Shown piece after piece: positions 1 to 64,000 of a stretch of DNA of 64,000 nt. The notes below the pieces were generated by a model, which was not told the DNA's origin, searched no databases, and worked only from the letters and a program-made list of their open reading frames with translations. How positions within the stretch are numbered: position 1 is the stretch's first letter; every line of letters starts with the position of its first letter. Origin of the DNA: a virus (lineage: Duplodnaviria; Caudoviricetes); the IMG/VR virus record IMGVR_UViG_3300025876_001969, positions 1,458 to 65,457 of that record; one strand, given 5' to 3'. The translations under genes were made by a program, and so were the position numbers.

Positions 1-426
1 TTCAATCAAATGGGATCGCCATTTGATTTCTCTATAAACAGTAATGGATCTGTGCTTTCTGCGGGGAGGTATAGTTCTTTTGGTGGCGACGGATCTGTAA
101 TAATATATAGATACGCAAATAGTTCTTACTCCAGTGAGATTATATCGGCGGAGAGTACTAATAATATGGTTTTTGGGTACAAGGTAGATTTAGATGATTC
201 AGGTAATTATTGCGTTATATCTGAAAATTATTCGAATATTTCCGACTCGGGTAACGAGCATATTTACGTTTACCATTATAGTGGTGGCCAGTGGAGCAAT
301 ATAGGCAAAGTGTCGGGAGGAGCAATTTCATCATGGGGAAGCACAGAGACAACTAAGGTCGTACTAAGCGGAAATAAAAATGTAGTTGCTGCAATTGTAG
401 GAGGAAAAGTAGTCCACTTTCTTTGA
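1..426 (+). CDS. C-terminal part of a beta-propeller (FG-GAP-like repeat) virion protein, truncated by the window start
   Basis: Frame is open from base 1. Repeats such as 'FGYKVDLDDSGNYCVIS' and 'IYVYHYSGGQWSNIG' resemble those in the 40367 ORF. Confidence 0.55.
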   Translation, partial: FNQMGSPFDFSINSNGSVLSAGRYSSFGGDGSVIIYRYANSSYSSEIISAESTNNMVFGYKVDLDDSGNYCVISENYSNISDSGNEHIYVYHYSGGQWSNIGKVSGGAISSWGSTETTKVVLSGNKNVVAAIVGGKVVHFL

Positions 427-472
427 GTCCAAAAACTATAAAATAACATTTTTTCTTTTAATATAATAATAC

Positions 473-1672
473 ATGAGCAAGCCTTTTTACAGATACGAAG
501 ATGTTCCAGTGTTGCTAGCGACCAAAGGTAGTGAGCCAATTATGGTTTTTGCTAGTTCTGCTGGACTTTCTGCGAGCCAACCGATAGAGGCTAAAAAATT
601 CCTAGAAGACCATAATATATCTTTTGCATTACAGACTGGGGATGTGCATTTTACAGGAGCTTATGAATCTGGCTTTTTGATGGGCCCAAGAAATGGCCCA
701 GGCGTAAAAATGCCTGAATCGGTTGAGACTATACCAAGTGGTTACAAGATAGCGTATCCAGGAGGACAATCTTTATATTTAACCGAAGATTTATCTGCTG
801 GAGATTACTATATTAAGGTGAGGTCTACCGGTGATACATTATTGGATTATGATAGGGATATAGAATACGGAGAAGTCGATGTTTTGAGGAATTATGCGGC
901 ATCAAATGTTGTAAGGGGTGTGTTGAATATTTCCTACTATATGAACACTGGGAATCTTCATACGTTTGCAAACTTGACTGGATTATTGGATCCAAATATT
1001 TACCCACAAATTAATGAAGAGAAAATTACAGGATCATTTGGTGATTATATTTTTGAAGACGCATACTTGAGGGAGTTGAATTTTTCGGCACAACCTTTTC
1101 AACCAATAGAGTCGAGACTAAGCATAGATATATATGGAAAAATGGAATACCGTGAGGGGTTGTCGCAGTCAATACTTGACGATTATGGATGCTTGAAAGA
1201 GAATCAATTTAGCATACCTCACGCAGTCAATACTAAGCTTGTTGGTGCGTCCGGAATTGGCATAAATTACCCGCTTAATTTTGATTATACTATATCGTCA
1301 CAAAGATCCCCAGAGGTGCCGGTCCCATTAAGCGGTAAAATTAGCGAAGATGGAGAGGTGCCAGTTCGGGTCACGAAAGATAACATAGATATCACTATAA
1401 AAATTCAAGGAGAGAAGCTTGATCCATTTCTAAAAATATCAGGACAAAGAGCTAACGTCACAGTTGAGCTTTCTGATATTGGATTCAATAAGGAATTCAC
1501 GGACAATAACGAAGGGTTGATGAATAAATTTTCTCTAGCCGGAAGTTTGATTTATCCTGATATGCCATCTCAAAAGCTAAGGGATTACGGGGTTGTAGAG
1601 GAAGATAATTTAAGCGTTTCAGAGGGTGGCTTTTTAAAGGGCACTGCAACAATAAAGCAGTCTTACAGGTAA
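473..1672 (+). CDS. hypothetical virion/tail protein
   Basis: 399-aa ORF at the head of the tail-tip cluster, coupled to the next gene by TAATG. No motif recognised. Confidence 0.55.
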   Translation: MSKPFYRYEDVPVLLATKGSEPIMVFASSAGLSASQPIEAKKFLEDHNISFALQTGDVHFTGAYESGFLMGPRNGPGVKMPESVETIPSGYKIAYPGGQSLYLTEDLSAGDYYIKVRSTGDTLLDYDRDIEYGEVDVLRNYAASNVVRGVLNISYYMNTGNLHTFANLTGLLDPNIYPQINEEKITGSFGDYIFEDAYLRELNFSAQPFQPIESRLSIDIYGKMEYREGLSQSILDDYGCLKENQFSIPHAVNTKLVGASGIGINYPLNFDYTISSQRSPEVPVPLSGKISEDGEVPVRVTKDNIDITIKIQGEKLDPFLKISGQRANVTVELSDIGFNKEFTDNNEGLMNKFSLAGSLIYPDMPSQKLRDYGVVEEDNLSVSEGGFLKGTATIKQSYR

Positions 1673-4600
1673 TGGATATACCAGCTTCATTATGGAATAC
1701 TGGAAGGCGGTATAAGAAAGACGATATAGTTCAAATCGCAAACTTGGCCCTTCCTGGTGATGAATATAGGGACAAGGATGGAGATCTAGTTCAACCTATC
1801 ACTACTAATGATTATCTTCAATTACAAACAGATAAAGAGTACGTAATATCTGCAGATGTCTTGAGCGAGGTAGATGTAATAGATAGCCAAGAAGTTACCA
1901 TAGGTACATATTTTAATATCAACAAAAACCTGAATTACTCGATAGGATGTATGGTTAAGAAATTAACCGAATCGTCTTCAACCATAGATGACCAGAAAAC
2001 ATATATTACTCAACCATCTGAGGGAGTTGTTGATTTGGATAGTTCTATAGGCGTAGGAATAGGTGTTAAATTCCTAGACAGTCTTGGAGAGAAAATAAAA
2101 GTTTCAAATCTTAGGGATAATCACAGGTTAATGGCTGGTAGCGAGCTTAATGATAGTGAGTATTATAACGTATTGTTAGATATAGAGGCAAGTTCAATAC
2201 CTGATGGTGCGGTTGGCGCATATTTATTTGTATTTGTGTACGGTATGAGGTCTGGTGGTTTTATGTTCAAGAAGCCTTTTGCATCTAATTTGGGTAGGTT
2301 TTTTTATTGCATTGAGGATCATGATTCTGGTTTTGGGAAAGAGCCAAATTCAGAAGTAGGTTCAAGGTATTGGACTCAAGATTTTGTATGGAGACCTTCT
2401 TATGGGTCAAAGTCAGATTTTGTAGCTATAAATGATGAGTTAAAGATGGGAGAGGGTAAGAATTATGTAACTAGCATGGCCATAAATTCTTTACCAATGG
2501 AATTGACTTTGAACTTTAATAATAGAACAGATTCTGAAACTAAAGCCATAGTTCATTTTTTACAAGAAAAGTCATTTGCTTATAATTCAATTTTTAGTTT
2601 AGATTATAAAGGTAATAGATTATTGTCAAGCGATGTAGCTTCTTTTAATTTTAAATATAGTTACCCCTATAAGGATGATTTAAAGTATACTTGTACTGAA
2701 TTTGATCATTCGATAGTTTATAGAAATAAAAACAATATCAAGGCTAAATTCGTATGCAATACTGAGAGCACTTTGGCTAGCTTCGAGAGTCACGCTGGAT
2801 ACAACAAAAGAGTTGACGCTTTGATACCTATATTTATAGACGAAGTAACTCACTTTAAAAAAGGAGAGCAAATAAGCTTAAATACATTCACTCTCGAGGG
2901 GGACGATGGAGCAAAGAAAATAGAGCCAAGTAATATATTAAGAGTAAAAAGATACGACGAACCGGGAGAACTTACAAAAGGTTTAATAATATGTAAAGAG
3001 CCAGAAAAGTTCGAGGAAGGGGATTGTGTTTTTGTAAAAGTAAAAGATCCAGAAAACTCTATATACAATGTAGGGAAAACAAAAATATATAAAAAAATAT
3101 CTCAAACTGAATTTGTTTTTCACCCGTTATTGGAAGAGGGGTCATATGAAGACGTGGTAAATTTAAGGGCTACATCTTCGGCTGGAGAAAATACTTCAGC
3201 GCAATGGTTCGATGAGGATGTCAGTAACCAATTGAAGATAAGAGAAGAAGATATTGTTTTTGATAATGTATCAATAGTCAGAATGGCTGTGTGCCCTGAG
3301 GATTGTGCAGACAGTAAGGTTTTGATGCCAGAGGGAGTGTCTATTATACCTGCAACTAGCGAAGATCCGGCAACCGGAGAAAGCAGAAAGAGGCAAGTAT
3401 ATTTAAAAAACTACAGAAGGCTACAAATAGACTCAGAGATCACTGCGGAGACTCAAACTGTTAAGTTTACTCCTATGGAGAATTTTACACTGGAAGCAAA
3501 GGATGACTTCTGGCTGCTTATTTCTGCTGTTCAAGGCAGGAGCAGCTTATACATAAAAGATCCAGACGAAATTCCAAAATACCCTTGGTTAGAAGTTAGA
3601 ACCTTTGATCACAAGCCAAGTTTAAATTTCAACATAAATCACACTCCAGAAAATATACAAACAAGTTTCCTTAAATACTACAATAAGAAATATAAGAAAG
3701 AATTAAATTCTAATCTATCTACATTTAATGTAGTTTTTGATAAAAGGAGCGATCAGGAGGCTGCCGAAATATTGCAGTTCCTTGAGAGTCATCTTGGGCA
3801 CAAGAAATTTAGGTTTCAAATGCCTAGGCCATATTTAAAAGATACAAGCGCGACGACTTCTCCGAGTAGACCTTTCATTTCAACTTTTTATTGTCCTAGC
3901 TGGGGGCACGATATAGTTTACAAGAATAATCATAGTATTACGGCAACCTTCATAGAGTCCACAACCTCAATAGAAGAAGATTTACGTAATGTTTTTGGCA
4001 TAGGCAGGGAAGAGCAGAAGCCTTGCTATGGAGCTGAGCTTTTTGACCCTGTTACTAAATTTGAATTATGCACCTTTTCTTCGATATTGCAGGCCACAAA
4101 TGGAATTGGATTCCAGGTAGTAGAAGGTGAGAACGAGCAATTGATCGGAAAGCCTAAAGCTGTTGATTTAGTTTTTATAGTTGATACGACGGGCAGTATG
4201 ACTAACCAGAGTATAGAGACGAATGGAGTCACTAAAACAAAGTATCAGGTATGTATAGATATACTTTTGAAAATGATAACAGCTCACGATAGCTATATCA
4301 TGCCTGGAACCGAATCATATAATGGTGAATTTAACACTCCAGCATTAAGCTTTGGTTCGAATAGTGGTGATGACACTATACCTCCATGGCCAGCAGATAA
4401 TGAAGTCTTGAATAGCTTGTTACCTAAACTTTACGATCCGCTAAAGGAATTGCGAGATTCTCTTGAAAATGAGGGTTATAATTTAGAAAACCTAGATAGA
4501 TTTAAAATAAAAATAGACCAAAAAAGAGTAAATCTTGGTTTTATACTGATGGCAGATCCTAGGCAGGTGATACAGGACGTATCAGATTACCCTAATTCAT

Positions 4601-6459
4601 TCGACAAGGTGCAGTCTTATAAAAGTATAAACGTAAAAGATCCACAAAGCGTACTAAAAGAAGATTCGCCTAGAGCAGTTAGTCAGGCTTTGGCTCAATT
4701 TTATAATAGTCCACGAGCTGAACATGTGACAGATAGAATAGTTATAATGCTAAGCGATGGAGTTTTTACTAGCGATGATGCGGCTATGCCAGGAACTAAT
4801 TACGATCAGTTTTATAGTCAATACACTCTTGACATGTGCGCTCAATTAAGAAAAGGTGGAGATTTGGCGGTTAGAAGACCATCTGACGAGGTGCTCAAGA
4901 AGTATGGATACGGAAGTCAGACGCCTTTTAATAAGCTAGAGAATTATAAAACAAAAGAAAAAGATGGGGGGGTATCTCAATACAATAACCCAGACCTTGA
5001 AAAAGAAAACCCTGTCTGGTACAATGAAGAAATGCCGACGGTATTTATGTTTGCCAGAGTGGGTATACCTGGCCAATTATCAACTTACGCTCCAAACTAT
5101 GTTTATGATTATGATAAACCGGCGCCGTATTTAGAGCCACCAAGCAAGACTCCTCAATTCTTTTTTCCAATAACGCAGGCGGGCGACTTGAATGGCGAAG
5201 TAACTAGAATGATGGACCTAATAAAAATTGTAGAAATGCTCACCAATGATAATGGTTATCAAAACGTGTTCTCAATAGTGTTATATAATTGCGGGCCTCA
5301 TGATGTGCAACTTAAGAATACACTAGTAAACATAAAAGGCCAAGCTGGCCCGCTAAAATATACAACCGAAATCTTAAAGGAAGGAATACCTAAGGGTGGT
5401 AACGTTCGTGACTTAAGTTATACCCAACCATACCAAAGTAAAGCATTAATAAATCAAGGTTATGGTGGTCAATATTATGGAGATCTAAATAATCAGGATT
5501 TATTTTCAGACGAATCAAGAGATTCAAATATATTGTGGTCTTCATTTAATACGAAGTACGAAGTATCTAGGGAAGGGTTTATTGAAAATATAAATGGAGG
5601 TTGGGCTGAGAATTCAACACTAAGTGAGGGAGTAAAGAATGTGGGTGTCGCTTTCAAGGGAATGCCTATAAGGGTATTTAAGGCGGATTCAGGTTTGGAA
5701 ATAACGGACTATAACATAGGCAATGTTCACGCTGGCAACCAATACAGAGGCGATTATTCACACTTGCCGGTGATTAAACCTGGGGAGAAACTTGATTTGT
5801 TTTTTGGAATAAAAACTAACAAGCTGAGCGATTTTTCTGAGAACGTGCAATTATTAATAAATTCAGACGATGGAACGATGAGGCAGATGGACTGTTATGC
5901 TAATTATGAGTTCGACATACTCATTCCATCAAGCAAAGAGATTGTAGGTGATACCAAAACCGAAGACAAGGGTCCAAAGAATTGCCAGAGTGTATGGATG
6001 AATTCAAATCTTGTTATAGATCATCCAGAATATGGAAAAGTTTCTTTTGATAGCAGCCCTAAGTTGCCCATCGCCCCAACATACAACCCTTGGGCTTTAA
6101 GGAATTTCGCAGACAAGCCGCCGACATCAGGGGGTAATTCTTTCAAGATGTGCAACATAGCTTCAGCTCAAACATATACATTTTCTCAACCAATAAGAAA
6201 TCCTCTTTTGGCTGTTTATAGTTTGGGGAACCCTGGTTTAAGCGTGACCATAAAAACAAGTACCAAAGTTATCGATTATTCGGGAGGAGCAAAATCAGCT
6301 GACCATTCTACTATAGTTGTTGATACAGACTTTAGCTTCAAGGGGCCAGAGGCTTTTGGAGTCCTTCAGTTTCCAGGAGAACATACAAGTATAACTTTAA
6401 CGCCAAACACCGCTGAGTGTTACTATAGTCTCGTATGGGGGTTGCAATATTGCCCATGA
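1672..6459 (+). CDS. large tail protein: CBM-like insert + two lambda gpM-like (minor tail) domains + von Willebrand A domain
   Basis: Two gpM-like units ('FVWRPSYGS..LTLNFNNRTDSETKAIVHFL', 'FDHKPS..FNVVFDKRSDQEAAEILQFLESHLGHKKFRF'). vWA MIDAS 'VDLVFIVDTTGSM' and 'IVIMLSDG'. Lies upstream of L-K-I/J. Confidence 0.75.
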   Translation: MDIPASLWNTGRRYKKDDIVQIANLALPGDEYRDKDGDLVQPITTNDYLQLQTDKEYVISADVLSEVDVIDSQEVTIGTYFNINKNLNYSIGCMVKKLTESSSTIDDQKTYITQPSEGVVDLDSSIGVGIGVKFLDSLGEKIKVSNLRDNHRLMAGSELNDSEYYNVLLDIEASSIPDGAVGAYLFVFVYGMRSGGFMFKKPFASNLGRFFYCIEDHDSGFGKEPNSEVGSRYWTQDFVWRPSYGSKSDFVAINDELKMGEGKNYVTSMAINSLPMELTLNFNNRTDSETKAIVHFLQEKSFAYNSIFSLDYKGNRLLSSDVASFNFKYSYPYKDDLKYTCTEFDHSIVYRNKNNIKAKFVCNTESTLASFESHAGYNKRVDALIPIFIDEVTHFKKGEQISLNTFTLEGDDGAKKIEPSNILRVKRYDEPGELTKGLIICKEPEKFEEGDCVFVKVKDPENSIYNVGKTKIYKKISQTEFVFHPLLEEGSYEDVVNLRATSSAGENTSAQWFDEDVSNQLKIREEDIVFDNVSIVRMAVCPEDCADSKVLMPEGVSIIPATSEDPATGESRKRQVYLKNYRRLQIDSEITAETQTVKFTPMENFTLEAKDDFWLLISAVQGRSSLYIKDPDEIPKYPWLEVRTFDHKPSLNFNINHTPENIQTSFLKYYNKKYKKELNSNLSTFNVVFDKRSDQEAAEILQFLESHLGHKKFRFQMPRPYLKDTSATTSPSRPFISTFYCPSWGHDIVYKNNHSITATFIESTTSIEEDLRNVFGIGREEQKPCYGAELFDPVTKFELCTFSSILQATNGIGFQVVEGENEQLIGKPKAVDLVFIVDTTGSMTNQSIETNGVTKTKYQVCIDILLKMITAHDSYIMPGTESYNGEFNTPALSFGSNSGDDTIPPWPADNEVLNSLLPKLYDPLKELRDSLENEGYNLENLDRFKIKIDQKRVNLGFILMADPRQVIQDVSDYPNSFDKVQSYKSINVKDPQSVLKEDSPRAVSQALAQFYNSPRAEHVTDRIVIMLSDGVFTSDDAAMPGTNYDQFYSQYTLDMCAQLRKGGDLAVRRPSDEVLKKYGYGSQTPFNKLENYKTKEKDGGVSQYNNPDLEKENPVWYNEEMPTVFMFARVGIPGQLSTYAPNYVYDYDKPAPYLEPPSKTPQFFFPITQAGDLNGEVTRMMDLIKIVEMLTNDNGYQNVFSIVLYNCGPHDVQLKNTLVNIKGQAGPLKYTTEILKEGIPKGGNVRDLSYTQPYQSKALINQGYGGQYYGDLNNQDLFSDESRDSNILWSSFNTKYEVSREGFIENINGGWAENSTLSEGVKNVGVAFKGMPIRVFKADSGLEITDYNIGNVHAGNQYRGDYSHLPVIKPGEKLDLFFGIKTNKLSDFSENVQLLINSDDGTMRQMDCYANYEFDILIPSSKEIVGDTKTEDKGPKNCQSVWMNSNLVIDHPEYGKVSFDSSPKLPIAPTYNPWALRNFADKPPTSGGNSFKMCNIASAQTYTFSQPIRNPLLAVYSLGNPGLSVTIKTSTKVIDYSGGAKSADHSTIVVDTDFSFKGPEAFGVLQFPGEHTSITLTPNTAECYYSLVWGLQYCP

Positions 6460-7835
6460 GTTTTATAACTGAACAATCTGGGGTATGTCTCTCTCCTTCC
6501 GGTGGAACTGTCTATGCTGCATGCAATTGGTTTATCGATGAATATGGGCAGCGGTATTTGAATACGGAGGAGAGCAAGAGAATACTTCCAGAAGGGAATT
6601 GTTTACCGATTACTAATTTTGATTGTGACTCTAGTAGGAAAACGGTTGATAGTGGTAAGTTTGTATCAATTGTAAATACGTGCAGCTTGCCAATAACTAT
6701 TACTGGTTTTAGAAATTCAGACCCCGAAAGGTTTTCTATATTGAGGTACCCTGAATATGCCGGATTTTCTGAATACACAACGGGGAACACTGAAGAATTA
6801 CCTTTTACTGTTGAGCCCTTTCAGAGAAAAGTGGTTAATGCATTTTTTCATCCATTAATATCTGAACTTACAAGTGGGACTCCTGGAAAGTTAGAGAATA
6901 GAAATGGAGATAAATTTAGAGCAAAAATAGATATTCTTCCTGGATTCGAAGTCTTGAACTGTCAGAAGGAAAACTTTGTTTCTGTGCTTTGGTGGGATGG
7001 ATCATGTGGCGGAGGTGGAGATAACTTAATACTAATGGATCAACCAATCGAGAGTTCTGGCCAATGGTTTGAGCCATCAGGGTTAGATTCATATATAGTA
7101 AGGACTGGAATATATTACCCAGAACAAGAAGCCGCTCAATATTTTGATCATACAGGACAAGACGTAACATTAACGGAAGACTATGAGCTTCCATCAAACT
7201 ATTGTTCCGCATCGTTTAAGCTTGAAGCTGAGTTTTTGTGCGAAGCCGTTGATAGGAAATTTTTAAACAATGATGACAACTTCATAGAGCCAGACTTGTC
7301 GATAATCAAAAAAATACAAAACCAATACTCATTAAGTAAGAAAAAAACGATAGAGCTAAATATAGCAAACAATACCTCTGTGCAGAATATTTTTACAGGA
7401 CTTAGGGATTGCTCTGTGGCTTACGCTTCAATGCTGAACAACATGAATCCAATTTGGCACGAAGCTTATGGAGATGTTGGGATATCTGGATCTCTTGGCG
7501 CTTTTCATTCTTTGGTTGATGGGCTAATCAGAGCGGGGCAAGACGGTGATATTAATAATTTAATTATGTCAACTTTACCTCCAACGAATATAAATTATGG
7601 TGACGCCGAGATTCAAGTATCTTACACGAGTAATAATACAGGACAAGTGGAACTAGATGGATACCTATGGACAGGCATGGTCATAGAGAATAAGTCGGTG
7701 AAAAATGCTGGAGACTTGACAAATCAAGCGGTGTTTTTTAATGCCCAGGTAATTTCGGGACCTCAAGAAGATGTCAGAATGTTTATAGTTGATAGCGGCG
7801 ATTTTAATCTATACCCAATGAAAGAAAAAATATGA
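6456..7835 (+). CDS. hypothetical tail-associated protein, possible Ig-like domain
   Basis: The ORF track starts it at 6435, but ATG 6456 gives an ATGA overlap with the upstream stop. 'VSIVNTCSLPITITG..LPFTVEP' is Ig-like. Confidence 0.55.
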   Translation: MSFITEQSGVCLSPSGGTVYAACNWFIDEYGQRYLNTEESKRILPEGNCLPITNFDCDSSRKTVDSGKFVSIVNTCSLPITITGFRNSDPERFSILRYPEYAGFSEYTTGNTEELPFTVEPFQRKVVNAFFHPLISELTSGTPGKLENRNGDKFRAKIDILPGFEVLNCQKENFVSVLWWDGSCGGGGDNLILMDQPIESSGQWFEPSGLDSYIVRTGIYYPEQEAAQYFDHTGQDVTLTEDYELPSNYCSASFKLEAEFLCEAVDRKFLNNDDNFIEPDLSIIKKIQNQYSLSKKKTIELNIANNTSVQNIFTGLRDCSVAYASMLNNMNPIWHEAYGDVGISGSLGAFHSLVDGLIRAGQDGDINNLIMSTLPPTNINYGDAEIQVSYTSNNTGQVELDGYLWTGMVIENKSVKNAGDLTNQAVFFNAQVISGPQEDVRMFIVDSGDFNLYPMKEKI

Positions 7836-8977
7836 GTATATATAATATGTCATCGGGAGATAGTGACCCAAATAATGATTTTTTGAGAATGCATATAGCT
7901 ATGGATGCAGATTCAAGTTCAACTATCACAATTTTCAATAGCGGCAATGCAGGGGTCGTTAAATATAGTACAAATTCTGATTACGCATGGAAGGTCGAGA
8001 GAATTAAATACATATCAGAAGACACAAGAGCATTAAAAGCTTCAGAGAATCAAAGGGTTGGGTACCCTGAATCTATATCCTGGATCCCTGGTTCGTTGAT
8101 ATCGCCGCTATCGAGCTCGGAGGAAGTGAAGGTTGGTGGCCTGAAATCATTTACAAGTAAGGATGACTTAAATGGAGCGCAATATCTAAAATCAGGACAC
8201 CTAGTACTAGAAGAACACTATGAAGAACAATGGAGCCCGCAGGGTATAATTCAAGTATCAAATGTTTATTCGGAGTACGGAAACATGCCGTTTGTTGACA
8301 TAGAGAATAAAGATATAGAGTCCACAGGTGTTATAAATTTATATTCATCCTCTCTAAAGGGTTGCATTTTTAGCATCGACATAAAGAGGAATTTCATAAG
8401 TGGAGAGGCTAATGAGGCGGGCAGTATACTTCTATCAGATCAGATTGATACAAAATCAAGTAGCTCAGTAAGAAAAAACGATACAATCAGCGAGTGGAAT
8501 AGTATATTTGAAATAAATAAAAACTGCAACGCTGACTCTATATTTAAAAACGGAAAAAATAGAGACGAAGTGTTTGCAGAAGAATTAAAGTCATACCTAG
8601 ATGACACTTGGCACAACAAGCTAAAGAGAAACTTGTGGGGGGATTATATAGATAATGAAAATATAGAATTAAGCTCAAGAGATCCGGAAACGCTAAAGAA
8701 TCATATATTTTATTGTTTTTATTATTTTGGAGCTTCTGATGATATAAATATACTTTCTAATGCCAGTTTTTATGCTAATGAGGGGTTGAGTTGGTATATC
8801 GGTCTTGGTGGTAAAAGTTTATTCTCAGACAACATAAGGTCAATGAAAACTGAGTTGAGTTACCTCCCAGTCATATCCAAAACTAAAAAAGTAACAAAAG
8901 TTTATGGCTTGCCACCTAGAACAACTTATTCATATAATTTACAAAACAATATTAATATTGCTGATTTTATTGATTGA
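7832..8977 (+). CDS. hypothetical protein in tail cluster
   Basis: 381-aa ORF with an ATGA overlap to the previous gene. Confidence 0.55.
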   Translation: MSIYNMSSGDSDPNNDFLRMHIAMDADSSSTITIFNSGNAGVVKYSTNSDYAWKVERIKYISEDTRALKASENQRVGYPESISWIPGSLISPLSSSEEVKVGGLKSFTSKDDLNGAQYLKSGHLVLEEHYEEQWSPQGIIQVSNVYSEYGNMPFVDIENKDIESTGVINLYSSSLKGCIFSIDIKRNFISGEANEAGSILLSDQIDTKSSSSVRKNDTISEWNSIFEINKNCNADSIFKNGKNRDEVFAEELKSYLDDTWHNKLKRNLWGDYIDNENIELSSRDPETLKNHIFYCFYYFGASDDINILSNASFYANEGLSWYIGLGGKSLFSDNIRSMKTELSYLPVISKTKKVTKVYGLPPRTTYSYNLQNNINIADFID

Positions 8978-8998
8978 TTAATTTATAATATATATATC

Positions 8999-10048
8999 AT
9001 GAGTAATACAGAAAAGAATATTAAAACTTTATTTGAATTGGATCCTTCTGCTATTATATGTTTGTATAGAATAAACTTAAGAGAGAAGGGTCAGTATTTA
9101 TTTCATGCTGGAGAAAATGGATATAAAAATAAACTAGTATTCAATAGCCAAGAGTACGATTTTTTTCCTATAAAGGTTGATGGATTTGAAACTCCGGGAG
9201 ACGGAAGGCTTCCTAGACCAAAGATGACGTTTACCAATCACCAAGGAGTAATTTCTTTGCGGCTTAATTATTTTGACGATTTTATTAATTATAAGGTTAC
9301 TAGGGTAAAGACGTTTGTTAAGTATTTAGATGCAGTTAATTTTCCCCATGGTGTTAATCCTCACGCCGAGCCTGATCCTGATGCGGCTTTTGGAGAGGAT
9401 GTTTTCTTTGTTAATCAGAAAACAAAAGAAGATGATAATATAGTGGAATTTGAACTTGTATCCCTGCTCGAGTTAGAGAATGCAAATGTTCCAGCTCGAA
9501 CAATTTATTCCAACAACTGCCCGTGGAACTACAGGGGCGCAATTGGCTGCGGTTATAACGGAAAACCTATATCGGACGCGAAGAATAAGAGGTTTGTGCC
9601 GAGCGGATATCATCCTGTAAAAATAGGCGATAAGTTTTTACCAGGTGGAGCGGTTGGAGCTGATGTTTATTTTGAAGACGAGTTTCAAGGTGAGGAGTTT
9701 GCTAAAGCGGAAGGTGACGAAAGTTATCAAGATTGGCTTATAACAGAAACATATCAAAAGGGTGATGTTGTCAAAGTGGTTCCATACGATAACGACTCAG
9801 ACCTTAATCCAATAGATATATATGTATGTTTGAATAATGAAGTTAGATCTAACCCTATACATGACTCAGAAAACTGGGCCCTAGATGATTGCGATAGAAC
9901 ATTGTGCGGTTGTAGGTTGAGATTCTCAGATTTAGCTACAGGGGCCGGAGGCGGATCAAGATCCTCTAATGAGGGGCTGCACGTAGAGTCAAAAGATGGA
10001 CTTCCGTTTGGAGGTTTCCCTGGAGTTGACCCTTATGAATTTAAGTAA
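8999..10048 (+). CDS. lambda gpL-like minor tail protein (Cys4, Fe-S binding in lambda)
   Basis: 'GRLPRPKMT', 'VTRVKTFVKYLDAVNF', 'VEFELVS', 'CPWNYRG..C', 'DDCDRTLCGCRLRF', 'LPFGGFPG'. Confidence 0.9.
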   Translation: MSNTEKNIKTLFELDPSAIICLYRINLREKGQYLFHAGENGYKNKLVFNSQEYDFFPIKVDGFETPGDGRLPRPKMTFTNHQGVISLRLNYFDDFINYKVTRVKTFVKYLDAVNFPHGVNPHAEPDPDAAFGEDVFFVNQKTKEDDNIVEFELVSLLELENANVPARTIYSNNCPWNYRGAIGCGYNGKPISDAKNKRFVPSGYHPVKIGDKFLPGGAVGADVYFEDEFQGEEFAKAEGDESYQDWLITETYQKGDVVKVVPYDNDSDLNPIDIYVCLNNEVRSNPIHDSENWALDDCDRTLCGCRLRFSDLATGAGGGSRSSNEGLHVESKDGLPFGGFPGVDPYEFK

Positions 10049-10762
10049 ATGTTTGAAGAAAGTATCATAGTTCATGCAGAAGGTAACCCAGAAGAAGAGG
10101 TGTGCGGATTTGTTTTGCTTCATAAAGATTTAACTGTATCAGTTGAGCCCGCAATAAATGAACATTCGGCGCCAAGAGATTGCTTTACGATATCGCCAAA
10201 AAGCTTCATAAAACATTCTATAGACAAAACAATAGTAGGAATATACCACTCTCATCCAAGGAGCAACGAGAGGCCTTCTCCGCCAGATATAGCTATGTCT
10301 GAGGAAATGGGTATTCCTTATTTAATCTACAGCGTAATAACCAAGAAGTTTTTTCTTTATTACCCCGAAAGCTATGAGCCAGAAAAGCTTACTGGAAAAC
10401 CCTACATCAAGGGTTTCTTTGAATGCACCTGTTTACTTAAAGACTATTTCAAAAAAGAACTAAACATAAACATATCCAAATGGAATGAAAACTATTGGCT
10501 TCCAAAAGAAGATAAAGATGCGAATAAACTATTAATAAATATATTAAATAAGAATTTAAATAAAATAGAGGATAAAAAAATACAAAAACATGATGTAATA
10601 GTGTTTAAGGTTGGGCGTAATGATAGGTGTCACGTTGGTGTATATTGCGGTGATGATTATTTCATACATCAGGCTGATAAAATTTTATCAAGAAAGGAAT
10701 TACTTGATCACCGTTGGCAAGCAAAAATAAAAGAAGTGTACAGGCACTCATCGTTAGTGTAA
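10049..10762 (+). CDS. lambda gpK-like tail assembly protein (JAB/MPN + NlpC/P60)
   Basis: 'EEVCG', JAMM motif 'HSHP..PSPPD', then NlpC 'ECTCLLKDY..HVGVYCGDDYFIH'. Confidence 0.9.
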   Translation: MFEESIIVHAEGNPEEEVCGFVLLHKDLTVSVEPAINEHSAPRDCFTISPKSFIKHSIDKTIVGIYHSHPRSNERPSPPDIAMSEEMGIPYLIYSVITKKFFLYYPESYEPEKLTGKPYIKGFFECTCLLKDYFKKELNINISKWNENYWLPKEDKDANKLLINILNKNLNKIEDKKIQKHDVIVFKVGRNDRCHVGVYCGDDYFIHQADKILSRKELLDHRWQAKIKEVYRHSSLV

Positions 10763-10781
10763 ATATACACAAGGAAAAAGG

Positions 10782-13700
10782 ATGAAAAAGGTATTTTTAC
10801 ACGGAGAGCTCGGCAAGGAGTTTGGGAGGGAGTGGAATTTAGATGTTAAATCTGCTTCTGAGGCTTTGTCTGCCCTGTTTGCCAATAACAGTTCAATAGA
10901 AGTTTACCTAAACAAAAAGCAGCAGGATGACGTATTTTACGGGGTAAGAAGTGGGAGATCTAAGTCATTTCTTACGAGTGAAGAAATGAGCGCAAGGACT
11001 AATGAAGATTTCCACCTGTTCCCAATACCTCTTGGCTCTGGGGGGGCGGTGGTTGGATTATTGGTGACCGCAGCAACCACTGCCGCTAGCATGTACGTTT
11101 CTAAGAAAATGGCTGAAGCTATGCAGAGGGAGGATAAAACTGTAAAAGCTCAGACTCAATCATTTTTATTTAACGGTAGTGAGAATAGATACGAGCAGGG
11201 GGCAACCGTTCCTTTAGGTTATGGAAGAATGAAGGTTGGAAGTAATACTATATCTGCTTGTAATGTCAATTACGATTACGACTCAGACAAGGGAGATATA
11301 TTTAATTTCACAAGCGGACTTTATAGTTTAATACCAACGTACAGCAAATACTACAATGACGAATACGGACCACTTGGTTCTTCTTTTCATGTTAATCAAT
11401 TCGATGGTAGTAGCAAATTTAAAACTGCAGATCCTGCTTATTTATTTTTGAAAACAGCTCCATCATTGAATACATTCGGTTCAAACGATGGATCATATGG
11501 TCAGTATGAAGATGCGGCAGCACAACAAGATAGGTATGTTACTCAAGATAGTAAAAACGGTAATGCTATTGGTGGGTACATGTATTATGAGTATAATTAT
11601 TTTAAAGGTTTAAATAAGTCACTACTTGGAAATGCTCAAGCTAATGGTAATTGGTTTCAGGATTCGAATATTTTAGACAATACATTGGCGGTTTCGTCGG
11701 CGGCTGCAATAAAGAGTTCGTTAGTATGCCTTCAGTCAAGCCCAATAGCTGGAAATGAAGAAAAAGTTTTTTACCCAATAATGTTTGCCGATGGCGAGCT
11801 TACTAGTGCAAGAAATCCTATAGATAGGAACAATCAGGGTTTTGCTCCAATACAGGTTGGAGAAAGGTGGAAGGGGGCAGATAAGAATAATGGAGTAGGT
11901 TGGTTTAAGTTAGAATCCGCTTCAGTTTACAAGGCCGTGGACTTAGTGTGTGAGGGACCTATTGATGGTTTTTCAGACAACAATGGGGATACATTAAAGT
12001 TTCGCAAAGAACTAGAGAGAAACGACGATCCAGCTTTAATGAGAAACAGTATGGATGACTACCTGCAAGGGGTATACTTGAATGACGACCAAGCTAAGGA
12101 AGTCAATCATGCGACAAATTTAGATTCTTACAATATAAACGAATTCGATATAGACATAGGTATGAATAAGGATGGTCTAATTGGGTCAAACGATCAATCT
12201 TTACTGGAACCTCAGTATTTGTTTACAGCAAATACTAAGGACATAAACGCTCCGCTGTATGGGCCAAGATCAATTAATCAAGGAGCTATAATTACAGAGC
12301 AAAGCGATATAGGTCCATTCAAGCAAAACAAAACCTACAAGTTAGGGGAATTGGTATCTTATCAGGATGACGGTCAATCTTATAATTATAAATTAAGCAA
12401 TAGTTTGTCGAATAAATTTTCAAAAAATGAGGACTATAACTATGCGGCAGATGATGTCAAGATAGTTTACGAAGAGAATGGAGATAGTAAGACTTTTTAT
12501 GCTGCCACGCAATTAATAAACGAATATAATGCATTCGACGGAGGTTATGTGGACATTGAAAACGATAATTATTATCTACCTGGGGATAAGATAAAGTCAG
12601 AAAGTTTCTTGGGGGGTGTTGAATACTACGAAATGGGCCCTGATTCTGAGAAATTTTTAGGCGTATTTGATTACAAAAAAACTTACGCTGGCCTCAATGG
12701 ATATGTAATAATGAAATCTCAGGGCGACGTAAATTCTACATCTCCCATATATAAAATAACTGGAGATTACAACCCCGCCGAGAATGACTCGATAGGGGAA
12801 TTTGCTAAATTATTAATGCACAAATATAGAGACGAAAACAATCAAGAAAAAATTGTTTCTAACGATCCAATATATATATTAAAAAACACAGAAGATGAAG
12901 ATTTGGCGGGAAATAGAATTATAGGGGATGAGCAGGATATTACTCCATCCACATCTAATTTGTGGCAGTCTATAGTTATAACATCCCCTCAGGATGAAAT
13001 TAAGAATGGACCTATAGGTCCGGGCAGCCAAGGCGATAAATATGATGGAGATTTAAATTTGTTTAAATTTGCAAATAACGATTCAGTTGAATTAGTAAAG
13101 TCTCAAGAGGAGGAGTATTATGTAGCCCACTCTATAATTAATCCATTAGTTGAGGAGGTTTATGTTTCGCTACAGATTGACGAATTAGCTTACATATATG
13201 AAGGTGACGAGCTCAACGTGACATACAAACCTGGAGCATTAATGGGTGCCCTTTTTGGATTGATGATAGTTGCCGAAGATGCTACTGCTGTGGCTGGTGG
13301 TATTTTGGCAGCTATAGGTTTACCTACTGAGCCCGGAGCTAAAGTAATGGGAGGCAAGGAAATGGCAAAAGCATTAGCTAAGATAGCGGCGGTAACGACG
13401 TTGGGAGCTGTATTAGGAAACAATACAAAATTTAAAATAGGAACAAAAGTAGAAAACTCAGGAGAGACCTGGCCTAATAGGGCAAGATTTAGAATTAAAT
13501 ATGGCAACCAAGGAGAATCCCAATATTCAACAGATGTATACATTTATGGGGTAGCTACGTCGCCATATAGGAAAGATGTAAAAATTTATCTACCACCAAA
13601 TCCCTCCGCAAAAGACCGATCAATAAAAGTATACAAACTAAACAGGGAAAGGAACCCAGTAAAAGAAGGAGAGCAATCTGCAAGATACAAAGAGAAAATG

Positions 13701-16079
13701 CTACTAGCTGGAATAACGGAAATTTCACCAGTACAGTTGAGTTATCCTAATTCAGTTGTTATAGGAACAAGGATTAACGCAAAAGATGTTCCATCAATAC
13801 CTAAAAGAAATTACAATTTAAAATTAAAAAAACTAGCGATACCCTCAAACTATAATCCGGATACAAGAATATACGATGGAAGTTGGAATGGGCTATTTAG
13901 GGGCCAATCCTCAAGCAGTGATCAAGTTCCTGATGCAGCTAAAGAATGGACCGACAATCCGGCTTGGTGTTTGTATGATTTAATATCAAGCAAGAGATAC
14001 GGGGTTGGTAAGTTTGGGGTAAGGCCTGAGAATATAGACAGGTGGACCCTTTATAGAATTGCTAAATATTGCGACGAGTTTGTTCCGACTGGTTATAGCT
14101 CAAAATACAAGCAGAGAGCGTTTAAGCTATATGGAGATAGAACTATAAAAATAGACCCTACAGAAAACTTAGATATTGCAAAATTCAATAAAGAGTTTAA
14201 CCATCCGAATAAGAGGTTGGCTATATATTATGATAATAACAAGTATGAATCAATAAAGATAAATGGGACTTCAAATTCTGGAAACGAAGTAAGGCTAGAA
14301 ATTAATCCATCTTTAGATTTTGGTAAATGCGCAGTAGAAATAGATTACCCTCTTGTGGAGCCTAGATATACTATTAATGCTTTTTTAATGAATTCCGATA
14401 ATGCGTTTAAATTAATAAATGAATTTGCGGCAATTTTTAGAGCATTTGCATATTGGTCTGGTGGGGCAATTAATTTCTTTCAAGACGAAAAGAAGGATTC
14501 AGTGATGCTTTTCGCTAACAACAACATATCTAAGGATGGATTCTCTTATTCAAATACTCCAAAAACCAGTAGGACAAATTCGTGCAAGATAAAATATGTC
14601 GATAGGTTTAATAATTTTAAATCAAAGATAGAATATTCCGAGGAAAGGGCGTCGGTGCAGAAAAATGGAATAATAGAGCAGACAATAGATGGTTTTGGGA
14701 TAACTTCTCAAGGGCAAGCCAAGAGAGCTGCTGATTTTGTCGTCAAAAGCGCCAACATGGAGTCAGAGATATTATCTTTTACGACTAGTTCAATCGGGTC
14801 TTATTTGAAACCGGGGGACGTGATAGACGTACTAGATAATAAGAGGACTATAGGAAGGTTTGCAGGCAAGATAACGGACATATCAATATACGGAGACGGT
14901 AAGTCTGCTGAGATATCAATAGATTACCCAATCAATGCAATTATTGAAAAAGACGAAAAGGATACATGGAAAAATATAACATTATATAATATATCTGGAA
15001 ATGAAACTATAAAATCTCTGGATGAGAAAATTAAGCCAAGCGACCAAGAGATATCAAACATGAGATCCTCTCAGATAAAAACATTTACAGCCGCAAGCCT
15101 TTACGGGGATGATCAGAAGTTATTATTAGTAAGTAATCCATATAGTTTTATTTCAGGAGAGTATACTTGGAGGGAGGCAAAAGAAGACGCACTAGATAGG
15201 GGTGGAAGGTTGGCCACAATTACCAATGATACTGATCAGTTATTAATGCAATCAACCATTGAGTCTGGGCAAACTGGATGGATAGGTGGGTATTTCATAG
15301 ATTTACCTCCGCCTCCTAGATTCATATGGGACCAGCCTGAAGCTTGCAATACTGATGAAATATCTTTCTATAGTTGGGCTGAAGGTTTTCCAAAAATAGG
15401 AGACTCTCTTCAAGACCATGAAGATCAAACCATAGTGACAGACTGTGATGAATTTGAAATAATGACAGACCCGCCAGATGGTTTTGGTAATTTTATAGCT
15501 GCAAGTGGGTCTGAAGATAATTCAATTAATGGAGATTGGGTAACGCTATCAGGAGTTAGTAAAATAGGATACATATTAGAGAGAGAGAGTGATGATTCTC
15601 TTTTCTCTTTAAAAGATGTCAAGGGTTCGACATTTATGATGGAAGACTCGGTAAACCTTGCTAAACCTAAGCAATTTAAAGTTGTAAACATAACAGAATC
15701 ATCGAATGGAATTTTTGAAGTTAGGGGGCTAGAATACAATAAAGAAAAATTTGACAACATAGAAAAAAATATGTCGATAAAACATCCAGAATCTCCTGTT
15801 ATTTTTACAGAAAGCGTCCTAGATGCACCCTCAGAAATAACCATTGAGATATTGAGCGAGGATGTATCCAGGAAAATACCATACGGACTTAAGCTTTCGT
15901 GGAACACCGTGTTGTCTGCAGCAAGTTACAAGATTCAGTTTTTTAATGGAAATATATTGATATCTACATTTGAAATACCAAATGATAAGGGGGTTGAGGT
16001 AAATTCTTATAGTTATAGAAATGAAGCAATTAAGGAAGATGGTAATTATTACGGGAGAGTATACTCTGTAGTTTCATAA
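10782..16079 (+). CDS. tail tip protein: gpI-gpJ fusion with C-type lectin-like and FN3-like domains
   Basis: N-terminal gpI ('KVFLHGELGKEFG..V.SASEALSAL', 'SFLFNG..QGATVPLGYG'). gpJ motifs 'DLVCEGPIDG', 'WTDNPAWCLYDLISSKRYG', 'FGITSQGQAKR', 'LKPGDVIDVLD'. CTL-like 'TWREAKEDALDRGGRLATI..WIGG'. Confidence 0.9.
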   Translation: MKKVFLHGELGKEFGREWNLDVKSASEALSALFANNSSIEVYLNKKQQDDVFYGVRSGRSKSFLTSEEMSARTNEDFHLFPIPLGSGGAVVGLLVTAATTAASMYVSKKMAEAMQREDKTVKAQTQSFLFNGSENRYEQGATVPLGYGRMKVGSNTISACNVNYDYDSDKGDIFNFTSGLYSLIPTYSKYYNDEYGPLGSSFHVNQFDGSSKFKTADPAYLFLKTAPSLNTFGSNDGSYGQYEDAAAQQDRYVTQDSKNGNAIGGYMYYEYNYFKGLNKSLLGNAQANGNWFQDSNILDNTLAVSSAAAIKSSLVCLQSSPIAGNEEKVFYPIMFADGELTSARNPIDRNNQGFAPIQVGERWKGADKNNGVGWFKLESASVYKAVDLVCEGPIDGFSDNNGDTLKFRKELERNDDPALMRNSMDDYLQGVYLNDDQAKEVNHATNLDSYNINEFDIDIGMNKDGLIGSNDQSLLEPQYLFTANTKDINAPLYGPRSINQGAIITEQSDIGPFKQNKTYKLGELVSYQDDGQSYNYKLSNSLSNKFSKNEDYNYAADDVKIVYEENGDSKTFYAATQLINEYNAFDGGYVDIENDNYYLPGDKIKSESFLGGVEYYEMGPDSEKFLGVFDYKKTYAGLNGYVIMKSQGDVNSTSPIYKITGDYNPAENDSIGEFAKLLMHKYRDENNQEKIVSNDPIYILKNTEDEDLAGNRIIGDEQDITPSTSNLWQSIVITSPQDEIKNGPIGPGSQGDKYDGDLNLFKFANNDSVELVKSQEEEYYVAHSIINPLVEEVYVSLQIDELAYIYEGDELNVTYKPGALMGALFGLMIVAEDATAVAGGILAAIGLPTEPGAKVMGGKEMAKALAKIAAVTTLGAVLGNNTKFKIGTKVENSGETWPNRARFRIKYGNQGESQYSTDVYIYGVATSPYRKDVKIYLPPNPSAKDRSIKVYKLNRERNPVKEGEQSARYKEKMLLAGITEISPVQLSYPNSVVIGTRINAKDVPSIPKRNYNLKLKKLAIPSNYNPDTRIYDGSWNGLFRGQSSSSDQVPDAAKEWTDNPAWCLYDLISSKRYGVGKFGVRPENIDRWTLYRIAKYCDEFVPTGYSSKYKQRAFKLYGDRTIKIDPTENLDIAKFNKEFNHPNKRLAIYYDNNKYESIKINGTSNSGNEVRLEINPSLDFGKCAVEIDYPLVEPRYTINAFLMNSDNAFKLINEFAAIFRAFAYWSGGAINFFQDEKKDSVMLFANNNISKDGFSYSNTPKTSRTNSCKIKYVDRFNNFKSKIEYSEERASVQKNGIIEQTIDGFGITSQGQAKRAADFVVKSANMESEILSFTTSSIGSYLKPGDVIDVLDNKRTIGRFAGKITDISIYGDGKSAEISIDYPINAIIEKDEKDTWKNITLYNISGNETIKSLDEKIKPSDQEISNMRSSQIKTFTAASLYGDDQKLLLVSNPYSFISGEYTWREAKEDALDRGGRLATITNDTDQLLMQSTIESGQTGWIGGYFIDLPPPPRFIWDQPEACNTDEISFYSWAEGFPKIGDSLQDHEDQTIVTDCDEFEIMTDPPDGFGNFIAASGSEDNSINGDWVTLSGVSKIGYILERESDDSLFSLKDVKGSTFMMEDSVNLAKPKQFKVVNITESSNGIFEVRGLEYNKEKFDNIEKNMSIKHPESPVIFTESVLDAPSEITIEILSEDVSRKIPYGLKLSWNTVLSAASYKIQFFNGNILISTFEIPNDKGVEVNSYSYRNEAIKEDGNYYGRVYSVVS

Positions 16080-18586
16080 TGTCATTCTCAAATTCCAGAA
16101 CAGTAAAGGTGCCATTGTCGGACCCAATCCCGAAATACGGAAAAACTTTTAGGGTATCTAATATTTATTTAAATTCTTCAAGCCAGAAACAGAGGGTAAA
16201 TGATCTAAGCCCATCTTCATCTCAGACATCTTATTACAGTCAAGACTTCGAGAATAAATACCTATCAGTGGGTTGGAGCGTAATAGATCCTAGAAGCGAC
16301 TACGAGTACAAGGTAAGCGCAGATATAGAAAGTAATAAATATATAAGCGGTTTTAATGTAGATATATATAAAAATTATGGAGAATTAACTGGACAAAATG
16401 CAATAGATAACGGTGAGAAAGTATTTTCAGCAACTGGAATAAAAAATAATTCTATAGAATATGAAATAAATGATAATGATTTTCATAGAAATTATTCTGT
16501 TGAAGTGACGCTTGTTGATTTCACAGGCAACAAGAGTGTTGGATTGCTTACGACGCAGAATCCGTATGCAGAGTTTACTGTTCCCGTAAGTGGCGTGGAA
16601 TCCGGTATATTTAGATGCAATTATATTAAGCCCACAGGGGAAAATGGCGAAGATGAATCTCATGATCTTCAGTATGTGACTTTTTATGATTTTACTGGAT
16701 TGCAAATGGGGACCTTCCCTGGGGCGAGCAATAGTGCAAGAAGTGTCTTGTCAAAAAATGGTTATTTAGAAATAGAATTAACCCCTGGAACTGCGAATTA
16801 CATAATGTCCATAGCTTCGGATTCTTATTCGTCTGGGAGTCCATATGGATTCTTTAAAGATCAGGAATATTTAACCGGCACTGGATTCACTGGTTACGTA
16901 GGCAGGAATGATGAGCCATTTTTAATAGATTACTACCCTGAAGTTAGCTCTATTAGTGGTGGTAGAATATCTGGAGCTGATGCATATCATTATGAATTCG
17001 AAGTGAATTACGACACTGGCAGTAATTTACTTCATACTGTTTATGGTATAACGGGAACGGGTCAAACGTCTGGTTCTGTTTCTGGTTACGATGGGCAAAT
17101 ATTCTTCGATAGTGGGGTTTTGTTTAATCCAAGCTATAATGAGAGTAATACTGGATTGCAGTATATTTATGATAACTCACTTAGCCTGCAGAGCGGTTTT
17201 TTTACTGGTGAGTTAATTGACGTGCGAACGGTAACTGGAGTTGGGTTTACCGGCTCTGGAACATATGGAAGTGGAGCTGGGCATTATTGGCAGGAAGGTT
17301 TTCCGAAATACACAGGCTACGAATCTACCGGTGCAGGAGGGGAAATAATTTCTGGGGGTTTTTATGATTATGGGTACTTTGACCCATACATGGGGAAATT
17401 TAAATGCGCAAGTTATTCCGAAGTGAAATCCGAAAATCAGGAACCTGTTGGCATATATTCAATGCCAAAAAACAATCCAAATAGCTATGATATAAAATAT
17501 AGATCAACTTCAAATTTCACAAAAACATATGAACAGGCAGCTTCTTATTTGAATTCAATAGGAGAAATGCCGGCGGTTATATTAAACCCTTCGCAATTAA
17601 ATAAGTTAGTTAATATTAGCGGCGACATTGGGTGGGTTGGTTTGAGAAGAAATAAGGTCGCTGTGCTTACCGGAATTTTTAATCAAGATTTTGATAATCA
17701 ATCATTTTTTGATGGAGTGAATTTTGATAATGAATTTAGCAGGGATTTAGAATTTATTAATTCAAGTGGGGATTTAGAGAGGTCAAGATTAGAAGTTAAT
17801 AACGTAGGGGGTGATTGGTGTTGGACTAATTCAAGTGGAACTCATATATATAAATATGCGGGAAGTGGTTATGAAAAGACGAGAAGCGCAAATATATCCT
17901 TTGACATAATTAGGGATATTGATGGTAGGGTTATTAGCTCAACTGGATACACTGCGGAAGCCCCGCCGATGGAAATTTCTGAGATTACAGTTGAGTCAGG
18001 AAATCAAACAGTAAAGTTTGATTATAAATTCACAAATCAATATTTCGAAACTGGTAATACTAATTATAACGTGGTACAAATGAACCTATATGGAGGTACA
18101 GGCGAAGGTTTTATCGCAAATGATGGTAGTTTGTTATCAACACATTACATAACAGAACAGAACAATGGATCAAATGGGGGTGATTTAATGCAAGGCTCTA
18201 TTTCTTACGAAATTAATCAGGGGTACTCAGTTCCGGAATATTTTAAGTTAATGCCGTTTGATACAATAGGTTCGGGGATATTAGCCAACGTAAACGAATT
18301 AGCCGGACAAGGATCTATTACGACTAGCTCAACCGACCAAGCTACAATTATAAGTTTGGATGGGCTTTATTTTAATAAATCAAATTGCATAAATGTGGAG
18401 TTTCCATTCAACCACCCTAATGTGCCTGTTGTTACATTTGGATTGAATTATACAGGGAGCAATGATAATGTATCCTACCTGGGCGCAATGATAGCTAGTG
18501 AGCCTAGTAAGTCTTCAGTTAGGTTTGTACTAACAAGCCCTCCCCCAAGCACTGGATACGCATTAAACGTTAGATCCGTAAGTTAA
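16079..18586 (+). CDS. tail-associated protein, TG/SG-rich, with degenerate C-type lectin-like segment
   Basis: TAATG-coupled to J. Many TG/SG dipeptides. 'TYEQAASYLNSIG..GWVGLRR..WCWTNSS'. Confidence 0.6.
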   Translation: MSFSNSRTVKVPLSDPIPKYGKTFRVSNIYLNSSSQKQRVNDLSPSSSQTSYYSQDFENKYLSVGWSVIDPRSDYEYKVSADIESNKYISGFNVDIYKNYGELTGQNAIDNGEKVFSATGIKNNSIEYEINDNDFHRNYSVEVTLVDFTGNKSVGLLTTQNPYAEFTVPVSGVESGIFRCNYIKPTGENGEDESHDLQYVTFYDFTGLQMGTFPGASNSARSVLSKNGYLEIELTPGTANYIMSIASDSYSSGSPYGFFKDQEYLTGTGFTGYVGRNDEPFLIDYYPEVSSISGGRISGADAYHYEFEVNYDTGSNLLHTVYGITGTGQTSGSVSGYDGQIFFDSGVLFNPSYNESNTGLQYIYDNSLSLQSGFFTGELIDVRTVTGVGFTGSGTYGSGAGHYWQEGFPKYTGYESTGAGGEIISGGFYDYGYFDPYMGKFKCASYSEVKSENQEPVGIYSMPKNNPNSYDIKYRSTSNFTKTYEQAASYLNSIGEMPAVILNPSQLNKLVNISGDIGWVGLRRNKVAVLTGIFNQDFDNQSFFDGVNFDNEFSRDLEFINSSGDLERSRLEVNNVGGDWCWTNSSGTHIYKYAGSGYEKTRSANISFDIIRDIDGRVISSTGYTAEAPPMEISEITVESGNQTVKFDYKFTNQYFETGNTNYNVVQMNLYGGTGEGFIANDGSLLSTHYITEQNNGSNGGDLMQGSISYEINQGYSVPEYFKLMPFDTIGSGILANVNELAGQGSITTSSTDQATIISLDGLYFNKSNCINVEFPFNHPNVPVVTFGLNYTGSNDNVSYLGAMIASEPSKSSVRFVLTSPPPSTGYALNVRSVS

Positions 18587-18590
18587 GCGG

Positions 18591-19409
18591 CTAAGATATT
18601 AAACTGATTAATATCTTGGCGTCTTTTACTGATATATCGTCCCAGTCTTTCCATGATTCTATATTTTTGTTTTGATACACTCCTTCTTTTTTTGCTTGCC
18701 AGCATTTCTTAATAAAAGGTTTAAAGTCTTCAAATGAATCAGTAAATAAAACGCTTTTAGCTCTATTCCTTAAGGTCGTTACTGGGCTAAATGGGTCGCT
18801 TTTTTTAGACGAATCTTGATGCGCAGGTGCGTTTGGGTTTGATTTATCAATCTCGTCATCTCCAACTATATGGACATTAAGGAAGTTCCTAACACATCTA
18901 ACAAACGACCTATTGCAAGCTATGGTCTCTAGAAATTTGGTAGCAAAACTACTTGTGTTTCTTGTGCTTGCATTGGCCATATCTTGGAATGAAACTGGAT
19001 TATTTCCTGTTTCATAATTAGGTATAAAGATCGTGCTACAGGTGACTGCAACGTGATCTTCTTCGCATTTATCGATAGAATAAGATATATTTGAAAAACC
19101 TCTTAGCCTGGCAAGCTCCTTGATTCCGCTAAGCTTAATTAATAACTGATTATCTTTTAGCCCTTCTATGGATCTTGGCATGTCTTTATTTCGGGCCTGA
19201 AACCAAAGCTTATTTGGGAATAAATGTTCTTCTTTTATCATTGCCCTCCAGTTAACTGATCCGTCCTCATTGAAGACATATTGAATGTTTTTTAGTAAGC
19301 CGTTTTCGTCTCTGTTGAATAAAGATGGACCGATAGAGTTATCTATTTTAGAGTCTGAAATGGTTGAGGAGTTTTCGGTTGTTGTTTCACTTTTTTTTGA
19401 TTTTGTCAT
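18591..19409 (-). CDS. putative single-strand annealing protein (Rad52/Sak/Erf-like recombinase)
   Basis: 'FQDMANA..FLETIACNRSFVRCVRNFLNVHIVGDDEI' fits the SSAP A-x-T/N-R-A-xx-R-xx-R..EE pattern. Same operon as ssb. Confidence 0.5.
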   Translation of the reverse strand: MTKSKKSETTTENSSTISDSKIDNSIGPSLFNRDENGLLKNIQYVFNEDGSVNWRAMIKEEHLFPNKLWFQARNKDMPRSIEGLKDNQLLIKLSGIKELARLRGFSNISYSIDKCEEDHVAVTCSTIFIPNYETGNNPVSFQDMANASTRNTSSFATKFLETIACNRSFVRCVRNFLNVHIVGDDEIDKSNPNAPAHQDSSKKSDPFSPVTTLRNRAKSVLFTDSFEDFKPFIKKCWQAKKEGVYQNKNIESWKDWDDISVKDAKILISLIS

Positions 19410-20565
19410 GATTATAAATATTTAGGTGATTTATTTCTTCCCAGAAATCATCATTATCAATAATTTTTTGGTCTTCAATTCCTTTTTCGACTCCATCTTT
19501 CCATGAAGCTTTACTTGAGTATTCTTTACCATTCGATATTAATAACTTGTTGCTGTGATAGAAAGTATTATCACACAATTCAGAACAAAAGTCAAGGTCT
19601 TTGTTTTTCTTTTTTATATATTCTTCTATGGTTCTATCAAAAAAATTAAATCTTAATTCAGATATATTCTCGCGCTCCCTGCAAACTAATGAGTATTTAA
19701 TGTTCATGGAATCTAGACTACAAAGGTAATCTTCGTCGAAATTTAAATCTTCCATAAATAATGTAATTCCTGCAATATTAGATCTATTCCTGTAGATTAA
19801 ATTTAAGTCAATCTTCCTGGAGGTCATTAGGTTAATCTTGAAATTAAACCATTCGTGAATAAATGAGTCATCGTCAGTATAGTCGCACCGAAGATTAACT
19901 ATAGATCTTGGCGAAAAACCTAATGGGCAATGATGGTCGGGCACAACCTCTAGTATACTATTATTATAGTACTGACCTATATTTAAGGTTTTATAACCAT
20001 CTAGGTTGTTGTTAGCATCTATAAAGTTTAAAGCTTTGAAGAATATTTCCTCAGGATTTATTTTATCAATTGATTTATTTTTATCCGTATTTGAGTAGCT
20101 AGGTTTTGAACCTTCCAAATCAGGGGATAAGCAAAAGTGCTTAGACTCTCTATTCCATACTGGGCCAGACTGCTCTGGAAGCATATCTGAAAATATTGAT
20201 ATAGATGGAATATCTAAACATGAAGACAAGTGCAAGGAGAAGCTGTCAACACAAATATGCAGAGAAGAGCCTTTCAATATATAAACGATATTCTTAAAAG
20301 ATGTAGACCCTCTAAGATCATGATCTACACCCTTACATTGGTAATCTTCTTTTGAGCCAACTTGTATTACATCATAACCTTTGGCGTTTTTTTTAATCAT
20401 GGAAACCACGGTTTCCCAGTGAGAATAATTTCTTGATTGTATGCCTTTGGACGTTTGTAGGGTTATGTATTTATCGGAAGTAATTGGATAAAAATGATCA
20501 GAAATTTGTGGGCGCCCTATTTTGACTCCTAGGCATTTTGCGTACTCTTCAATTAAATGACTCAT
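19387..20565 (-). CDS. GT9 (heptosyltransferase-like) C-terminal lobe plus extra C-terminal domain
   Basis: 'RNYSHWETVV', 'VIQVG', 'DLRGSTS', 'HICVDSFSLHLSSCLDIPSISIFS'. Confidence 0.7.
   Translation of the reverse strand: MSHLIEEYAKCLGVKIGRPQISDHFYPITSDKYITLQTSKGIQSRNYSHWETVVSMIKKNAKGYDVIQVGSKEDYQCKGVDHDLRGSTSFKNIVYILKGSSLHICVDSFSLHLSSCLDIPSISIFSDMLPEQSGPVWNRESKHFCLSPDLEGSKPSYSNTDKNKSIDKINPEEIFFKALNFIDANNNLDGYKTLNIGQYYNNSILEVVPDHHCPLGFSPRSIVNLRCDYTDDDSFIHEWFNFKINLMTSRKIDLNLIYRNRSNIAGITLFMEDLNFDEDYLCSLDSMNIKYSLVCRERENISELRFNFFDRTIEEYIKKKNKDLDFCSELCDNTFYHSNKLLISNGKEYSSKASWKDGVEKGIEDQKIIDNDDFWEEINHLNIYNHDKIKKK
19567..19595 (-). promoter_or_regulatory. sigma70-type promoter inside the GT9 gene, upstream of the SSAP gene
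   Basis: Minus strand TTGACT-N17-GATAAT. Confidence 0.5.
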
Positions 20566-22475
20566 AATTTGCTTTTTAATTCGAATTGGTTTTTATCTTT
20601 TCCGTTGTGCTGGAAGTTGAATATTTTCTGGGTGCCAATATGCGGGAGAAAGGCTAAATCAAAATACCCCTTATGGTCACCGCAGCCTTCTAGGAATAAT
20701 AAATTATCAAGCTCCTCTTTGTACGCTATGACTTTATGTACGTTACTGTTGTCTTCGATACAATCGAAGAATTCAGGTTTAGTTATTATGTAAATATTAT
20801 GGTCAGGATAAAGGTTTTTAACTTCGCCTAATAGTCCATTAATCATTAGAACATCAGACTCATTTCTTGGGATAACAATGGCAAGTCTATTTTCAGGACC
20901 TTCGTCACCGAGTAAGTCCTTAAAATCTAAAGATTTACCGATGGTGGAGTTTTCTTTATTTGCGACATCTTTGAAATATTCAATTATCCCCTCCCTTCTT
21001 TTTCCTTTGGAAATTTCCTGCATCCAGTATTTATGGCCATCGTCAGTATTTGGATCAACATCTACGTTTAATATGTTTTTATATATATCAATTAACCATT
21101 CAGAGTCAGACTCAATTGCGGGAGGATTGTATTTTGAGTTCCTTAGTTTTTCTAAAAAATCAAAATCCCAATCATTGTCTGGCATCGAGTCTATTATTCC
21201 TTCTAGTTGGGATCCAATAACGCCGCACGAGAAATTATCTTCAACAAACTTGCGACCAATCCTGCCCATTTTATCTCTCTTAACGCGCTTCATTTTGAAG
21301 ACCTTAGTTAATTGTTTTGATATGCTTGACGGGTACGTGCTAGCTTTTATAAATTGAGTTCCAGGCTCTCTGTATTCAGCCCAATCCAATGGGAAAGATC
21401 CGCATTCCGTACTTGAGGTATCTTCTCCACAACTATAGTTTGTAACAAGTGTTACGAGCTCGGTAAGTTTGGCTTCTTGTATTGGTATTTCTTGGCCTCC
21501 AGAAGTAAACGGGTGGCAATATACATCCATGAGGTTATATATTTCATTAAGTTGTTTTTCTGAAACGCCTGATTGTACGTTTGTAGTGCTCTGGGTTTTT
21601 TTTGACCCGCAGAATTTGCAATCTAATTTTTGACCTTGAAATGGTTTTATTTCATACTGCTTACAGGATGGGCAGTAGTAGGTGGTGAGAATTCGGGAGT
21701 TTTGGATTCCTTTTTCTTTTATTAATCTTATGATATCCCATCCTTCGCCCCAGTGTGTGTGGAGTAGTAACTTAGCGTTAGATTCTGGGTTTTGTTTGAT
21801 AAAATCAAAGAAGCCCTCTAGTAGGTTCGGTACGCTTTTCCTTAGTTGATTCCTGAAAACAAAGCCAATTAAGAAACAGTTTGTGTCAATTAAGAATTTC
21901 TTCCTTAATGCTGACCTGCTTTCTTCTGGAATCTTGAAGAAGCTCTTTGTTTCAACAGCTCCTCTTAGTGTCTTCACTTGCTCGTGCCCTAGTTTCTTAA
22001 GCTCCCTCTCCGCAAAGCTTGCCCATACATAAAAATTTTTAACGAATGGGGCGGCCTCTATGGCTAGTGGTAAAATTGGCTCCGAATCTAATGTTGTCCA
22101 GATCATGCAGTTGGTCTTATTCCACCAATTTCTTTTCCAATATCCATTAAAGCCCCATATGTCCTCTGCCCCTATATATACATCAGGCTTAAATTCCTTG
22201 ATTAAGTCGTCTATAGTTTCAGCGCCGTAACCAGCAGCTCTAGCCATATTAGGATCTTTATTTAATTGTTTGAGTCTCTCTTGGTCGTCAGGCAGAGTTC
22301 CTACGCATTTCCATGGCAGCTTTGATAAAGCTGGGTGGAGTTTAGTCATCCCGTTGCACGCTTCTATTATTTCGTATTTGCCTGTAGAGTGTAGGTGGCG
22401 TAATACGTTTTTACAATTCTTACCGAAGCCAGTAAAAGCCTTACTGTGATTACTATGAAATAATATCTTCTTCAT
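20562..22475 (-). CDS. GT4 glycosyltransferase with Zn-ribbon insert, DUF4214-like helical segment and C-terminal GT9 N-lobe
   Basis: 'TGFG', 'RNQLRKS', 'LNEIYNLMDVYCHPFTSGGQEIPIQEA'. CPSC..CKFC. C-terminus 'LAIVIPRNESDVLMINGLLGEVKNLYPDHNIYIITKP'. Confidence 0.75.
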   Translation of the reverse strand: MKKILFHSNHSKAFTGFGKNCKNVLRHLHSTGKYEIIEACNGMTKLHPALSKLPWKCVGTLPDDQERLKQLNKDPNMARAAGYGAETIDDLIKEFKPDVYIGAEDIWGFNGYWKRNWWNKTNCMIWTTLDSEPILPLAIEAAPFVKNFYVWASFAERELKKLGHEQVKTLRGAVETKSFFKIPEESRSALRKKFLIDTNCFLIGFVFRNQLRKSVPNLLEGFFDFIKQNPESNAKLLLHTHWGEGWDIIRLIKEKGIQNSRILTTYYCPSCKQYEIKPFQGQKLDCKFCGSKKTQSTTNVQSGVSEKQLNEIYNLMDVYCHPFTSGGQEIPIQEAKLTELVTLVTNYSCGEDTSSTECGSFPLDWAEYREPGTQFIKASTYPSSISKQLTKVFKMKRVKRDKMGRIGRKFVEDNFSCGVIGSQLEGIIDSMPDNDWDFDFLEKLRNSKYNPPAIESDSEWLIDIYKNILNVDVDPNTDDGHKYWMQEISKGKRREGIIEYFKDVANKENSTIGKSLDFKDLLGDEGPENRLAIVIPRNESDVLMINGLLGEVKNLYPDHNIYIITKPEFFDCIEDNSNVHKVIAYKEELDNLLFLEGCGDHKGYFDLAFLPHIGTQKIFNFQHNGKDKNQFELKSKL

Positions 22476-23044
22476 TAAATCGGGCAGTCTTCTTCAGTTT
22501 TAGAGTATTTAGGTTTAGAAAATGACTCAATATTTTTCTCTATGCGAAAGTTGTATATTCTAGTTAAAATAGTTTCTAGGAATCTAGATAAACATTCTGC
22601 CTCCCCAGCTTCTAGTGAGCATTTAAATGTATTGCTTCCGTTTTTTATAATTGTTAATCCGAAGTTTGGTAATATTTGAATTTCTTCTTTGTAGCTTTTT
22701 GTTTTTGCGTCAAACTTAGAAACTTTAGATTCTTTATCCCATGGAGTAAATTTTATAGTAGTTTTTTTGCCTTCGAATTGATGGAAGGTATCGTATGCAA
22801 ATCTATTCTTTACTGCGTTGATTATTGAGCCGCACTCAAACTCATTGAATTTCAGGGTAATGTTTTTCTCTGGGTCTTCTTTGTTCTTGATGAAGGTTCC
22901 TCTCCTAGCTTTCTCATCCCAGCTGTGTTGCATTATGGCCGACACGAACAAGATGGGTTCGCCGCTGTTCTTGTCGTGACCCATTGAAAAACTGAAACCG
23001 AATCCAGAGTTGTATTTATTTGGTTTGTATAATTGTAAGCTCAT
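22475..23044 (-). CDS. hypothetical protein, possible Whirly/PC4-like ssDNA-binding fold
   Basis: Two beta-rich units, each ending in a helix ('ITLKFNEFECGSII', 'FKCSLEAGEAECLSRFL'). Confidence 0.45.
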   Translation of the reverse strand: MSLQLYKPNKYNSGFGFSFSMGHDKNSGEPILFVSAIMQHSWDEKARRGTFIKNKEDPEKNITLKFNEFECGSIINAVKNRFAYDTFHQFEGKKTTIKFTPWDKESKVSKFDAKTKSYKEEIQILPNFGLTIIKNGSNTFKCSLEAGEAECLSRFLETILTRIYNFRIEKNIESFSKPKYSKTEEDCPI

Positions 23045-23046
23045 AA

Positions 23047-23433
23047 TTAATCGAAGTCTATTTTAACGTTTTTACTTTCATATGTGTTACCTTTGTCCAT
23101 ATGATGTTTTGTTCCATTTCTCTCTTTAGAGTAATTTTCAAAGTATTTTTTCTTTAGTGGGTCTACGCCGTCATTCTTTTCGGCGCGCATAGATGAAAGT
23201 TCGGCGCTCTTATCTAACATATCACCAACACTACCCTTCATGTTTGCAGTAGAGTTTACAAAACTTGCATTGTCCCATGGGTCAATCGACCCCTCTGTAT
23301 TCAATTGGGAAGACGTGAAGATTCTCCTCCACTCTAATCCTTTTTCGTCTACATATTTCTTCTCATCATTCATGTGGAAGAACACCTCTGTTTCCTCTTG
23401 GGTCTCAGGGTTTTGAAAGATATACATTGGCAT
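23047..23433 (-). CDS. FmdB-like small protein lacking the Zn cysteines
   Basis: 'MPMYIFQNPETQEETEVFFHM..WRRIFT' resembles MPxYEYxCxxCG. Has its own consensus promoter. Confidence 0.6.
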   Translation of the reverse strand: MPMYIFQNPETQEETEVFFHMNDEKKYVDEKGLEWRRIFTSSQLNTEGSIDPWDNASFVNSTANMKGSVGDMLDKSAELSSMRAEKNDGVDPLKKKYFENYSKERNGTKHHMDKGNTYESKNVKIDFD

Positions 23434-23441
23434 AGTGTTAG

Positions 23442-23470
23442 ATTATACCAAATATTTATTACATTGTCAA
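23442..23470 (-). promoter_or_regulatory. perfect sigma70 promoter, near-leaderless transcript
   Basis: Minus strand TTGACA-N17-TATAAT. The ATG at 23433 lies 8 nt after the -10 hexamer. Confidence 0.85.
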
Positions 23471-23767
23471 CTATTTTTTATCTAATTTATTACAGCTTAA
23501 TTGTATTAAATCCAATAGAGAATCAAATAACCAACAACAAGCACTAGAGCATAAAGGAAATAACAAATATAAAATATTACTTTCTTTAAAATTATACATT
23601 AATAAACCAATAAAGAAACCACACCAAAAGCCTAAACATAAACTACAATTAAATAATTCTTTTAATAAATTAGAATGTTTAAAAATAAAACTTCTCAGAC
23701 GGCCTAATATGGACCCATACCTAAGGATCCACATTAAGCCGACACAGGAGATCAATTCAATTACCAT
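23471..23767 (-). CDS. small membrane protein, DUF1360-like
   Basis: Hydrophobic segments and 'ELFNCSLCLGFWCG'. Confidence 0.6.
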   Translation of the reverse strand: MVIELISCVGLMWILRYGSILGRLRSFIFKHSNLLKELFNCSLCLGFWCGFFIGLLMYNFKESNILYLLFPLCSSACCWLFDSLLDLIQLSCNKLDKK

Positions 23768-23945
23768 TGAGGGACTCTAGCGCTTCCTTGATAACTAGAA
23801 GCTGCTCTTGAGTCAAAGATACTTCCCCACCAAAATCATCAGTGAGCGTGTAATGGTCTGTTTTTTCTTTAGATTTTTTTAATACCGGACATCTTCCTTT
23901 GCCGCAGCAGAGGAGAATACCTTCGCCTTGTTTCTTAATGTTCAT
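23757..23945 (-). CDS. small hypothetical protein
   Basis: 62 aa, 'LCCGKGRCP', overlaps both neighbours. Confidence 0.65.
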   Translation of the reverse strand: MNIKKQGEGILLCCGKGRCPVLKKSKEKTDHYTLTDDFGGEVSLTQEQLLVIKEALESLNGN

Positions 23946-25027
23946 TTGTTTATTAGGTTTAAGATTTTTTCAACTGTATTATCGTAAGTAAATACTTCTT
24001 TTATTTCAACACCTTTTTCGTTTCTTTTGTCGTATTTATCTATAGCTTTGTCTAGTGCCTTATAGAATGATTGATCGGAGAATGTATTTAAGTTTCCTTG
24101 ATTAAACGGTTGGCCTTTTTGGAAGAATGCTCCGTCATAAATTTCTTCCTGACCTTCTGGCTCGACCAATATAGAGTTATCTTTAGTAGCCCAATCCTTA
24201 TGGGAGGTGGCATTCAAGACAACACTCCATTTGCCCAAACAAGTAGAATTAAATGCGGGCAAATTCCAACCTTCTGCCCCACTTAGGCCGCTCAGGTTGA
24301 TGTCGATGGAATTGTAAAGCTCGTTCATTTCTGAATTAGTTTTAAGGTATGGCAGGAAGTTTATGTTTGTGTGGCGCTTGCCGCCAAGGGCTTGACTTAT
24401 CGCAATATTCATTTGCTCTGGCTTGAAGAATGGATTAGTTATGCAGCATGTTAATTGGTAGTCATTATTGTTGCCGTATCTATCGGCCCAGAGTTTGATG
24501 ATTTTTGCTGTATGTTTTCTTTTTTCAAACTTGCCAACTAGCCCAAAATTAACTCTACCTTTTAGGTAAACTTTGTTAGTTTCAAAAAAATCAGTATCAA
24601 AACCTATTGGTATGTATTCTGTATTCTTTAATCCCGAATTCTTGAAAATATTCATGGCGCTAGAACTACTGAAGATGCATTTCCTCTGGACCCCGCAAAT
24701 ACTTTTCTCTACAATAGTGGGGGAGTCGCACTCGTAGAAAGTATAAAGGAACTGATTGTTGCCTATGCCTGACTCAGATCCATTGATGTGCCACATCTTT
24801 AAGGATGGAGAATCTGGGGATAGTGTTGAGAATCTTTCATTTGAAGACTTTTCTATCCAGGACTTTAATTTAGTGTCAATTTTATCGTAAGCTGTGAAGT
24901 CCAAAGACTTACCCATTGGGAAGAAAGAGACTTCTACCTCTTTTTTATGGAGGGATCTTAGCATGTTTACCGAAACATTGCCAAAACTTAATGAGTTTAT
25001 TGGTGCGCTGAAATTTATCTTATTCAT
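23942..25027 (-). CDS. GT4 (GT-B) glycosyltransferase
   Basis: 'VGKFEKRK', 'MNELYNSIDI..SGAEGWNLPAF'. Confidence 0.8.
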   Translation of the reverse strand: MNKINFSAPINSLSFGNVSVNMLRSLHKKEVEVSFFPMGKSLDFTAYDKIDTKLKSWIEKSSNERFSTLSPDSPSLKMWHINGSESGIGNNQFLYTFYECDSPTIVEKSICGVQRKCIFSSSSAMNIFKNSGLKNTEYIPIGFDTDFFETNKVYLKGRVNFGLVGKFEKRKHTAKIIKLWADRYGNNNDYQLTCCITNPFFKPEQMNIAISQALGGKRHTNINFLPYLKTNSEMNELYNSIDINLSGLSGAEGWNLPAFNSTCLGKWSVVLNATSHKDWATKDNSILVEPEGQEEIYDGAFFQKGQPFNQGNLNTFSDQSFYKALDKAIDKYDKRNEKGVEIKEVFTYDNTVEKILNLINK

Positions 25028-25029
25028 AT

Positions 25030-25419
25030 TTAAAATGGCATTTCTTCTTCTTCTACTATTGATTGTATAGTAGGGCTTGGTTGTGGATTTTCAATAACAA
25101 CATTGGTTGATTCTTTTTTTCCGCTTGGTAGAAACCTGACTAAGTCTGCGCCAAGGTAGAACTTCTGCCTTGGGTTTCCATTTTTGTCCTCCCATTTGCT
25201 GACTTTTATTTTACCCTCAACATAAACACAAGATCCCTTTGATAAAAACTTCTTGCAGTTGTCTGCGGTTTTGTTCCAGCATTCCGTATCCATAAAAAGA
25301 ACTTCGTCCTTGGAGTTGTTTATTGCTAATGAAAATGAACATTTAGTGTTGCTGCTTTCGAATGATTTAGTCTCTGGGTCTTTTGTTAGGTGACCTATTC
25401 CTATAAATTTATTTATCAT
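25030..25419 (-). CDS. ssb: single-stranded DNA-binding protein
   Basis: 'NKFIGIGHLTKDPE', 'LSKGSCVYVEG', acidic tail 'EEEEMPF'. Confidence 0.95.
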   Translation of the reverse strand: MINKFIGIGHLTKDPETKSFESSNTKCSFSLAINNSKDEVLFMDTECWNKTADNCKKFLSKGSCVYVEGKIKVSKWEDKNGNPRQKFYLGADLVRFLPSGKKESTNVVIENPQPSPTIQSIVEEEEMPF

Positions 25420-26012
25420 AATTCGTTTTTTAGTTCTCTTTTTATTTTAGTGATTGCTTTGTCGTGGATGTTTATGCACCCCTGTATGCTAAGCTTTAGT
25501 GGCTTGCATATTTTATTCCATGGCATTACGTTGTTTCTCTGCCCTTCTATGTATCTCATTTTGAATATCTTTGAAACCCTGGTGTCAGGATCTTTATTTA
25601 TTAGGTTCATTATCTTGCTTAAAACTTCTAGGTCTACTTTTTTATCTTCAGGCTTATCCTCTGACCTCTTTCCGATATCAGCATAATCCATGTGAACTTC
25701 TTTTGAGTTCTTATTTTTATTATATAAGTTCAAGCACAACCATCTAGTCTCGTTACCAAGATGGGTTGAGAATTTAGTATTTCTAGAGTCATCGTATTTT
25801 AGCGCCGCTTTATAAATATAGTAATTTCTATCCTTCAGTAGATCTACCCTGTCTGAGACTATCCCGGACGTGCTAGTAGGAGAGTAATTATTCACCATCG
25901 TTATGAATATACCACTATGACGTTGAACCAATTCGCCCAAGCTTTGCTCGGGTTCTACGCCAACCTGCAAATTGCAGACTAGCTCATTATCGGATAAGGA
26001 GTTTATTTCCAT
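25416..26012 (-). CDS. phage-encoded sigma70-family factor
   Basis: 'LSDNELV', region 2 'AALKYDDSRNTKFSTHL', region 4-like 'IFKMRY..WNKICKPLKLSIQGCINIHDKAITKIK'. Confidence 0.8.
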   Translation of the reverse strand: MEINSLSDNELVCNLQVGVEPEQSLGELVQRHSGIFITMVNNYSPTSTSGIVSDRVDLLKDRNYYIYKAALKYDDSRNTKFSTHLGNETRWLCLNLYNKNKNSKEVHMDYADIGKRSEDKPEDKKVDLEVLSKIMNLINKDPDTRVSKIFKMRYIEGQRNNVMPWNKICKPLKLSIQGCINIHDKAITKIKRELKNEL

Positions 26013-26033
26013 TTTTTATTTAGAATAAATAAG

Positions 26034-26062
26034 AGACTAACATATAATCATAGTAATGTCAA
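26034..26062 (-). promoter_or_regulatory. sigma70-type promoter for the sigma/ssb operon
   Basis: Minus strand TTGACA-N17-TAGTCT with an upstream T-rich tract. Confidence 0.7.
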
Positions 26063-26093
26063 GTAAAAAGAAAGAAAAAAATCTCGCGCGCTT

Positions 26094-26200
26094 GGTCTTC
26101 GTAAGATATGAGGTCTCCGTAAGATTACTAATTGATTAGACTAACGTGAGACAAATAAGATTAACATGAGAATAGCTTCAATAGCTAAAGCTTTTGAAGC
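26094..26200. repeat. direct repeat and stem-loops in the divergent intergenic region
   Basis: GGTCTYCGTAAGAT x2 (26094, 26112), stem-loop 26113-26152, inverted repeat GCTTCAA..TTGAAGC 26175-26200. Confidence 0.7.
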
Positions 26201-26228
26201 ATTATAACATAAATTTAAGTAATGTCAA
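26201..26228 (-). promoter_or_regulatory. second leftward sigma70 promoter (extended -10)
   Basis: Minus strand TTGACA-N16-TATAAT with TGn. Overlaps the start codon of the 26222 gene. Confidence 0.7.
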
Positions 26229-26989
26229 GCAAAAATAATAGAACCCTAATATTAACCTCCTACTTTTCGGTAAAGCCGCACCCGAATGATCCGGGTGATA
26301 GTGCAGTAGTGGGTAGGGGTCCAGATGGAATGGTTGCTAAATCTGACATTAATTACATAAAAGAATGGTACGATTCTGTGGTTAGGAATAAAATAAAATC
26401 TGTAGTTTTTCACGACAACCTAGAGGATGACCTGATTAGGGACTACTCAAATAATTATGTATCTTTTGAAAAAGTATCACCAACTGAATATTCAAACAAT
26501 GATTATAGATTTTTTTGCTTCAGTAATTACCTTGAGAGCTTGAGTGAAAAGCCCAGTGTGGTATTTCATACTGACGCATCAGATGTTAAGGTCGTTATGG
26601 ATCCGGTAAGTCTCATTGATCAGAACGATTCGATAGATTATTTTGCCTGCAAGGATTCAATACCATTAAGCCAGTTTCCGTATAAAAAAATACATGATCA
26701 CTTTAACTGGGATGATAGTTTTAACTTTGATATAAATTACGGTTTATGGGATTTGATTAACATGGGCGTTGTGGGCGGATCATTTGAGAAAATGGTAAAA
26801 TTTTATAAAACTTTCGTTGAAGTAAGAGAGTCCATGGGGCAACCAGATTTCAATTCAGACATGTGGATACTACAATACTTATTAAGGTCCAAACTTCAAC
26901 CTTGTGAATTTATTATGGGCGAACCTGTGTGTAGTCAGTTTAAAGGTTACCAAAGCGAAAGGGAGGATGTCTACTTTATCCACAAGTAA
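26222..26989 (+). CDS. putative GT-A glycosyltransferase-like protein
   Basis: 'RFFCF', 'VFHTDASDV', 'INMGVVGG', 'DMWILQY'. Confidence 0.55.
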   Translation: MSSKNNRTLILTSYFSVKPHPNDPGDSAVVGRGPDGMVAKSDINYIKEWYDSVVRNKIKSVVFHDNLEDDLIRDYSNNYVSFEKVSPTEYSNNDYRFFCFSNYLESLSEKPSVVFHTDASDVKVVMDPVSLIDQNDSIDYFACKDSIPLSQFPYKKIHDHFNWDDSFNFDINYGLWDLINMGVVGGSFEKMVKFYKTFVEVRESMGQPDFNSDMWILQYLLRSKLQPCEFIMGEPVCSQFKGYQSEREDVYFIHK

Positions 26990-27695
26990 AATTACAGTTT
27001 ACTGCTCGACCTATAATTCGATTAAGTGGATTAAAGGCTATTTGAACAATATAAACTCTCAGATCTCTGAGCCGTTTGATTTATTTTTCATAGACGCAGG
27101 TTCTACGGATGGCTCCCTTGAAGAAATTAAACAATTCAAATTTAATCGACATATTAATGTTTCTATTTTTGAGCCTGGATTTTTATCTATTTATGAAGCG
27201 TGGAATCTTGCGGTAGCTAAATCCAACACTCCATATTTAGTTAATTTTAATACAGATGATAGGCTTAACTTTCACACACTTTCAACTTACCATAATTACA
27301 TCGAGGGACATCCAGAAGTAGATTTATTTTACGGAGTGCATAACTTCGTGTCTGAAATTGGCGGACCCAATCTGCCAATAGGTGAGTACTGGAGAAATTT
27401 AACCAACTCCTTACTGTCTGAATCAGAAGAAAAGTTAATGTTTTCTATTAATCCCTGTGGGCCATTTCCTTTAGTCAAAAAAGCCTCCCTGATGGATGCT
27501 GGTGAATTTGATGAAAAATATTTTTCTTCTGCGGACTACGACATGTGGTTGCGAATGTTTTCGATGGGCATGAGGTTTAAAAGAACTCAAGATATCATTG
27601 GCGACTTTTTATATAGACCTGATTCAACCTCTCAAGCGAAACTTAAAGAGTCAGAACTACATGATAAAGAAATACAGGCAAAATATAAAACATGA
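26967..27695 (+). CDS. GT2 glycosyltransferase
   Basis: 'STYNS', 'IDAGSTDGS', 'IYEAWN', 'NTDD', 'FDEKYFSSADYDMWLR'. ATG 26967 preferred over 26904. Confidence 0.85.
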   Translation: MSTLSTSKITVYCSTYNSIKWIKGYLNNINSQISEPFDLFFIDAGSTDGSLEEIKQFKFNRHINVSIFEPGFLSIYEAWNLAVAKSNTPYLVNFNTDDRLNFHTLSTYHNYIEGHPEVDLFYGVHNFVSEIGGPNLPIGEYWRNLTNSLLSESEEKLMFSINPCGPFPLVKKASLMDAGEFDEKYFSSADYDMWLRMFSMGMRFKRTQDIIGDFLYRPDSTSQAKLKESELHDKEIQAKYKT

Positions 27696-28354
27696 AAAAA
27701 GTAGTATCATTTTCACTTTGGGGAGACTGCGAGCGTTACACAGTCGGCGCAATTGAAAACGCAAAAAGTATTGGTAGTGAATTTTATGCAGGCTGGGAAA
27801 GCTGGTTTTATACGCATCCGCTCGTAAGCAAAAAAAATCAAGAAAGGATTAAAGAAGAAGGCGGAAAGGTTATTTTGACAAATGATAATTCAGATTTTTC
27901 TATGTCTTTCGCTCGATTCAAGCCCATGACATGCAACGATGTATCTGTTTTCGTCAGTCGTGATTGCGATTCAAGAATTTCGGATAAAGAATATCAAGCT
28001 GTAATTGAATGGGAAAAAAGCGAAATGCAGTTCCATTGCATGAGGGATCATAAATTCCATAATGATTGGCCAGTTATGGCTGGCATGTGGGGTTGCAAGC
28101 GATCAGGTTGCGCTGACTTAAGTGAAATTTACGAAGATTTAATTAGTTTTCGCAAAGGCGATGAATATCATAATGATCAACATGGACTAAAAAGTATGTA
28201 TTCTAAAATCCGATTTCTATTTTTAGAACATGATGATTTCAGAAGGGGTTCAGGCATACAATTCCCTAATCATCAACCTTTTAAATACGGCTCGTTTGTT
28301 GGTGAGCGTATAACATCAGATAATAAAATTGGGCCAATAGAAAAATGGAGTTAA
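27692..28354 (+). CDS. putative glycosyltransferase-like protein
   Basis: 'VSFSLWG..YTVGAIEN', DxD 'SRDCDSR', 'MRDH', 'MAGMWG'. Confidence 0.6.
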   Translation: MKKVVSFSLWGDCERYTVGAIENAKSIGSEFYAGWESWFYTHPLVSKKNQERIKEEGGKVILTNDNSDFSMSFARFKPMTCNDVSVFVSRDCDSRISDKEYQAVIEWEKSEMQFHCMRDHKFHNDWPVMAGMWGCKRSGCADLSEIYEDLISFRKGDEYHNDQHGLKSMYSKIRFLFLEHDDFRRGSGIQFPNHQPFKYGSFVGERITSDNKIGPIEKWS

Positions 28355-29007
28355 ACACAAAAAGCGTTCTTATTCATCACCATCTCGGCCTCGGAGATCA
28401 TATTGTTTGCAATGCAATAGTTAGAAAACTTCATAAAAAATATAAAAAAATAAAACTCGCAGTGAAACATCATAATTTATCCAGCGTAAAGCAACTATAT
28501 AGAGATATTGATGTAGAACTTTATCCCGTAAACTCGGATTCCGATTGCGAAAAAATGTATAAAAATAACAAGTTCATCAGAATTGGTTTTGAGAATTGCA
28601 AGCTGCCCAATTGGGAGGAATCTTTTTACGATCAAATGAATATAGATTATTCGTACCGATTTTCACATTTCTTTATCGAAAGAGATTATGAGAGAGAAAA
28701 TTTATTAGAACAAAAGCTAGAGCTTGCCGATAAGTTTTCATTTCACAACAACTCATATAGCGGCGGAAAAATTGAAATAAATTTCACAAGCTCTTTACGT
28801 AAAATCTTCCTATCACCAATTACAGATAGTATTTTTGACTGGATTGGTGTACTTGAAAAAGCTGAAGAAATACACACCATAGACAGTTCAATATTTCAAT
28901 TAATAAAACAGTTAAATATTAAATCTAAGAATTATTTCTATAGCCACAGGAATCCATTCTTTAATTTCTCAAAAGAATGTGATCAGATATGGAATATTAT
29001 CGAATGA
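28345..29007 (+). CDS. GT9-like glycosyltransferase
   Basis: 'HLGLGDHIVCNAIVR', 'AEEIHTIDSS'. Confidence 0.65.
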   Translation: MELNTKSVLIHHHLGLGDHIVCNAIVRKLHKKYKKIKLAVKHHNLSSVKQLYRDIDVELYPVNSDSDCEKMYKNNKFIRIGFENCKLPNWEESFYDQMNIDYSYRFSHFFIERDYERENLLEQKLELADKFSFHNNSYSGGKIEINFTSSLRKIFLSPITDSIFDWIGVLEKAEEIHTIDSSIFQLIKQLNIKSKNYFYSHRNPFFNFSKECDQIWNIIE

Positions 29008-29026
29008 TGATGTAATATCATATATT

Positions 29027-29521
29027 ATGATTGAAACAATTTGCTTCAAAGATGAATCCTATCCACTATTTCAAAGCAGAGGTTACGCATCCCAATTCTG
29101 CATTCCTTTTGCAAAGCATGTGTGCAAGGGTAGTGGGTACGATGTGGGATGCATGAAAAAAGAATGGAGCTACCCTGGAGCAAAACCAATAGATATTTCT
29201 TTTGATGATCCATGGGATGCAAATAATTTACCTAGCAACAAAAAGGTTGATTATATTTTTTCCAGTCACTGCCTTGAGCACGTTCCCCACTGGGTTGATA
29301 CACTAGATTATTGGTATGATTTTATCGAAAGTTCCGGCACTTTATTTTTATACTTACCAGATTATAGTCAAACTTATTGGAGGCCATGGAACAACAGAAA
29401 ACATATACATATTTTCTCCAGAGATATAATTCATGACTATCTAAAAGATAAAGGTTATTCTAATATTTTTGTATCCAATGTAGATTTAAACAATTCCTTC
29501 ATAGCTATGGCTGAAAAATAA
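29027..29521 (+). CDS. class I SAM-dependent methyltransferase
   Basis: 'GYDVGC', 'DYIFSSHCLEHV', 'GTLFLYLPD'. ATG 29027 preferred. Confidence 0.8.
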   Translation: MIETICFKDESYPLFQSRGYASQFCIPFAKHVCKGSGYDVGCMKKEWSYPGAKPIDISFDDPWDANNLPSNKKVDYIFSSHCLEHVPHWVDTLDYWYDFIESSGTLFLYLPDYSQTYWRPWNNRKHIHIFSRDIIHDYLKDKGYSNIFVSNVDLNNSFIAMAEK

Positions 29522-29533
29522 CATCCCCCTAAA

Positions 29534-30325
29534 ATGAAGATAATAAAACCACTAATAGGCGGCCACGATGGATCATCATTCAGGGAACTGCTTGACGCAT
29601 GGGAGGAAAAAGGTTTTTGCGATATTGAAAATGGGCCAACTCATAGGTCTCCTGGATTCCAATCAGATCCAGATTCTCCAGAGGCAAAGTGCTGGGTAGA
29701 ACAACAAGGAGGTGTATTATTATATGATTTTCCCCTCCTAGATAGATTAAAGCATGATTACGATATGTGTCTTTTTTCAAATACATTTAAAAATGGGACT
29801 GGAAATAAAAAGTGGATCTTCTGGCCTTGGCGATCAAAAACTTATGAAGCATTAAAGAACGAATTACGCTTAAGTTATGAATCTAGAATGATAAATATAG
29901 GCTTTATTGGTACGCCTACCAATCATGAAAGGCACAAACTTTCTTTTGAGTGGTCAAAACATTGCGATTTATTCCATTATGAAACCAGAAAAGTAGATCA
30001 TATAGATTACCTTAGATCTCTTTCTCGCATGAAATATGGATTATGCTTAAGGGGGGTCGGGCCAAAATGCCTTAGAGATATAGAATTAATGGGAATGGGG
30101 ACGGTTCCTATTTTTACCGAAGGGGTGTGTGCTGATTATCCAGAACCTTTAATTGAAAACGTTCATTATGTTTGCGGCAAGAACTTGCAAATATCTCTTG
30201 AGAAAATCAAATCTACAACAAAGAAACAATGGGTGCGCATGTCTAATAATTGCATAGATTGGTTTGAAAGAAATTGCTCGATTGAAGGATCTTTTAATAA
30301 AACTTTATCTATAATCAATGAATAG
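29534..30325 (+). CDS. exostosin/GT47-like glycosyltransferase
   Basis: 'YLRSLSRMKYGLCLRGVGPKCLRDIELMGMGTVPI'. Confidence 0.65.
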   Translation: MKIIKPLIGGHDGSSFRELLDAWEEKGFCDIENGPTHRSPGFQSDPDSPEAKCWVEQQGGVLLYDFPLLDRLKHDYDMCLFSNTFKNGTGNKKWIFWPWRSKTYEALKNELRLSYESRMINIGFIGTPTNHERHKLSFEWSKHCDLFHYETRKVDHIDYLRSLSRMKYGLCLRGVGPKCLRDIELMGMGTVPIFTEGVCADYPEPLIENVHYVCGKNLQISLEKIKSTTKKQWVRMSNNCIDWFERNCSIEGSFNKTLSIINE

Positions 30326-30488
30326 TCTCGAAATTTCAATGTCTCACTTAGATGGGGACCCATCTATTTTACCATTTTCTCACATAACCAATCAGAGACG
30401 CTGGTACAAAACAATACTTGAAAAATACGAAATAATAAAGACAATAGATAAAGGACAAATGCTAGCGGTCTTAAAAAAGAATACATAG
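30318..30488 (+). CDS. small hypothetical protein (56 aa), below the ORF-track cutoff
   Basis: MNSLEISMSHLDGDPSILPFSHITNQRRWYKTILEKYEIIKTIDKGQMLAVLKKNT. Overlaps the upstream stop and fills the gap. Confidence 0.45.
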   Translation: MNSLEISMSHLDGDPSILPFSHITNQRRWYKTILEKYEIIKTIDKGQMLAVLKKNT

Positions 30489-30532
30489 AAATCATTATTG
30501 ATCAACAATTTCACAAAGCCACAATGCACTAA

Positions 30533-31564
30533 ATGAAAAAAATAATTATAACAGGAGTAACCGGTCAAGACGGAAGTCACATGGTCGACTATTTATTAAA
30601 GAACACTGATCATAAAATTTATGGCTCGGTACGCAGGTTGAGCGTTAAAAACCACGAGAATATCCTGCATCTAGAAGGCAATCCTAGATTCGAGTTAATC
30701 AACATGGATTTAAATGATGCGCACAGTATTCGGGACGTAATACTAGATATTAAGCCAGATTATTTTATTAATTTTGCAGCTCAATCTTTTGTGGCTGGAA
30801 GCTGGGATTATCCAATCCAGACATGGGATACTGACGCTGACGCGGTTCTACATATCATGGAATCGATAAGAAGATTTGCTCCGGAATGTAGATTTTATAA
30901 TGCTGGATCATCTGAAGAATTCGGAGATGTGGTGTGCGTTCCTCAAGATGAGAATCACCCACTGAGACCACAATCTCCCTATGGTGCTGCTAAGTGCGCA
31001 GCTAGGCATATTGTCAGGGTCTACAGGGAGTCCTACAATTTATATGCAGTACAGGGTTGGCTATTTAATCATGAAGGTACTCGGCGAGGTCTTGATTTTG
31101 TAACCAGAAAAATTAGCCACAGTATAGCGAAAATTAAAATTGCCTTAGAAGATGGAAGAGATATACCTATTCTTCAATTAGGAAACCTTGATGCTAAGAG
31201 AGACTGGAGTGATGCCGAAGATTTCATGTCTGGCGTATGGATCATGCTCAATCAAGACAAGCCTAAGAATTACGTATTGGGTAGCGGGGAAATGCACACC
31301 GTAAGAGAATTCCTAACCAAGACTTTAGAGTTCGCAGAAATAGATTTCTACTCTGAGGGTCAAGATGATAATGAAAAATTTTACACAAAAAAAGGCAAAT
31401 TATTCTTTGAGGTTAGTCCCAAATACTATAGGCCAGCTGAAGTCCACAAGCTTTGCGGAGACTGCTCTCTTGCTGAAAAGGAACTTGGTTGGGTCAGGAA
31501 GGTAGACTTTTTTGGGCTCGTTTCTAAGATGTACCATAACGATTATTCGTTATTATCTAAGTGA
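30533..31564 (+). CDS. gmd: GDP-mannose 4,6-dehydratase
   Basis: 'ITGVTGQDGS', 'AAQSFV', 'SSEEFG', 'PQSPYGAAK', 'FNHE', 'FVTRKI', 'LGNLDAKRDW', 'YRPAEV'. Confidence 0.95.
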   Translation: MKKIIITGVTGQDGSHMVDYLLKNTDHKIYGSVRRLSVKNHENILHLEGNPRFELINMDLNDAHSIRDVILDIKPDYFINFAAQSFVAGSWDYPIQTWDTDADAVLHIMESIRRFAPECRFYNAGSSEEFGDVVCVPQDENHPLRPQSPYGAAKCAARHIVRVYRESYNLYAVQGWLFNHEGTRRGLDFVTRKISHSIAKIKIALEDGRDIPILQLGNLDAKRDWSDAEDFMSGVWIMLNQDKPKNYVLGSGEMHTVREFLTKTLEFAEIDFYSEGQDDNEKFYTKKGKLFFEVSPKYYRPAEVHKLCGDCSLAEKELGWVRKVDFFGLVSKMYHNDYSLLSK

Positions 31565-32526
31565 AGCAAGAAAAAATATTCATAGCTGGCCATCGAGGAA
31601 TGGTCGGCTCTTCTATACTTGAGAAGCTTGAGTCCCTAAACTATTCTAATATCATAACTAGGACTAGGCAGGAAATGAACCTCATGAACAAACATAAGGT
31701 CATGGACTTCTTTAGTGATGAAAAAATTGACACGGTAATTCTTTGTGCAGCTAAAGTTGGTGGAATTCTAGCCAACAATACATACAGAGCAGACTTCCTT
31801 TATGATAATTTACAGATTTCATCAACAATAATAAAGGCTGCGCAAAAATTTGGAGTCAAGAAGTTAATCAACTTAGGTTCTTCATGCATATATCCAAAGC
31901 ATGCAGACATACCAATCAAGGAAGAATACTTACTTACCGGCCCGCTTGAACATACTAACGAGCCTTACGCTATAGCTAAAATAGCCGCGCTCAAAATGTG
32001 CGAAAGCTTTTACGATCAATATGGTTGCAACTTTTACTCGGTAATGCCGTGCAACCTATATGGCCCTAGGGATAATTTTGATCTTAAGAGTTCGCACGTC
32101 TTACCTGCCTTAATAAACAAAATACATTGCGCAAAAGAAAAAGGTGACAGATCAATAGAAGTATGGGGGTCTGGAAAACCTATGCGTGAATTTTTATATG
32201 TAGAAGATCTGGCCGATGGAGTTATTCATTGCATGGAAAACATAAATGCAAAAGACATATATAGCGACGGCATTTCCCATATAAATTGTGGCTCAGAGCA
32301 TGAAGTTAGTATATTAGAATTAGTGCATTTAATTAAAGACGCAGTTGGTTATGACGGAAAAATAGTATTTGACAGCTCCAAGCCAGACGGAACTTTTAGA
32401 AAAAAAATGGATAACACAAGAATCAAATCAAAAGGGTTCTCGCCGAAAGTCGCACTAAAGGACGGGATAGTTAAAACATACAAATGGTATCTTAAAAATT
32501 TAAATATTGACTGTGATCAAGTGTAA
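31561..32526 (+). CDS. fcl: GDP-L-fucose synthase
   Basis: 'IAGHRGMVGS', 'AAKVGGILAN', 'LGSSCIYPK', 'TNEPYAIAK', 'SHVLPAL'. GTG start. Confidence 0.95.
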   Translation: MKQEKIFIAGHRGMVGSSILEKLESLNYSNIITRTRQEMNLMNKHKVMDFFSDEKIDTVILCAAKVGGILANNTYRADFLYDNLQISSTIIKAAQKFGVKKLINLGSSCIYPKHADIPIKEEYLLTGPLEHTNEPYAIAKIAALKMCESFYDQYGCNFYSVMPCNLYGPRDNFDLKSSHVLPALINKIHCAKEKGDRSIEVWGSGKPMREFLYVEDLADGVIHCMENINAKDIYSDGISHINCGSEHEVSILELVHLIKDAVGYDGKIVFDSSKPDGTFRKKMDNTRIKSKGFSPKVALKDGIVKTYKWYLKNLNIDCDQV

Positions 32527-32530
32527 CACT
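32520..32530 (+). promoter_or_regulatory. representative GTGTA(A/T) putative phage late promoter (other copies at 10757, 34466, 37357, 40353, 43466, 51125, 61755, 62405)
   Basis: The motif recurs in nearly every short + strand intergenic gap, mostly 14-17 nt before a start codon. Confidence 0.65.
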
Positions 32531-32534
32531 AATT

Positions 32535-33446
32535 ATGTCAAAGAAAAAATGTTTAGTTACAGGTGGCGCCGGGTTTATTGGCGGTCATCTTGTTGAAAGA
32601 TTACTTAAAGCCGGACACGATGTCGTCGTAGTTGATGATGAATCCTCCACTGCAAATTCTAATTTTACATGGAGAGATGATTGCGAAAACCACAAAGTAG
32701 ATATTTGCGATTTCGAGAAACTCAATCCACTCTTCAAGGGTGTTGACTTAGTTTTTCATTTAGCCGCCAGGTCCAGGATACAAATTTGCGTACAGGATCC
32801 AGCTGATGCTGTCAAGAACAACTCACTAGGAACTTGCAACGTTCTTCAGGCCGCGCGATTAAATAACTGCAAAAAAGTAATGTTCGCAGGGACATCCTCT
32901 TGCTATGGACTTAAAAATCCAATTCCCTTAAAGGAGGATATGCCGAATGATTGCTTGAACCCATATTCTGTAAGCAAGTCTAATTGTGAAGAGCTTTGCA
33001 AAATGTATACAAAACTTTTTGGCCTAGAAACTGTTCTATTTAGATTCTTTAACGTCTACGGGGAGCGTCAGCCTTTAGCTGGAGATTACGCGCCAGTTGT
33101 CGGCCTATTCTTTAGGCAAAAAGAATCAGGCGAAGCAATGACTGTTGTTGGAGATGGCCTTCAAACCAGAGACTACACTCACGTTAAAGACATAGTCGAG
33201 GCAATGTTTCTTGCTGGAGAGTCGGATGATAAGAAAATCGTAGGAGAGCTTTTTAATCTCGGAACTAGCACAAATCATTCAGTCTTAGATTTGGTTAAAT
33301 TAACTGGAGGTGAACACGTTCATATCCCAGCAAGACCAGGAGAGTCAAGGGAAACTCTTGCGGACAACACTAAGGCTAAAACTATGCTTGGATGGAACCC
33401 ATCCCGCAAAATAGAAGATTGGATTGAAAAGAACAGACCAAATTAA
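32535..33446 (+). CDS. NAD-dependent NDP-sugar epimerase/dehydratase
   Basis: 'VTGGAGFIG', 'PYSVSK', 'RFFNVYG', 'GDGLQTRDY'. Confidence 0.9.
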   Translation: MSKKKCLVTGGAGFIGGHLVERLLKAGHDVVVVDDESSTANSNFTWRDDCENHKVDICDFEKLNPLFKGVDLVFHLAARSRIQICVQDPADAVKNNSLGTCNVLQAARLNNCKKVMFAGTSSCYGLKNPIPLKEDMPNDCLNPYSVSKSNCEELCKMYTKLFGLETVLFRFFNVYGERQPLAGDYAPVVGLFFRQKESGEAMTVVGDGLQTRDYTHVKDIVEAMFLAGESDDKKIVGELFNLGTSTNHSVLDLVKLTGGEHVHIPARPGESRETLADNTKAKTMLGWNPSRKIEDWIEKNRPN

Positions 33447-34281
33447 AATCGGAGTTATAGGGAATGGCTTCGTTGGTTCCGCAGTTGCCAACGGATTTTC
33501 GTCTGAGGAAGTAAAGGTATATGATAAAAATCCAGACTCGTCAACTCACCCACTTAGAGATGTAATACTTCAGGATTTTGTTTTCATATGCGTCCCAACG
33601 CCAATGAGGGATGTTATGGGAGATGACTGCAATCTATCAATTATAGAGTCCTGCTTTAGCGAAATTAAATCCATCGGATCGAACGCCACCTTCATAATAA
33701 AATCAACGGTTCCAATTGGGACAACCGAAAGCCTACAGGAAGCGCATCCGGAATTACATATCATCCATTCCCCAGAATTTCTTACCGCTAAATTCGCAAA
33801 AGAAGATTTCATTAATGCAGATAGGCACATAATAGGCTATACCAAATACCAGCACGTCGCACAGGAAGCTGCCAGCTTATTTAAATACAATTTTCCTGAT
33901 GTGCCATGTCTTATAATGAAAAGCGTTGAGTCTGAATCTGTAAAGTATATCGCTAATTGTTTCTTTGCTACCAAGGTTAGTTTTTTCAATGAGATACACT
34001 TGCTGATTGATAAACTTGGATTAGATTGGAACTCTATTATTAATGGAGTTATTAGTGACAAAAGAATAGGTGAGTCCCACTATCAAGTTCCCGGTCACGA
34101 CGGAGACAAAGGTTTTGGTGGCACATGCTTCCCAAAAGACATTAATGCATTAATATCCACCTTTGAGAAAAATGGGCTAGATGCGAAACTTTTAAAATCA
34201 GCATGGTCAGTTAATCTAGACGTAAGGAAAGACCTGGACTGGGCAAACTCAACTTCTGCCGTAGACAATAGCGATTCATAA
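33424..34281 (+). CDS. UDP-glucose/GDP-mannose dehydrogenase family protein (short form)
   Basis: 'IGNGFVG', 'CVPTP', 'IKSTVP', 'SPEFL', 'GFGGTCFPKD'. Lacks the C-terminal domain. Confidence 0.9.
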   Translation: MKRTDQIKIGVIGNGFVGSAVANGFSSEEVKVYDKNPDSSTHPLRDVILQDFVFICVPTPMRDVMGDDCNLSIIESCFSEIKSIGSNATFIIKSTVPIGTTESLQEAHPELHIIHSPEFLTAKFAKEDFINADRHIIGYTKYQHVAQEAASLFKYNFPDVPCLIMKSVESESVKYIANCFFATKVSFFNEIHLLIDKLGLDWNSIINGVISDKRIGESHYQVPGHDGDKGFGGTCFPKDINALISTFEKNGLDAKLLKSAWSVNLDVRKDLDWANSTSAVDNSDS

Positions 34282-34283
34282 AT

Positions 34284-34367
34284 TTAACAATAAGCACACT
34301 AGGGATTCTGTCTATCATCTTGTTTGTTTAAGATTCTCATATTCATCCTTGGTTCTCTTATTGTTAA
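34284..34367 (+). ncRNA. structured element copy 1 (unknown family)
   Basis: 11-bp and 9-bp outer stems enclose a 10x10 loop and inner hairpin. The 44-nt core (34304-34347) is 37/44 identical to 40268-40311. Confidence 0.55.
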
Positions 34368-34387
34368 TAAATTATTTTCGTTTTTAC

Positions 34388-34416
34388 TTGATCTACACGT
34401 TTTTTTATGTTAGTAT
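34388..34416 (+). promoter_or_regulatory. sigma70-type promoter of nrdA
   Basis: TTGATC-N17-TAGTAT with TGn. Confidence 0.65.
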
Positions 34417-34481
34417 GCTTTCTTTAACAAAACTTACATTTTTTATAAAACAACACAACCCCTTAGTGTAAAAACAATTTC

Positions 34482-36950
34482 ATGAATATTAAAGTTAAGA
34501 AAAGAAACGGCCGCCTAGAAGAATTTGAAGTAGATAAAATAAACGCAAGCGCATTAAGAGCGTGCAGTGACATAGACAACGTTTCTCCAAGCGAAATAGT
34601 TCTAGATGCCCAATTACAGTTATTCGACAAAATAACTACTATCGAAATAGACAAAGCTTTAGTTTTATCTGCTAGGGAAAAAATAGAAAAAGAGCCAAAC
34701 TACTCTTACGCTGCTGCAGGGTTACTATTAAACTGCTTATACAAAGAAGTATTCAAAGAAGGGGTCGACTCAGAAGCTTTTGAATTGCAGTACAGAAAAA
34801 GCTTCATACAGAACATTAAAAAATTAGTAAAGCAAGAGATGCTGGACGAAAGATTACTTGGCTTTGATTTCACCAAACTCTCAGAGGCGCTAAAGATAGA
34901 CAGGGACAAGAAGTTTAAATACCTAGGAATCCAGATACTATTTGATCGTTACTTCATAAGAAGTGAAAAGAAAATAATGGAAACTCCTCAAGCTTTTTGG
35001 ATGAGAGTTGCAATGGGTCTAGCTATTAACGAAGAAGATAAAAACGAAAAAGCAATAGAGTTTTACAATCTGTTTAGTCAATTTTTATACACAGCTTCTA
35101 CCCCCACACTATTCAATAGTGGCACAACCCACTCGCAACTTAGCTCTTGCTATCTCAATACTTTTGATGATAGTATTGATGGCATATTTGATGGAGCTTG
35201 GCAGGAAGCTAGAAAATCTAAGTTTGCGGGTGGTCTAGGTTTTGATGTAACTCCATTTAGGTCTTCAGGCTCCCACATCAAGGGAACAAATGGAACTTCT
35301 GGAGGCTTAATTCCATGGTTGAAAATTTACAACGACTTGCTGGTTGCTGTAAACCAAGGTGGAAAGCGTCCAGGAGCAGGTTGTGCATACCTAGAGCCTT
35401 GGCATTTAGACTTTGAGGATTTCTTAAACTTAAGAAGAAATACTGGTGACGATAGACTCAGATGTCACGATATGAATACCGCCTCATGGATCCCAGATAT
35501 CTTCATGAGAAAAGTTGAAGCTAATGAGGATTGGTACTTCTTCGACCCGAACGAAAAGCTCACTGATAGCGATGTAAGCCTACACGATTCCTTTGGTAAA
35601 GATTTTGACAATAGATATCAAGCAATGTGTCAATCAGCAGAAGACGGAAATGTTAAAAACTTTAGAAAAACTCCAGCAAAAGAGTTGTGGAAAAAAATGC
35701 TCAAGGTATTATTTGAGACATCACATCCTTGGTGCACATTCAAAGATCCGTGTAATATAAGATACACTAATCAGCACGAAGGAGTTGTCCATAGTAGTAA
35801 TCTATGTACAGAAATAACACTCCACACTAAAGCCTCTAAATATAAATCCGGCGAGAAGACTGAAATTGGCGAGACTGCTGTATGCAACCTAGGATCAATA
35901 AATCTACTGAACCATGTGGAGGAGAAGTCCACGCACGGTAAGTCTGGTTATTTCATTAATTACGATAAACTAAAATCAACAATACACACGGCCGTAAGAA
36001 TGCTTGATAATGTTATTGATATCAACTTTTATCCAACAAAAGAAGCCGCTAACTCAAATCTAAAAAATCGCCCTATAGGGCTAGGTATGATGGCGATACA
36101 CGACGTGCTTCATAAATTAAATATTAATATTGATAGCGATGAATCTATTAAATTCAACGATGAATTGTTTGAGTTTTATTCCTGCCAGTCTATATATGCT
36201 AGCTCCATACTAGCTAAGGAAAGAGGATCCTATGAAACTTATGAAGGCTCATTATGGAGTCAAAACATTTTTCCAATTGATTCCTACAATAACCTAATGT
36301 CCTACAAGGGTCAAGCTCCACTTGGTAATGGTGAAACCAAGAAAGACGAGTGGGAAATCTCAAGGCAACATGTTTCTGAATTCGGTATGAGAAACTCTAA
36401 TGTTATGGCTATTGCGCCAACTGCAACCATAGGTTATATTAACGGAGTAGAGCAAAGCATTGAGCCCAACTTTTCCGTACTCTTTGTTTATGAAAATAAA
36501 AGCGGCAACTTCTTTATTACCAACCAGCATTTTATTGATGACATGAAAAACGAAGGCTTATGGAGCCCAGAGGTGGCAAAGCTAGTCAAGGATGTTGACG
36601 GAGATCTTTCTTTACTTGATGGCGATATCCCACAGTGGATAAAGGAAAAATACAAAACCGCCTTTGACAGGGATATGTTCAAGTTAATAGAATGCAATGC
36701 AGCTAGGCAAAAATGGCTCGACCAAGCGATTAGCTTTAATTTATACAACAAGTCAACATCCTTGAAGTACTTAAACGACATTTATATGGAGTGCTGGAAA
36801 TTAGGACTAAAGACAACGTATTATTTAAGGAATAGGGCCGCCAGTAAGGTGGAGAAGTCAACCTCCGAAGAGTCAAATTCTTCTAGCTCTCAAACTTCCT
36901 GCAGTATTGAAGCAATGAAGAATGGTGGAGAATGTGAAAGCTGCCAATAG
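34482..36950 (+). CDS. nrdA: ribonucleotide reductase class I alpha subunit with ATP cone
   Basis: 'VKKRNG', 'TPTLFNSG..QLSSC', 'NQGGKRPGA', 'SNLCTEI', 'VCNLGS', 'APTAT', 'KTTYYLR', C-terminal 'CESCQ'. Confidence 0.97.
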   Translation: MNIKVKKRNGRLEEFEVDKINASALRACSDIDNVSPSEIVLDAQLQLFDKITTIEIDKALVLSAREKIEKEPNYSYAAAGLLLNCLYKEVFKEGVDSEAFELQYRKSFIQNIKKLVKQEMLDERLLGFDFTKLSEALKIDRDKKFKYLGIQILFDRYFIRSEKKIMETPQAFWMRVAMGLAINEEDKNEKAIEFYNLFSQFLYTASTPTLFNSGTTHSQLSSCYLNTFDDSIDGIFDGAWQEARKSKFAGGLGFDVTPFRSSGSHIKGTNGTSGGLIPWLKIYNDLLVAVNQGGKRPGAGCAYLEPWHLDFEDFLNLRRNTGDDRLRCHDMNTASWIPDIFMRKVEANEDWYFFDPNEKLTDSDVSLHDSFGKDFDNRYQAMCQSAEDGNVKNFRKTPAKELWKKMLKVLFETSHPWCTFKDPCNIRYTNQHEGVVHSSNLCTEITLHTKASKYKSGEKTEIGETAVCNLGSINLLNHVEEKSTHGKSGYFINYDKLKSTIHTAVRMLDNVIDINFYPTKEAANSNLKNRPIGLGMMAIHDVLHKLNINIDSDESIKFNDELFEFYSCQSIYASSILAKERGSYETYEGSLWSQNIFPIDSYNNLMSYKGQAPLGNGETKKDEWEISRQHVSEFGMRNSNVMAIAPTATIGYINGVEQSIEPNFSVLFVYENKSGNFFITNQHFIDDMKNEGLWSPEVAKLVKDVDGDLSLLDGDIPQWIKEKYKTAFDRDMFKLIECNAARQKWLDQAISFNLYNKSTSLKYLNDIYMECWKLGLKTTYYLRNRAASKVEKSTSEESNSSSSQTSCSIEAMKNGGECESCQ

Positions 36951-37344
36951 AAGAGCTTCTGGGGTTGCTGTACTATTTGAAAATTCAGTACTATTAGCGA
37001 AGAGATCAGAGAAGTGCCACGTTACCGGAAGGTCATATCCTTACGGAGGTTACTGGTCTGTTTTCGGTGGATCAATAGACGAAGGCGAAACTCCAATTGA
37101 ATGCGCCGGAAGAGAATTATTAGAAGAGTCTAAAATATTTGCAGACTTTAAATTTATTGAGTTTATCGATGTGATAAGAGATGAATCTTGCGATTTCTAC
37201 TTTCACATATATAGATCCAACAAGATAGTGATTCCAGAGCTTTGCCAAGAACACACCGAGTTTGGTTGGTTTAAAATCAACGAGCTGGTTCACTTCCAAG
37301 ACTTGATAGACTACAACATAGTTAGGCTGCTAGATAGTATATAA
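36922..37344 (+). CDS. NUDIX hydrolase
   Basis: Nudix box 'GGSIDEGETPIECAGRELLEES'. Confidence 0.9.
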   Translation: MVENVKAANRRASGVAVLFENSVLLAKRSEKCHVTGRSYPYGGYWSVFGGSIDEGETPIECAGRELLEESKIFADFKFIEFIDVIRDESCDFYFHIYRSNKIVIPELCQEHTEFGWFKINELVHFQDLIDYNIVRLLDSI

Positions 37345-37370
37345 TTACAATTTCATGTGTATTTATATAC

Positions 37371-38516
37371 ATGAGTAAAAAACTAATACAATCAATAATT
37401 TCCGTATTACTAGACAATCCAGTATCCAAATACGTCAAAAAAAATAAATTTTCAGAAAAAAAATTAAATGTTTCCGAGCATCCTGCCGATAAAAGAGATT
37501 GGGTTCACGTCTCTCAGTATTTAAAATCTGAAAGTATTAGCAGTAAGGAATTCTCCAGAAGATCACTATGCGTAAGCGTCGCTAACCAAGGGTCAATAGG
37601 TTCATGCGTGGGTCACAGCGGAAGGGTTGTTCTTGGTTCGGCTAGTGCGTTTAAGGCTGAAGAGCCAAGCCCTATGTGGATATACAAGACTGCTAAAAAA
37701 TACGACCCATGGGCTGGCGAAGATTACTCAGGAACATCGATCAGGGGGGCTGCTAACGCATTAATAAACGAAGGTTGCTGCTTTGAAAGCTTTTGGCCAT
37801 ATATAGATAGCGAATCCAGCAGCCCTAAAGAAGGGGCAAAAGAAGACGCTGGACTAAAGAAGATTAGCTCCTACCACGTTATACCCTGCTCCGAAACAGA
37901 AGAGATCAAAAGGATGGTGATTGACCGGCCACTTTGGTATGCATTCAAGGTTAGGGATTACTTTTTCTCTATTGGATATGACGGCATTGTTGACACAGAA
38001 AAATACTTAGCATCAGAGGTTGCTGGCGGCCACGCAGTATGTCTTATCGGATGGAAGTATATAAACGACAAGCTTTATTGGGAATTTCAAAACAGTTGGG
38101 GTTTATTTTTTGGAAACTCTGGCTACTTTTTTATGGAGGATTCCTTATTTAGGTCTTCTATCATGAACTCTATTGGCCCCTACTATGTAGAGCTTTCGGA
38201 TGGGTTTGTTAATCCAAAACCAATTGACCCCGATCCAGAACCTATCGAACCAGATCCAGAACCTATCGAACCAGAACCAGAACCTATCGAACCAGAACCA
38301 GAACCCATCAAACCAGAACCTAAGAAAAGCAAAAACATACCATTGATAATTTGCGCAATAATTGTGATTCTAGCATTAATTATATTTTCCAGCTCCTCTG
38401 ACCCCGAAGCATTACCAATGAACTGGGATGAAAAATTAGAAAAAGAGTTTAAAGAGAAAGGCATAGATAGAGACTCATACTTGCGCGATTTTAAGAAAAA
38501 ACAGCAAGCAGAGTAA
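37371..38516 (+). CDS. papain-like (C1A) cysteine peptidase with Pro/Glu linker and C-terminal TM helix
   Basis: 'NQGSIGSC', 'GGHAVCLIGW', 'QNSWG..G.SGYF', (PEPIEPx)n, 'IPLIICAIIVILALIIF'. Confidence 0.9.
   Translation: MSKKLIQSIISVLLDNPVSKYVKKNKFSEKKLNVSEHPADKRDWVHVSQYLKSESISSKEFSRRSLCVSVANQGSIGSCVGHSGRVVLGSASAFKAEEPSPMWIYKTAKKYDPWAGEDYSGTSIRGAANALINEGCCFESFWPYIDSESSSPKEGAKEDAGLKKISSYHVIPCSETEEIKRMVIDRPLWYAFKVRDYFFSIGYDGIVDTEKYLASEVAGGHAVCLIGWKYINDKLYWEFQNSWGLFFGNSGYFFMEDSLFRSSIMNSIGPYYVELSDGFVNPKPIDPDPEPIEPDPEPIEPEPEPIEPEPEPIKPEPKKSKNIPLIICAIIVILALIIFSSSSDPEALPMNWDEKLEKEFKEKGIDRDSYLRDFKKKQQAE
38214..38321 (+). repeat. 21-nt coding tandem repeat (PEPIEP[D/E])
   Basis: CCAGAACCTATCGAACCAGAW about x4 from 38235, plus one degenerate upstream unit. 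Confidence 0.9.
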
Positions 38517-38833
38517 TGAATCTGATCATAGACTCAACCCTATCCGAACCTCCCAGCGAGATATCCTGCTTCAGGGACGTAACTATGTATAGTAAAGTGT
38601 TTCATTTTGAAAACGTACTACTTTCCTGCAAGATGGGCACAAGATCTATGTACTGGAACTGGTTAAAGAATAACGGCGCTCATGATTTCATCTCTTATGT
38701 TCTCCACGAGGGAGAGTTGGAATCTGGCGCATTAATGCATCCAGAAAAAGGAGATATAGTCGTAGATAGAATAAACGCGCTCAACTTAAACTACATAATA
38801 ACCAGGCTCAAAAGAATATCAGAAAATCTATAA
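38516..38833 (+). CDS. hypothetical protein
   Basis: 105 aa, TAATG-coupled to the upstream gene. Confidence 0.6.
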   Translation: MNLIIDSTLSEPPSEISCFRDVTMYSKVFHFENVLLSCKMGTRSMYWNWLKNNGAHDFISYVLHEGELESGALMHPEKGDIVVDRINALNLNYIITRLKRISENL

Positions 38834-39157
38834 ATGAAAAAATATATATTAATTTTAATCATTCCCTTCTTGCTTAATTGTTCTACATTTAAAAAAAGTA
38901 AAAACACCAATAACTCAACAAGTATACAACAAGTTATACCAAGTATTAATGATTTCAATAAAGCTGATATAAATAAAGACCAAGTTATAGATAAAAATGA
39001 ATCAATTAAATTTTTTAATAAAAACAATTCAATAGACTACAATACTCCTTTTGCAGTTTTCTCTATACTGTCGACCATTGTTATGGTTATTTGTTTTTGG
39101 CCGATAGTTTATTCTTATTTATCGTCTTTAATTAAAAGATTCAAGAATCGTTCTTGA
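38834..39157 (+). CDS. putative lipoprotein with EF-hand-like loop and C-terminal TM helix
   Basis: 'MKKYILILIIPFLLNC', 'DINKDQVIDKNE', 'FAVFSILSTIVMVICFWPIVY'. Confidence 0.65.
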   Translation: MKKYILILIIPFLLNCSTFKKSKNTNNSTSIQQVIPSINDFNKADINKDQVIDKNESIKFFNKNNSIDYNTPFAVFSILSTIVMVICFWPIVYSYLSSLIKRFKNRS

Positions 39158-39165
39158 TTTTTTAC

Positions 39166-39194
39166 TTGACCTTTCTTGTTTTTTATTGTATAGT
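39166..39194 (+). promoter_or_regulatory. sigma70-type promoter of nrdB
   Basis: TTGACC-N17-TATAGT. Confidence 0.7.
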
Positions 39195-39233
39195 TATGTG
39201 ATCTAATTATTAATCGCATTCGTTATACTATAC

Positions 39234-40247
39234 ATGAAAGATAAAACAGGAGAACTTTTAACAGACAACATCGCCGGAGTAAACAGAATTTTACCCCACA
39301 AACATAAATACGCATGGGACCTATTCCTTAAGAGTTGTGCAAACAACTGGATGCCCACTGAAATATCTATGCAAAATGATATAGCCCAATGGAAGAACAA
39401 TGAAATTACAGAAGATGAGAAATTACTTGTTAAACGATGTCTTGGATTTTTTGCTGGAAGTGAGTCTCTGGTTGGCAATAATTTGCTTTTGTCCGCTTTT
39501 CGTTATATTACAGACGCTGAGTGTCGCCAGTATATATTGCGTCAAGCTTTTGAAGAAAGTCTTCACAACCTAACTGTTGTATATATATGCGATAGTCTTG
39601 ATTTAGAAATTGATGAGGTTTATGCGGCCTATCAAAATGTTCCAAGCATTAAAGCTAAGGATGACTTCTTAATGCAGATTACTGATGATATTAGTTCTAA
39701 TGACTTTAACTCAACTAGCATTGAGGGCAAGCAGGCCATACTAAGAAACTTCTTAACCTATTGGATTATATGCGAAGGTACTTTTTTCTTTAGTGGCTTT
39801 GCTATGCTTCTTGCGCTTGGTCGTCAAAATAAATTACAGGGTGTTTCTGATCAGATTAAATATACTTTGAGGGACGAAAGCTCTCACATTGCATTTGGAA
39901 CTTATCTCATCAATACTTTAATTGATCAAAACCCCTCTATTTGGACTAAAGAAATTCAAGAGGAATTCATTGAACACATTAAAAAAGCAGTTGACCTTGA
40001 AATTGCTTACGCAAAAGATGTTCTTCCCACTGGAATACTTGGGTTGAATGCAGACATGTTCGTAGACTATATGCATTATATCGGCAATAGACGCTTAGAG
40101 GCCATAGGATTAGATTACAGGTTCCCTAGTGATAAGAACCCATTCCCTTGGCTAGGAGAGGTTGTTGACGTGCAGGCGATGGGTAATTTCTTCGAAAGAA
40201 GAGTTCGCGAGTATCAACAAAGCGGCTCTTTAGAAGACGACTTTTAA
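39234..40247 (+). CDS. nrdB: ribonucleotide reductase beta subunit, class Ic-type (no radical Tyr)
   Basis: 'NNWMP.EI', 'LGFFAGSESLVGNN', 'FEESLHNLTVVY', 'EGTFFFSGF', 'RDESSH', 'NFFERRVREYQ'. Confidence 0.95.
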   Translation: MKDKTGELLTDNIAGVNRILPHKHKYAWDLFLKSCANNWMPTEISMQNDIAQWKNNEITEDEKLLVKRCLGFFAGSESLVGNNLLLSAFRYITDAECRQYILRQAFEESLHNLTVVYICDSLDLEIDEVYAAYQNVPSIKAKDDFLMQITDDISSNDFNSTSIEGKQAILRNFLTYWIICEGTFFFSGFAMLLALGRQNKLQGVSDQIKYTLRDESSHIAFGTYLINTLIDQNPSIWTKEIQEEFIEHIKKAVDLEIAYAKDVLPTGILGLNADMFVDYMHYIGNRRLEAIGLDYRFPSDKNPFPWLGEVVDVQAMGNFFERRVREYQQSGSLEDDF

Positions 40248-40260
40248 ATTCTAAAAAGCG

Positions 40261-40318
40261 CCTTGGAGATTCTGTTTATCATCTTGTTTGATCAAGATTC
40301 ATGTTTTCATCTTCAAGG
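40261..40318 (+). ncRNA. structured element copy 2 (unknown family)
   Basis: CCTTGGAGAT/ATCTTCAAGG 10-bp stem, 10x10 loop, inner hairpin ATCTTG-N6-CAAGAT. Confidence 0.55.
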
Positions 40319-40366
40319 AGTTTAATTTTATTGGATATATAGCTTGCATGTAGTGTAATTTACATA

Positions 40367-42904
40367 GTGGCATGCAGTCGTATATATATATTATCTAGCG
40401 TAAGTGGAGAAACTGGAACTCTTCGCTATATATCCAGTGAATCAATATCAAATTCTCACAGAGTAACCACTTCAGAGATTTATTCCACAAATGGTAATAT
40501 AACGAATCTAAGTTCTACTAACGCAAAAATTTATGACTCAGAAAGTTTCCACAAGGGTTATAAGAATTATGCAATTAACTATGAGTATCCAGAAACAACA
40601 TCTAGTAGTTCTTTTTTTTACTCAAGCAAAGAGCCATATATTTCAGGCGAATCTTCCGATTTTATTGGCGAATCCATAAAACTTAATGATGACGGAAAAG
40701 TTCTTGCCGTAAGCTCTCCTTCTGGAAATGGCCTTGTTAGAGTTTTTTCTTCTGATGGAGACTATTGGGAGCAGCTGGGTGCAGATATAGAGGGTGCTTT
40801 TCCTGAAGGTCTAGGCTCCTCTATAGATTTAAACAAAGAAGGCGACATGTTAGCGATTGGGGTTCCTTTTGCAAATCTAAATTCAGGTTTAGTTAAAATT
40901 TATGACTGGGATAACTCTTCCTGGATTGCTAGAGATCCATCTATTAGCGGGAAATCTATTGAGAATTTTGGCTGTTCACTTTCCTTAAGTAAAGACGGCG
41001 ATCATATTGCAATTGGCGGAGTCTCAGCCAATCTAAATTCAGGTATTTCTCGTGTTTATAATTGGGTCAATGGATCGTGGAGCGAAATGGGCAACGGTGT
41101 TAGCGGAATTTCCGATGAAGAACATTTAGGCTCTGCTATAGATATATCTACAGATGGGCAAACCATCTTGGTTGGTGGATCTGGAGATGATGGCGGCAAT
41201 GGGCTAGTTAGGTCTTACCATTATAGCGGAGCTGCTTCTAGCGGACTGCTAGGTGGATTGATTTTTACCTCAAACGAAGAAGATTCTTCTTATAATGACT
41301 TTTCTATTTCAGTTTCTCAAATAGCTGGAGGCACAACTGCCCCTAACGCACCGACTCCAGCTACTGTTGCCTATAATGCCCCAGCGAATCTAATCGTATC
41401 TGCCGACATAAACAATGGGCAAGCCACAAATAGCGGTGTAGCAATCAATCTATCCTCCCCCGCAAATTCCGCTGAACTTTCTTCCGCTGGCTTTTCTGTA
41501 TCCATGGCTAGCGGTCTAGAATTGGATCCTATAATATCTTCCGGGCCGACCCTAACAGAGGGTGGTATCGATCCATATTGGAACCAATTAGGTCAAACTA
41601 TTAATGGGTCAAATAATGAAAAATTTGGATCCTCCGTAAAAATGCGTGATTCACATTATTTTGCAGCAGGAGGGGTTGAGGGAAATAACGGAGATGGATC
41701 TATACGCGCATATGAATTTCACAGCACATCAACCGTAAATTCGTGGAATCTGCATCAAAACTTACCTAGTGGCAAGAATTTTGATCTTAATACTAACTTC
41801 AGTATTCTTTCTGTGGGTCACCCTGAAGCTAATCTTGGGAGTGGTTTGTGCAGGACTTACGGATACCACTCAGATTGGGAGCCAATTGGACAAGACCTAA
41901 TGGGTGAATCACAAGATGAAAGATTTGGTAAGTCTGTATCTCTTAATTCAAATGGTTCATTTCTTTGCAGCTCCGCCAATCTTTACGGCGTAAATAAAGG
42001 ACTAGTTCGCGTGTATAATTTTGATTATATTGCTGATTTAAATTTAAATTCCACAAGAGTTACCTCAGAAAAACTTAATCTGGACTATTACAAACTACCC
42101 ACATTTGACCCTTTGGTTATAGGGGACGTATGGAGATCTGAGGGCGACTTTTTAAAAATTAGCGCGGGATGGAGTCCTGCTGTCATCAATACGCTTGCAT
42201 GGTATGATGCTGCAGATGCGTTCACTATAACCTCTTCTTCAAATATTATTAGCGAGGTCAAGGATAAGTCTGGAAATGGGTTAAATTTAACAGTGATAAC
42301 CCCTGGAAGGACTGGCCCAAAAACAGGAAGAAGGACACTCAATGGATTAAATGTCATTGACTGGGACGAAGACAGACAATTCCTTGAAAATCTTAACTTC
42401 TCTCACGATCAAGCGTCGACCCCCTTGTTTATAGCTGTGGTATTTAAAGCTGATGTAGATGGTAATCAAGATTTTATTTTTGCAGGCACGACATCATCTG
42501 CAATTGGTGATAGGATGGCGTTAAGAAGATTCAACACAAGTAATGGTTTTCAAATTTTAGGCGGTAGCGGTACTGGCACAAACATAGCTATGGATTCCGG
42601 TGCGGACACAGTATTAGAGGGCGAGACCTATATAATTCTTTCAAAGTTGAATTCATCGAACTCACAAATAAGAATAGATGGACATTTTAAAAATACTGGC
42701 AACATAGGAACCAATCATTTAAATTCTATAAAATTAGGCGGAAATGCTATTGGTGGCTCAAACCTAGAAGGTTATGTTGCTGAATTTATTATTTTCTCAG
42801 ATATAGGTGAACAAGAAAACATAGAGGGCTACTTAGCTCACAAATGGGGTCTTACTTCAAAATTACCAGCAGATCATACCCATAAAAACAATTTAGCTTT
42901 TTAA
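40367..42904 (+). CDS. virion protein: FG-GAP-like propeller repeats + C-terminal LamG/ConA-like domain
   Basis: Repeats 'G.S..L..dG..LAvG.p..N...G.V..Y'. C-terminus 'AWYDAAD..VKDKSGNG..GYVAEFII..IEGYLAHKWG'. GTG start after a GTGTAA motif. Confidence 0.7.
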   Translation: MACSRIYILSSVSGETGTLRYISSESISNSHRVTTSEIYSTNGNITNLSSTNAKIYDSESFHKGYKNYAINYEYPETTSSSSFFYSSKEPYISGESSDFIGESIKLNDDGKVLAVSSPSGNGLVRVFSSDGDYWEQLGADIEGAFPEGLGSSIDLNKEGDMLAIGVPFANLNSGLVKIYDWDNSSWIARDPSISGKSIENFGCSLSLSKDGDHIAIGGVSANLNSGISRVYNWVNGSWSEMGNGVSGISDEEHLGSAIDISTDGQTILVGGSGDDGGNGLVRSYHYSGAASSGLLGGLIFTSNEEDSSYNDFSISVSQIAGGTTAPNAPTPATVAYNAPANLIVSADINNGQATNSGVAINLSSPANSAELSSAGFSVSMASGLELDPIISSGPTLTEGGIDPYWNQLGQTINGSNNEKFGSSVKMRDSHYFAAGGVEGNNGDGSIRAYEFHSTSTVNSWNLHQNLPSGKNFDLNTNFSILSVGHPEANLGSGLCRTYGYHSDWEPIGQDLMGESQDERFGKSVSLNSNGSFLCSSANLYGVNKGLVRVYNFDYIADLNLNSTRVTSEKLNLDYYKLPTFDPLVIGDVWRSEGDFLKISAGWSPAVINTLAWYDAADAFTITSSSNIISEVKDKSGNGLNLTVITPGRTGPKTGRRTLNGLNVIDWDEDRQFLENLNFSHDQASTPLFIAVVFKADVDGNQDFIFAGTTSSAIGDRMALRRFNTSNGFQILGGSGTGTNIAMDSGADTVLEGETYIILSKLNSSNSQIRIDGHFKNTGNIGTNHLNSIKLGGNAIGGSNLEGYVAEFIIFSDIGEQENIEGYLAHKWGLTSKLPADHTHKNNLAF

Positions 42905-42934
42905 AATATTCTCTTTTAACTTATAATCCATTAA

Positions 42935-43471
42935 GTGGATGATTATAAATCAAAATTATTAAGAAAACTAAAAGCTAAATGCTCTGAACTCAACGGCGAG
43001 TTATCGGAAGTTAACTCTATATACGAAGAGTCAGTTCCCATATTTTGTTCTGAGGTTTGTGATTATTGCAGTAGAAACGACCTACAAAACCCACTAGAAA
43101 AACTCAAAGAAGATAAAGAAAAGAAGGGTGAGCCTGAAGTTGCTCCCGAGTTTAAATCCTTATACAGAAAGATAGCAATCGAAACTCACCCAGATAAAGT
43201 CGCCAATAATGATAAAAAACTAGACGCATACCAAGAAGCAACAGAGGCAAAAAAAGAAAACAAGATAGACAAACTAGTCTCAATAGCTAAAGATTTAAAA
43301 ATAGACTTGAATAAAATGAAGTTCTCAGACATTAAACATATAGAAGAGAGCATAATCAAAACTGAAAAGACTATATCTGACATCAGGAATAGTTACGTAT
43401 GGCTGTGGGCCTTCTCTTCTAAAAAAGAAAGGGGAGATATTATAGTAAGATTTATACTCAATAATGTGTAA
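42935..43471 (+). CDS. J-domain (DnaJ-like) protein
   Basis: 'FKSLYRKIAIETHPDK..YQEATEA' flanked by coiled-coil segments. TATAAT lies just upstream. Confidence 0.75.
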   Translation: MDDYKSKLLRKLKAKCSELNGELSEVNSIYEESVPIFCSEVCDYCSRNDLQNPLEKLKEDKEKKGEPEVAPEFKSLYRKIAIETHPDKVANNDKKLDAYQEATEAKKENKIDKLVSIAKDLKIDLNKMKFSDIKHIEESIIKTEKTISDIRNSYVWLWAFSSKKERGDIIVRFILNNV

Positions 43472-43690
43472 TCTAACTAACGATGCTCTGTACGATTTCA
43501 ACTATTTTTTATTTTTCTCTAGTTCTTTCGGATTTTAAATTAATTAATAATTCATAATTTACTGTGCTTAACTTACTTTATGGATCACAATGGCCTTATT
43601 AATTATAAAAAAAACCGCCAAATTAATAGTCAAAAAACTATCAAAAATGGTAGTTCATCAGGTCGTCGACCCTCCAGCTCCATCAACTTA

Positions 43691-44332
43691 ATGATATCTT
43701 ATTTTAAAAAAAAACTAAATAAAGCCAAAACAGCATACGAAAATAAAAGCCTTCAAATATTAAAATACCTAGATAGAGAATTAAACTACGAACAATCACT
43801 TAAATACTATACTGAACAAGACAAAATAAAAAAACTAACAATGGAATACAAATCTTACAAATTTGAAAACGAAATCCATAGCCTTAGCTCCATGCCGGAA
43901 ACAGCTATCGAAGAAATAATAAGAATCAATAAAAGGATTACCGAGCATACTTGGGGAGTTATTCTCGAGGCCGACAAAGTTAGTGATATTAATGTTTATA
44001 TCGCGCAAATGAATAAAGTTCAAATCAATGCGAGAAAAGCTAATTTCTTTGTGGTTACCGACTCAGAAGATATTCTTTTAAAATTAAATGATGTGTTTAA
44101 CTGGATGAATAAGATTTTTTACATAGTTCCAAATACATACAATCACAACATAGATAAACAATACAGAAATAGTATAAATTTTCACTGCTTAAAGCATCTT
44201 GAAAAGCACGTATCCACTCCAGAATCTGTGCACATGAACATGTTAAAAGAAATTGGAGGCATACAAGTTACAGTGCCTAATCAAAATCGCGTTTTCTGTT
44301 TTAACTCTAAAAGATTAGTTCCAGGATCATGA
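43691..44332 (+). CDS. hypothetical protein, degenerate fucosyltransferase-like C-lobe
   Basis: 'FFVVTDSED'. Start is uncertain (43580 vs ATG 43691). Confidence 0.45.
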   Translation: MISYFKKKLNKAKTAYENKSLQILKYLDRELNYEQSLKYYTEQDKIKKLTMEYKSYKFENEIHSLSSMPETAIEEIIRINKRITEHTWGVILEADKVSDINVYIAQMNKVQINARKANFFVVTDSEDILLKLNDVFNWMNKIFYIVPNTYNHNIDKQYRNSINFHCLKHLEKHVSTPESVHMNMLKEIGGIQVTVPNQNRVFCFNSKRLVPGS

Positions 44333-45258
44333 AAAGAATATCTTACATATTAGTTTCCAGAAATGATAATTACAATGGCGATTCGGTTGGCCGTTGTGTC
44401 AACACAGTTAATCATGCCTGTGAAATCATTGCAAAGAATAATGTTATTGATCAATCTGAAGTCGTACTGGTTGATTGGTGCTCTCGTAGCGGCTCTTTAA
44501 AGGAGTCTATATCCTCTAGATTGGCTCCAGAAGCTAAAGGTCTACTCAAAATAGTTACCGTGCCACCTGAGGTAGCTGACAGGCACCAGGGAGACTCTCC
44601 ATTCTCAGAGGTTCACGCAATGAATGTTGGATTCAGAAACATGGAGGGTAAACATTTTGCGAGAATTGATCAAGACACCTTGATAGGTCAAAGGTTTATG
44701 GATTGGTTTTATCACGAGTATGAAGTTAAAGACTATGGTTGGAGCTGGCCAAGGGCGGCATTTTGCAGTCGCAGAAACTTAAGTGAAGACCAATCTCATC
44801 ATTCTGTTTTTAGGGATTATATATACGATCAACAATTATCCAGGAAGGTTGATATTTGTCACGAGCACAATCACTATAGCCGATTAATGCCAAACGGCGA
44901 AGTTTTCCCTTTTTATGGCGGTGCAGTTGGTGTTATGATGGTTGACAGGGAATGCTACCTGGAACATAAAGGCTTTAATGAAAAGCTGGTCTACATGAAT
45001 AGTATGGATACAGAGTTCCTTAATCGTATTGCGGCGAAAGAAGATATATATAATTTATGTTTATCAATAGATGCTGATTTTTATCATCAAAATCATGACA
45101 GATCCGAAGGAGCATCCAACGATACCACGCAGCCTCACGCACAACAAGAAGGGGAGCGCAAGACCAACGACCTAGATATCAGAAATAAAATGATAGATAA
45201 CCCAAACCCAGACAACTGGGGCTTGCTTGACGAAGATTTAGAAATAACCATAGTATGA
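44329..45258 (+). CDS. GT2/GT7-like glycosyltransferase
   Basis: 'SRNDNY', 'LVDW', 'MNVGFR', 'IDQD', 'GFNE', 'YHQNH'. Confidence 0.7.
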   Translation: MKRISYILVSRNDNYNGDSVGRCVNTVNHACEIIAKNNVIDQSEVVLVDWCSRSGSLKESISSRLAPEAKGLLKIVTVPPEVADRHQGDSPFSEVHAMNVGFRNMEGKHFARIDQDTLIGQRFMDWFYHEYEVKDYGWSWPRAAFCSRRNLSEDQSHHSVFRDYIYDQQLSRKVDICHEHNHYSRLMPNGEVFPFYGGAVGVMMVDRECYLEHKGFNEKLVYMNSMDTEFLNRIAAKEDIYNLCLSIDADFYHQNHDRSEGASNDTTQPHAQQEGERKTNDLDIRNKMIDNPNPDNWGLLDEDLEITIV

Positions 45259-46106
45259 GTAACGTAATATATATTATCAACAACCTACCGTCTGATACGG
45301 ATTTCGCAAATCCAGGCTATCAAGATGTCGCTTGGGTACCGCACTGTTTAAAGTCGCTAGAAAGATACGCATCAAAGATAAACTGTGATCTTAAGATTAT
45401 CTCAATGAATGACTTCCCTGCATTCAAAGAAATAGATGATTACAACTTCAGCTTCTACCAGAAGAGCACCTTCATTAAGATTTTATTCTTGCATGAATTC
45501 ATGAAGACTAGCTATGATAAGTTTGCGCTTCTTGATCTAGATATGGTCGTTAGCAAAGACGCTACGGACATTTTTGAAACTTACGAAGAAAACGATTTCG
45601 TCATGGGTTATGGATTTCACCCAGCAGTTGTTCAGAAGAATGAAATCTTCCTTAAGAAATACCTAAAAAGCATACCAGAAGATGAAAATGTATACTGGCA
45701 TAATGAAAAAACCAACAGGGATATACCAAAATACAATTTAAATTTAGGATGTTACGTTATGGGGCGAGAAGTTGTACGGAAAATGACAAAGGTACTGCCC
45801 GACCAATACAGCTTTGTTGACTTCTTAAAGCATCATGGGTTGATAGATAATCCAGTTCTAGAAGTACTAGGAGAGAGAAAAGATTTTATTGATCAAGATT
45901 TATATGCATACGCATACACAAAAACAGATATACTTAAAGAGCACAAACCATTAGATTGGGTGTGGAACGCAAATTACCAAGCTTGTTTTCAAAAAGGAGA
46001 AGACAATAAATCTTTTAATCTGTGCCATTTATGCGGAGAGGACGGAAAGCAATTCCTCCTGGACAACCTAAGCAACCCAGAAGTAATGGATAGAATTGAT
46101 GTATAG
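45255..46106 (+). CDS. GT-A glycosyltransferase (GT34/GT8-like)
   Basis: 'LERYASKINCD', 'LLDLDM', 'NLGC', 'DQD', 'WN', 'HLCG'. Confidence 0.65.
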   Translation: MSNVIYIINNLPSDTDFANPGYQDVAWVPHCLKSLERYASKINCDLKIISMNDFPAFKEIDDYNFSFYQKSTFIKILFLHEFMKTSYDKFALLDLDMVVSKDATDIFETYEENDFVMGYGFHPAVVQKNEIFLKKYLKSIPEDENVYWHNEKTNRDIPKYNLNLGCYVMGREVVRKMTKVLPDQYSFVDFLKHHGLIDNPVLEVLGERKDFIDQDLYAYAYTKTDILKEHKPLDWVWNANYQACFQKGEDNKSFNLCHLCGEDGKQFLLDNLSNPEVMDRIDV

Positions 46107-46785
46107 TCACGAACATAAATTTATATACGTTCACATGCCCAAGTCTGCAGGAACTTTTGTAAAGCATTATTTGCTTTCCAATATAGAGTCAGATTATGCA
46201 AAGAATCAAAACCAGCAGGATTATGACGACAAATATCATGTGACCTGCGAAAGAGCTCTTAATGCTATCGCGCAAGATGTGCCAGATTACGAAGATTACT
46301 TCAAGTTCACAGTTGTTCGTAATCCATTTGATAGAGTCGTATCAATGTTTTCTTATCTTGGCGGATGGAAGTTCGATTATTTTGTTGAAAACAATATAGA
46401 ATCACCAATGATGCCTTATGTTCAGAAATTTCACCAGTATTACATGTCTGATGATTTTGATGGTTTTATTAAATACGCCTACGAAGAAAAAGCTATTTTA
46501 AAATTTCACGCTGGATACTATGAAAACTATGTTGACCGCATAAAAATTAATGGAGATATTGCTATTGATAAGTTTTATAAAATGGAAAACATAGAAGGAT
46601 GTCTTGATGCATTAAAAGATGTTTTTGGCTTCAGTAGCTCCTCTGGGTTCGATGACTGGCGAAAGAATAGCAGCTCCGAATACAAAAAGAAAAATAGTTA
46701 CAGAGATTACTACTCTGATTACAGTCGTGAATATATAGAAGATCACTTCATTCGTGATTTAGATTACTTTGGTTATGGATTCTAA
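46096..46785 (+). CDS. sulfotransferase (Sulfotransfer_2 family)
   Basis: PAPS motifs 'HMPKSAGT' and 'VRNPFDRVVS', C-terminal 'DLDYFGYGF'. Confidence 0.85.
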   Translation: MMYSHEHKFIYVHMPKSAGTFVKHYLLSNIESDYAKNQNQQDYDDKYHVTCERALNAIAQDVPDYEDYFKFTVVRNPFDRVVSMFSYLGGWKFDYFVENNIESPMMPYVQKFHQYYMSDDFDGFIKYAYEEKAILKFHAGYYENYVDRIKINGDIAIDKFYKMENIEGCLDALKDVFGFSSSSGFDDWRKNSSSEYKKKNSYRDYYSDYSREYIEDHFIRDLDYFGYGF

Positions 46786-47575
46786 ATTTGTTATATTTGG
46801 TCAGGAGCGGGCTGGAACAACCAGTTTAATTTCCGCGTTGAATAAAAATGACAGAATAGTGCACGAGCCATTATCTTCACTCACAGGAGATCTTGAGCAC
46901 AACCCTAGGTATTCCCAAATAATTAAGGATCACAAGATGGATCCCAATAACTTACCTGAATCTAAAAACATTCCATACTTTAATAAATTTAACAATATAG
47001 CTGAAGATTATGAAAGACTCTGGAGTTTCCTAGACTCTCTGTTTAATACCTTTGACGGGGTAAAACATGTATGGTGTACATCCTCAGAAGAAGGAAATGA
47101 AAACTTCCTCTCCTACTGTCAAGCGCATGGTATAAAAATAATTTTCCAATATCGAGAAAGTGCTTTTGACCCTGCCGTTTCATGGCAACTCGCCAACCAA
47201 GTGCAAATTTGGCAGCTAGGAGAAAACAAAGAGCATAAGTCTACAGTGGATTCTTTTGATTATCAAGAATTAGAAGAGCCCCCCATAAAAAGAAGAACCG
47301 CCTGGTACAAAAAATACATCCCTCACTACCACTCCCTACTTCCGCCAAACAGTCTTGTCTCTAAATATGAAGACCTATACAGACTAGAAACATACCAAGA
47401 AAGGCTAGAGAAATTCAACTCGATAGTAGACTACCTAGACATCGAGATAGATGAAAATAATGTAGAAAACTTCTTGGGCACAGACAGAAGAGTATTCGGC
47501 AAAAAAGCCTATAATAAAATACCAAATTATCAAGAAATGTTTGATAAATATGGCCGTGAGAAAATCATATTATGA
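46775..47575 (+). CDS. sulfotransferase (Stf0-like)
   Basis: 'FVIFGQERAGTT', 'HEP', 'YRE..AVSWQLA', 'YEDL', 'IPNYQE'. Confidence 0.75.
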   Translation: MDSKFVIFGQERAGTTSLISALNKNDRIVHEPLSSLTGDLEHNPRYSQIIKDHKMDPNNLPESKNIPYFNKFNNIAEDYERLWSFLDSLFNTFDGVKHVWCTSSEEGNENFLSYCQAHGIKIIFQYRESAFDPAVSWQLANQVQIWQLGENKEHKSTVDSFDYQELEEPPIKRRTAWYKKYIPHYHSLLPPNSLVSKYEDLYRLETYQERLEKFNSIVDYLDIEIDENNVENFLGTDRRVFGKKAYNKIPNYQEMFDKYGREKIIL

Positions 47576-48435
47576 GCAAGTATTATTATTTCTCCTGGGA
47601 TGCTGGCTGGGGCGACACCATATGGCACTTAACTAATGCATTAATTCATTGCGAGAATTCAAAGCAAGATATGCTTATAGATTTGCGCGGCCACTGGTCT
47701 AGCAAAGGTGAAAAAAACCTATTCAATGAATACTTCTGCTCCATAGATACCGATATAAACATTATAACTAATGAAGAATCTATAGACCAATTAAAAAAAG
47801 ATTCAGAAAAACATACAAATAAAACTGTAAAAATTAAAAACCCCTTAAAATCAAAAGAAGACACCGAGTTATTCTACAACACCTTTTCTCGCATTAAGCC
47901 CAGTGAATCGGTGACTAACACCGTCAAAGATATAGTGCGCGAAAAATTCAAAGGTAATTACATGGTCGGAGTTCACGCTAGAATGTCGAATGGAGAAGTT
48001 AAGAGTCGATTTGAAGGGGCTCGCCCAATGAAAGACGCTGTATTGTTTTATAAAGAAAAGATCGACGATATACTCTTTAACGCTCCTCGTGCTTTTTTGA
48101 AATCCTGCAAGGATTATAAATTTTTTATAGCTTCTGACTCGAGCAAATTCGTAGACATATTCAAGGATCAGTTCCCAAATACCGTTTCAATAGATAGGTA
48201 TTTTGCCCCTCCAGGTTGCGGCACCGGTCACGAAATAGGTGAAGGCTCAACAGAGGAGCAGTTAAAATTAGAAGAAGTTTACGGCAAGACAAAAATAGCC
48301 AAAGAAGCTCTTGTTGATTTCTATTTACTACAGGAGACTAATTTTCTATTCAAGAACTTTAGTCGATTTAATGAGTTCTGCTTATACAAAGGCGTGCCAA
48401 ATTTTCATATAAATTTCCAGGAGAAGTGTTATTAA
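47572..48435 (+). CDS. NodZ/GT23-like fucosyltransferase
   Basis: 'AGWGD', 'GVHARMSNGE', 'FFIASDS', 'ALVDFYLL', 'SRF'. Confidence 0.8.
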   Translation: MSKYYYFSWDAGWGDTIWHLTNALIHCENSKQDMLIDLRGHWSSKGEKNLFNEYFCSIDTDINIITNEESIDQLKKDSEKHTNKTVKIKNPLKSKEDTELFYNTFSRIKPSESVTNTVKDIVREKFKGNYMVGVHARMSNGEVKSRFEGARPMKDAVLFYKEKIDDILFNAPRAFLKSCKDYKFFIASDSSKFVDIFKDQFPNTVSIDRYFAPPGCGTGHEIGEGSTEEQLKLEEVYGKTKIAKEALVDFYLLQETNFLFKNFSRFNEFCLYKGVPNFHINFQEKCY

Positions 48436-49074
48436 ATGATTAGTCACAGGTATAAATGCATCTTCCTTCATATCCCTAAAGCTGCCGGCACTTCAATTGA
48501 GCGGCTTTTATCTGGAGCCGACATAGATATACCCCAAAAAGTTCCAAGAAAACGTGGCTTTTCTCATTTTTTAAACGAGCACTTGGACTATTATGTCTTC
48601 TCTGTTGTTCGTAATCCATATGACCGCTTCGTATCTGCATGGAAATGGGGCGAGTTAAAATTCGAAAAAGAAGGCGGCCTACCATTCTATAATAAAGAAA
48701 GATCAGTATCGTTCGAGGAATATGTTCTACTAACTACTGACATCGATTACCGCAAAAACAATAAAAACTTATGGAGCGAATACGACGAATACCATACGCT
48801 GCCACAGTTTGAATTCTTCCCTCATTTAAATGGCGGTCATTATTTTACAGACACAATAAAGCCTGAATTTACTTGTGATTTTATTGGTCGATTTGAAAAC
48901 CTTCACGAAGATCTCAATGAGGCCTGGTCTAGTATTGGTATAAATCAGTTTGACTTACCTCATGCATATAATTCAAAGACGTTCAAAAAAGAAGCCATAT
49001 GGTCGAGTGAGTTAAAAGATAAGATGTATAATTATTACAAAAAAGATTTTGAATTATTTAATTACGAAAAATGA
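48436..49074 (+). CDS. sulfotransferase (Sulfotransfer_2 family)
   Basis: 'HIPKAAGTS', 'VRNPYDRFVS', 'IGRFENL'. Confidence 0.85.
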   Translation: MISHRYKCIFLHIPKAAGTSIERLLSGADIDIPQKVPRKRGFSHFLNEHLDYYVFSVVRNPYDRFVSAWKWGELKFEKEGGLPFYNKERSVSFEEYVLLTTDIDYRKNNKNLWSEYDEYHTLPQFEFFPHLNGGHYFTDTIKPEFTCDFIGRFENLHEDLNEAWSSIGINQFDLPHAYNSKTFKKEAIWSSELKDKMYNYYKKDFELFNYEK

Positions 49075-49952
49075 AATTTTGCATATTCACTCATTTGTTC
49101 TTCAGGCCCAATCTTTTTCATTTTGAGGAATGGTTGAAGTATCATATTGATTTTGGAGTAGACCACTTTTACTTTTACGAAAGTTCTCATTCGGGAATAC
49201 CTTGCCTAGCAAAAGATACAAAAAGGCAAATAGATATACCCTTAGTTGGCGATATTCCGTACAGTCGTATTTATAAATACTACGATGAAATTAGGGAAAG
49301 GTATAAAGATTACTGCACTTTTATCAAATGGTTACCAAAGGATAAAAACGGTAACTACCTAGAGCACCATCAAATTCATGCTTACGAACAAGCCACGGCT
49401 TTTAATCATTTCTATAAAAATTATGCCAAAAAACACGACAGAGTATCAACTATAGATTGCGATGAATTTTATTATAGCGACAAACATGACAACATTACAA
49501 GTTTTTTAGATAAAAACAAACAAGATATTTCGTTATTAGGTTGTAAGTTTTTTGAATCTGTGTTTGTTCATGTCGGCGACTTGGTAGCGCAGAAGACAAA
49601 ATGCTTAGATAAATTCTCAAGAGTTGGCCCTAAATATATATTCAATGCTCAAAACGCAAACTTGATATACAAAAACTCGCCCCACTTCCCTCCCAGTAAA
49701 AACAGAACTAGTGTAAATATAAGTCAAGAAGAACTTTGCTTCTATCATTATAAAGTTAATAAAAATGCAAAAATTTCAATAGAACACCACAGCAAACAAA
49801 AAATGAAATACGCAGAAGATAAATCAATGGCTAAAAAAGCCCAGTATTTACAAGATTATAATTTTATAGCAAAGCCGCAAACAAAACAAAACTTCATCGA
49901 TTCAGAAGAAGACATATTAGGTTTAGATTTATTTACATGGGACCAAAGATGA
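49071..49952 (+). CDS. GT92-like glycosyltransferase
   Basis: 'EEWLKYHIDFGVDHFYFY', 'IDCDEF', 'K.I', 'H', 'HY'. Confidence 0.75.
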   Translation: MKFCIFTHLFFRPNLFHFEEWLKYHIDFGVDHFYFYESSHSGIPCLAKDTKRQIDIPLVGDIPYSRIYKYYDEIRERYKDYCTFIKWLPKDKNGNYLEHHQIHAYEQATAFNHFYKNYAKKHDRVSTIDCDEFYYSDKHDNITSFLDKNKQDISLLGCKFFESVFVHVGDLVAQKTKCLDKFSRVGPKYIFNAQNANLIYKNSPHFPPSKNRTSVNISQEELCFYHYKVNKNAKISIEHHSKQKMKYAEDKSMAKKAQYLQDYNFIAKPQTKQNFIDSEEDILGLDLFTWDQR

Positions 49953-50674
49953 ACCTTAAAATTATATCATTCTGCAACTATCCTTACAGAGAAATAGCCT
50001 TAAACTGGGTCAAGCACTTAGAAGCTTTGTCCATAGATAATTACGAAGTTTTATGTCTCGATTCTGAATCTGACGAATATTTAAAATCCCACGGCTGCCA
50101 CTCAAGAGTTCTAGATGAATTTAATGGTGACTGGATTTCTGGCTGCAAGCATACCATGCGCCGCACCTTGATATTTAAAAAGTACTTAGAAGAAGGTTGT
50201 GACATTATTCATTCAGACACTGATGCGCTTTGGCTCAAAAACCCTATACCTGAATTGATCGAATCAAACAGTCAAGATATTATTGTATCAACGGTTAGGC
50301 ATAAAGGAGCATTCCCACCAGAGGTTCGCGAAGCTTTTGGATTTACATGCTGCATGGGCTGGATATTTTTTCGAAGCAATAAAAACACAATCAACTATCT
50401 AGATAAATTCCTTAACACTAGAGAGGTCAAGGGCTCAGATCAGAAAAACTTCAATGAATTCTTATTGAGCAATAATCCATCAATTAGCCCGCTCGACAAT
50501 GGAGATGAGCTAATCATTACCAATGACTTAAACGTCTCATTGCTTGGGCTATCAAAGCCTCTAGTCAAGCGCGGCCCAATAGAAGAAGAAACATACGTCT
50601 GGCATCCAAACACAAGAAAAGAAGCCGAGCATAAAAAACAATCGTTTATAGATAGAGGACTATGGAAAATTTAA
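49949..50674 (+). CDS. nucleotide-diphospho-sugar transferase (GT77-like)
   Basis: 'LNWVKHL', 'CLD', 'HSDTDALWLKNP', 'CMGWIFFRS', 'DQKNFN'. Confidence 0.8.
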   Translation: MNLKIISFCNYPYREIALNWVKHLEALSIDNYEVLCLDSESDEYLKSHGCHSRVLDEFNGDWISGCKHTMRRTLIFKKYLEEGCDIIHSDTDALWLKNPIPELIESNSQDIIVSTVRHKGAFPPEVREAFGFTCCMGWIFFRSNKNTINYLDKFLNTREVKGSDQKNFNEFLLSNNPSISPLDNGDELIITNDLNVSLLGLSKPLVKRGPIEEETYVWHPNTRKEAEHKKQSFIDRGLWKI

Positions 50675-51132
50675 TCTCACATCTTGAAGGCCCGAATAAG
50701 CATATTATTAATTTAATAAACCTTGATAGCGGCGAAGTTGTCAATTCAACAAGTAAATGGCTAAGTGATCGTTGGTTTTTGCGCGAAACAAACTTTGCAA
50801 AACATTTGACATGTGTCGAAATCAGCCCATTCAAAAACACAAAAGACTCAAACGTATTTGTCGGGAAAAAGTATTTGGGGCATAAAGTTTACAAATCTCT
50901 ATCCGATTCATCAACATCTATTGACTTCTTATCAATACTTGACCCTGACATCTCGCTTGAAGTTTTAGAGTCTATCGATTTTTCCAAGTATACAATCAAG
51001 CGTTTCTGTATAGCTATTAACCCAGTAAAAACAAAAAATTTTAAACAAAACAAAAAAGACATAGAATTATTCATGAAGGATAAAGCTAAATTTATAAAAC
51101 AAAACAGAACAGAGCTTCTGTATAGTGTATAA
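50662..51132 (+). CDS. hypothetical protein (degenerate FkbM-like)
   Basis: 'IDFLSI..LEVLESIDFSKYTI'. Confidence 0.45.
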   Translation: MENLISHLEGPNKHIINLINLDSGEVVNSTSKWLSDRWFLRETNFAKHLTCVEISPFKNTKDSNVFVGKKYLGHKVYKSLSDSSTSIDFLSILDPDISLEVLESIDFSKYTIKRFCIAINPVKTKNFKQNKKDIELFMKDKAKFIKQNRTELLYSV

Positions 51133-51138
51133 TATATC

Positions 51139-52863
51139 ATGGAACAAATAAAAATACAAACAGGAGCAAACCTTAGTCGCTTGCTTCAATCAACAGTAAA
51201 CATACCTCAAGCCTTTACTGAGCTTGTAAAAAACTCGATACAAAATTTCTCTACATTTTGCCGCATTGATTTTAACGATGCATGCGCAACTATAATCGAC
51301 GACGGCCAAGGCTTTGATCATGAAAAAGATGAAAACGGCATGAGTGGTTTTGAGAAATACTTTGTCTTTGGAAATTCCTACGATATGACTGGCGGTAAAG
51401 GCGTGAAGCTTGGTCAAATGGGAATAGGTGGCAAACTTGCAAACGACAAACTCTCCAACGAGATTGATATACATTGGATCATTGAAACAAAGAATATCCA
51501 CGGCAAATGCTTTATTGTTGAATACAAGCCTTCTGGCGTCGAATTTTTGAACGATTATTCTCCTGAGCTTACTGAAATAAGCCCAGAAGAATGCTCTATA
51601 CTCACAGAGTCTGGAACAAAGATAACTATTGCAACCCTAAAAGACCATATACAAAAAGAGGGCTGGCCTTCTGGTCAAATTAAAAATGAGCTTTGCACTT
51701 TCTTTGGCTTCCTTTTGCCGCAGCTTGAAAAAGAAGGTAAGAAATTCGACCTAATCCTTAATGGGGAAAGTTTAGACTTTTCATACAAACTTCCTGGCTC
51801 TAATATTCCTATTATTAGGCGCGAATTTGAATACGACTACTACGGCGAAAAGCGCACCAGCAATATCGAATTTAGATTATCATTAATTTATAATCGCGGC
51901 TTAATTAAAAACCATCCATTAAAAAACATTGAAATAATATCAAAGGTTAAAATCTGCTCGCTTAACTTGTCCGACCAAGACTTACTAGAATCAACACTAG
52001 AATGGTTGGAAGAAAAAAACAAAGAAGAAATAAAAGATAAAGATAAAATTTATGATGTGTTTAATAAGTTGATTGGTTTTATTTCTTGCGATGACCTCTC
52101 TGAAGTTATGGATAGTACTGGAATGCCAGCCAAAGATCTTTCTCATCATGGGTTAAGGAGTGACCACCCCATAACGAACCCTTTTTACGAAAGAGTTTAT
52201 AAAGTTCTACTCGAGTGGATCGTTGAATATATCAAATTGAACTCCGAAGAAAAAATGAACATCCTTGACGCTCTTGCTAACGAGGTATCAAGCATGCTTG
52301 CTGAATATTTTGAAGACGAAGACTTTTCTGATTTATGGGACACTGAAGAAGAGGAGGACGACGAAGAAGAAGAACTAACAGAAGATGAGAAAAAAGAAGA
52401 GAAAGAAAGAAAAGAGTTGGAAAAATTCGCAGAGCTCACAATTGATAAAGAATGGGTTTTTGAGCCAGAACCGGAAGAGCCAGAACCGGAAGAGCCAGAA
52501 CCGGAAGATCCAGAGCCTGAAAATAATATACCTCCCCTCTGGAATAAATACAAAAACCAAAAATTAAAACAATCAAAAAGGCTAAGGTATAGAATTATTG
52601 ATTTTGGAGAGGAAGAATCTAAATCAATGTCTAAGGTTGATGACATATCTGACTTCACCATATTAATCAACAACGGCAATCCTAAATTCAAAAGATTCTA
52701 CGAAGAGAATTCTCCATTCTTATTGTCTCTTCATATTTCCGAACTACTTATTAGAGAGATATCAATGTATAAGAATCCTTTAGCTAGGCCTACTGATCTA
52801 GACGAAGCTATTAGTGATTTCTATTCCAATAAATACACCCAAATAAAGAAGAATAGTGAATGA
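51139..52863 (+). CDS. GHKL (Hsp90/MORC-like) ATPase with acidic and PEPEE linker
   Basis: 'ELVKNS', 'DDGQG', 'GQMGIGGK', 'GTKI'. Confidence 0.85.
   Translation: MEQIKIQTGANLSRLLQSTVNIPQAFTELVKNSIQNFSTFCRIDFNDACATIIDDGQGFDHEKDENGMSGFEKYFVFGNSYDMTGGKGVKLGQMGIGGKLANDKLSNEIDIHWIIETKNIHGKCFIVEYKPSGVEFLNDYSPELTEISPEECSILTESGTKITIATLKDHIQKEGWPSGQIKNELCTFFGFLLPQLEKEGKKFDLILNGESLDFSYKLPGSNIPIIRREFEYDYYGEKRTSNIEFRLSLIYNRGLIKNHPLKNIEIISKVKICSLNLSDQDLLESTLEWLEEKNKEEIKDKDKIYDVFNKLIGFISCDDLSEVMDSTGMPAKDLSHHGLRSDHPITNPFYERVYKVLLEWIVEYIKLNSEEKMNILDALANEVSSMLAEYFEDEDFSDLWDTEEEEDDEEEELTEDEKKEEKERKELEKFAELTIDKEWVFEPEPEEPEPEEPEPEDPEPENNIPPLWNKYKNQKLKQSKRLRYRIIDFGEEESKSMSKVDDISDFTILINNGNPKFKRFYEENSPFLLSLHISELLIREISMYKNPLARPTDLDEAISDFYSNKYTQIKKNSE
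52462..52521 (+). repeat. 15-nt coding tandem repeat (EPEPE)
   Basis: GAGCCAGAACCGGAA x3 plus one degenerate unit. Confidence 0.9.
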
Positions 52864-53548
52864 TAAGGGAGTAATTTACGTTGCTGTAGACCCCAACACA
52901 GCCCCCCAAGAGAGAAAATACAACCCAGACAAGAAACAAATACTCAAAGAATTTTTTCATTCTTTCAATTCCTTAAGGCTAACTAACCCATCTCTCTCTG
53001 CGACAGTTTTTACTGACTACAAGGAAATTCTTGACTCTTCTTTAGATTTTGAGCGAAATCAAATTAAAAATGACTTCGGCCTTAAACCTAAAGTTTTTGG
53101 CATAAAAAATTCACCCTATAAGCGTACAGTTTTTTTAGATACAGATACCGAAGTAAAAGGCTCGATAGAGCCTATTTTCTCATATCTTAATGGTAATGAT
53201 CTTTGCCTTGCAAAAGAGTTTATCATTACCTCTGCTTTCAATACTGGAGTTATTTCCTTCAAGAAGTCTTCTTTGGTTAAAGCTTTTATAGATTTTTGGT
53301 ATAAATCAATGGATAATAACCATGAAAAAGTTTGCGACCAAGGCTGCTTTAATAATATCATTAAGTTCAAGCATAAAAATCCTCCTAAAAATTTAATCCA
53401 TATAAAAAAAATTATCGACCCGATCTCAATTAAAATTTTAGACAGCAAAATATGGAACCTTCGTGTTGCAGAAAAAAAACAACTTCTATCAGAGGGGTTT
53501 GATTTCAATAAGAATATAATTCTCCACATGAGAGGGTTGGCTAAATAA
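52856..53548 (+). CDS. GT-A glycosyltransferase (GT8-like)
   Basis: 'KGVIYVA', 'SPYKRTVFLDTDT', 'FNTGV', 'DQ', 'WN'. Confidence 0.75.
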   Translation: MNDKGVIYVAVDPNTAPQERKYNPDKKQILKEFFHSFNSLRLTNPSLSATVFTDYKEILDSSLDFERNQIKNDFGLKPKVFGIKNSPYKRTVFLDTDTEVKGSIEPIFSYLNGNDLCLAKEFIITSAFNTGVISFKKSSLVKAFIDFWYKSMDNNHEKVCDQGCFNNIIKFKHKNPPKNLIHIKKIIDPISIKILDSKIWNLRVAEKKQLLSEGFDFNKNIILHMRGLAK

Positions 53549-54210
53549 TGAATTACGACCTTTACATATTAACTACTGCAATCGATAGGCCCGACCTGCA
53601 TAATCAAACACTGCCACCCTTTTTTAAAATACTGGAAGATCAGGGTGTCAATTATAAATGGTTTATTAACTTAGATTCTCCGTTTAAAAAAACAGAAGAA
53701 GCCACAAATAACTTAAAATCTTTCAATGGAGGCTCCCAAGACTTGCATATTTCAGATAAAGCCTGTTTTTATTCGGCGGCAAAACACGTGATCAGTTCTG
53801 CGTATAATGAACTAGACAATCTTGATGGTTACGTCATGTGGCTTGAAGATGACTGGGATTTACTTATTCCCTTTAACATGCGCGAATTAATAGGTAGTGA
53901 TTATGAATATATTGGCTTTCACTTTCATCACTTTTTTGAATTCTCATTTAACCCAACTATGTGGAGCAAAGATTTTTTTGTAAAAAATGTACACGAACCT
54001 TTTGCTACTTCAGAGACTTCAATTGATCCAGAGCAGCTATTAATCAATCACCATAAAAAAACTAGATCAGAAGATTCTAGCCACCTAAAGGATGTAAACC
54101 GAATTAACTTCAACGGCGTATTTGAAGATGCTGGCAGAAAATGGGGAGAACAATATAATTTAAAAAAATGGAATAAAAACAAAACAGGAGGAAGCGTTAG
54201 TTATGCCTAA
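53548..54210 (+). CDS. GT-A glycosyltransferase-like protein
   Basis: 'TAIDRPDL', 'INLD', 'WLEDDW', 'SFNP', 'D.GR.W'. Confidence 0.65.
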   Translation: MNYDLYILTTAIDRPDLHNQTLPPFFKILEDQGVNYKWFINLDSPFKKTEEATNNLKSFNGGSQDLHISDKACFYSAAKHVISSAYNELDNLDGYVMWLEDDWDLLIPFNMRELIGSDYEYIGFHFHHFFEFSFNPTMWSKDFFVKNVHEPFATSETSIDPEQLLINHHKKTRSEDSSHLKDVNRINFNGVFEDAGRKWGEQYNLKKWNKNKTGGSVSYA

Positions 54211-54934
54211 AGCCTCCATAATATTATCGTCCTACAATAACTTATCCGCACTTGAGTTAAGTATTGAAAGTTTGAAACATCAAACAGAAAAAGATTTTGA
54301 AATCATTATAGCAGATGATGGCTCAACAGATGGCACAATAGAATATTTAGAAAAAGAAGGAATACAATATTTTAGCCGCCCCAATGAAGGCTACAGGCTT
54401 GCGTATATTTGGAATCGCGGAGCCGATCTAGCAAAAGGGGATAGATTTATCTTTGGTAATTCGGATATTATATCTCACCCTAAAAGAATAGAGGAGCATT
54501 CAAAATTTAATAACTATTTAATCGCTGGCAGTTATCCATCAATACCAATTGATTATGTAAAATCTATAACAAAAGAAAAAATACGGCACAACTTTTGGTC
54601 GATAGATTTAATAGCGACAGAGGACAGAAGAAAGGATTACATTTCTGGGCTCAAAAAACCACAATTACATCACGGTAAAAAGATACCTCCGCGATATATG
54701 TATGGCGGCAACTGGTCTTGCCCTGCTGATATTTTTAAAAAACTGGGAGGTCTAGATGAAGAGTTTAAAGGTTGGGGTGGAGAGGATTTTGATTTTGCCC
54801 GACGAGCTCAACTAGATGGGCATGATACCATCCTTAATACTAATTGTATTGGGTATCATCTTGATCATGAGACGATCAATAGAGACGAAACTCGGTCAAT
54901 AGGTAAAAGTTATTTCAACCAAAAATGGTCATAA
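54203..54934 (+). CDS. GT2 glycosyltransferase with GT7C-like domain
   Basis: 'SYN', 'IADDGSTDGT', 'NRGA', 'GGLDEEFKGWGGED'. Confidence 0.9.
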   Translation: MPKASIILSSYNNLSALELSIESLKHQTEKDFEIIIADDGSTDGTIEYLEKEGIQYFSRPNEGYRLAYIWNRGADLAKGDRFIFGNSDIISHPKRIEEHSKFNNYLIAGSYPSIPIDYVKSITKEKIRHNFWSIDLIATEDRRKDYISGLKKPQLHHGKKIPPRYMYGGNWSCPADIFKKLGGLDEEFKGWGGEDFDFARRAQLDGHDTILNTNCIGYHLDHETINRDETRSIGKSYFNQKWS

Positions 54935-55722
54935 AGCCTAAGATAATAGATGCCTTCATGTTTAATAATGAGCTTGATATACTTAATTTCAGGCTACATG
55001 AATTAAACGATTATGTAGATAAGTTTGTTATATATGAAAACTCATGGACTTTCAGCGGCAATAAAAAACCACTTTACTTTGAGGAGAACAAACAAATGTT
55101 TTCTAAATTTTCCGACAAGATAGTTCATATAAAAAGTAACACTCGAGGAAAAGACAACTGGAAAAGGGAATATGCCCAAAGATATGAGGTATTACTGAAA
55201 GGAGTCTCATTGCTAAACTTAAACGACGAAGATATCGTTTCTTTTTGTGATCTAGATGAAATTATAGACACAGAATTAATCACTAACTACAAAAACGAGT
55301 TACCCAAAGACACAGTCTTGCTTGTCCAGCCTCATTGGTTTAACGTATCCTGGGATTGCTACCTAGGAGCATGGCAACATCACAGTATTATTTTCTCCTA
55401 CTGGAGGGAGCTTCAAAAAAGAATGCCCCACTGGAGGGGCATGCAATGCGGTTGGCGATGGGATCATCCTAAATTCCCCCAGCCGATCAAGAAACAGGAA
55501 TTATCTGGCTGGCATGCGTCTTGGTTCATGAAAACTGAAGATTTAATCGTTAAATTAAAAAGCTTCGCCCACAATGGAGAAGAATGGGTTGACGAATTGT
55601 TACAAAATATCGATATCGTTAAGTTTAGAATTAAATCAGGGCTTGACATTCAAGGCGAAAAGCAATCAGAAAAATTCGATAAAAATTATCCTGTCTTTAA
55701 AAATTATATCACCTATGACTAA
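54925..55722 (+). CDS. GT17-like GlcNAc transferase
   Basis: 'FNNELDILNFRLHELNDYVDKFVI.E..TFSG..KPL', 'DLDEI', 'GWHASWF..KLKSFAH'. Confidence 0.85.
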   Translation: MVIKPKIIDAFMFNNELDILNFRLHELNDYVDKFVIYENSWTFSGNKKPLYFEENKQMFSKFSDKIVHIKSNTRGKDNWKREYAQRYEVLLKGVSLLNLNDEDIVSFCDLDEIIDTELITNYKNELPKDTVLLVQPHWFNVSWDCYLGAWQHHSIIFSYWRELQKRMPHWRGMQCGWRWDHPKFPQPIKKQELSGWHASWFMKTEDLIVKLKSFAHNGEEWVDELLQNIDIVKFRIKSGLDIQGEKQSEKFDKNYPVFKNYITYD

Positions 55723-56344
55723 TTTAAAATTAATTTCTGTAATTAGTTCGGGAGACAATAGATACAAATCTATTCGCGATAATTTCTTAGCCAACACATC
55801 TTCTTTTGATTCAATTATTTCCAGTGTTGAGGTTATAAATGTTGAGACAAAATCGGGGGACTGGCAAAGTCAAGGCTTCCTGGATACCGTATACAAAAAA
55901 TTAGATCACACCCATCAGTTATTAAAACAAGGTCACACTGTTTTTTGCACCGACTTAGATATTTTCTACCTAAAAGATCCCATAGAATACATGCATGGAT
56001 TACTTGATAATTTCGATATTGTTGGGCAAAATGATTTTGATAGGCTCTGCACGGGTTTTTATATGGTCAAATCTTCTGATTTAACAGTAGATCTTTTTGA
56101 CACAACCGAGAAACTTGTTTTAGATGGTGAGCAAAGCGATCAAAATTATATCCATACTAAATTACAATCAGACAAATACTCTAGCCTAAAAGTCCACAAG
56201 CTTAATGAAGACTCTTTCCCCAATGGATATCGCTGGTATAAATGGAATAAAAGATTAAATCCATCCATTGTTCATTACAATAGTGTAGACTCTATAGAAG
56301 GAAAGATAGACAAAATGAAACAATTCAATCACTGGCTAGTGTGA
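55715..56344 (+). CDS. nucleotide-diphospho-sugar transferase (GT77-like)
   Basis: 'TDLDIFYLKDP', 'QND..LCTGF', 'DQ', 'FPNG', 'VHYN'. ATG 55715 preferred. Confidence 0.8.
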   Translation: MTNLKLISVISSGDNRYKSIRDNFLANTSSFDSIISSVEVINVETKSGDWQSQGFLDTVYKKLDHTHQLLKQGHTVFCTDLDIFYLKDPIEYMHGLLDNFDIVGQNDFDRLCTGFYMVKSSDLTVDLFDTTEKLVLDGEQSDQNYIHTKLQSDKYSSLKVHKLNEDSFPNGYRWYKWNKRLNPSIVHYNSVDSIEGKIDKMKQFNHWLV

Positions 56345-56991
56345 AAAAAATATTTAAAATTTTCGTCTGTTGTCATAAATATATTCATAGAGTTGAAGAT
56401 ATAAAGGCTCGCGTCAATAAATGGAATCTTGGTGATTATTTAATTTTTGTTGGCGGCGAAGAGGAAAAACAGTTAGAAGAAAATGTTATTCAATTAAAAT
56501 GCCGTGATTTATACGAAGACCTGCCAGAAAAAATGTTTGCTATCTATGGATATTTAGCAGATAACGGATACGCTAACAGCTATGATTACTTCTGGAAAAT
56601 AGATGATGATGTTGATTTCATGCGCTGGAACGAAGGGCGCCAAGAAGCATTAGTTAACTCGCTCAACGGCCTAAACTACGCTGGATTCAAACTAAAAAGT
56701 GGAGAAGGTAAGCGTGGTTGGCATATCGGAAGAGTAAGAGAAGACTCGCCCTGGTTCAACAAAAGATATAATGGAAGATACCCCGACTGGATGGATGGCG
56801 GCACAACATATTTCCTTAGTTCTAAAGCCTTAAACAAGTGGAAAAATTTTTATAAACTTTCAGAAATTAGAAATTACGATATATATGAAGACCTTGCAGT
56901 AGCTAAATATCTAGAAAAATGCAACATACTACCAGTAGAAATAAACCCATGGCAAGACAAACCCGTGCTAAAATTTAATATTAATAAATGA
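56341..56991 (+). CDS. GT31-like galactosyltransferase
   Basis: 'DLYEDLPEK', 'KIDDD', 'GGTTYFLS', 'EDLAV'. Confidence 0.8.
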   Translation: MKKIFKIFVCCHKYIHRVEDIKARVNKWNLGDYLIFVGGEEEKQLEENVIQLKCRDLYEDLPEKMFAIYGYLADNGYANSYDYFWKIDDDVDFMRWNEGRQEALVNSLNGLNYAGFKLKSGEGKRGWHIGRVREDSPWFNKRYNGRYPDWMDGGTTYFLSSKALNKWKNFYKLSEIRNYDIYEDLAVAKYLEKCNILPVEINPWQDKPVLKFNINK

Positions 56992-57764
56992 AAATCTTCA
57001 ACAAAAGCAAAGAGGGGCTTTTTGGTTCCTCGATGAACTGGATTAACGCAAGACTGCCTTATTTATATAAAAATAAGATATACCCTCATTGGGATATTAG
57101 AAACGTAAACCATGGAAACCCTTCGGACCAAGATAGGATTATCCCTCATATTATTGAGCCTAAAAAACAAAACGCAAATCCAGGTGAAACTGTAAACCTG
57201 CTAGATATAGAAAGATATCAGTATACCGACTTCAATGAGGCAAGCTTTTACTTTAATCATTATTTTGAATTGAATCAAAGCATTATTGATTTGTCTTTTG
57301 AAATTTGCAAACCTTTCGATAATTGTCTTGGTATACATTTTCGAGGCAATGATAAGTCTAGAAAGAATGACAAGGAGAATGTTCCTATAGATAATTATGC
57401 TTACATTGAAAAAATAAAACTTTTTGCTGAGCGCTATGATTTTGAAAGCGTTTTTGTTTTGTCTGATGAAGTTGCTCTAAAGGAATTTTTAAAAAATGAA
57501 ATCTTAAAAATGCTTAATGTCCCTGTGTTTTTCACTAACATTGAACCAGTTTTCCATTTATCTCAAAAAACACTTGACAACAAGTTAGAATTAACAAAAA
57601 ATGCTGTAGCAGAAATGCTCGTTCTTTCTCGATGCAAGTATGTACTTAAAAATCAATCCGCATTTTCGAGTTGGGCAAAGATCATCAATCCTGAAATTAA
57701 AATGTACAGAACCAGCAAGTGCAAGCAAGACTGGTTCCCTGATTATTATTTGCCAGAATTATGA
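56988..57764 (+). CDS. NodZ/GT23-like fucosyltransferase
   Basis: 'LGIHFRGNDK', 'VFVLSDE', 'AEMLVLSRC..SAFS'. Confidence 0.8.
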   Translation: MKIFNKSKEGLFGSSMNWINARLPYLYKNKIYPHWDIRNVNHGNPSDQDRIIPHIIEPKKQNANPGETVNLLDIERYQYTDFNEASFYFNHYFELNQSIIDLSFEICKPFDNCLGIHFRGNDKSRKNDKENVPIDNYAYIEKIKLFAERYDFESVFVLSDEVALKEFLKNEILKMLNVPVFFTNIEPVFHLSQKTLDNKLELTKNAVAEMLVLSRCKYVLKNQSAFSSWAKIINPEIKMYRTSKCKQDWFPDYYLPEL

Positions 57765-58357
57765 TTTCTCACGAGCATAAAGCCTTGTTTTTTCATATGC
57801 CCAAATGTGGGGGAACTTCCATTGAGCGCGTTTTAGCATCTTGCGGCTTTCAGAAGAGTTCTAGAGAAGCTTTTTACCAGAATCAACACTCTGTTAGTTT
57901 ATTTGACCAAGCCAAAAAAAAATACGCTGATCATATTGATGATTATTATAAATTTTCTTTTGTCCGAAATCCTTGGGACCGAATAGTTTCGGTTTGGAAA
58001 AAGCATGCTCTTCCTTTTTCTGATTCGGGAAGATTTCCAAACATTAATGACTTCAATACTTTTATAAGAAAGTATCCATTACCCCAAAAAAATATTTTAT
58101 GGCATGCGCGTTCTCAATTTTTTCAATTAAAAAACCCTTCTTTCTATAACTTTATCGGAAGGTTTGAAAATATAGAAGAGCACTTATTTTTTGCTTTGGA
58201 TAGTATCGGTGTCACTAATAATATATCGCTCCCGAAATTAAATCAATCCAGCCACAATCATTATAGTAATTATTATAACGAATATTCTGTAAAGAAAGTA
58301 GGGGAGATGTACAAAGAAGAAATTGATTATTTTGGCTATGAGTTTATTAATAAATGA
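57761..58357 (+). CDS. sulfotransferase (Sulfotransfer_2 family)
   Basis: 'HMPKCGGTS', 'VRNPWDRIVS', 'IGRFEN'. Confidence 0.85.
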   Translation: MISHEHKALFFHMPKCGGTSIERVLASCGFQKSSREAFYQNQHSVSLFDQAKKKYADHIDDYYKFSFVRNPWDRIVSVWKKHALPFSDSGRFPNINDFNTFIRKYPLPQKNILWHARSQFFQLKNPSFYNFIGRFENIEEHLFFALDSIGVTNNISLPKLNQSSHNHYSNYYNEYSVKKVGEMYKEEIDYFGYEFINK

Positions 58358-59064
58358 AAGCGCTATGTTTTACTTTTGATCGGAATATGCCAATCCTGGA
58401 ATATGTCTTATATACATACTTTAAATGTTGGCCAGATAATCCTTTTGTTTTTTACGTTCCATGGAATAATACTAAACCTGATCATTTAGTAGAAAAATAC
58501 GGCTCCGACAAAATCAAGCTATTGCAGACTGATAGCAGAGTTAAGCCAACTATTCGCACTCTTTTATCAATAGCTCAGCCTAATGAATTTATATGGTGGG
58601 CGCAAGATGACAAATACATATTGGATTTTAAAAACAAACAAATAATAAAAGACCTTTATCAATTTAACGCCTCGAATATTGGCGGCTTTATGTTTACAAA
58701 AAACGCTGACGCTGAAACTTCATATACAAATATCAAAAAAAAATTCGGTGAGCTTGAATTAATACAAAAGAAAAATCATCACCAGATATTCCAACCACAA
58801 TTGCTCAAGAAAGAGGTGATCGAATACTTATACTTGAACGACAGGCTAGAAGATCACTACCCTCTATTAAAGCTTTACCCGATAATGAACTTCAAGCCAG
58901 TCAAAGATTTATACGCCACCAGTAGTAATCAAATCAACATAGCTGAATCTCTGGACGCCGGCAAAATGACAAAAAATTTAGTGTACAATATGAGGAAGGA
59001 TGGTTTTAAAATACCAAAACTACCTCAATGTGAAAAAACAATGATATATAAGGACCAAAAATGA
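58354..59064 (+). CDS. GT-A glycosyltransferase-like protein
   Basis: 'YFKCWPDNPF', 'WAQDDKY'. Located in the glycan island. Confidence 0.55.
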   Translation: MKALCFTFDRNMPILEYVLYTYFKCWPDNPFVFYVPWNNTKPDHLVEKYGSDKIKLLQTDSRVKPTIRTLLSIAQPNEFIWWAQDDKYILDFKNKQIIKDLYQFNASNIGGFMFTKNADAETSYTNIKKKFGELELIQKKNHHQIFQPQLLKKEVIEYLYLNDRLEDHYPLLKLYPIMNFKPVKDLYATSSNQINIAESLDAGKMTKNLVYNMRKDGFKIPKLPQCEKTMIYKDQK

Positions 59065-59603
59065 GCTTAGGAAACAAAGGAGTATTGCAATTTATTAAAA
59101 ACGACGCAGTTTGCGTGGAGGTCGGAGTATGGAAGGGTGATTTGTCTAGGCATATCGCTCAGCTTCCAATTTCTGAGCTTTACTTGATTGATCCTTGGCA
59201 AACTATCAACGATGTAGAAGGCCGCCTTCATAATACTGAGCAAAAAAACTTAGATGATATTTACAACACAGTAAAGAGAAGGTTTTTCTTCAACAAAAAG
59301 GTTAAATTGATACGGAAATTTTCCGCTGACGCAATGGCTGACATTAAAGACGGCTCTGTAGATTGGATTTATATTGACGGCAATCACAGTTATGAATTCG
59401 TAAAAGAAGACCTTAATGGTTGGTGGCCAAAGCTTAAGAGTGGAGGCTATTTGTGCGGCGATGACTATATCGAAGGAAAATATCAAGTTGAAGAATTGCA
59501 ATTCGGCATCGTGCAGGCTGTTGACGAGTTCAGACAAGAGCGAGAATCCGAAATTAATCATTCGGAATTAATTAAAGATCAATTTGTTTTCCAGAAGAAA
59601 TGA
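59061..59603 (+). CDS. class I SAM methyltransferase (Methyltransf_24-like)
   Basis: 'VEVGVWKG', 'LIDPW', 'WIYIDGNHSYE', 'GGYLCGDDY'. Confidence 0.85.
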   Translation: MSLGNKGVLQFIKNDAVCVEVGVWKGDLSRHIAQLPISELYLIDPWQTINDVEGRLHNTEQKNLDDIYNTVKRRFFFNKKVKLIRKFSADAMADIKDGSVDWIYIDGNHSYEFVKEDLNGWWPKLKSGGYLCGDDYIEGKYQVEELQFGIVQAVDEFRQERESEINHSELIKDQFVFQKK

Positions 59604-60193
59604 TTTCAGAAAAGTTGAAATGCGTTTTCGTGCATATTCCTAAGTGTGCCGGCAGTTCAATTAATCTTGACTTAAAATTAACTTCTGTGGGTTTTTCTGG
59701 GCATAGTCCAGCTTCTTGTCATTTTGATTACATCGGCCAAGGTTATTTTTCTTTTACGTTTATTCGAAATCCATACGATAGGGTTGCTTCCGCTTATAGG
59801 TATTTTCAAAAATTAGTTCCGGGCCATAGATGGTACAAAAGAAATAGCATTATAGCTGACCTAGCTAACGAACTAGACTTCAGTGGTTTCGTTAATCACA
59901 TAGACGACTTTAAGCAGCTAATGAAAAGAGAAGATGGCTCTTATGAGTCCGGCATCCACTTTCAACCGTTCTCTTATTTCTTAGATGAGCCTGTTGATTT
60001 TATTGGTCGACACGAGAACATACAGCATGATTACTTCAGCATTAGATCCAAATTAAACCTTCCAATAAAGAACCTACCAAAAACAAACTCAACAAACAAT
60101 AAAGACTATAGAGAATTATACGTAGAAGATAGCAAGAATATTGTGTATAATACATACAAAGAAGACATAAAAAAATATAACTACAAATTTTAA
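59600..60193 (+). CDS. sulfotransferase (Sulfotransfer_2 family)
   Basis: 'HIPKCAGSS', 'IRNPYDRVAS', 'IGRHEN'. Confidence 0.85.
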   Translation: MISEKLKCVFVHIPKCAGSSINLDLKLTSVGFSGHSPASCHFDYIGQGYFSFTFIRNPYDRVASAYRYFQKLVPGHRWYKRNSIIADLANELDFSGFVNHIDDFKQLMKREDGSYESGIHFQPFSYFLDEPVDFIGRHENIQHDYFSIRSKLNLPIKNLPKTNSTNNKDYRELYVEDSKNIVYNTYKEDIKKYNYKF

Positions 60194-60198
60194 ATAAA

Positions 60199-60765
60199 AT
60201 GCCATTACCATACGAATTCGAACTAGATGATTCCAGGCTTTCTCTGCTGGAAAAGATTAAACCAGGAGATGTTTGCGCAGAAATAGGTGTATTCAGGGGC
60301 GACTTTTCTGAATTCATGCTGAAGATGGACCCAAGTAAGCTTTATCTAGTTGATCCATGGGTTAGCATAATGGATATTCCAGCTAGATGGCACGCAATTG
60401 ATCAGGGTGAATTAGATTTGATCAAGCAAAACGTCGTTAATAAATTCTCTTCAGACAATCGTGTGGAAATTATTGAAAAATACTCAATTGATGCACTTGA
60501 TGACTTCGAAGATAGCTCGTTTGACTGGATTTATCTTGACGCGAATCATTCATATTCTTTCATTCAGCAGGATTTAGAAAATTGGTGGACAAAATTAAAG
60601 CCTGGCGGAACAATGTGCGGAAACGCCTACCAAGATGATGATGCTCAAATTAGGCTTCTTGACTTTGGCGTTATACCTGCAGTAGATTCATTCTTAGAAG
60701 ACTTTTTTGACGAAATAGAAAATTTTGAAATCATAGAATATCAATTCGTATTAACAAAAAAATGA
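60199..60765 (+). CDS. class I SAM methyltransferase (Methyltransf_24-like), paralog of 59061
   Basis: 'AEIGVFRG', 'LVDPW', 'WIYLDANHSY'. Confidence 0.85.
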   Translation: MPLPYEFELDDSRLSLLEKIKPGDVCAEIGVFRGDFSEFMLKMDPSKLYLVDPWVSIMDIPARWHAIDQGELDLIKQNVVNKFSSDNRVEIIEKYSIDALDDFEDSSFDWIYLDANHSYSFIQQDLENWWTKLKPGGTMCGNAYQDDDAQIRLLDFGVIPAVDSFLEDFFDEIENFEIIEYQFVLTKK

Positions 60766-61754
60766 AAATATTAGTTGGAGGAGCGGGCGGCTTTATTGCC
60801 GGTTATTTAGTTAAAGATTTATTAGCGCAAGGGCACGAAGTTATTGCTGCCGATATTAAACCATCAGAAGAGTGGTATCAAACTTTTGATGCTGCTGAAA
60901 ATCATTTTGACTGTGATCTTGGGGAAAAGCACCATTGTTACAATCTATCAAAAGGTGTTGAGCGAATCTACAATCTTGCTTGTAACATGGGTGGCATGGG
61001 TTTCATTCAAAACAATCATGCTCTTTGTATGGAATCAGTTTTAATTCAGGCGCACATGCTTATGGCTGCCAGAGACAACGGGGTCAAAGAAATACTCTAT
61101 AGCTCCTCTGCCTGCATTTACCCTCAAGAGATTCAGTCTGACATTAAAGATGCTGCCTCACAGGGCTTAAAAGAGCACACTGCATACCCGGCAAATCCGG
61201 AAGATGGATATGGCTGGGAGAAACTCTTTAGCGAGATTTTAACTTCTTACTACGGCAAGGACTTTAATATTGATTCTAGGGTCTGTCGATACCACAACGT
61301 TTATGGCCCTTATGGCACATGGCGCGGAGGCCGCGAAAAAGCTCCAGCAGCTATTTGCCGTAAGGTTATTGACGCTAAGATGAGAGGCAATCATGAAATT
61401 GAAATCTGGGGTGATGGCGAGCAAACTCGTTCTTTTATGTATATCGACGATTGTATAACCGGAATGGACTTGATGTGGGAAAAAGGCGACACTCGTCCAT
61501 TGAATTTAGGTAGTGACGAAATGGTTTCAATCAATCAGCTGGTTGATATAGCTGAAGGTATTGGTGGGATTAAATTAAAAAGAAACTACAATCTTGATGC
61601 GCCGCAAGGAGTTCGTGGTCGAAATAGCGACAATGAAATGATCAAAGAGGTGCTTGGATGGGCTCCATCAATCACCCTACAAGACGGACTCGAGAAAACT
61701 TATGCCTGGATTTACGATCAGATGCAAAATTGCAGTGACTCATCAGGGTATTAA
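60762..61754 (+). CDS. GDP-mannose 3,5-epimerase-like SDR
   Basis: 'NLACNMGGMGFIQ', 'SSACIYP', 'PANPEDGYGWEKL', 'GGREKAPAAICRK', 'GVRGRNSDN'. Confidence 0.9.
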   Translation: MKILVGGAGGFIAGYLVKDLLAQGHEVIAADIKPSEEWYQTFDAAENHFDCDLGEKHHCYNLSKGVERIYNLACNMGGMGFIQNNHALCMESVLIQAHMLMAARDNGVKEILYSSSACIYPQEIQSDIKDAASQGLKEHTAYPANPEDGYGWEKLFSEILTSYYGKDFNIDSRVCRYHNVYGPYGTWRGGREKAPAAICRKVIDAKMRGNHEIEIWGDGEQTRSFMYIDDCITGMDLMWEKGDTRPLNLGSDEMVSINQLVDIAEGIGGIKLKRNYNLDAPQGVRGRNSDNEMIKEVLGWAPSITLQDGLEKTYAWIYDQMQNCSDSSGY

Positions 61755-61771
61755 GTGTAAATACTTTTACT

Positions 61772-61966
61772 ATGATCGAATTCTACAACGTAAAAAAGAA
61801 AAAGAAAGTCTCAGTTGAAGAGTCTAGCGTTTCAAAACACGCTTACGAAAAAACAACCAAGACCGGAAAGCAATCGATAAGATACGCCTTAAAAGCGGTA
61901 GATGAAGACGGCACTAAGCTGACTAAATTCTGCAGCAAGGCTGACTACGATAAGCTTCCGGACTGA
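61772..61966 (+). CDS. small basic protein (DUF5679-like, Cys-free)
   Basis: 'EFYNVKKKKKV..RYALKAVDEDGTKLTKF'. Preceded by a GTGTAA motif. Confidence 0.65.
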   Translation: MIEFYNVKKKKKVSVEESSVSKHAYEKTTKTGKQSIRYALKAVDEDGTKLTKFCSKADYDKLPD

Positions 61967-62400
61967 TGGGGCCTATATTAAATACAATTCTTGGAGCAGG
62001 AATCAAGCTGCTCTGCAATTTAATTAATTCTTGGCTTGAGCAAAAACGCCAAGACCAACTCTTTATAGCTGCCAAAGATGCAGCTATGTTTGATGCTATT
62101 TGCAAAAACCAATCTGCTCAAGCCAGCGACCCCTTCGTGAAAATCTCAAGACGTATACTTTTTATGTCAATAACCTTCACTATGTGTTACTTGATGATTT
62201 ACTATGCCCACAACCCAGACATAACCTATAATCTGATAGTGCCAAAAGGAGAAGGAACTAGATGGGGATTTTTTAGTTGGATATTCGGAGCTAAAGACTG
62301 GGAGCTGGTTCAAATGACTGGAGGCTTGATGCTCTCGTCCTTTATGGATTTATGCTTTATGGTTGTTGGGTTTTATGCAATTCCCAGCAAAAGGCGCTAA
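61966..62400 (+). CDS. membrane protein, holin-like
   Basis: Amphipathic N-terminus, two TM segments, C-terminus 'VVGFYAIPSKRR'. Confidence 0.55.
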   Translation: MGPILNTILGAGIKLLCNLINSWLEQKRQDQLFIAAKDAAMFDAICKNQSAQASDPFVKISRRILFMSITFTMCYLMIYYAHNPDITYNLIVPKGEGTRWGFFSWIFGAKDWELVQMTGGLMLSSFMDLCFMVVGFYAIPSKRR

Positions 62401-62432
62401 AAAAGTGTATACTCTTATAAGATAATAAAATT

Positions 62433-63149
62433 ATGAGTACAATACCTACGCAAACATACGATAATCCTCTTTTTAGCGGAAGCAGTCAAGCATCACATTC
62501 TCCAGATGTAAATTTACAATACATATGGGATCAAGGAATTAATTCTGAGGCTGGCGGCTGGAGACCTTTAAATACTGGAGACTTACTGACTGTAAATATA
62601 GAAGATGCGCAGATCAACGTAAATTTAGACAAAGACGAAGACTCCGTAAACATCTATACCAGTGAAAATCAAGCGATCAACGTCGAGTCTACAGACTTAG
62701 ACGTTAGGGATCTGGCTAGCGACACAGATTTTGTTAGCGCCAACCTACAGGTGGGCGACGTAGATGTATCTGACGCTAATCCGGTTCCATCTTTTGACCC
62801 AAAGACTTATATCAGCTTTACAGATTCTACAAATTTTGACAGTGCGGACCTTGGAAGTAGTAGTGCATCGACGGACCTTCATCCGACTGCATCCCCTTGT
62901 TATAGCAAGCATGGCTACATAGCTCATTGCTATACTGGCGCCAACAATACCTTTACTGGTAGTTTTATATTTGAAGCTAGCATGGATGGGGCCAACTGGG
63001 CGTCAATAGAAACAAGGACAATCGAGTCCTCTACCGATACAACTTTTAGTTATTACGATGAATTCAACTTCAGATACAGCAGGGTTACCTTCACAGGTGA
63101 TGCTAATTTTACAGGAACTTGCTTGTTGCAGGAAAAGCATGATTTGTAA
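62433..63149 (+). CDS. hypothetical acidic virion protein
   Basis: D/S/T-rich, 'DLDVRDL', 'EASMDGANW'. Preceded by a GTGTAT motif. Confidence 0.55.
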   Translation: MSTIPTQTYDNPLFSGSSQASHSPDVNLQYIWDQGINSEAGGWRPLNTGDLLTVNIEDAQINVNLDKDEDSVNIYTSENQAINVESTDLDVRDLASDTDFVSANLQVGDVDVSDANPVPSFDPKTYISFTDSTNFDSADLGSSSASTDLHPTASPCYSKHGYIAHCYTGANNTFTGSFIFEASMDGANWASIETRTIESSTDTTFSYYDEFNFRYSRVTFTGDANFTGTCLLQEKHDL

Positions 63150-63985
63150 TGGGGGATATATCAAGCTTCAGGCTCATCGGTAAAACTTCCGCATACCAGA
63201 CTAAATTTTACCCCGACACTGAGCTCAAAAATTTTCAATATCGCTGGACCCCAGAAGAAAGTTCGCTATTTGCCTGGTATGACGCAAGCGACATATCCAC
63301 CATAACGGAATCTGCTGGAATCGTGTCTCAAGTTGACGATAAGTCAGACAATGGATTCCACTTAAATGTATTAACCGCCAATAAAGTTGGACCCAAGACG
63401 GGCGTAGAGACACTTAATAATTTAAATGTACTAACTTGGGACTTACCTGCTCAGGTGCTTGAGAATAATTCTTTTGCATACGATCAAAACTCCAAGGCAT
63501 TATACTTTGCCGTAATTTTCAAATGCAATATAAATAACCAGCAGGATTTCATTATTGCTGGCACTGAAAATACCGCGCCTGGTAATAGAATGTCTGCAAG
63601 GAGGACAGTTGGCTTCAATTCAATTCAAGTATTAGGGGGCAGTGGAACAGGTTCAAATATCGCCCTTAGCACGCCCCAAAACACCGCCAATGAGGGAGAG
63701 GATCTTTTAATTGTTGTGAAATTTAACGGAAGTAATTCTCATATCAGGATTGATGGAGAAATTAAAAATTCAGGGAACATTGGCACCAATCCATTTTCAT
63801 CACTTAATGTTGGAGCTAATGAGGGAGAGTTTTCTTCAATCAATGGATACATTGCTGAGCTCGTATTCTTTGAAGACTCTTCAGTCCAAGAAAAGATGGA
63901 AGGGTATTTAGCCCACAAGTGGGGTACTTCAGATAATCTCCCAGTGTCACACCCCTACAAATACCAGCCAAGATACTTCATTTAA
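63149..63985 (+). CDS. LamG/ConA-like virion protein, paralog of the C-terminal domain of 40367
   Basis: 'AWYDASD..DKSDNG..GPKTG..LN.LNV..QDFIIAGT..GGSGTG.NIA..EGYLAHKWG'. Confidence 0.7.
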   Translation: MGDISSFRLIGKTSAYQTKFYPDTELKNFQYRWTPEESSLFAWYDASDISTITESAGIVSQVDDKSDNGFHLNVLTANKVGPKTGVETLNNLNVLTWDLPAQVLENNSFAYDQNSKALYFAVIFKCNINNQQDFIIAGTENTAPGNRMSARRTVGFNSIQVLGGSGTGSNIALSTPQNTANEGEDLLIVVKFNGSNSHIRIDGEIKNSGNIGTNPFSSLNVGANEGEFSSINGYIAELVFFEDSSVQEKMEGYLAHKWGTSDNLPVSHPYKYQPRYFI

Positions 63986-64000
63986 TTCCCTTGACTTTTT

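Follow-up and report, generated by a model that had tools for sequence, protein, structure and literature searches.

The two copies of a hairpin element that bracket the RNR operon of an uncultured phage are most likely marks of transcript ends rather than borders of a movable cassette. The DNA analyzed here (the window) comprises 64,000 nt of a 65,457-nt virus record. The analysis shows how the element folds and which strand it favors, that it covaries and is constrained in sequence, where it lies, how it was inserted, and how narrowly it is distributed; termination, processing, and a protein partner are inferred. We give about an even chance to a plus-strand hairpin that forms transcript 3' ends through termination, RNase III-type processing, or both and carries an apical protein-recognition module. 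From 26222 to 63985, every gene is on the plus strand. The last gene ahead of copy 1 is UDP-glucose/GDP-mannose dehydrogenase-like (33424 to 34281). The RNR operon flanked by the copies (34482 to 40247) contains nrdA (34482 to 36950), NUDIX (36922 to 37344), a papain-like peptidase gene (37371 to 38516), two small ORFs, an internal promoter (39166 to 39194), and, as its last gene, nrdB (39234 to 40247). Both copies lie just after a stop codon, as the earlier note had described, with copy 1 beginning 2 nt past the TAA at 34279 to 34281 and copy 2 beginning 8 nt past the TAA at 40245 to 40247. Directly 3' of copy 2, also on the plus strand, is a variable gene (40367 to 42904), which encodes 845 amino acids in the window and in G003 and is replaced by an 83-amino-acid gene in G001, G002, L100, and L107.

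The 44-nt cores at 34304 to 34347 and 40268 to 40311 are alike at 37 of 44 bases, and their sequences agree with those first reported. RNAfold recovered the proposed outer stem, 10x10 loop, and 6-bp inner hairpin in each copy. The whole hairpin of copy 1 extends from 34284 to 34367 on the plus strand (minimum free energy [MFE], -24.5 kcal/mol; z, -6.0; R1, 87.4 bits at 34292 to 34359). Its 11-bp basal stem, formed by 34284 to 34294 and 34357 to 34367, was found as described and is separated by a 3x3 loop from the outer stem, in which 34298 to 34306 pair with 34345 to 34353. Within the core, unit 1 (34304 to 34319), the inner hairpin (34317 to 34334), and unit 2 (34332 to 34347) follow each other, with N4 spacers at 34309 to 34312 and 34337 to 34340. 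Copy 2, also on the plus strand, extends from 40256 to 40323 with an AAGC/GUUU base (MFE, -21.5 kcal/mol; z, -3.7; 87.3 bits). Its outer stem pairs 40261 to 40270 with 40309 to 40318, and its core consists of unit 1 (40268 to 40283), the inner hairpin (40281 to 40298), and unit 2 (40296 to 40311), with N4 spacers at 40273 to 40276 and 40301 to 40304. None of 200 shuffled sequences folded as well as either copy. The 28-nt tandem period of the core is real. The suggested refolding into two small hairpins, however, was not borne out, with energies of +1.2 and -1.0 kcal/mol versus -13.0 and -20.5 kcal/mol for the nested fold and pair probabilities of 0.0000; the nested fold dominates the ensemble in both copies. 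When folded, the direct repeats form a pseudo-two-fold-symmetric 16x16 region that reads GAUUC-N4-WWUCAUC on both strands. A scan of the whole window against Rfam 15 gave no match at gathering thresholds, in keeping with an unrecognized element. Below threshold (E up to 10, two 191-nt regions), no family was common to both copies, and the best match had an E value of 0.19 (patAB on the minus strand, 21.6 bits versus a threshold of 92).

The preference for a plus-strand RNA, previously argued from four G.U pairs on that strand, which we also found, is upheld by stronger folding on the plus strand than on the reverse strand (-18.7 kcal/mol for copy 1 and -15.5 kcal/mol for copy 2 by RNAfold) and by compensatory changes together with an invariant G.U pair in the outer helix. 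Across seven distinct copies, 91.2% of cells pair, whereas only 35 to 57% do so when the pairing scheme is slid by 1 to 3 columns. Five pairs of the outer stem are altered on both sides, among them a change of G-C to A-U that separates orthologous alleles of copy 2, and the G.U pair at columns 11 and 58 is kept in 7/7 copies. The covariation score was matched by none of 500 shuffles, with most of the signal from these seven sequences supplied by the contrast between the two paralogues. The element is most simply taken to act on the plus strand as a single strand, RNA being the simplest form. Besides the pairing, the core shows sequence constraint, except in its two 4-nt spacers, which are nearly random. 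Summed over five orthologous comparisons, differences amounted to 10/180 in the nonspacer core, 17/120 in the arms, and 26/40 in the spacers, a division that was picked after the data were seen; at four-fold sites, for comparison, 13 to 21% differ. The two paralogues of the window differ at 3 of 36 core and 14 of 24 arm positions. In copy 2 of G003, the outer stem is weakened by an A.C mismatch, TCATT replaces TCATC, and a different fold is adopted in a 95-nt context.

The element is narrowly distributed. A 33-nt degenerate core pattern with up to 3 mismatches matched two sites in the window, which are both copies, and none in 100 shuffles. GATTC-N6-TCATC occurs four times in the 65,457-nt record, each time inside one of the two elements, and was not found in 1,399,396 bases of related phage DNA. 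Members of the family are the window, three IMG/VR contigs with identical NrdB, and near-identical metagenome pieces, always with the same two sites; there are two copies in the 65,457 nt of the record and two each in G001, G002, and G003. No convincing copy outside this phage clade was present among 20 genome-contig and 37 metagenome pattern matches. The carriers are a small group of uncultured marine phages. Relatives at about 70 to 78% DNA identity have both elements missing and the gene order unchanged. Since relatives without the elements keep the gene order, each copy is, on sequence comparison, a lineage-specific insertion of about 83 to 85 nt and does not delimit a mobile RNR cassette. 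The segment missing at copy 1 from seven relatives (34277 to 34359, plus strand) has ATT on either side. This insertion fell in the last codons of the upstream gene and gave that gene a new stop codon. Because the seven relatives have no hairpin at site 1, its function there is dispensable to them. The suggestion that nrdA to nrdB form a swappable module is not supported, given the identical gene order, inside and on both sides, in element-free relatives and the absence of chimeras of the two sites among 18 copies. Between the window and L004, L006, L100, and L107, homology breaks at the 3' edge of copy 2 and restarts at 42936; no corresponding indel was seen at copy 1. In relatives with the short gene, homology to the window stops at about 40327 to 40330, in the copy 2 tail. 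An IS200/IS605-like unit with end hairpins was rejected, as the cargo is at the same place in relatives without hairpins; a Pfam search of the six ORFs found RNR, NUDIX, and peptidase and no transposase.

As operon-end hairpins, copy 1 would end the sugar-nucleotide operon and copy 2 the RNR operon. Each outer stem (9 to 15 bp), together with a U-rich tail on the plus strand (TCTCTTATTGTTA, 34354 to 34366, after the outer stem of copy 1; GTTTAATTTTATT, 40320 to 40332, for copy 2), would halt or pause RNA polymerase and/or leave a protective 3' hairpin. The conserved apical 16x16 module would probably be where a dimeric double-strand-RNA protein docks or cleaves; the putative partner is most plausibly host RNase III, as at the intercistronic sites of phage T7, or else a phage factor. 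RNase III needs about two helical turns, and internal loops limit cleavage, leaving a protective 3' hairpin (PMC1540722); the quasi-helix formed here by 9 to 15 bp, the 10x10 loop, and 6 bp, 25 to 31 positions overall, would fit this requirement if the loop stacks. Like the T7 sites R1.1 and relatives, the elements are intercistronic, on the mRNA strand, and composed of two helices split by an internal loop, with a total length of about two helical turns or more, and the upstream RNA would keep a 3' hairpin. Their two-fold pseudo-symmetry would also suit a dimeric enzyme. Unlike known RNase III substrates, they have a far bigger, pyrimidine-rich 10x10 loop, and their upper stem is just 6 bp. 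Against transcript ends at these sites, RNA-library contigs span both copies at flat depth, for which read-through or library DNA is possible. Other points against this reading are the hairpin-free site 1 of seven relatives, the weakened copy 2 of G003, the interrupted U tracts, and the oversized internal loop. For copy 1, the sib/tI retroregulator of lambda was brought in purely as an analogy: the tail has an alternative pairing with 34284 to 34294 and would pair upstream only on read-through, making the helix 11 bp longer and a possible RNase III substrate. Copy 2, in contrast, has a short extension only. We also consider, tentatively and with clearly lower confidence, that the core may be an undescribed two-fold-symmetric RNA internal-loop motif, bound by a dimeric phage or host protein deciding transcript fate at operon borders. 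Each helix end would be capped by tandem U.C/C.U mismatches, the protein would cleave the RNA or mediate factor-dependent termination or antitermination, and the 4-nt spacers would be an uncontacted or cleaved center or a fast-evolving specificity determinant.

The earlier statement that neither copy looks like an intrinsic terminator is questionable. It agrees with a consensus terminator scan, which called neither copy, because the 38-nt apical part is far above the loop limit of 3 to 8 nt. Yet T-rich 8-mers (5 to 6 T) begin no more than 3 nt from the hairpin base of both window copies and of L004 and L006, and copy 2 sits at a position that in many relatives holds a canonical GC-stem/U-tract terminator; L005 folds otherwise in this tail analysis. 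Among 80 loci from relatives, 47 (37 of the 66 distinct sequences) have, by a loose criterion, a hairpin and T-tract after nrdB; at least 19 are, on inspection of the output, canonical GC-stem terminators. An A-rich stretch was noticed upstream of the elements. The copies resemble intrinsic terminators in having a stem and then a U-rich tail, A-rich sequence upstream, a post-stop position at an operon end, and canonical counterparts in the same slot in relatives. They could be plain terminators whose cores have no function of their own and are alike only through recent derivation of one copy from the other. The G001 allele of copy 1, a single-unit deletion of exactly one 28-nt period, consists of just a 9-bp stem and a loop of 10 nt and does resemble an ordinary terminator. 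We nevertheless regard this as unlikely, since the paralogue arms have become near-random while the nonspacer core has not, the core evolves between orthologues at about one-third the rate of four-fold sites, and a 38-nt apical insert, here with its own hairpin and conserved sequence, is costly for a terminator. The U tracts of both copies are broken up (5 to 6 T per 8), unlike those of intrinsic terminators, which also have a short loop of 3 to 8 nt and a compact GC-rich stem.

It is decidedly improbable that the copies are palindromes inserted selfishly or by accident, as MITE-like elements or through template switching, and of no use to the phage. In favor of this origin, both copies are lineage-specific insertions flanked by short direct repeats, and copy 1 landed in the last codons of a gene. 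Correia elements are MITE-like palindromic elements, small inverted-repeat insertions near gene ends that are able to form RNA hairpins, and the copies share these traits. However, the flanking repeats vary in length, being ATT or TAAAT at site 1 and, in G001 and G002, ATTCT at site 2; the 18 copies show no context other than the two sites, no spread to other sites or genomes is evident, the core is under constraint, compensating changes maintain the stems, and both sites are operon ends. A MITE/IS-derived element was rejected, given repeats that differ between the sites and just two sites with no other context. There is only a slim chance that the 16-bp direct repeats act as double-stranded DNA bound by a phage or host protein, as an operator, origin, or recombination site, with the flanking inverted repeats being a separate terminator or allowing cruciform extrusion. 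Conserved repeat ends around a free 4-bp center are found in many protein-binding sites, copy 2 is next to a recombination junction with a variable gene, and recombination between units took place in G001. Duplex DNA, however, leaves unexplained the covariation of the arms with G.U pairs, which on the opposite strand become A.C; the repeats, 28 bp apart, are not spaced by an integral number of helical turns, the distance to the next promoter varies between sites and alleles, and the RNR block is not mobile. Lambda nut and HK022 put are models for an RNA that modifies the polymerase transcribing it, by processive antitermination or otherwise. Two copies of about 70 nt in the same orientation, with conserved sequence displayed on a stem, would suit this role, and copy 1 comes after a gene end, as nutR does. 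We rate it very unlikely: the copies precede the candidate promoters of the following units instead of lying downstream of them, share no boxA-like element, and are missing from the close relatives G004 and G005, which keep the gene order.

Operon-end hairpins of this kind can also be compared with promoter-early stem-loops (PeSLs), which two reports describe as terminator/promoter cassettes of T4-type phages, about 50 per genome, with a stem-loop thought to end upstream transcription (PMC2839356, PMC4122927). As in those accounts, a G.T-paired stem-loop follows the upstream gene's stop in an AT-rich intergenic region and precedes a candidate sigma-70-like promoter, an unknown gene forms an indel between close relatives (here at copy 2), and nucleotide-metabolism genes are nearby. 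PeSLs share mainly the promoter and have simple stems (polyG-loop-polyC and similar), whereas the two copies here share an elaborate apical module and not the promoter, and neither chimeric copies nor circles were observed. PeSLs are further characterized there by many copies concentrated in hyperplastic regions and by flanking indels or replacements between close relatives; here there are two copies per genome, and such changes flank copy 2 but not copy 1.

If the operon-end assignment is true, the elements are a clear natural case of a phage lineage gaining operon-insulating 3'-end elements via small insertions. The empty sites of relatives, the one-unit deletion allele, and several spacer alleles are ready-made mutants, and the symmetric core would offer a small bait with which to find the protein that binds or processes it in a marine phage-host pair not yet in culture. 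Should they be just terminators or junk, the elements amount to routine annotation of an uncultured phage.

Both copies had also been placed just before a promoter. For nrdA, the sigma-70-like candidate TTGATC-17-TAGTAT (34388 to 34416, plus strand), 41 nt downstream of copy 1, matches the consensus at 8 of 12 positions and is absent from the list returned by the promoter scan; weak as it is, its position is kept in relatives. The promoter after copy 2 is uncertain; the window offers only a 9/12 match at 40367 to 40394, and G001 and G002 differ from it in sequence. The promoters following copy 1 and copy 2 are unrelated to each other.

An uncultured marine tailed phage is the source of the record, a fragment that has 36.8% G+C and encodes a J-like tail protein; the window represents 64 kb of an estimated genome of 130+ kb. 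No close cultured relative of the phage was found, and there was no megablast match. The blastn search for distant similarity matched only 140 nt within nrdA, and the best NrdB match by tblastn in the search for cultured relatives was 44.9% identical. All genes from 26222 to 63985 lie on the + strand with very few intergenic gaps. Copy 1 of the element (core 34304-34347) lies downstream of the UDP-glucose dehydrogenase-like gene that closes a run of sugar-nucleotide genes, and copy 2 (core 40268-40311) lies downstream of nrdB. In the interval bounded by the copies, nrdA and nrdB are separated by genes for a NUDIX protein and a papain-like peptidase and by two small ORFs. Sigma-70-like promoter candidates precede nrdA (8 of 12 consensus positions, conserved in relatives) and nrdB (10 of 12). 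Every aligned relative has GTGTAAA ahead of the start codon of nrdA (window about 34462-34468), and many relatives carry GTGTAAT with an AT-rich run, often ATATATAT, before the gene after nrdB (window 40355-40361). The motif could be phage-specific, acting as a promoter or as a translation signal.

At both sites, the sequence agreed with that quoted in the earlier note. A degenerate 33-nt core pattern with up to 3 mismatches matched the window only at 34304-34336 and 40268-40300 and had no match in 100 shuffles. Likewise, all four occurrences of the 16-nt unit GATTC-N6-TCATC in the 65,457-nt record fall within the two elements. RNAfold returned the proposed architecture of outer stem, 10x10 loop, and inner hairpin for both copies on the + strand, with energies of -24.5 kcal/mol (z -6.0) for copy 1 and -21.5 kcal/mol (z -3.7) for copy 2; the reverse-strand folds were weaker. 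Ranking the window by raw MFE was uninformative, being dominated by higher-GC coding regions. The suggestion that the element could refold into two small hairpins was rejected on the basis of energy (+1.2 and -1.0 kcal/mol versus -13.0 and -20.5 kcal/mol for the nested fold) and by pair probabilities of 0.0000. Both folded strands of the central 16x16 region read GAUUC-N4-WWUCAUC. The region is pseudo-two-fold symmetric because the direct-repeat units face each other on opposite strands of the hairpin, and in the alignment each of its helices closes with G-C, A-U, and U-A pairs, beyond which U.C and C.U are opposed in tandem. Inspection by eye of the aligned alleles revealed no spacer-spacer pairing within or between copies. 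In copy 2 of two IMG/VR contigs, G001 and G002, the spacer of unit 2 is paired with the UAUCA of unit 1, unlike in the other alleles. Copy 1 of G001 has lost exactly one 28-nt period, leaving a simple hairpin with 9 bp of stem and a loop of 10 nt.

Covariation was evaluated in an alignment of 68 columns and 7 distinct copies, a small sample in which the signal is largely a contrast between paralogues. Pairing was kept in 91.2% of cells. Five outer-stem pairs were altered on both sides, including a G-C to A-U change among orthologous copy 2 alleles, and the inner helix was constant save for one G-C/G.U change. Wobbles accounted for 20 of 147 cells, each of which the opposite strand would render as a mismatch, and the G.U at columns 11-58 was invariant. 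None of 500 shuffles reached the observed covariation score, and slid registers paired at only 35-57%. Summed over five orthologous comparisons, which are not independent, and with a partition chosen post hoc, differences amounted to 10/180 in the non-spacer core, 17/120 in the arms, and 26/40 in the two 4-nt spacers. The two window copies differ from each other at 3/36, 14/24, and 4/8 positions, respectively. At four-fold degenerate positions in three flanking genes, differences from the window numbered 81/487 (G001), 64/489 (G002), and 99/482 (G003, the third contig with the element). The core is therefore more conserved than recency accounts for, the arms drift with pairing kept, and the spacers are near-randomised.

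The element is very narrowly distributed. Pattern scans of IMG/VR found it only in contigs G001, G002, and G003, at the same two sites; four additional matches, without arms or a second unit, were taken as chance. A covariance model built from the seven distinct copies scored both window copies at 87 bits, with the next-best window match at 20, and detected both sites in all three contigs. Applied to the surroundings of nrdB in relatives (77 loci, 1.19 Mb), it scored at best 20.1 bits (E 0.74), and it matched none of five full records of relatives. Among 57 pattern matches in metagenome and genome contigs, 9 loci carried 10 true copies; all were near-identical to known alleles, 3 in the context of copy 1 and 7 in that of copy 2. 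One of these loci, a 7.7-kb contig (CAJQLD010000031.1) where copy 1 has its phage neighbours, has been assigned to a Flavobacteriaceae MAG, which reflects mis-binning or is at most a weak hint of the host. An Rfam scan, which the earlier note had proposed, gave no match. The sole hint of a CRISPR-repeat mimic was a sub-threshold Rfam match of 19 bits (E 1.7), and this candidate was rejected, as the genome-contig pattern matches contained no arrays.

The note had also raised the possibility that the two copies are recombination sites that make nrdA to nrdB a swappable module. Relatives at about 70-78% nucleotide identity, however, share synteny with the window in this region and outside it, and chimeric copies of the two sites were not found; a mobile RNR cassette bracketed by repeats was therefore rejected. 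In two syntenic relatives without the element, G004 and G005, 54 of 61 window ORFs have a match in one or the other and 7, potential candidates for a clade-specific partner protein, have none. ORFs without a tblastn match (27692-30325, 52856-53548, and 62433-63149) are variable genes within syntenic sugar/transferase clusters. Set against seven of these relatives, the window has 83 additional nt at copy 1 (34277-34359), an insertion with ATT on both flanks. It interrupts the final codons of the gene upstream and supplied a new stop codon; the old gene end (GAT TGT TAA TAA) survives to its right, and the left part of the insertion is complementary to the old target sequence, giving an 11-bp basal stem. 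At site 2, the distance from the nrdB stop to the conserved GTGTAAT motif is 0-33 nt in relatives versus 85 nt in G001 and G002. Both copies are thus small insertions specific to this lineage, and the RNR block itself is no mobile cassette.

Copy 2 does adjoin a recombination junction, as indicated by a homology break and a gene replacement. Homology of the window to the type represented by G001, G002, and loci L100 and L107 stops at the 3' edge of copy 2. The gene that follows (40367-42904) encodes 845 aa in the window and G003, and the gene in that slot (9114-9365 in loci L004 and L006) encodes 83 aa in G001, G002, L100, and L107. Both versions have an N-terminal LS-x-x-SGE-x-G motif in common. 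The window's version has no ATG at the conserved start, and in its C-terminal part it resembles (32%) a gene that G004 has at its convergent junction.

With the swappable module set aside, the reading of the element as a novel cis-acting RNA was supported in outline by fold, covariation, and position. Both hairpins start 2-8 nt past a stop codon, and T-rich 8-mers occur within 3 nt after them. A hairpin with a T tract follows nrdB in 47 of 80 relatives' loci by a loose criterion, and canonical terminators were read from the scan output in at least 19 of 66 distinct relative sequences; therefore, copy 2 occupies a terminator slot. We infer that the elements would act in mRNA at operon ends, in termination and/or in processing and 3' protection. 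RNase III substrates are described as spanning two helical turns, with internal loops that restrict cutting so that a protective hairpin stays at the 3' end (PMC1540722). The symmetric loop and a quasi-helix totalling 25-31 positions fit that description, although known sites have loops far smaller than 10x10. In genome logic, the closest described system is the promoter-early stem-loop (PeSL) terminator/promoter cassette of T4-type phages, which is present in many copies per genome, unlike the element (PMC2839356, PMC4122927). The element is a new, very narrowly distributed form of operon-end hairpin whose symmetric apical module is unusual and constrained in sequence. NrdR boxes have a palindromic consensus. 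They were rejected as an identity for the element, since its units are unlike that consensus and copy 2 is downstream of nrdB.

RNA-library data comprised four runs, all as contigs, which give no information on RNA ends. Both copies were spanned at even depth, about 30 in run X15 and about 16 in run X16. Pieces from run X17 end at 34304 and 40272, and those from X16 break at 40231-40260; these were taken as assembly breaks, because they fall immediately ahead of the polymorphic spacers and a lone 151-nt read makes up one of the pieces. Within the papain-like peptidase gene, 38264-38305 showed indel polymorphism and a depth, summed over the four runs, of up to about 10,000, and is probably a low-complexity stretch in common with other organisms.

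Other hairpins were noted in the window. A 13-bp hairpin with a U-rich tail at 18585-18625, exactly between the convergent tail-gene and glycosyltransferase blocks, is probably a terminator. It aligned weakly to the outer stem of the model (18.2 bits, E 0.11 over the window), a score that does not establish common descent with the element. A perfect 17-bp hairpin is present on the - strand at about 23682-23758, in a 508-nt stretch without an ORF of 100 aa or more. The window also carries a glycosylation gene set that is unusually large for a tailed phage (30533-34281, 45255-57764, and 60762-61754). It combines sugar-nucleotide dehydratase, epimerase, and dehydrogenase genes with a dozen or more transferase-like ORFs (GT2, GT17, GT92, Galactosyl_T, NodZ-like, two Sulfotransfer_2, and Nucleotid_trans) and is syntenic in G004 and G005.
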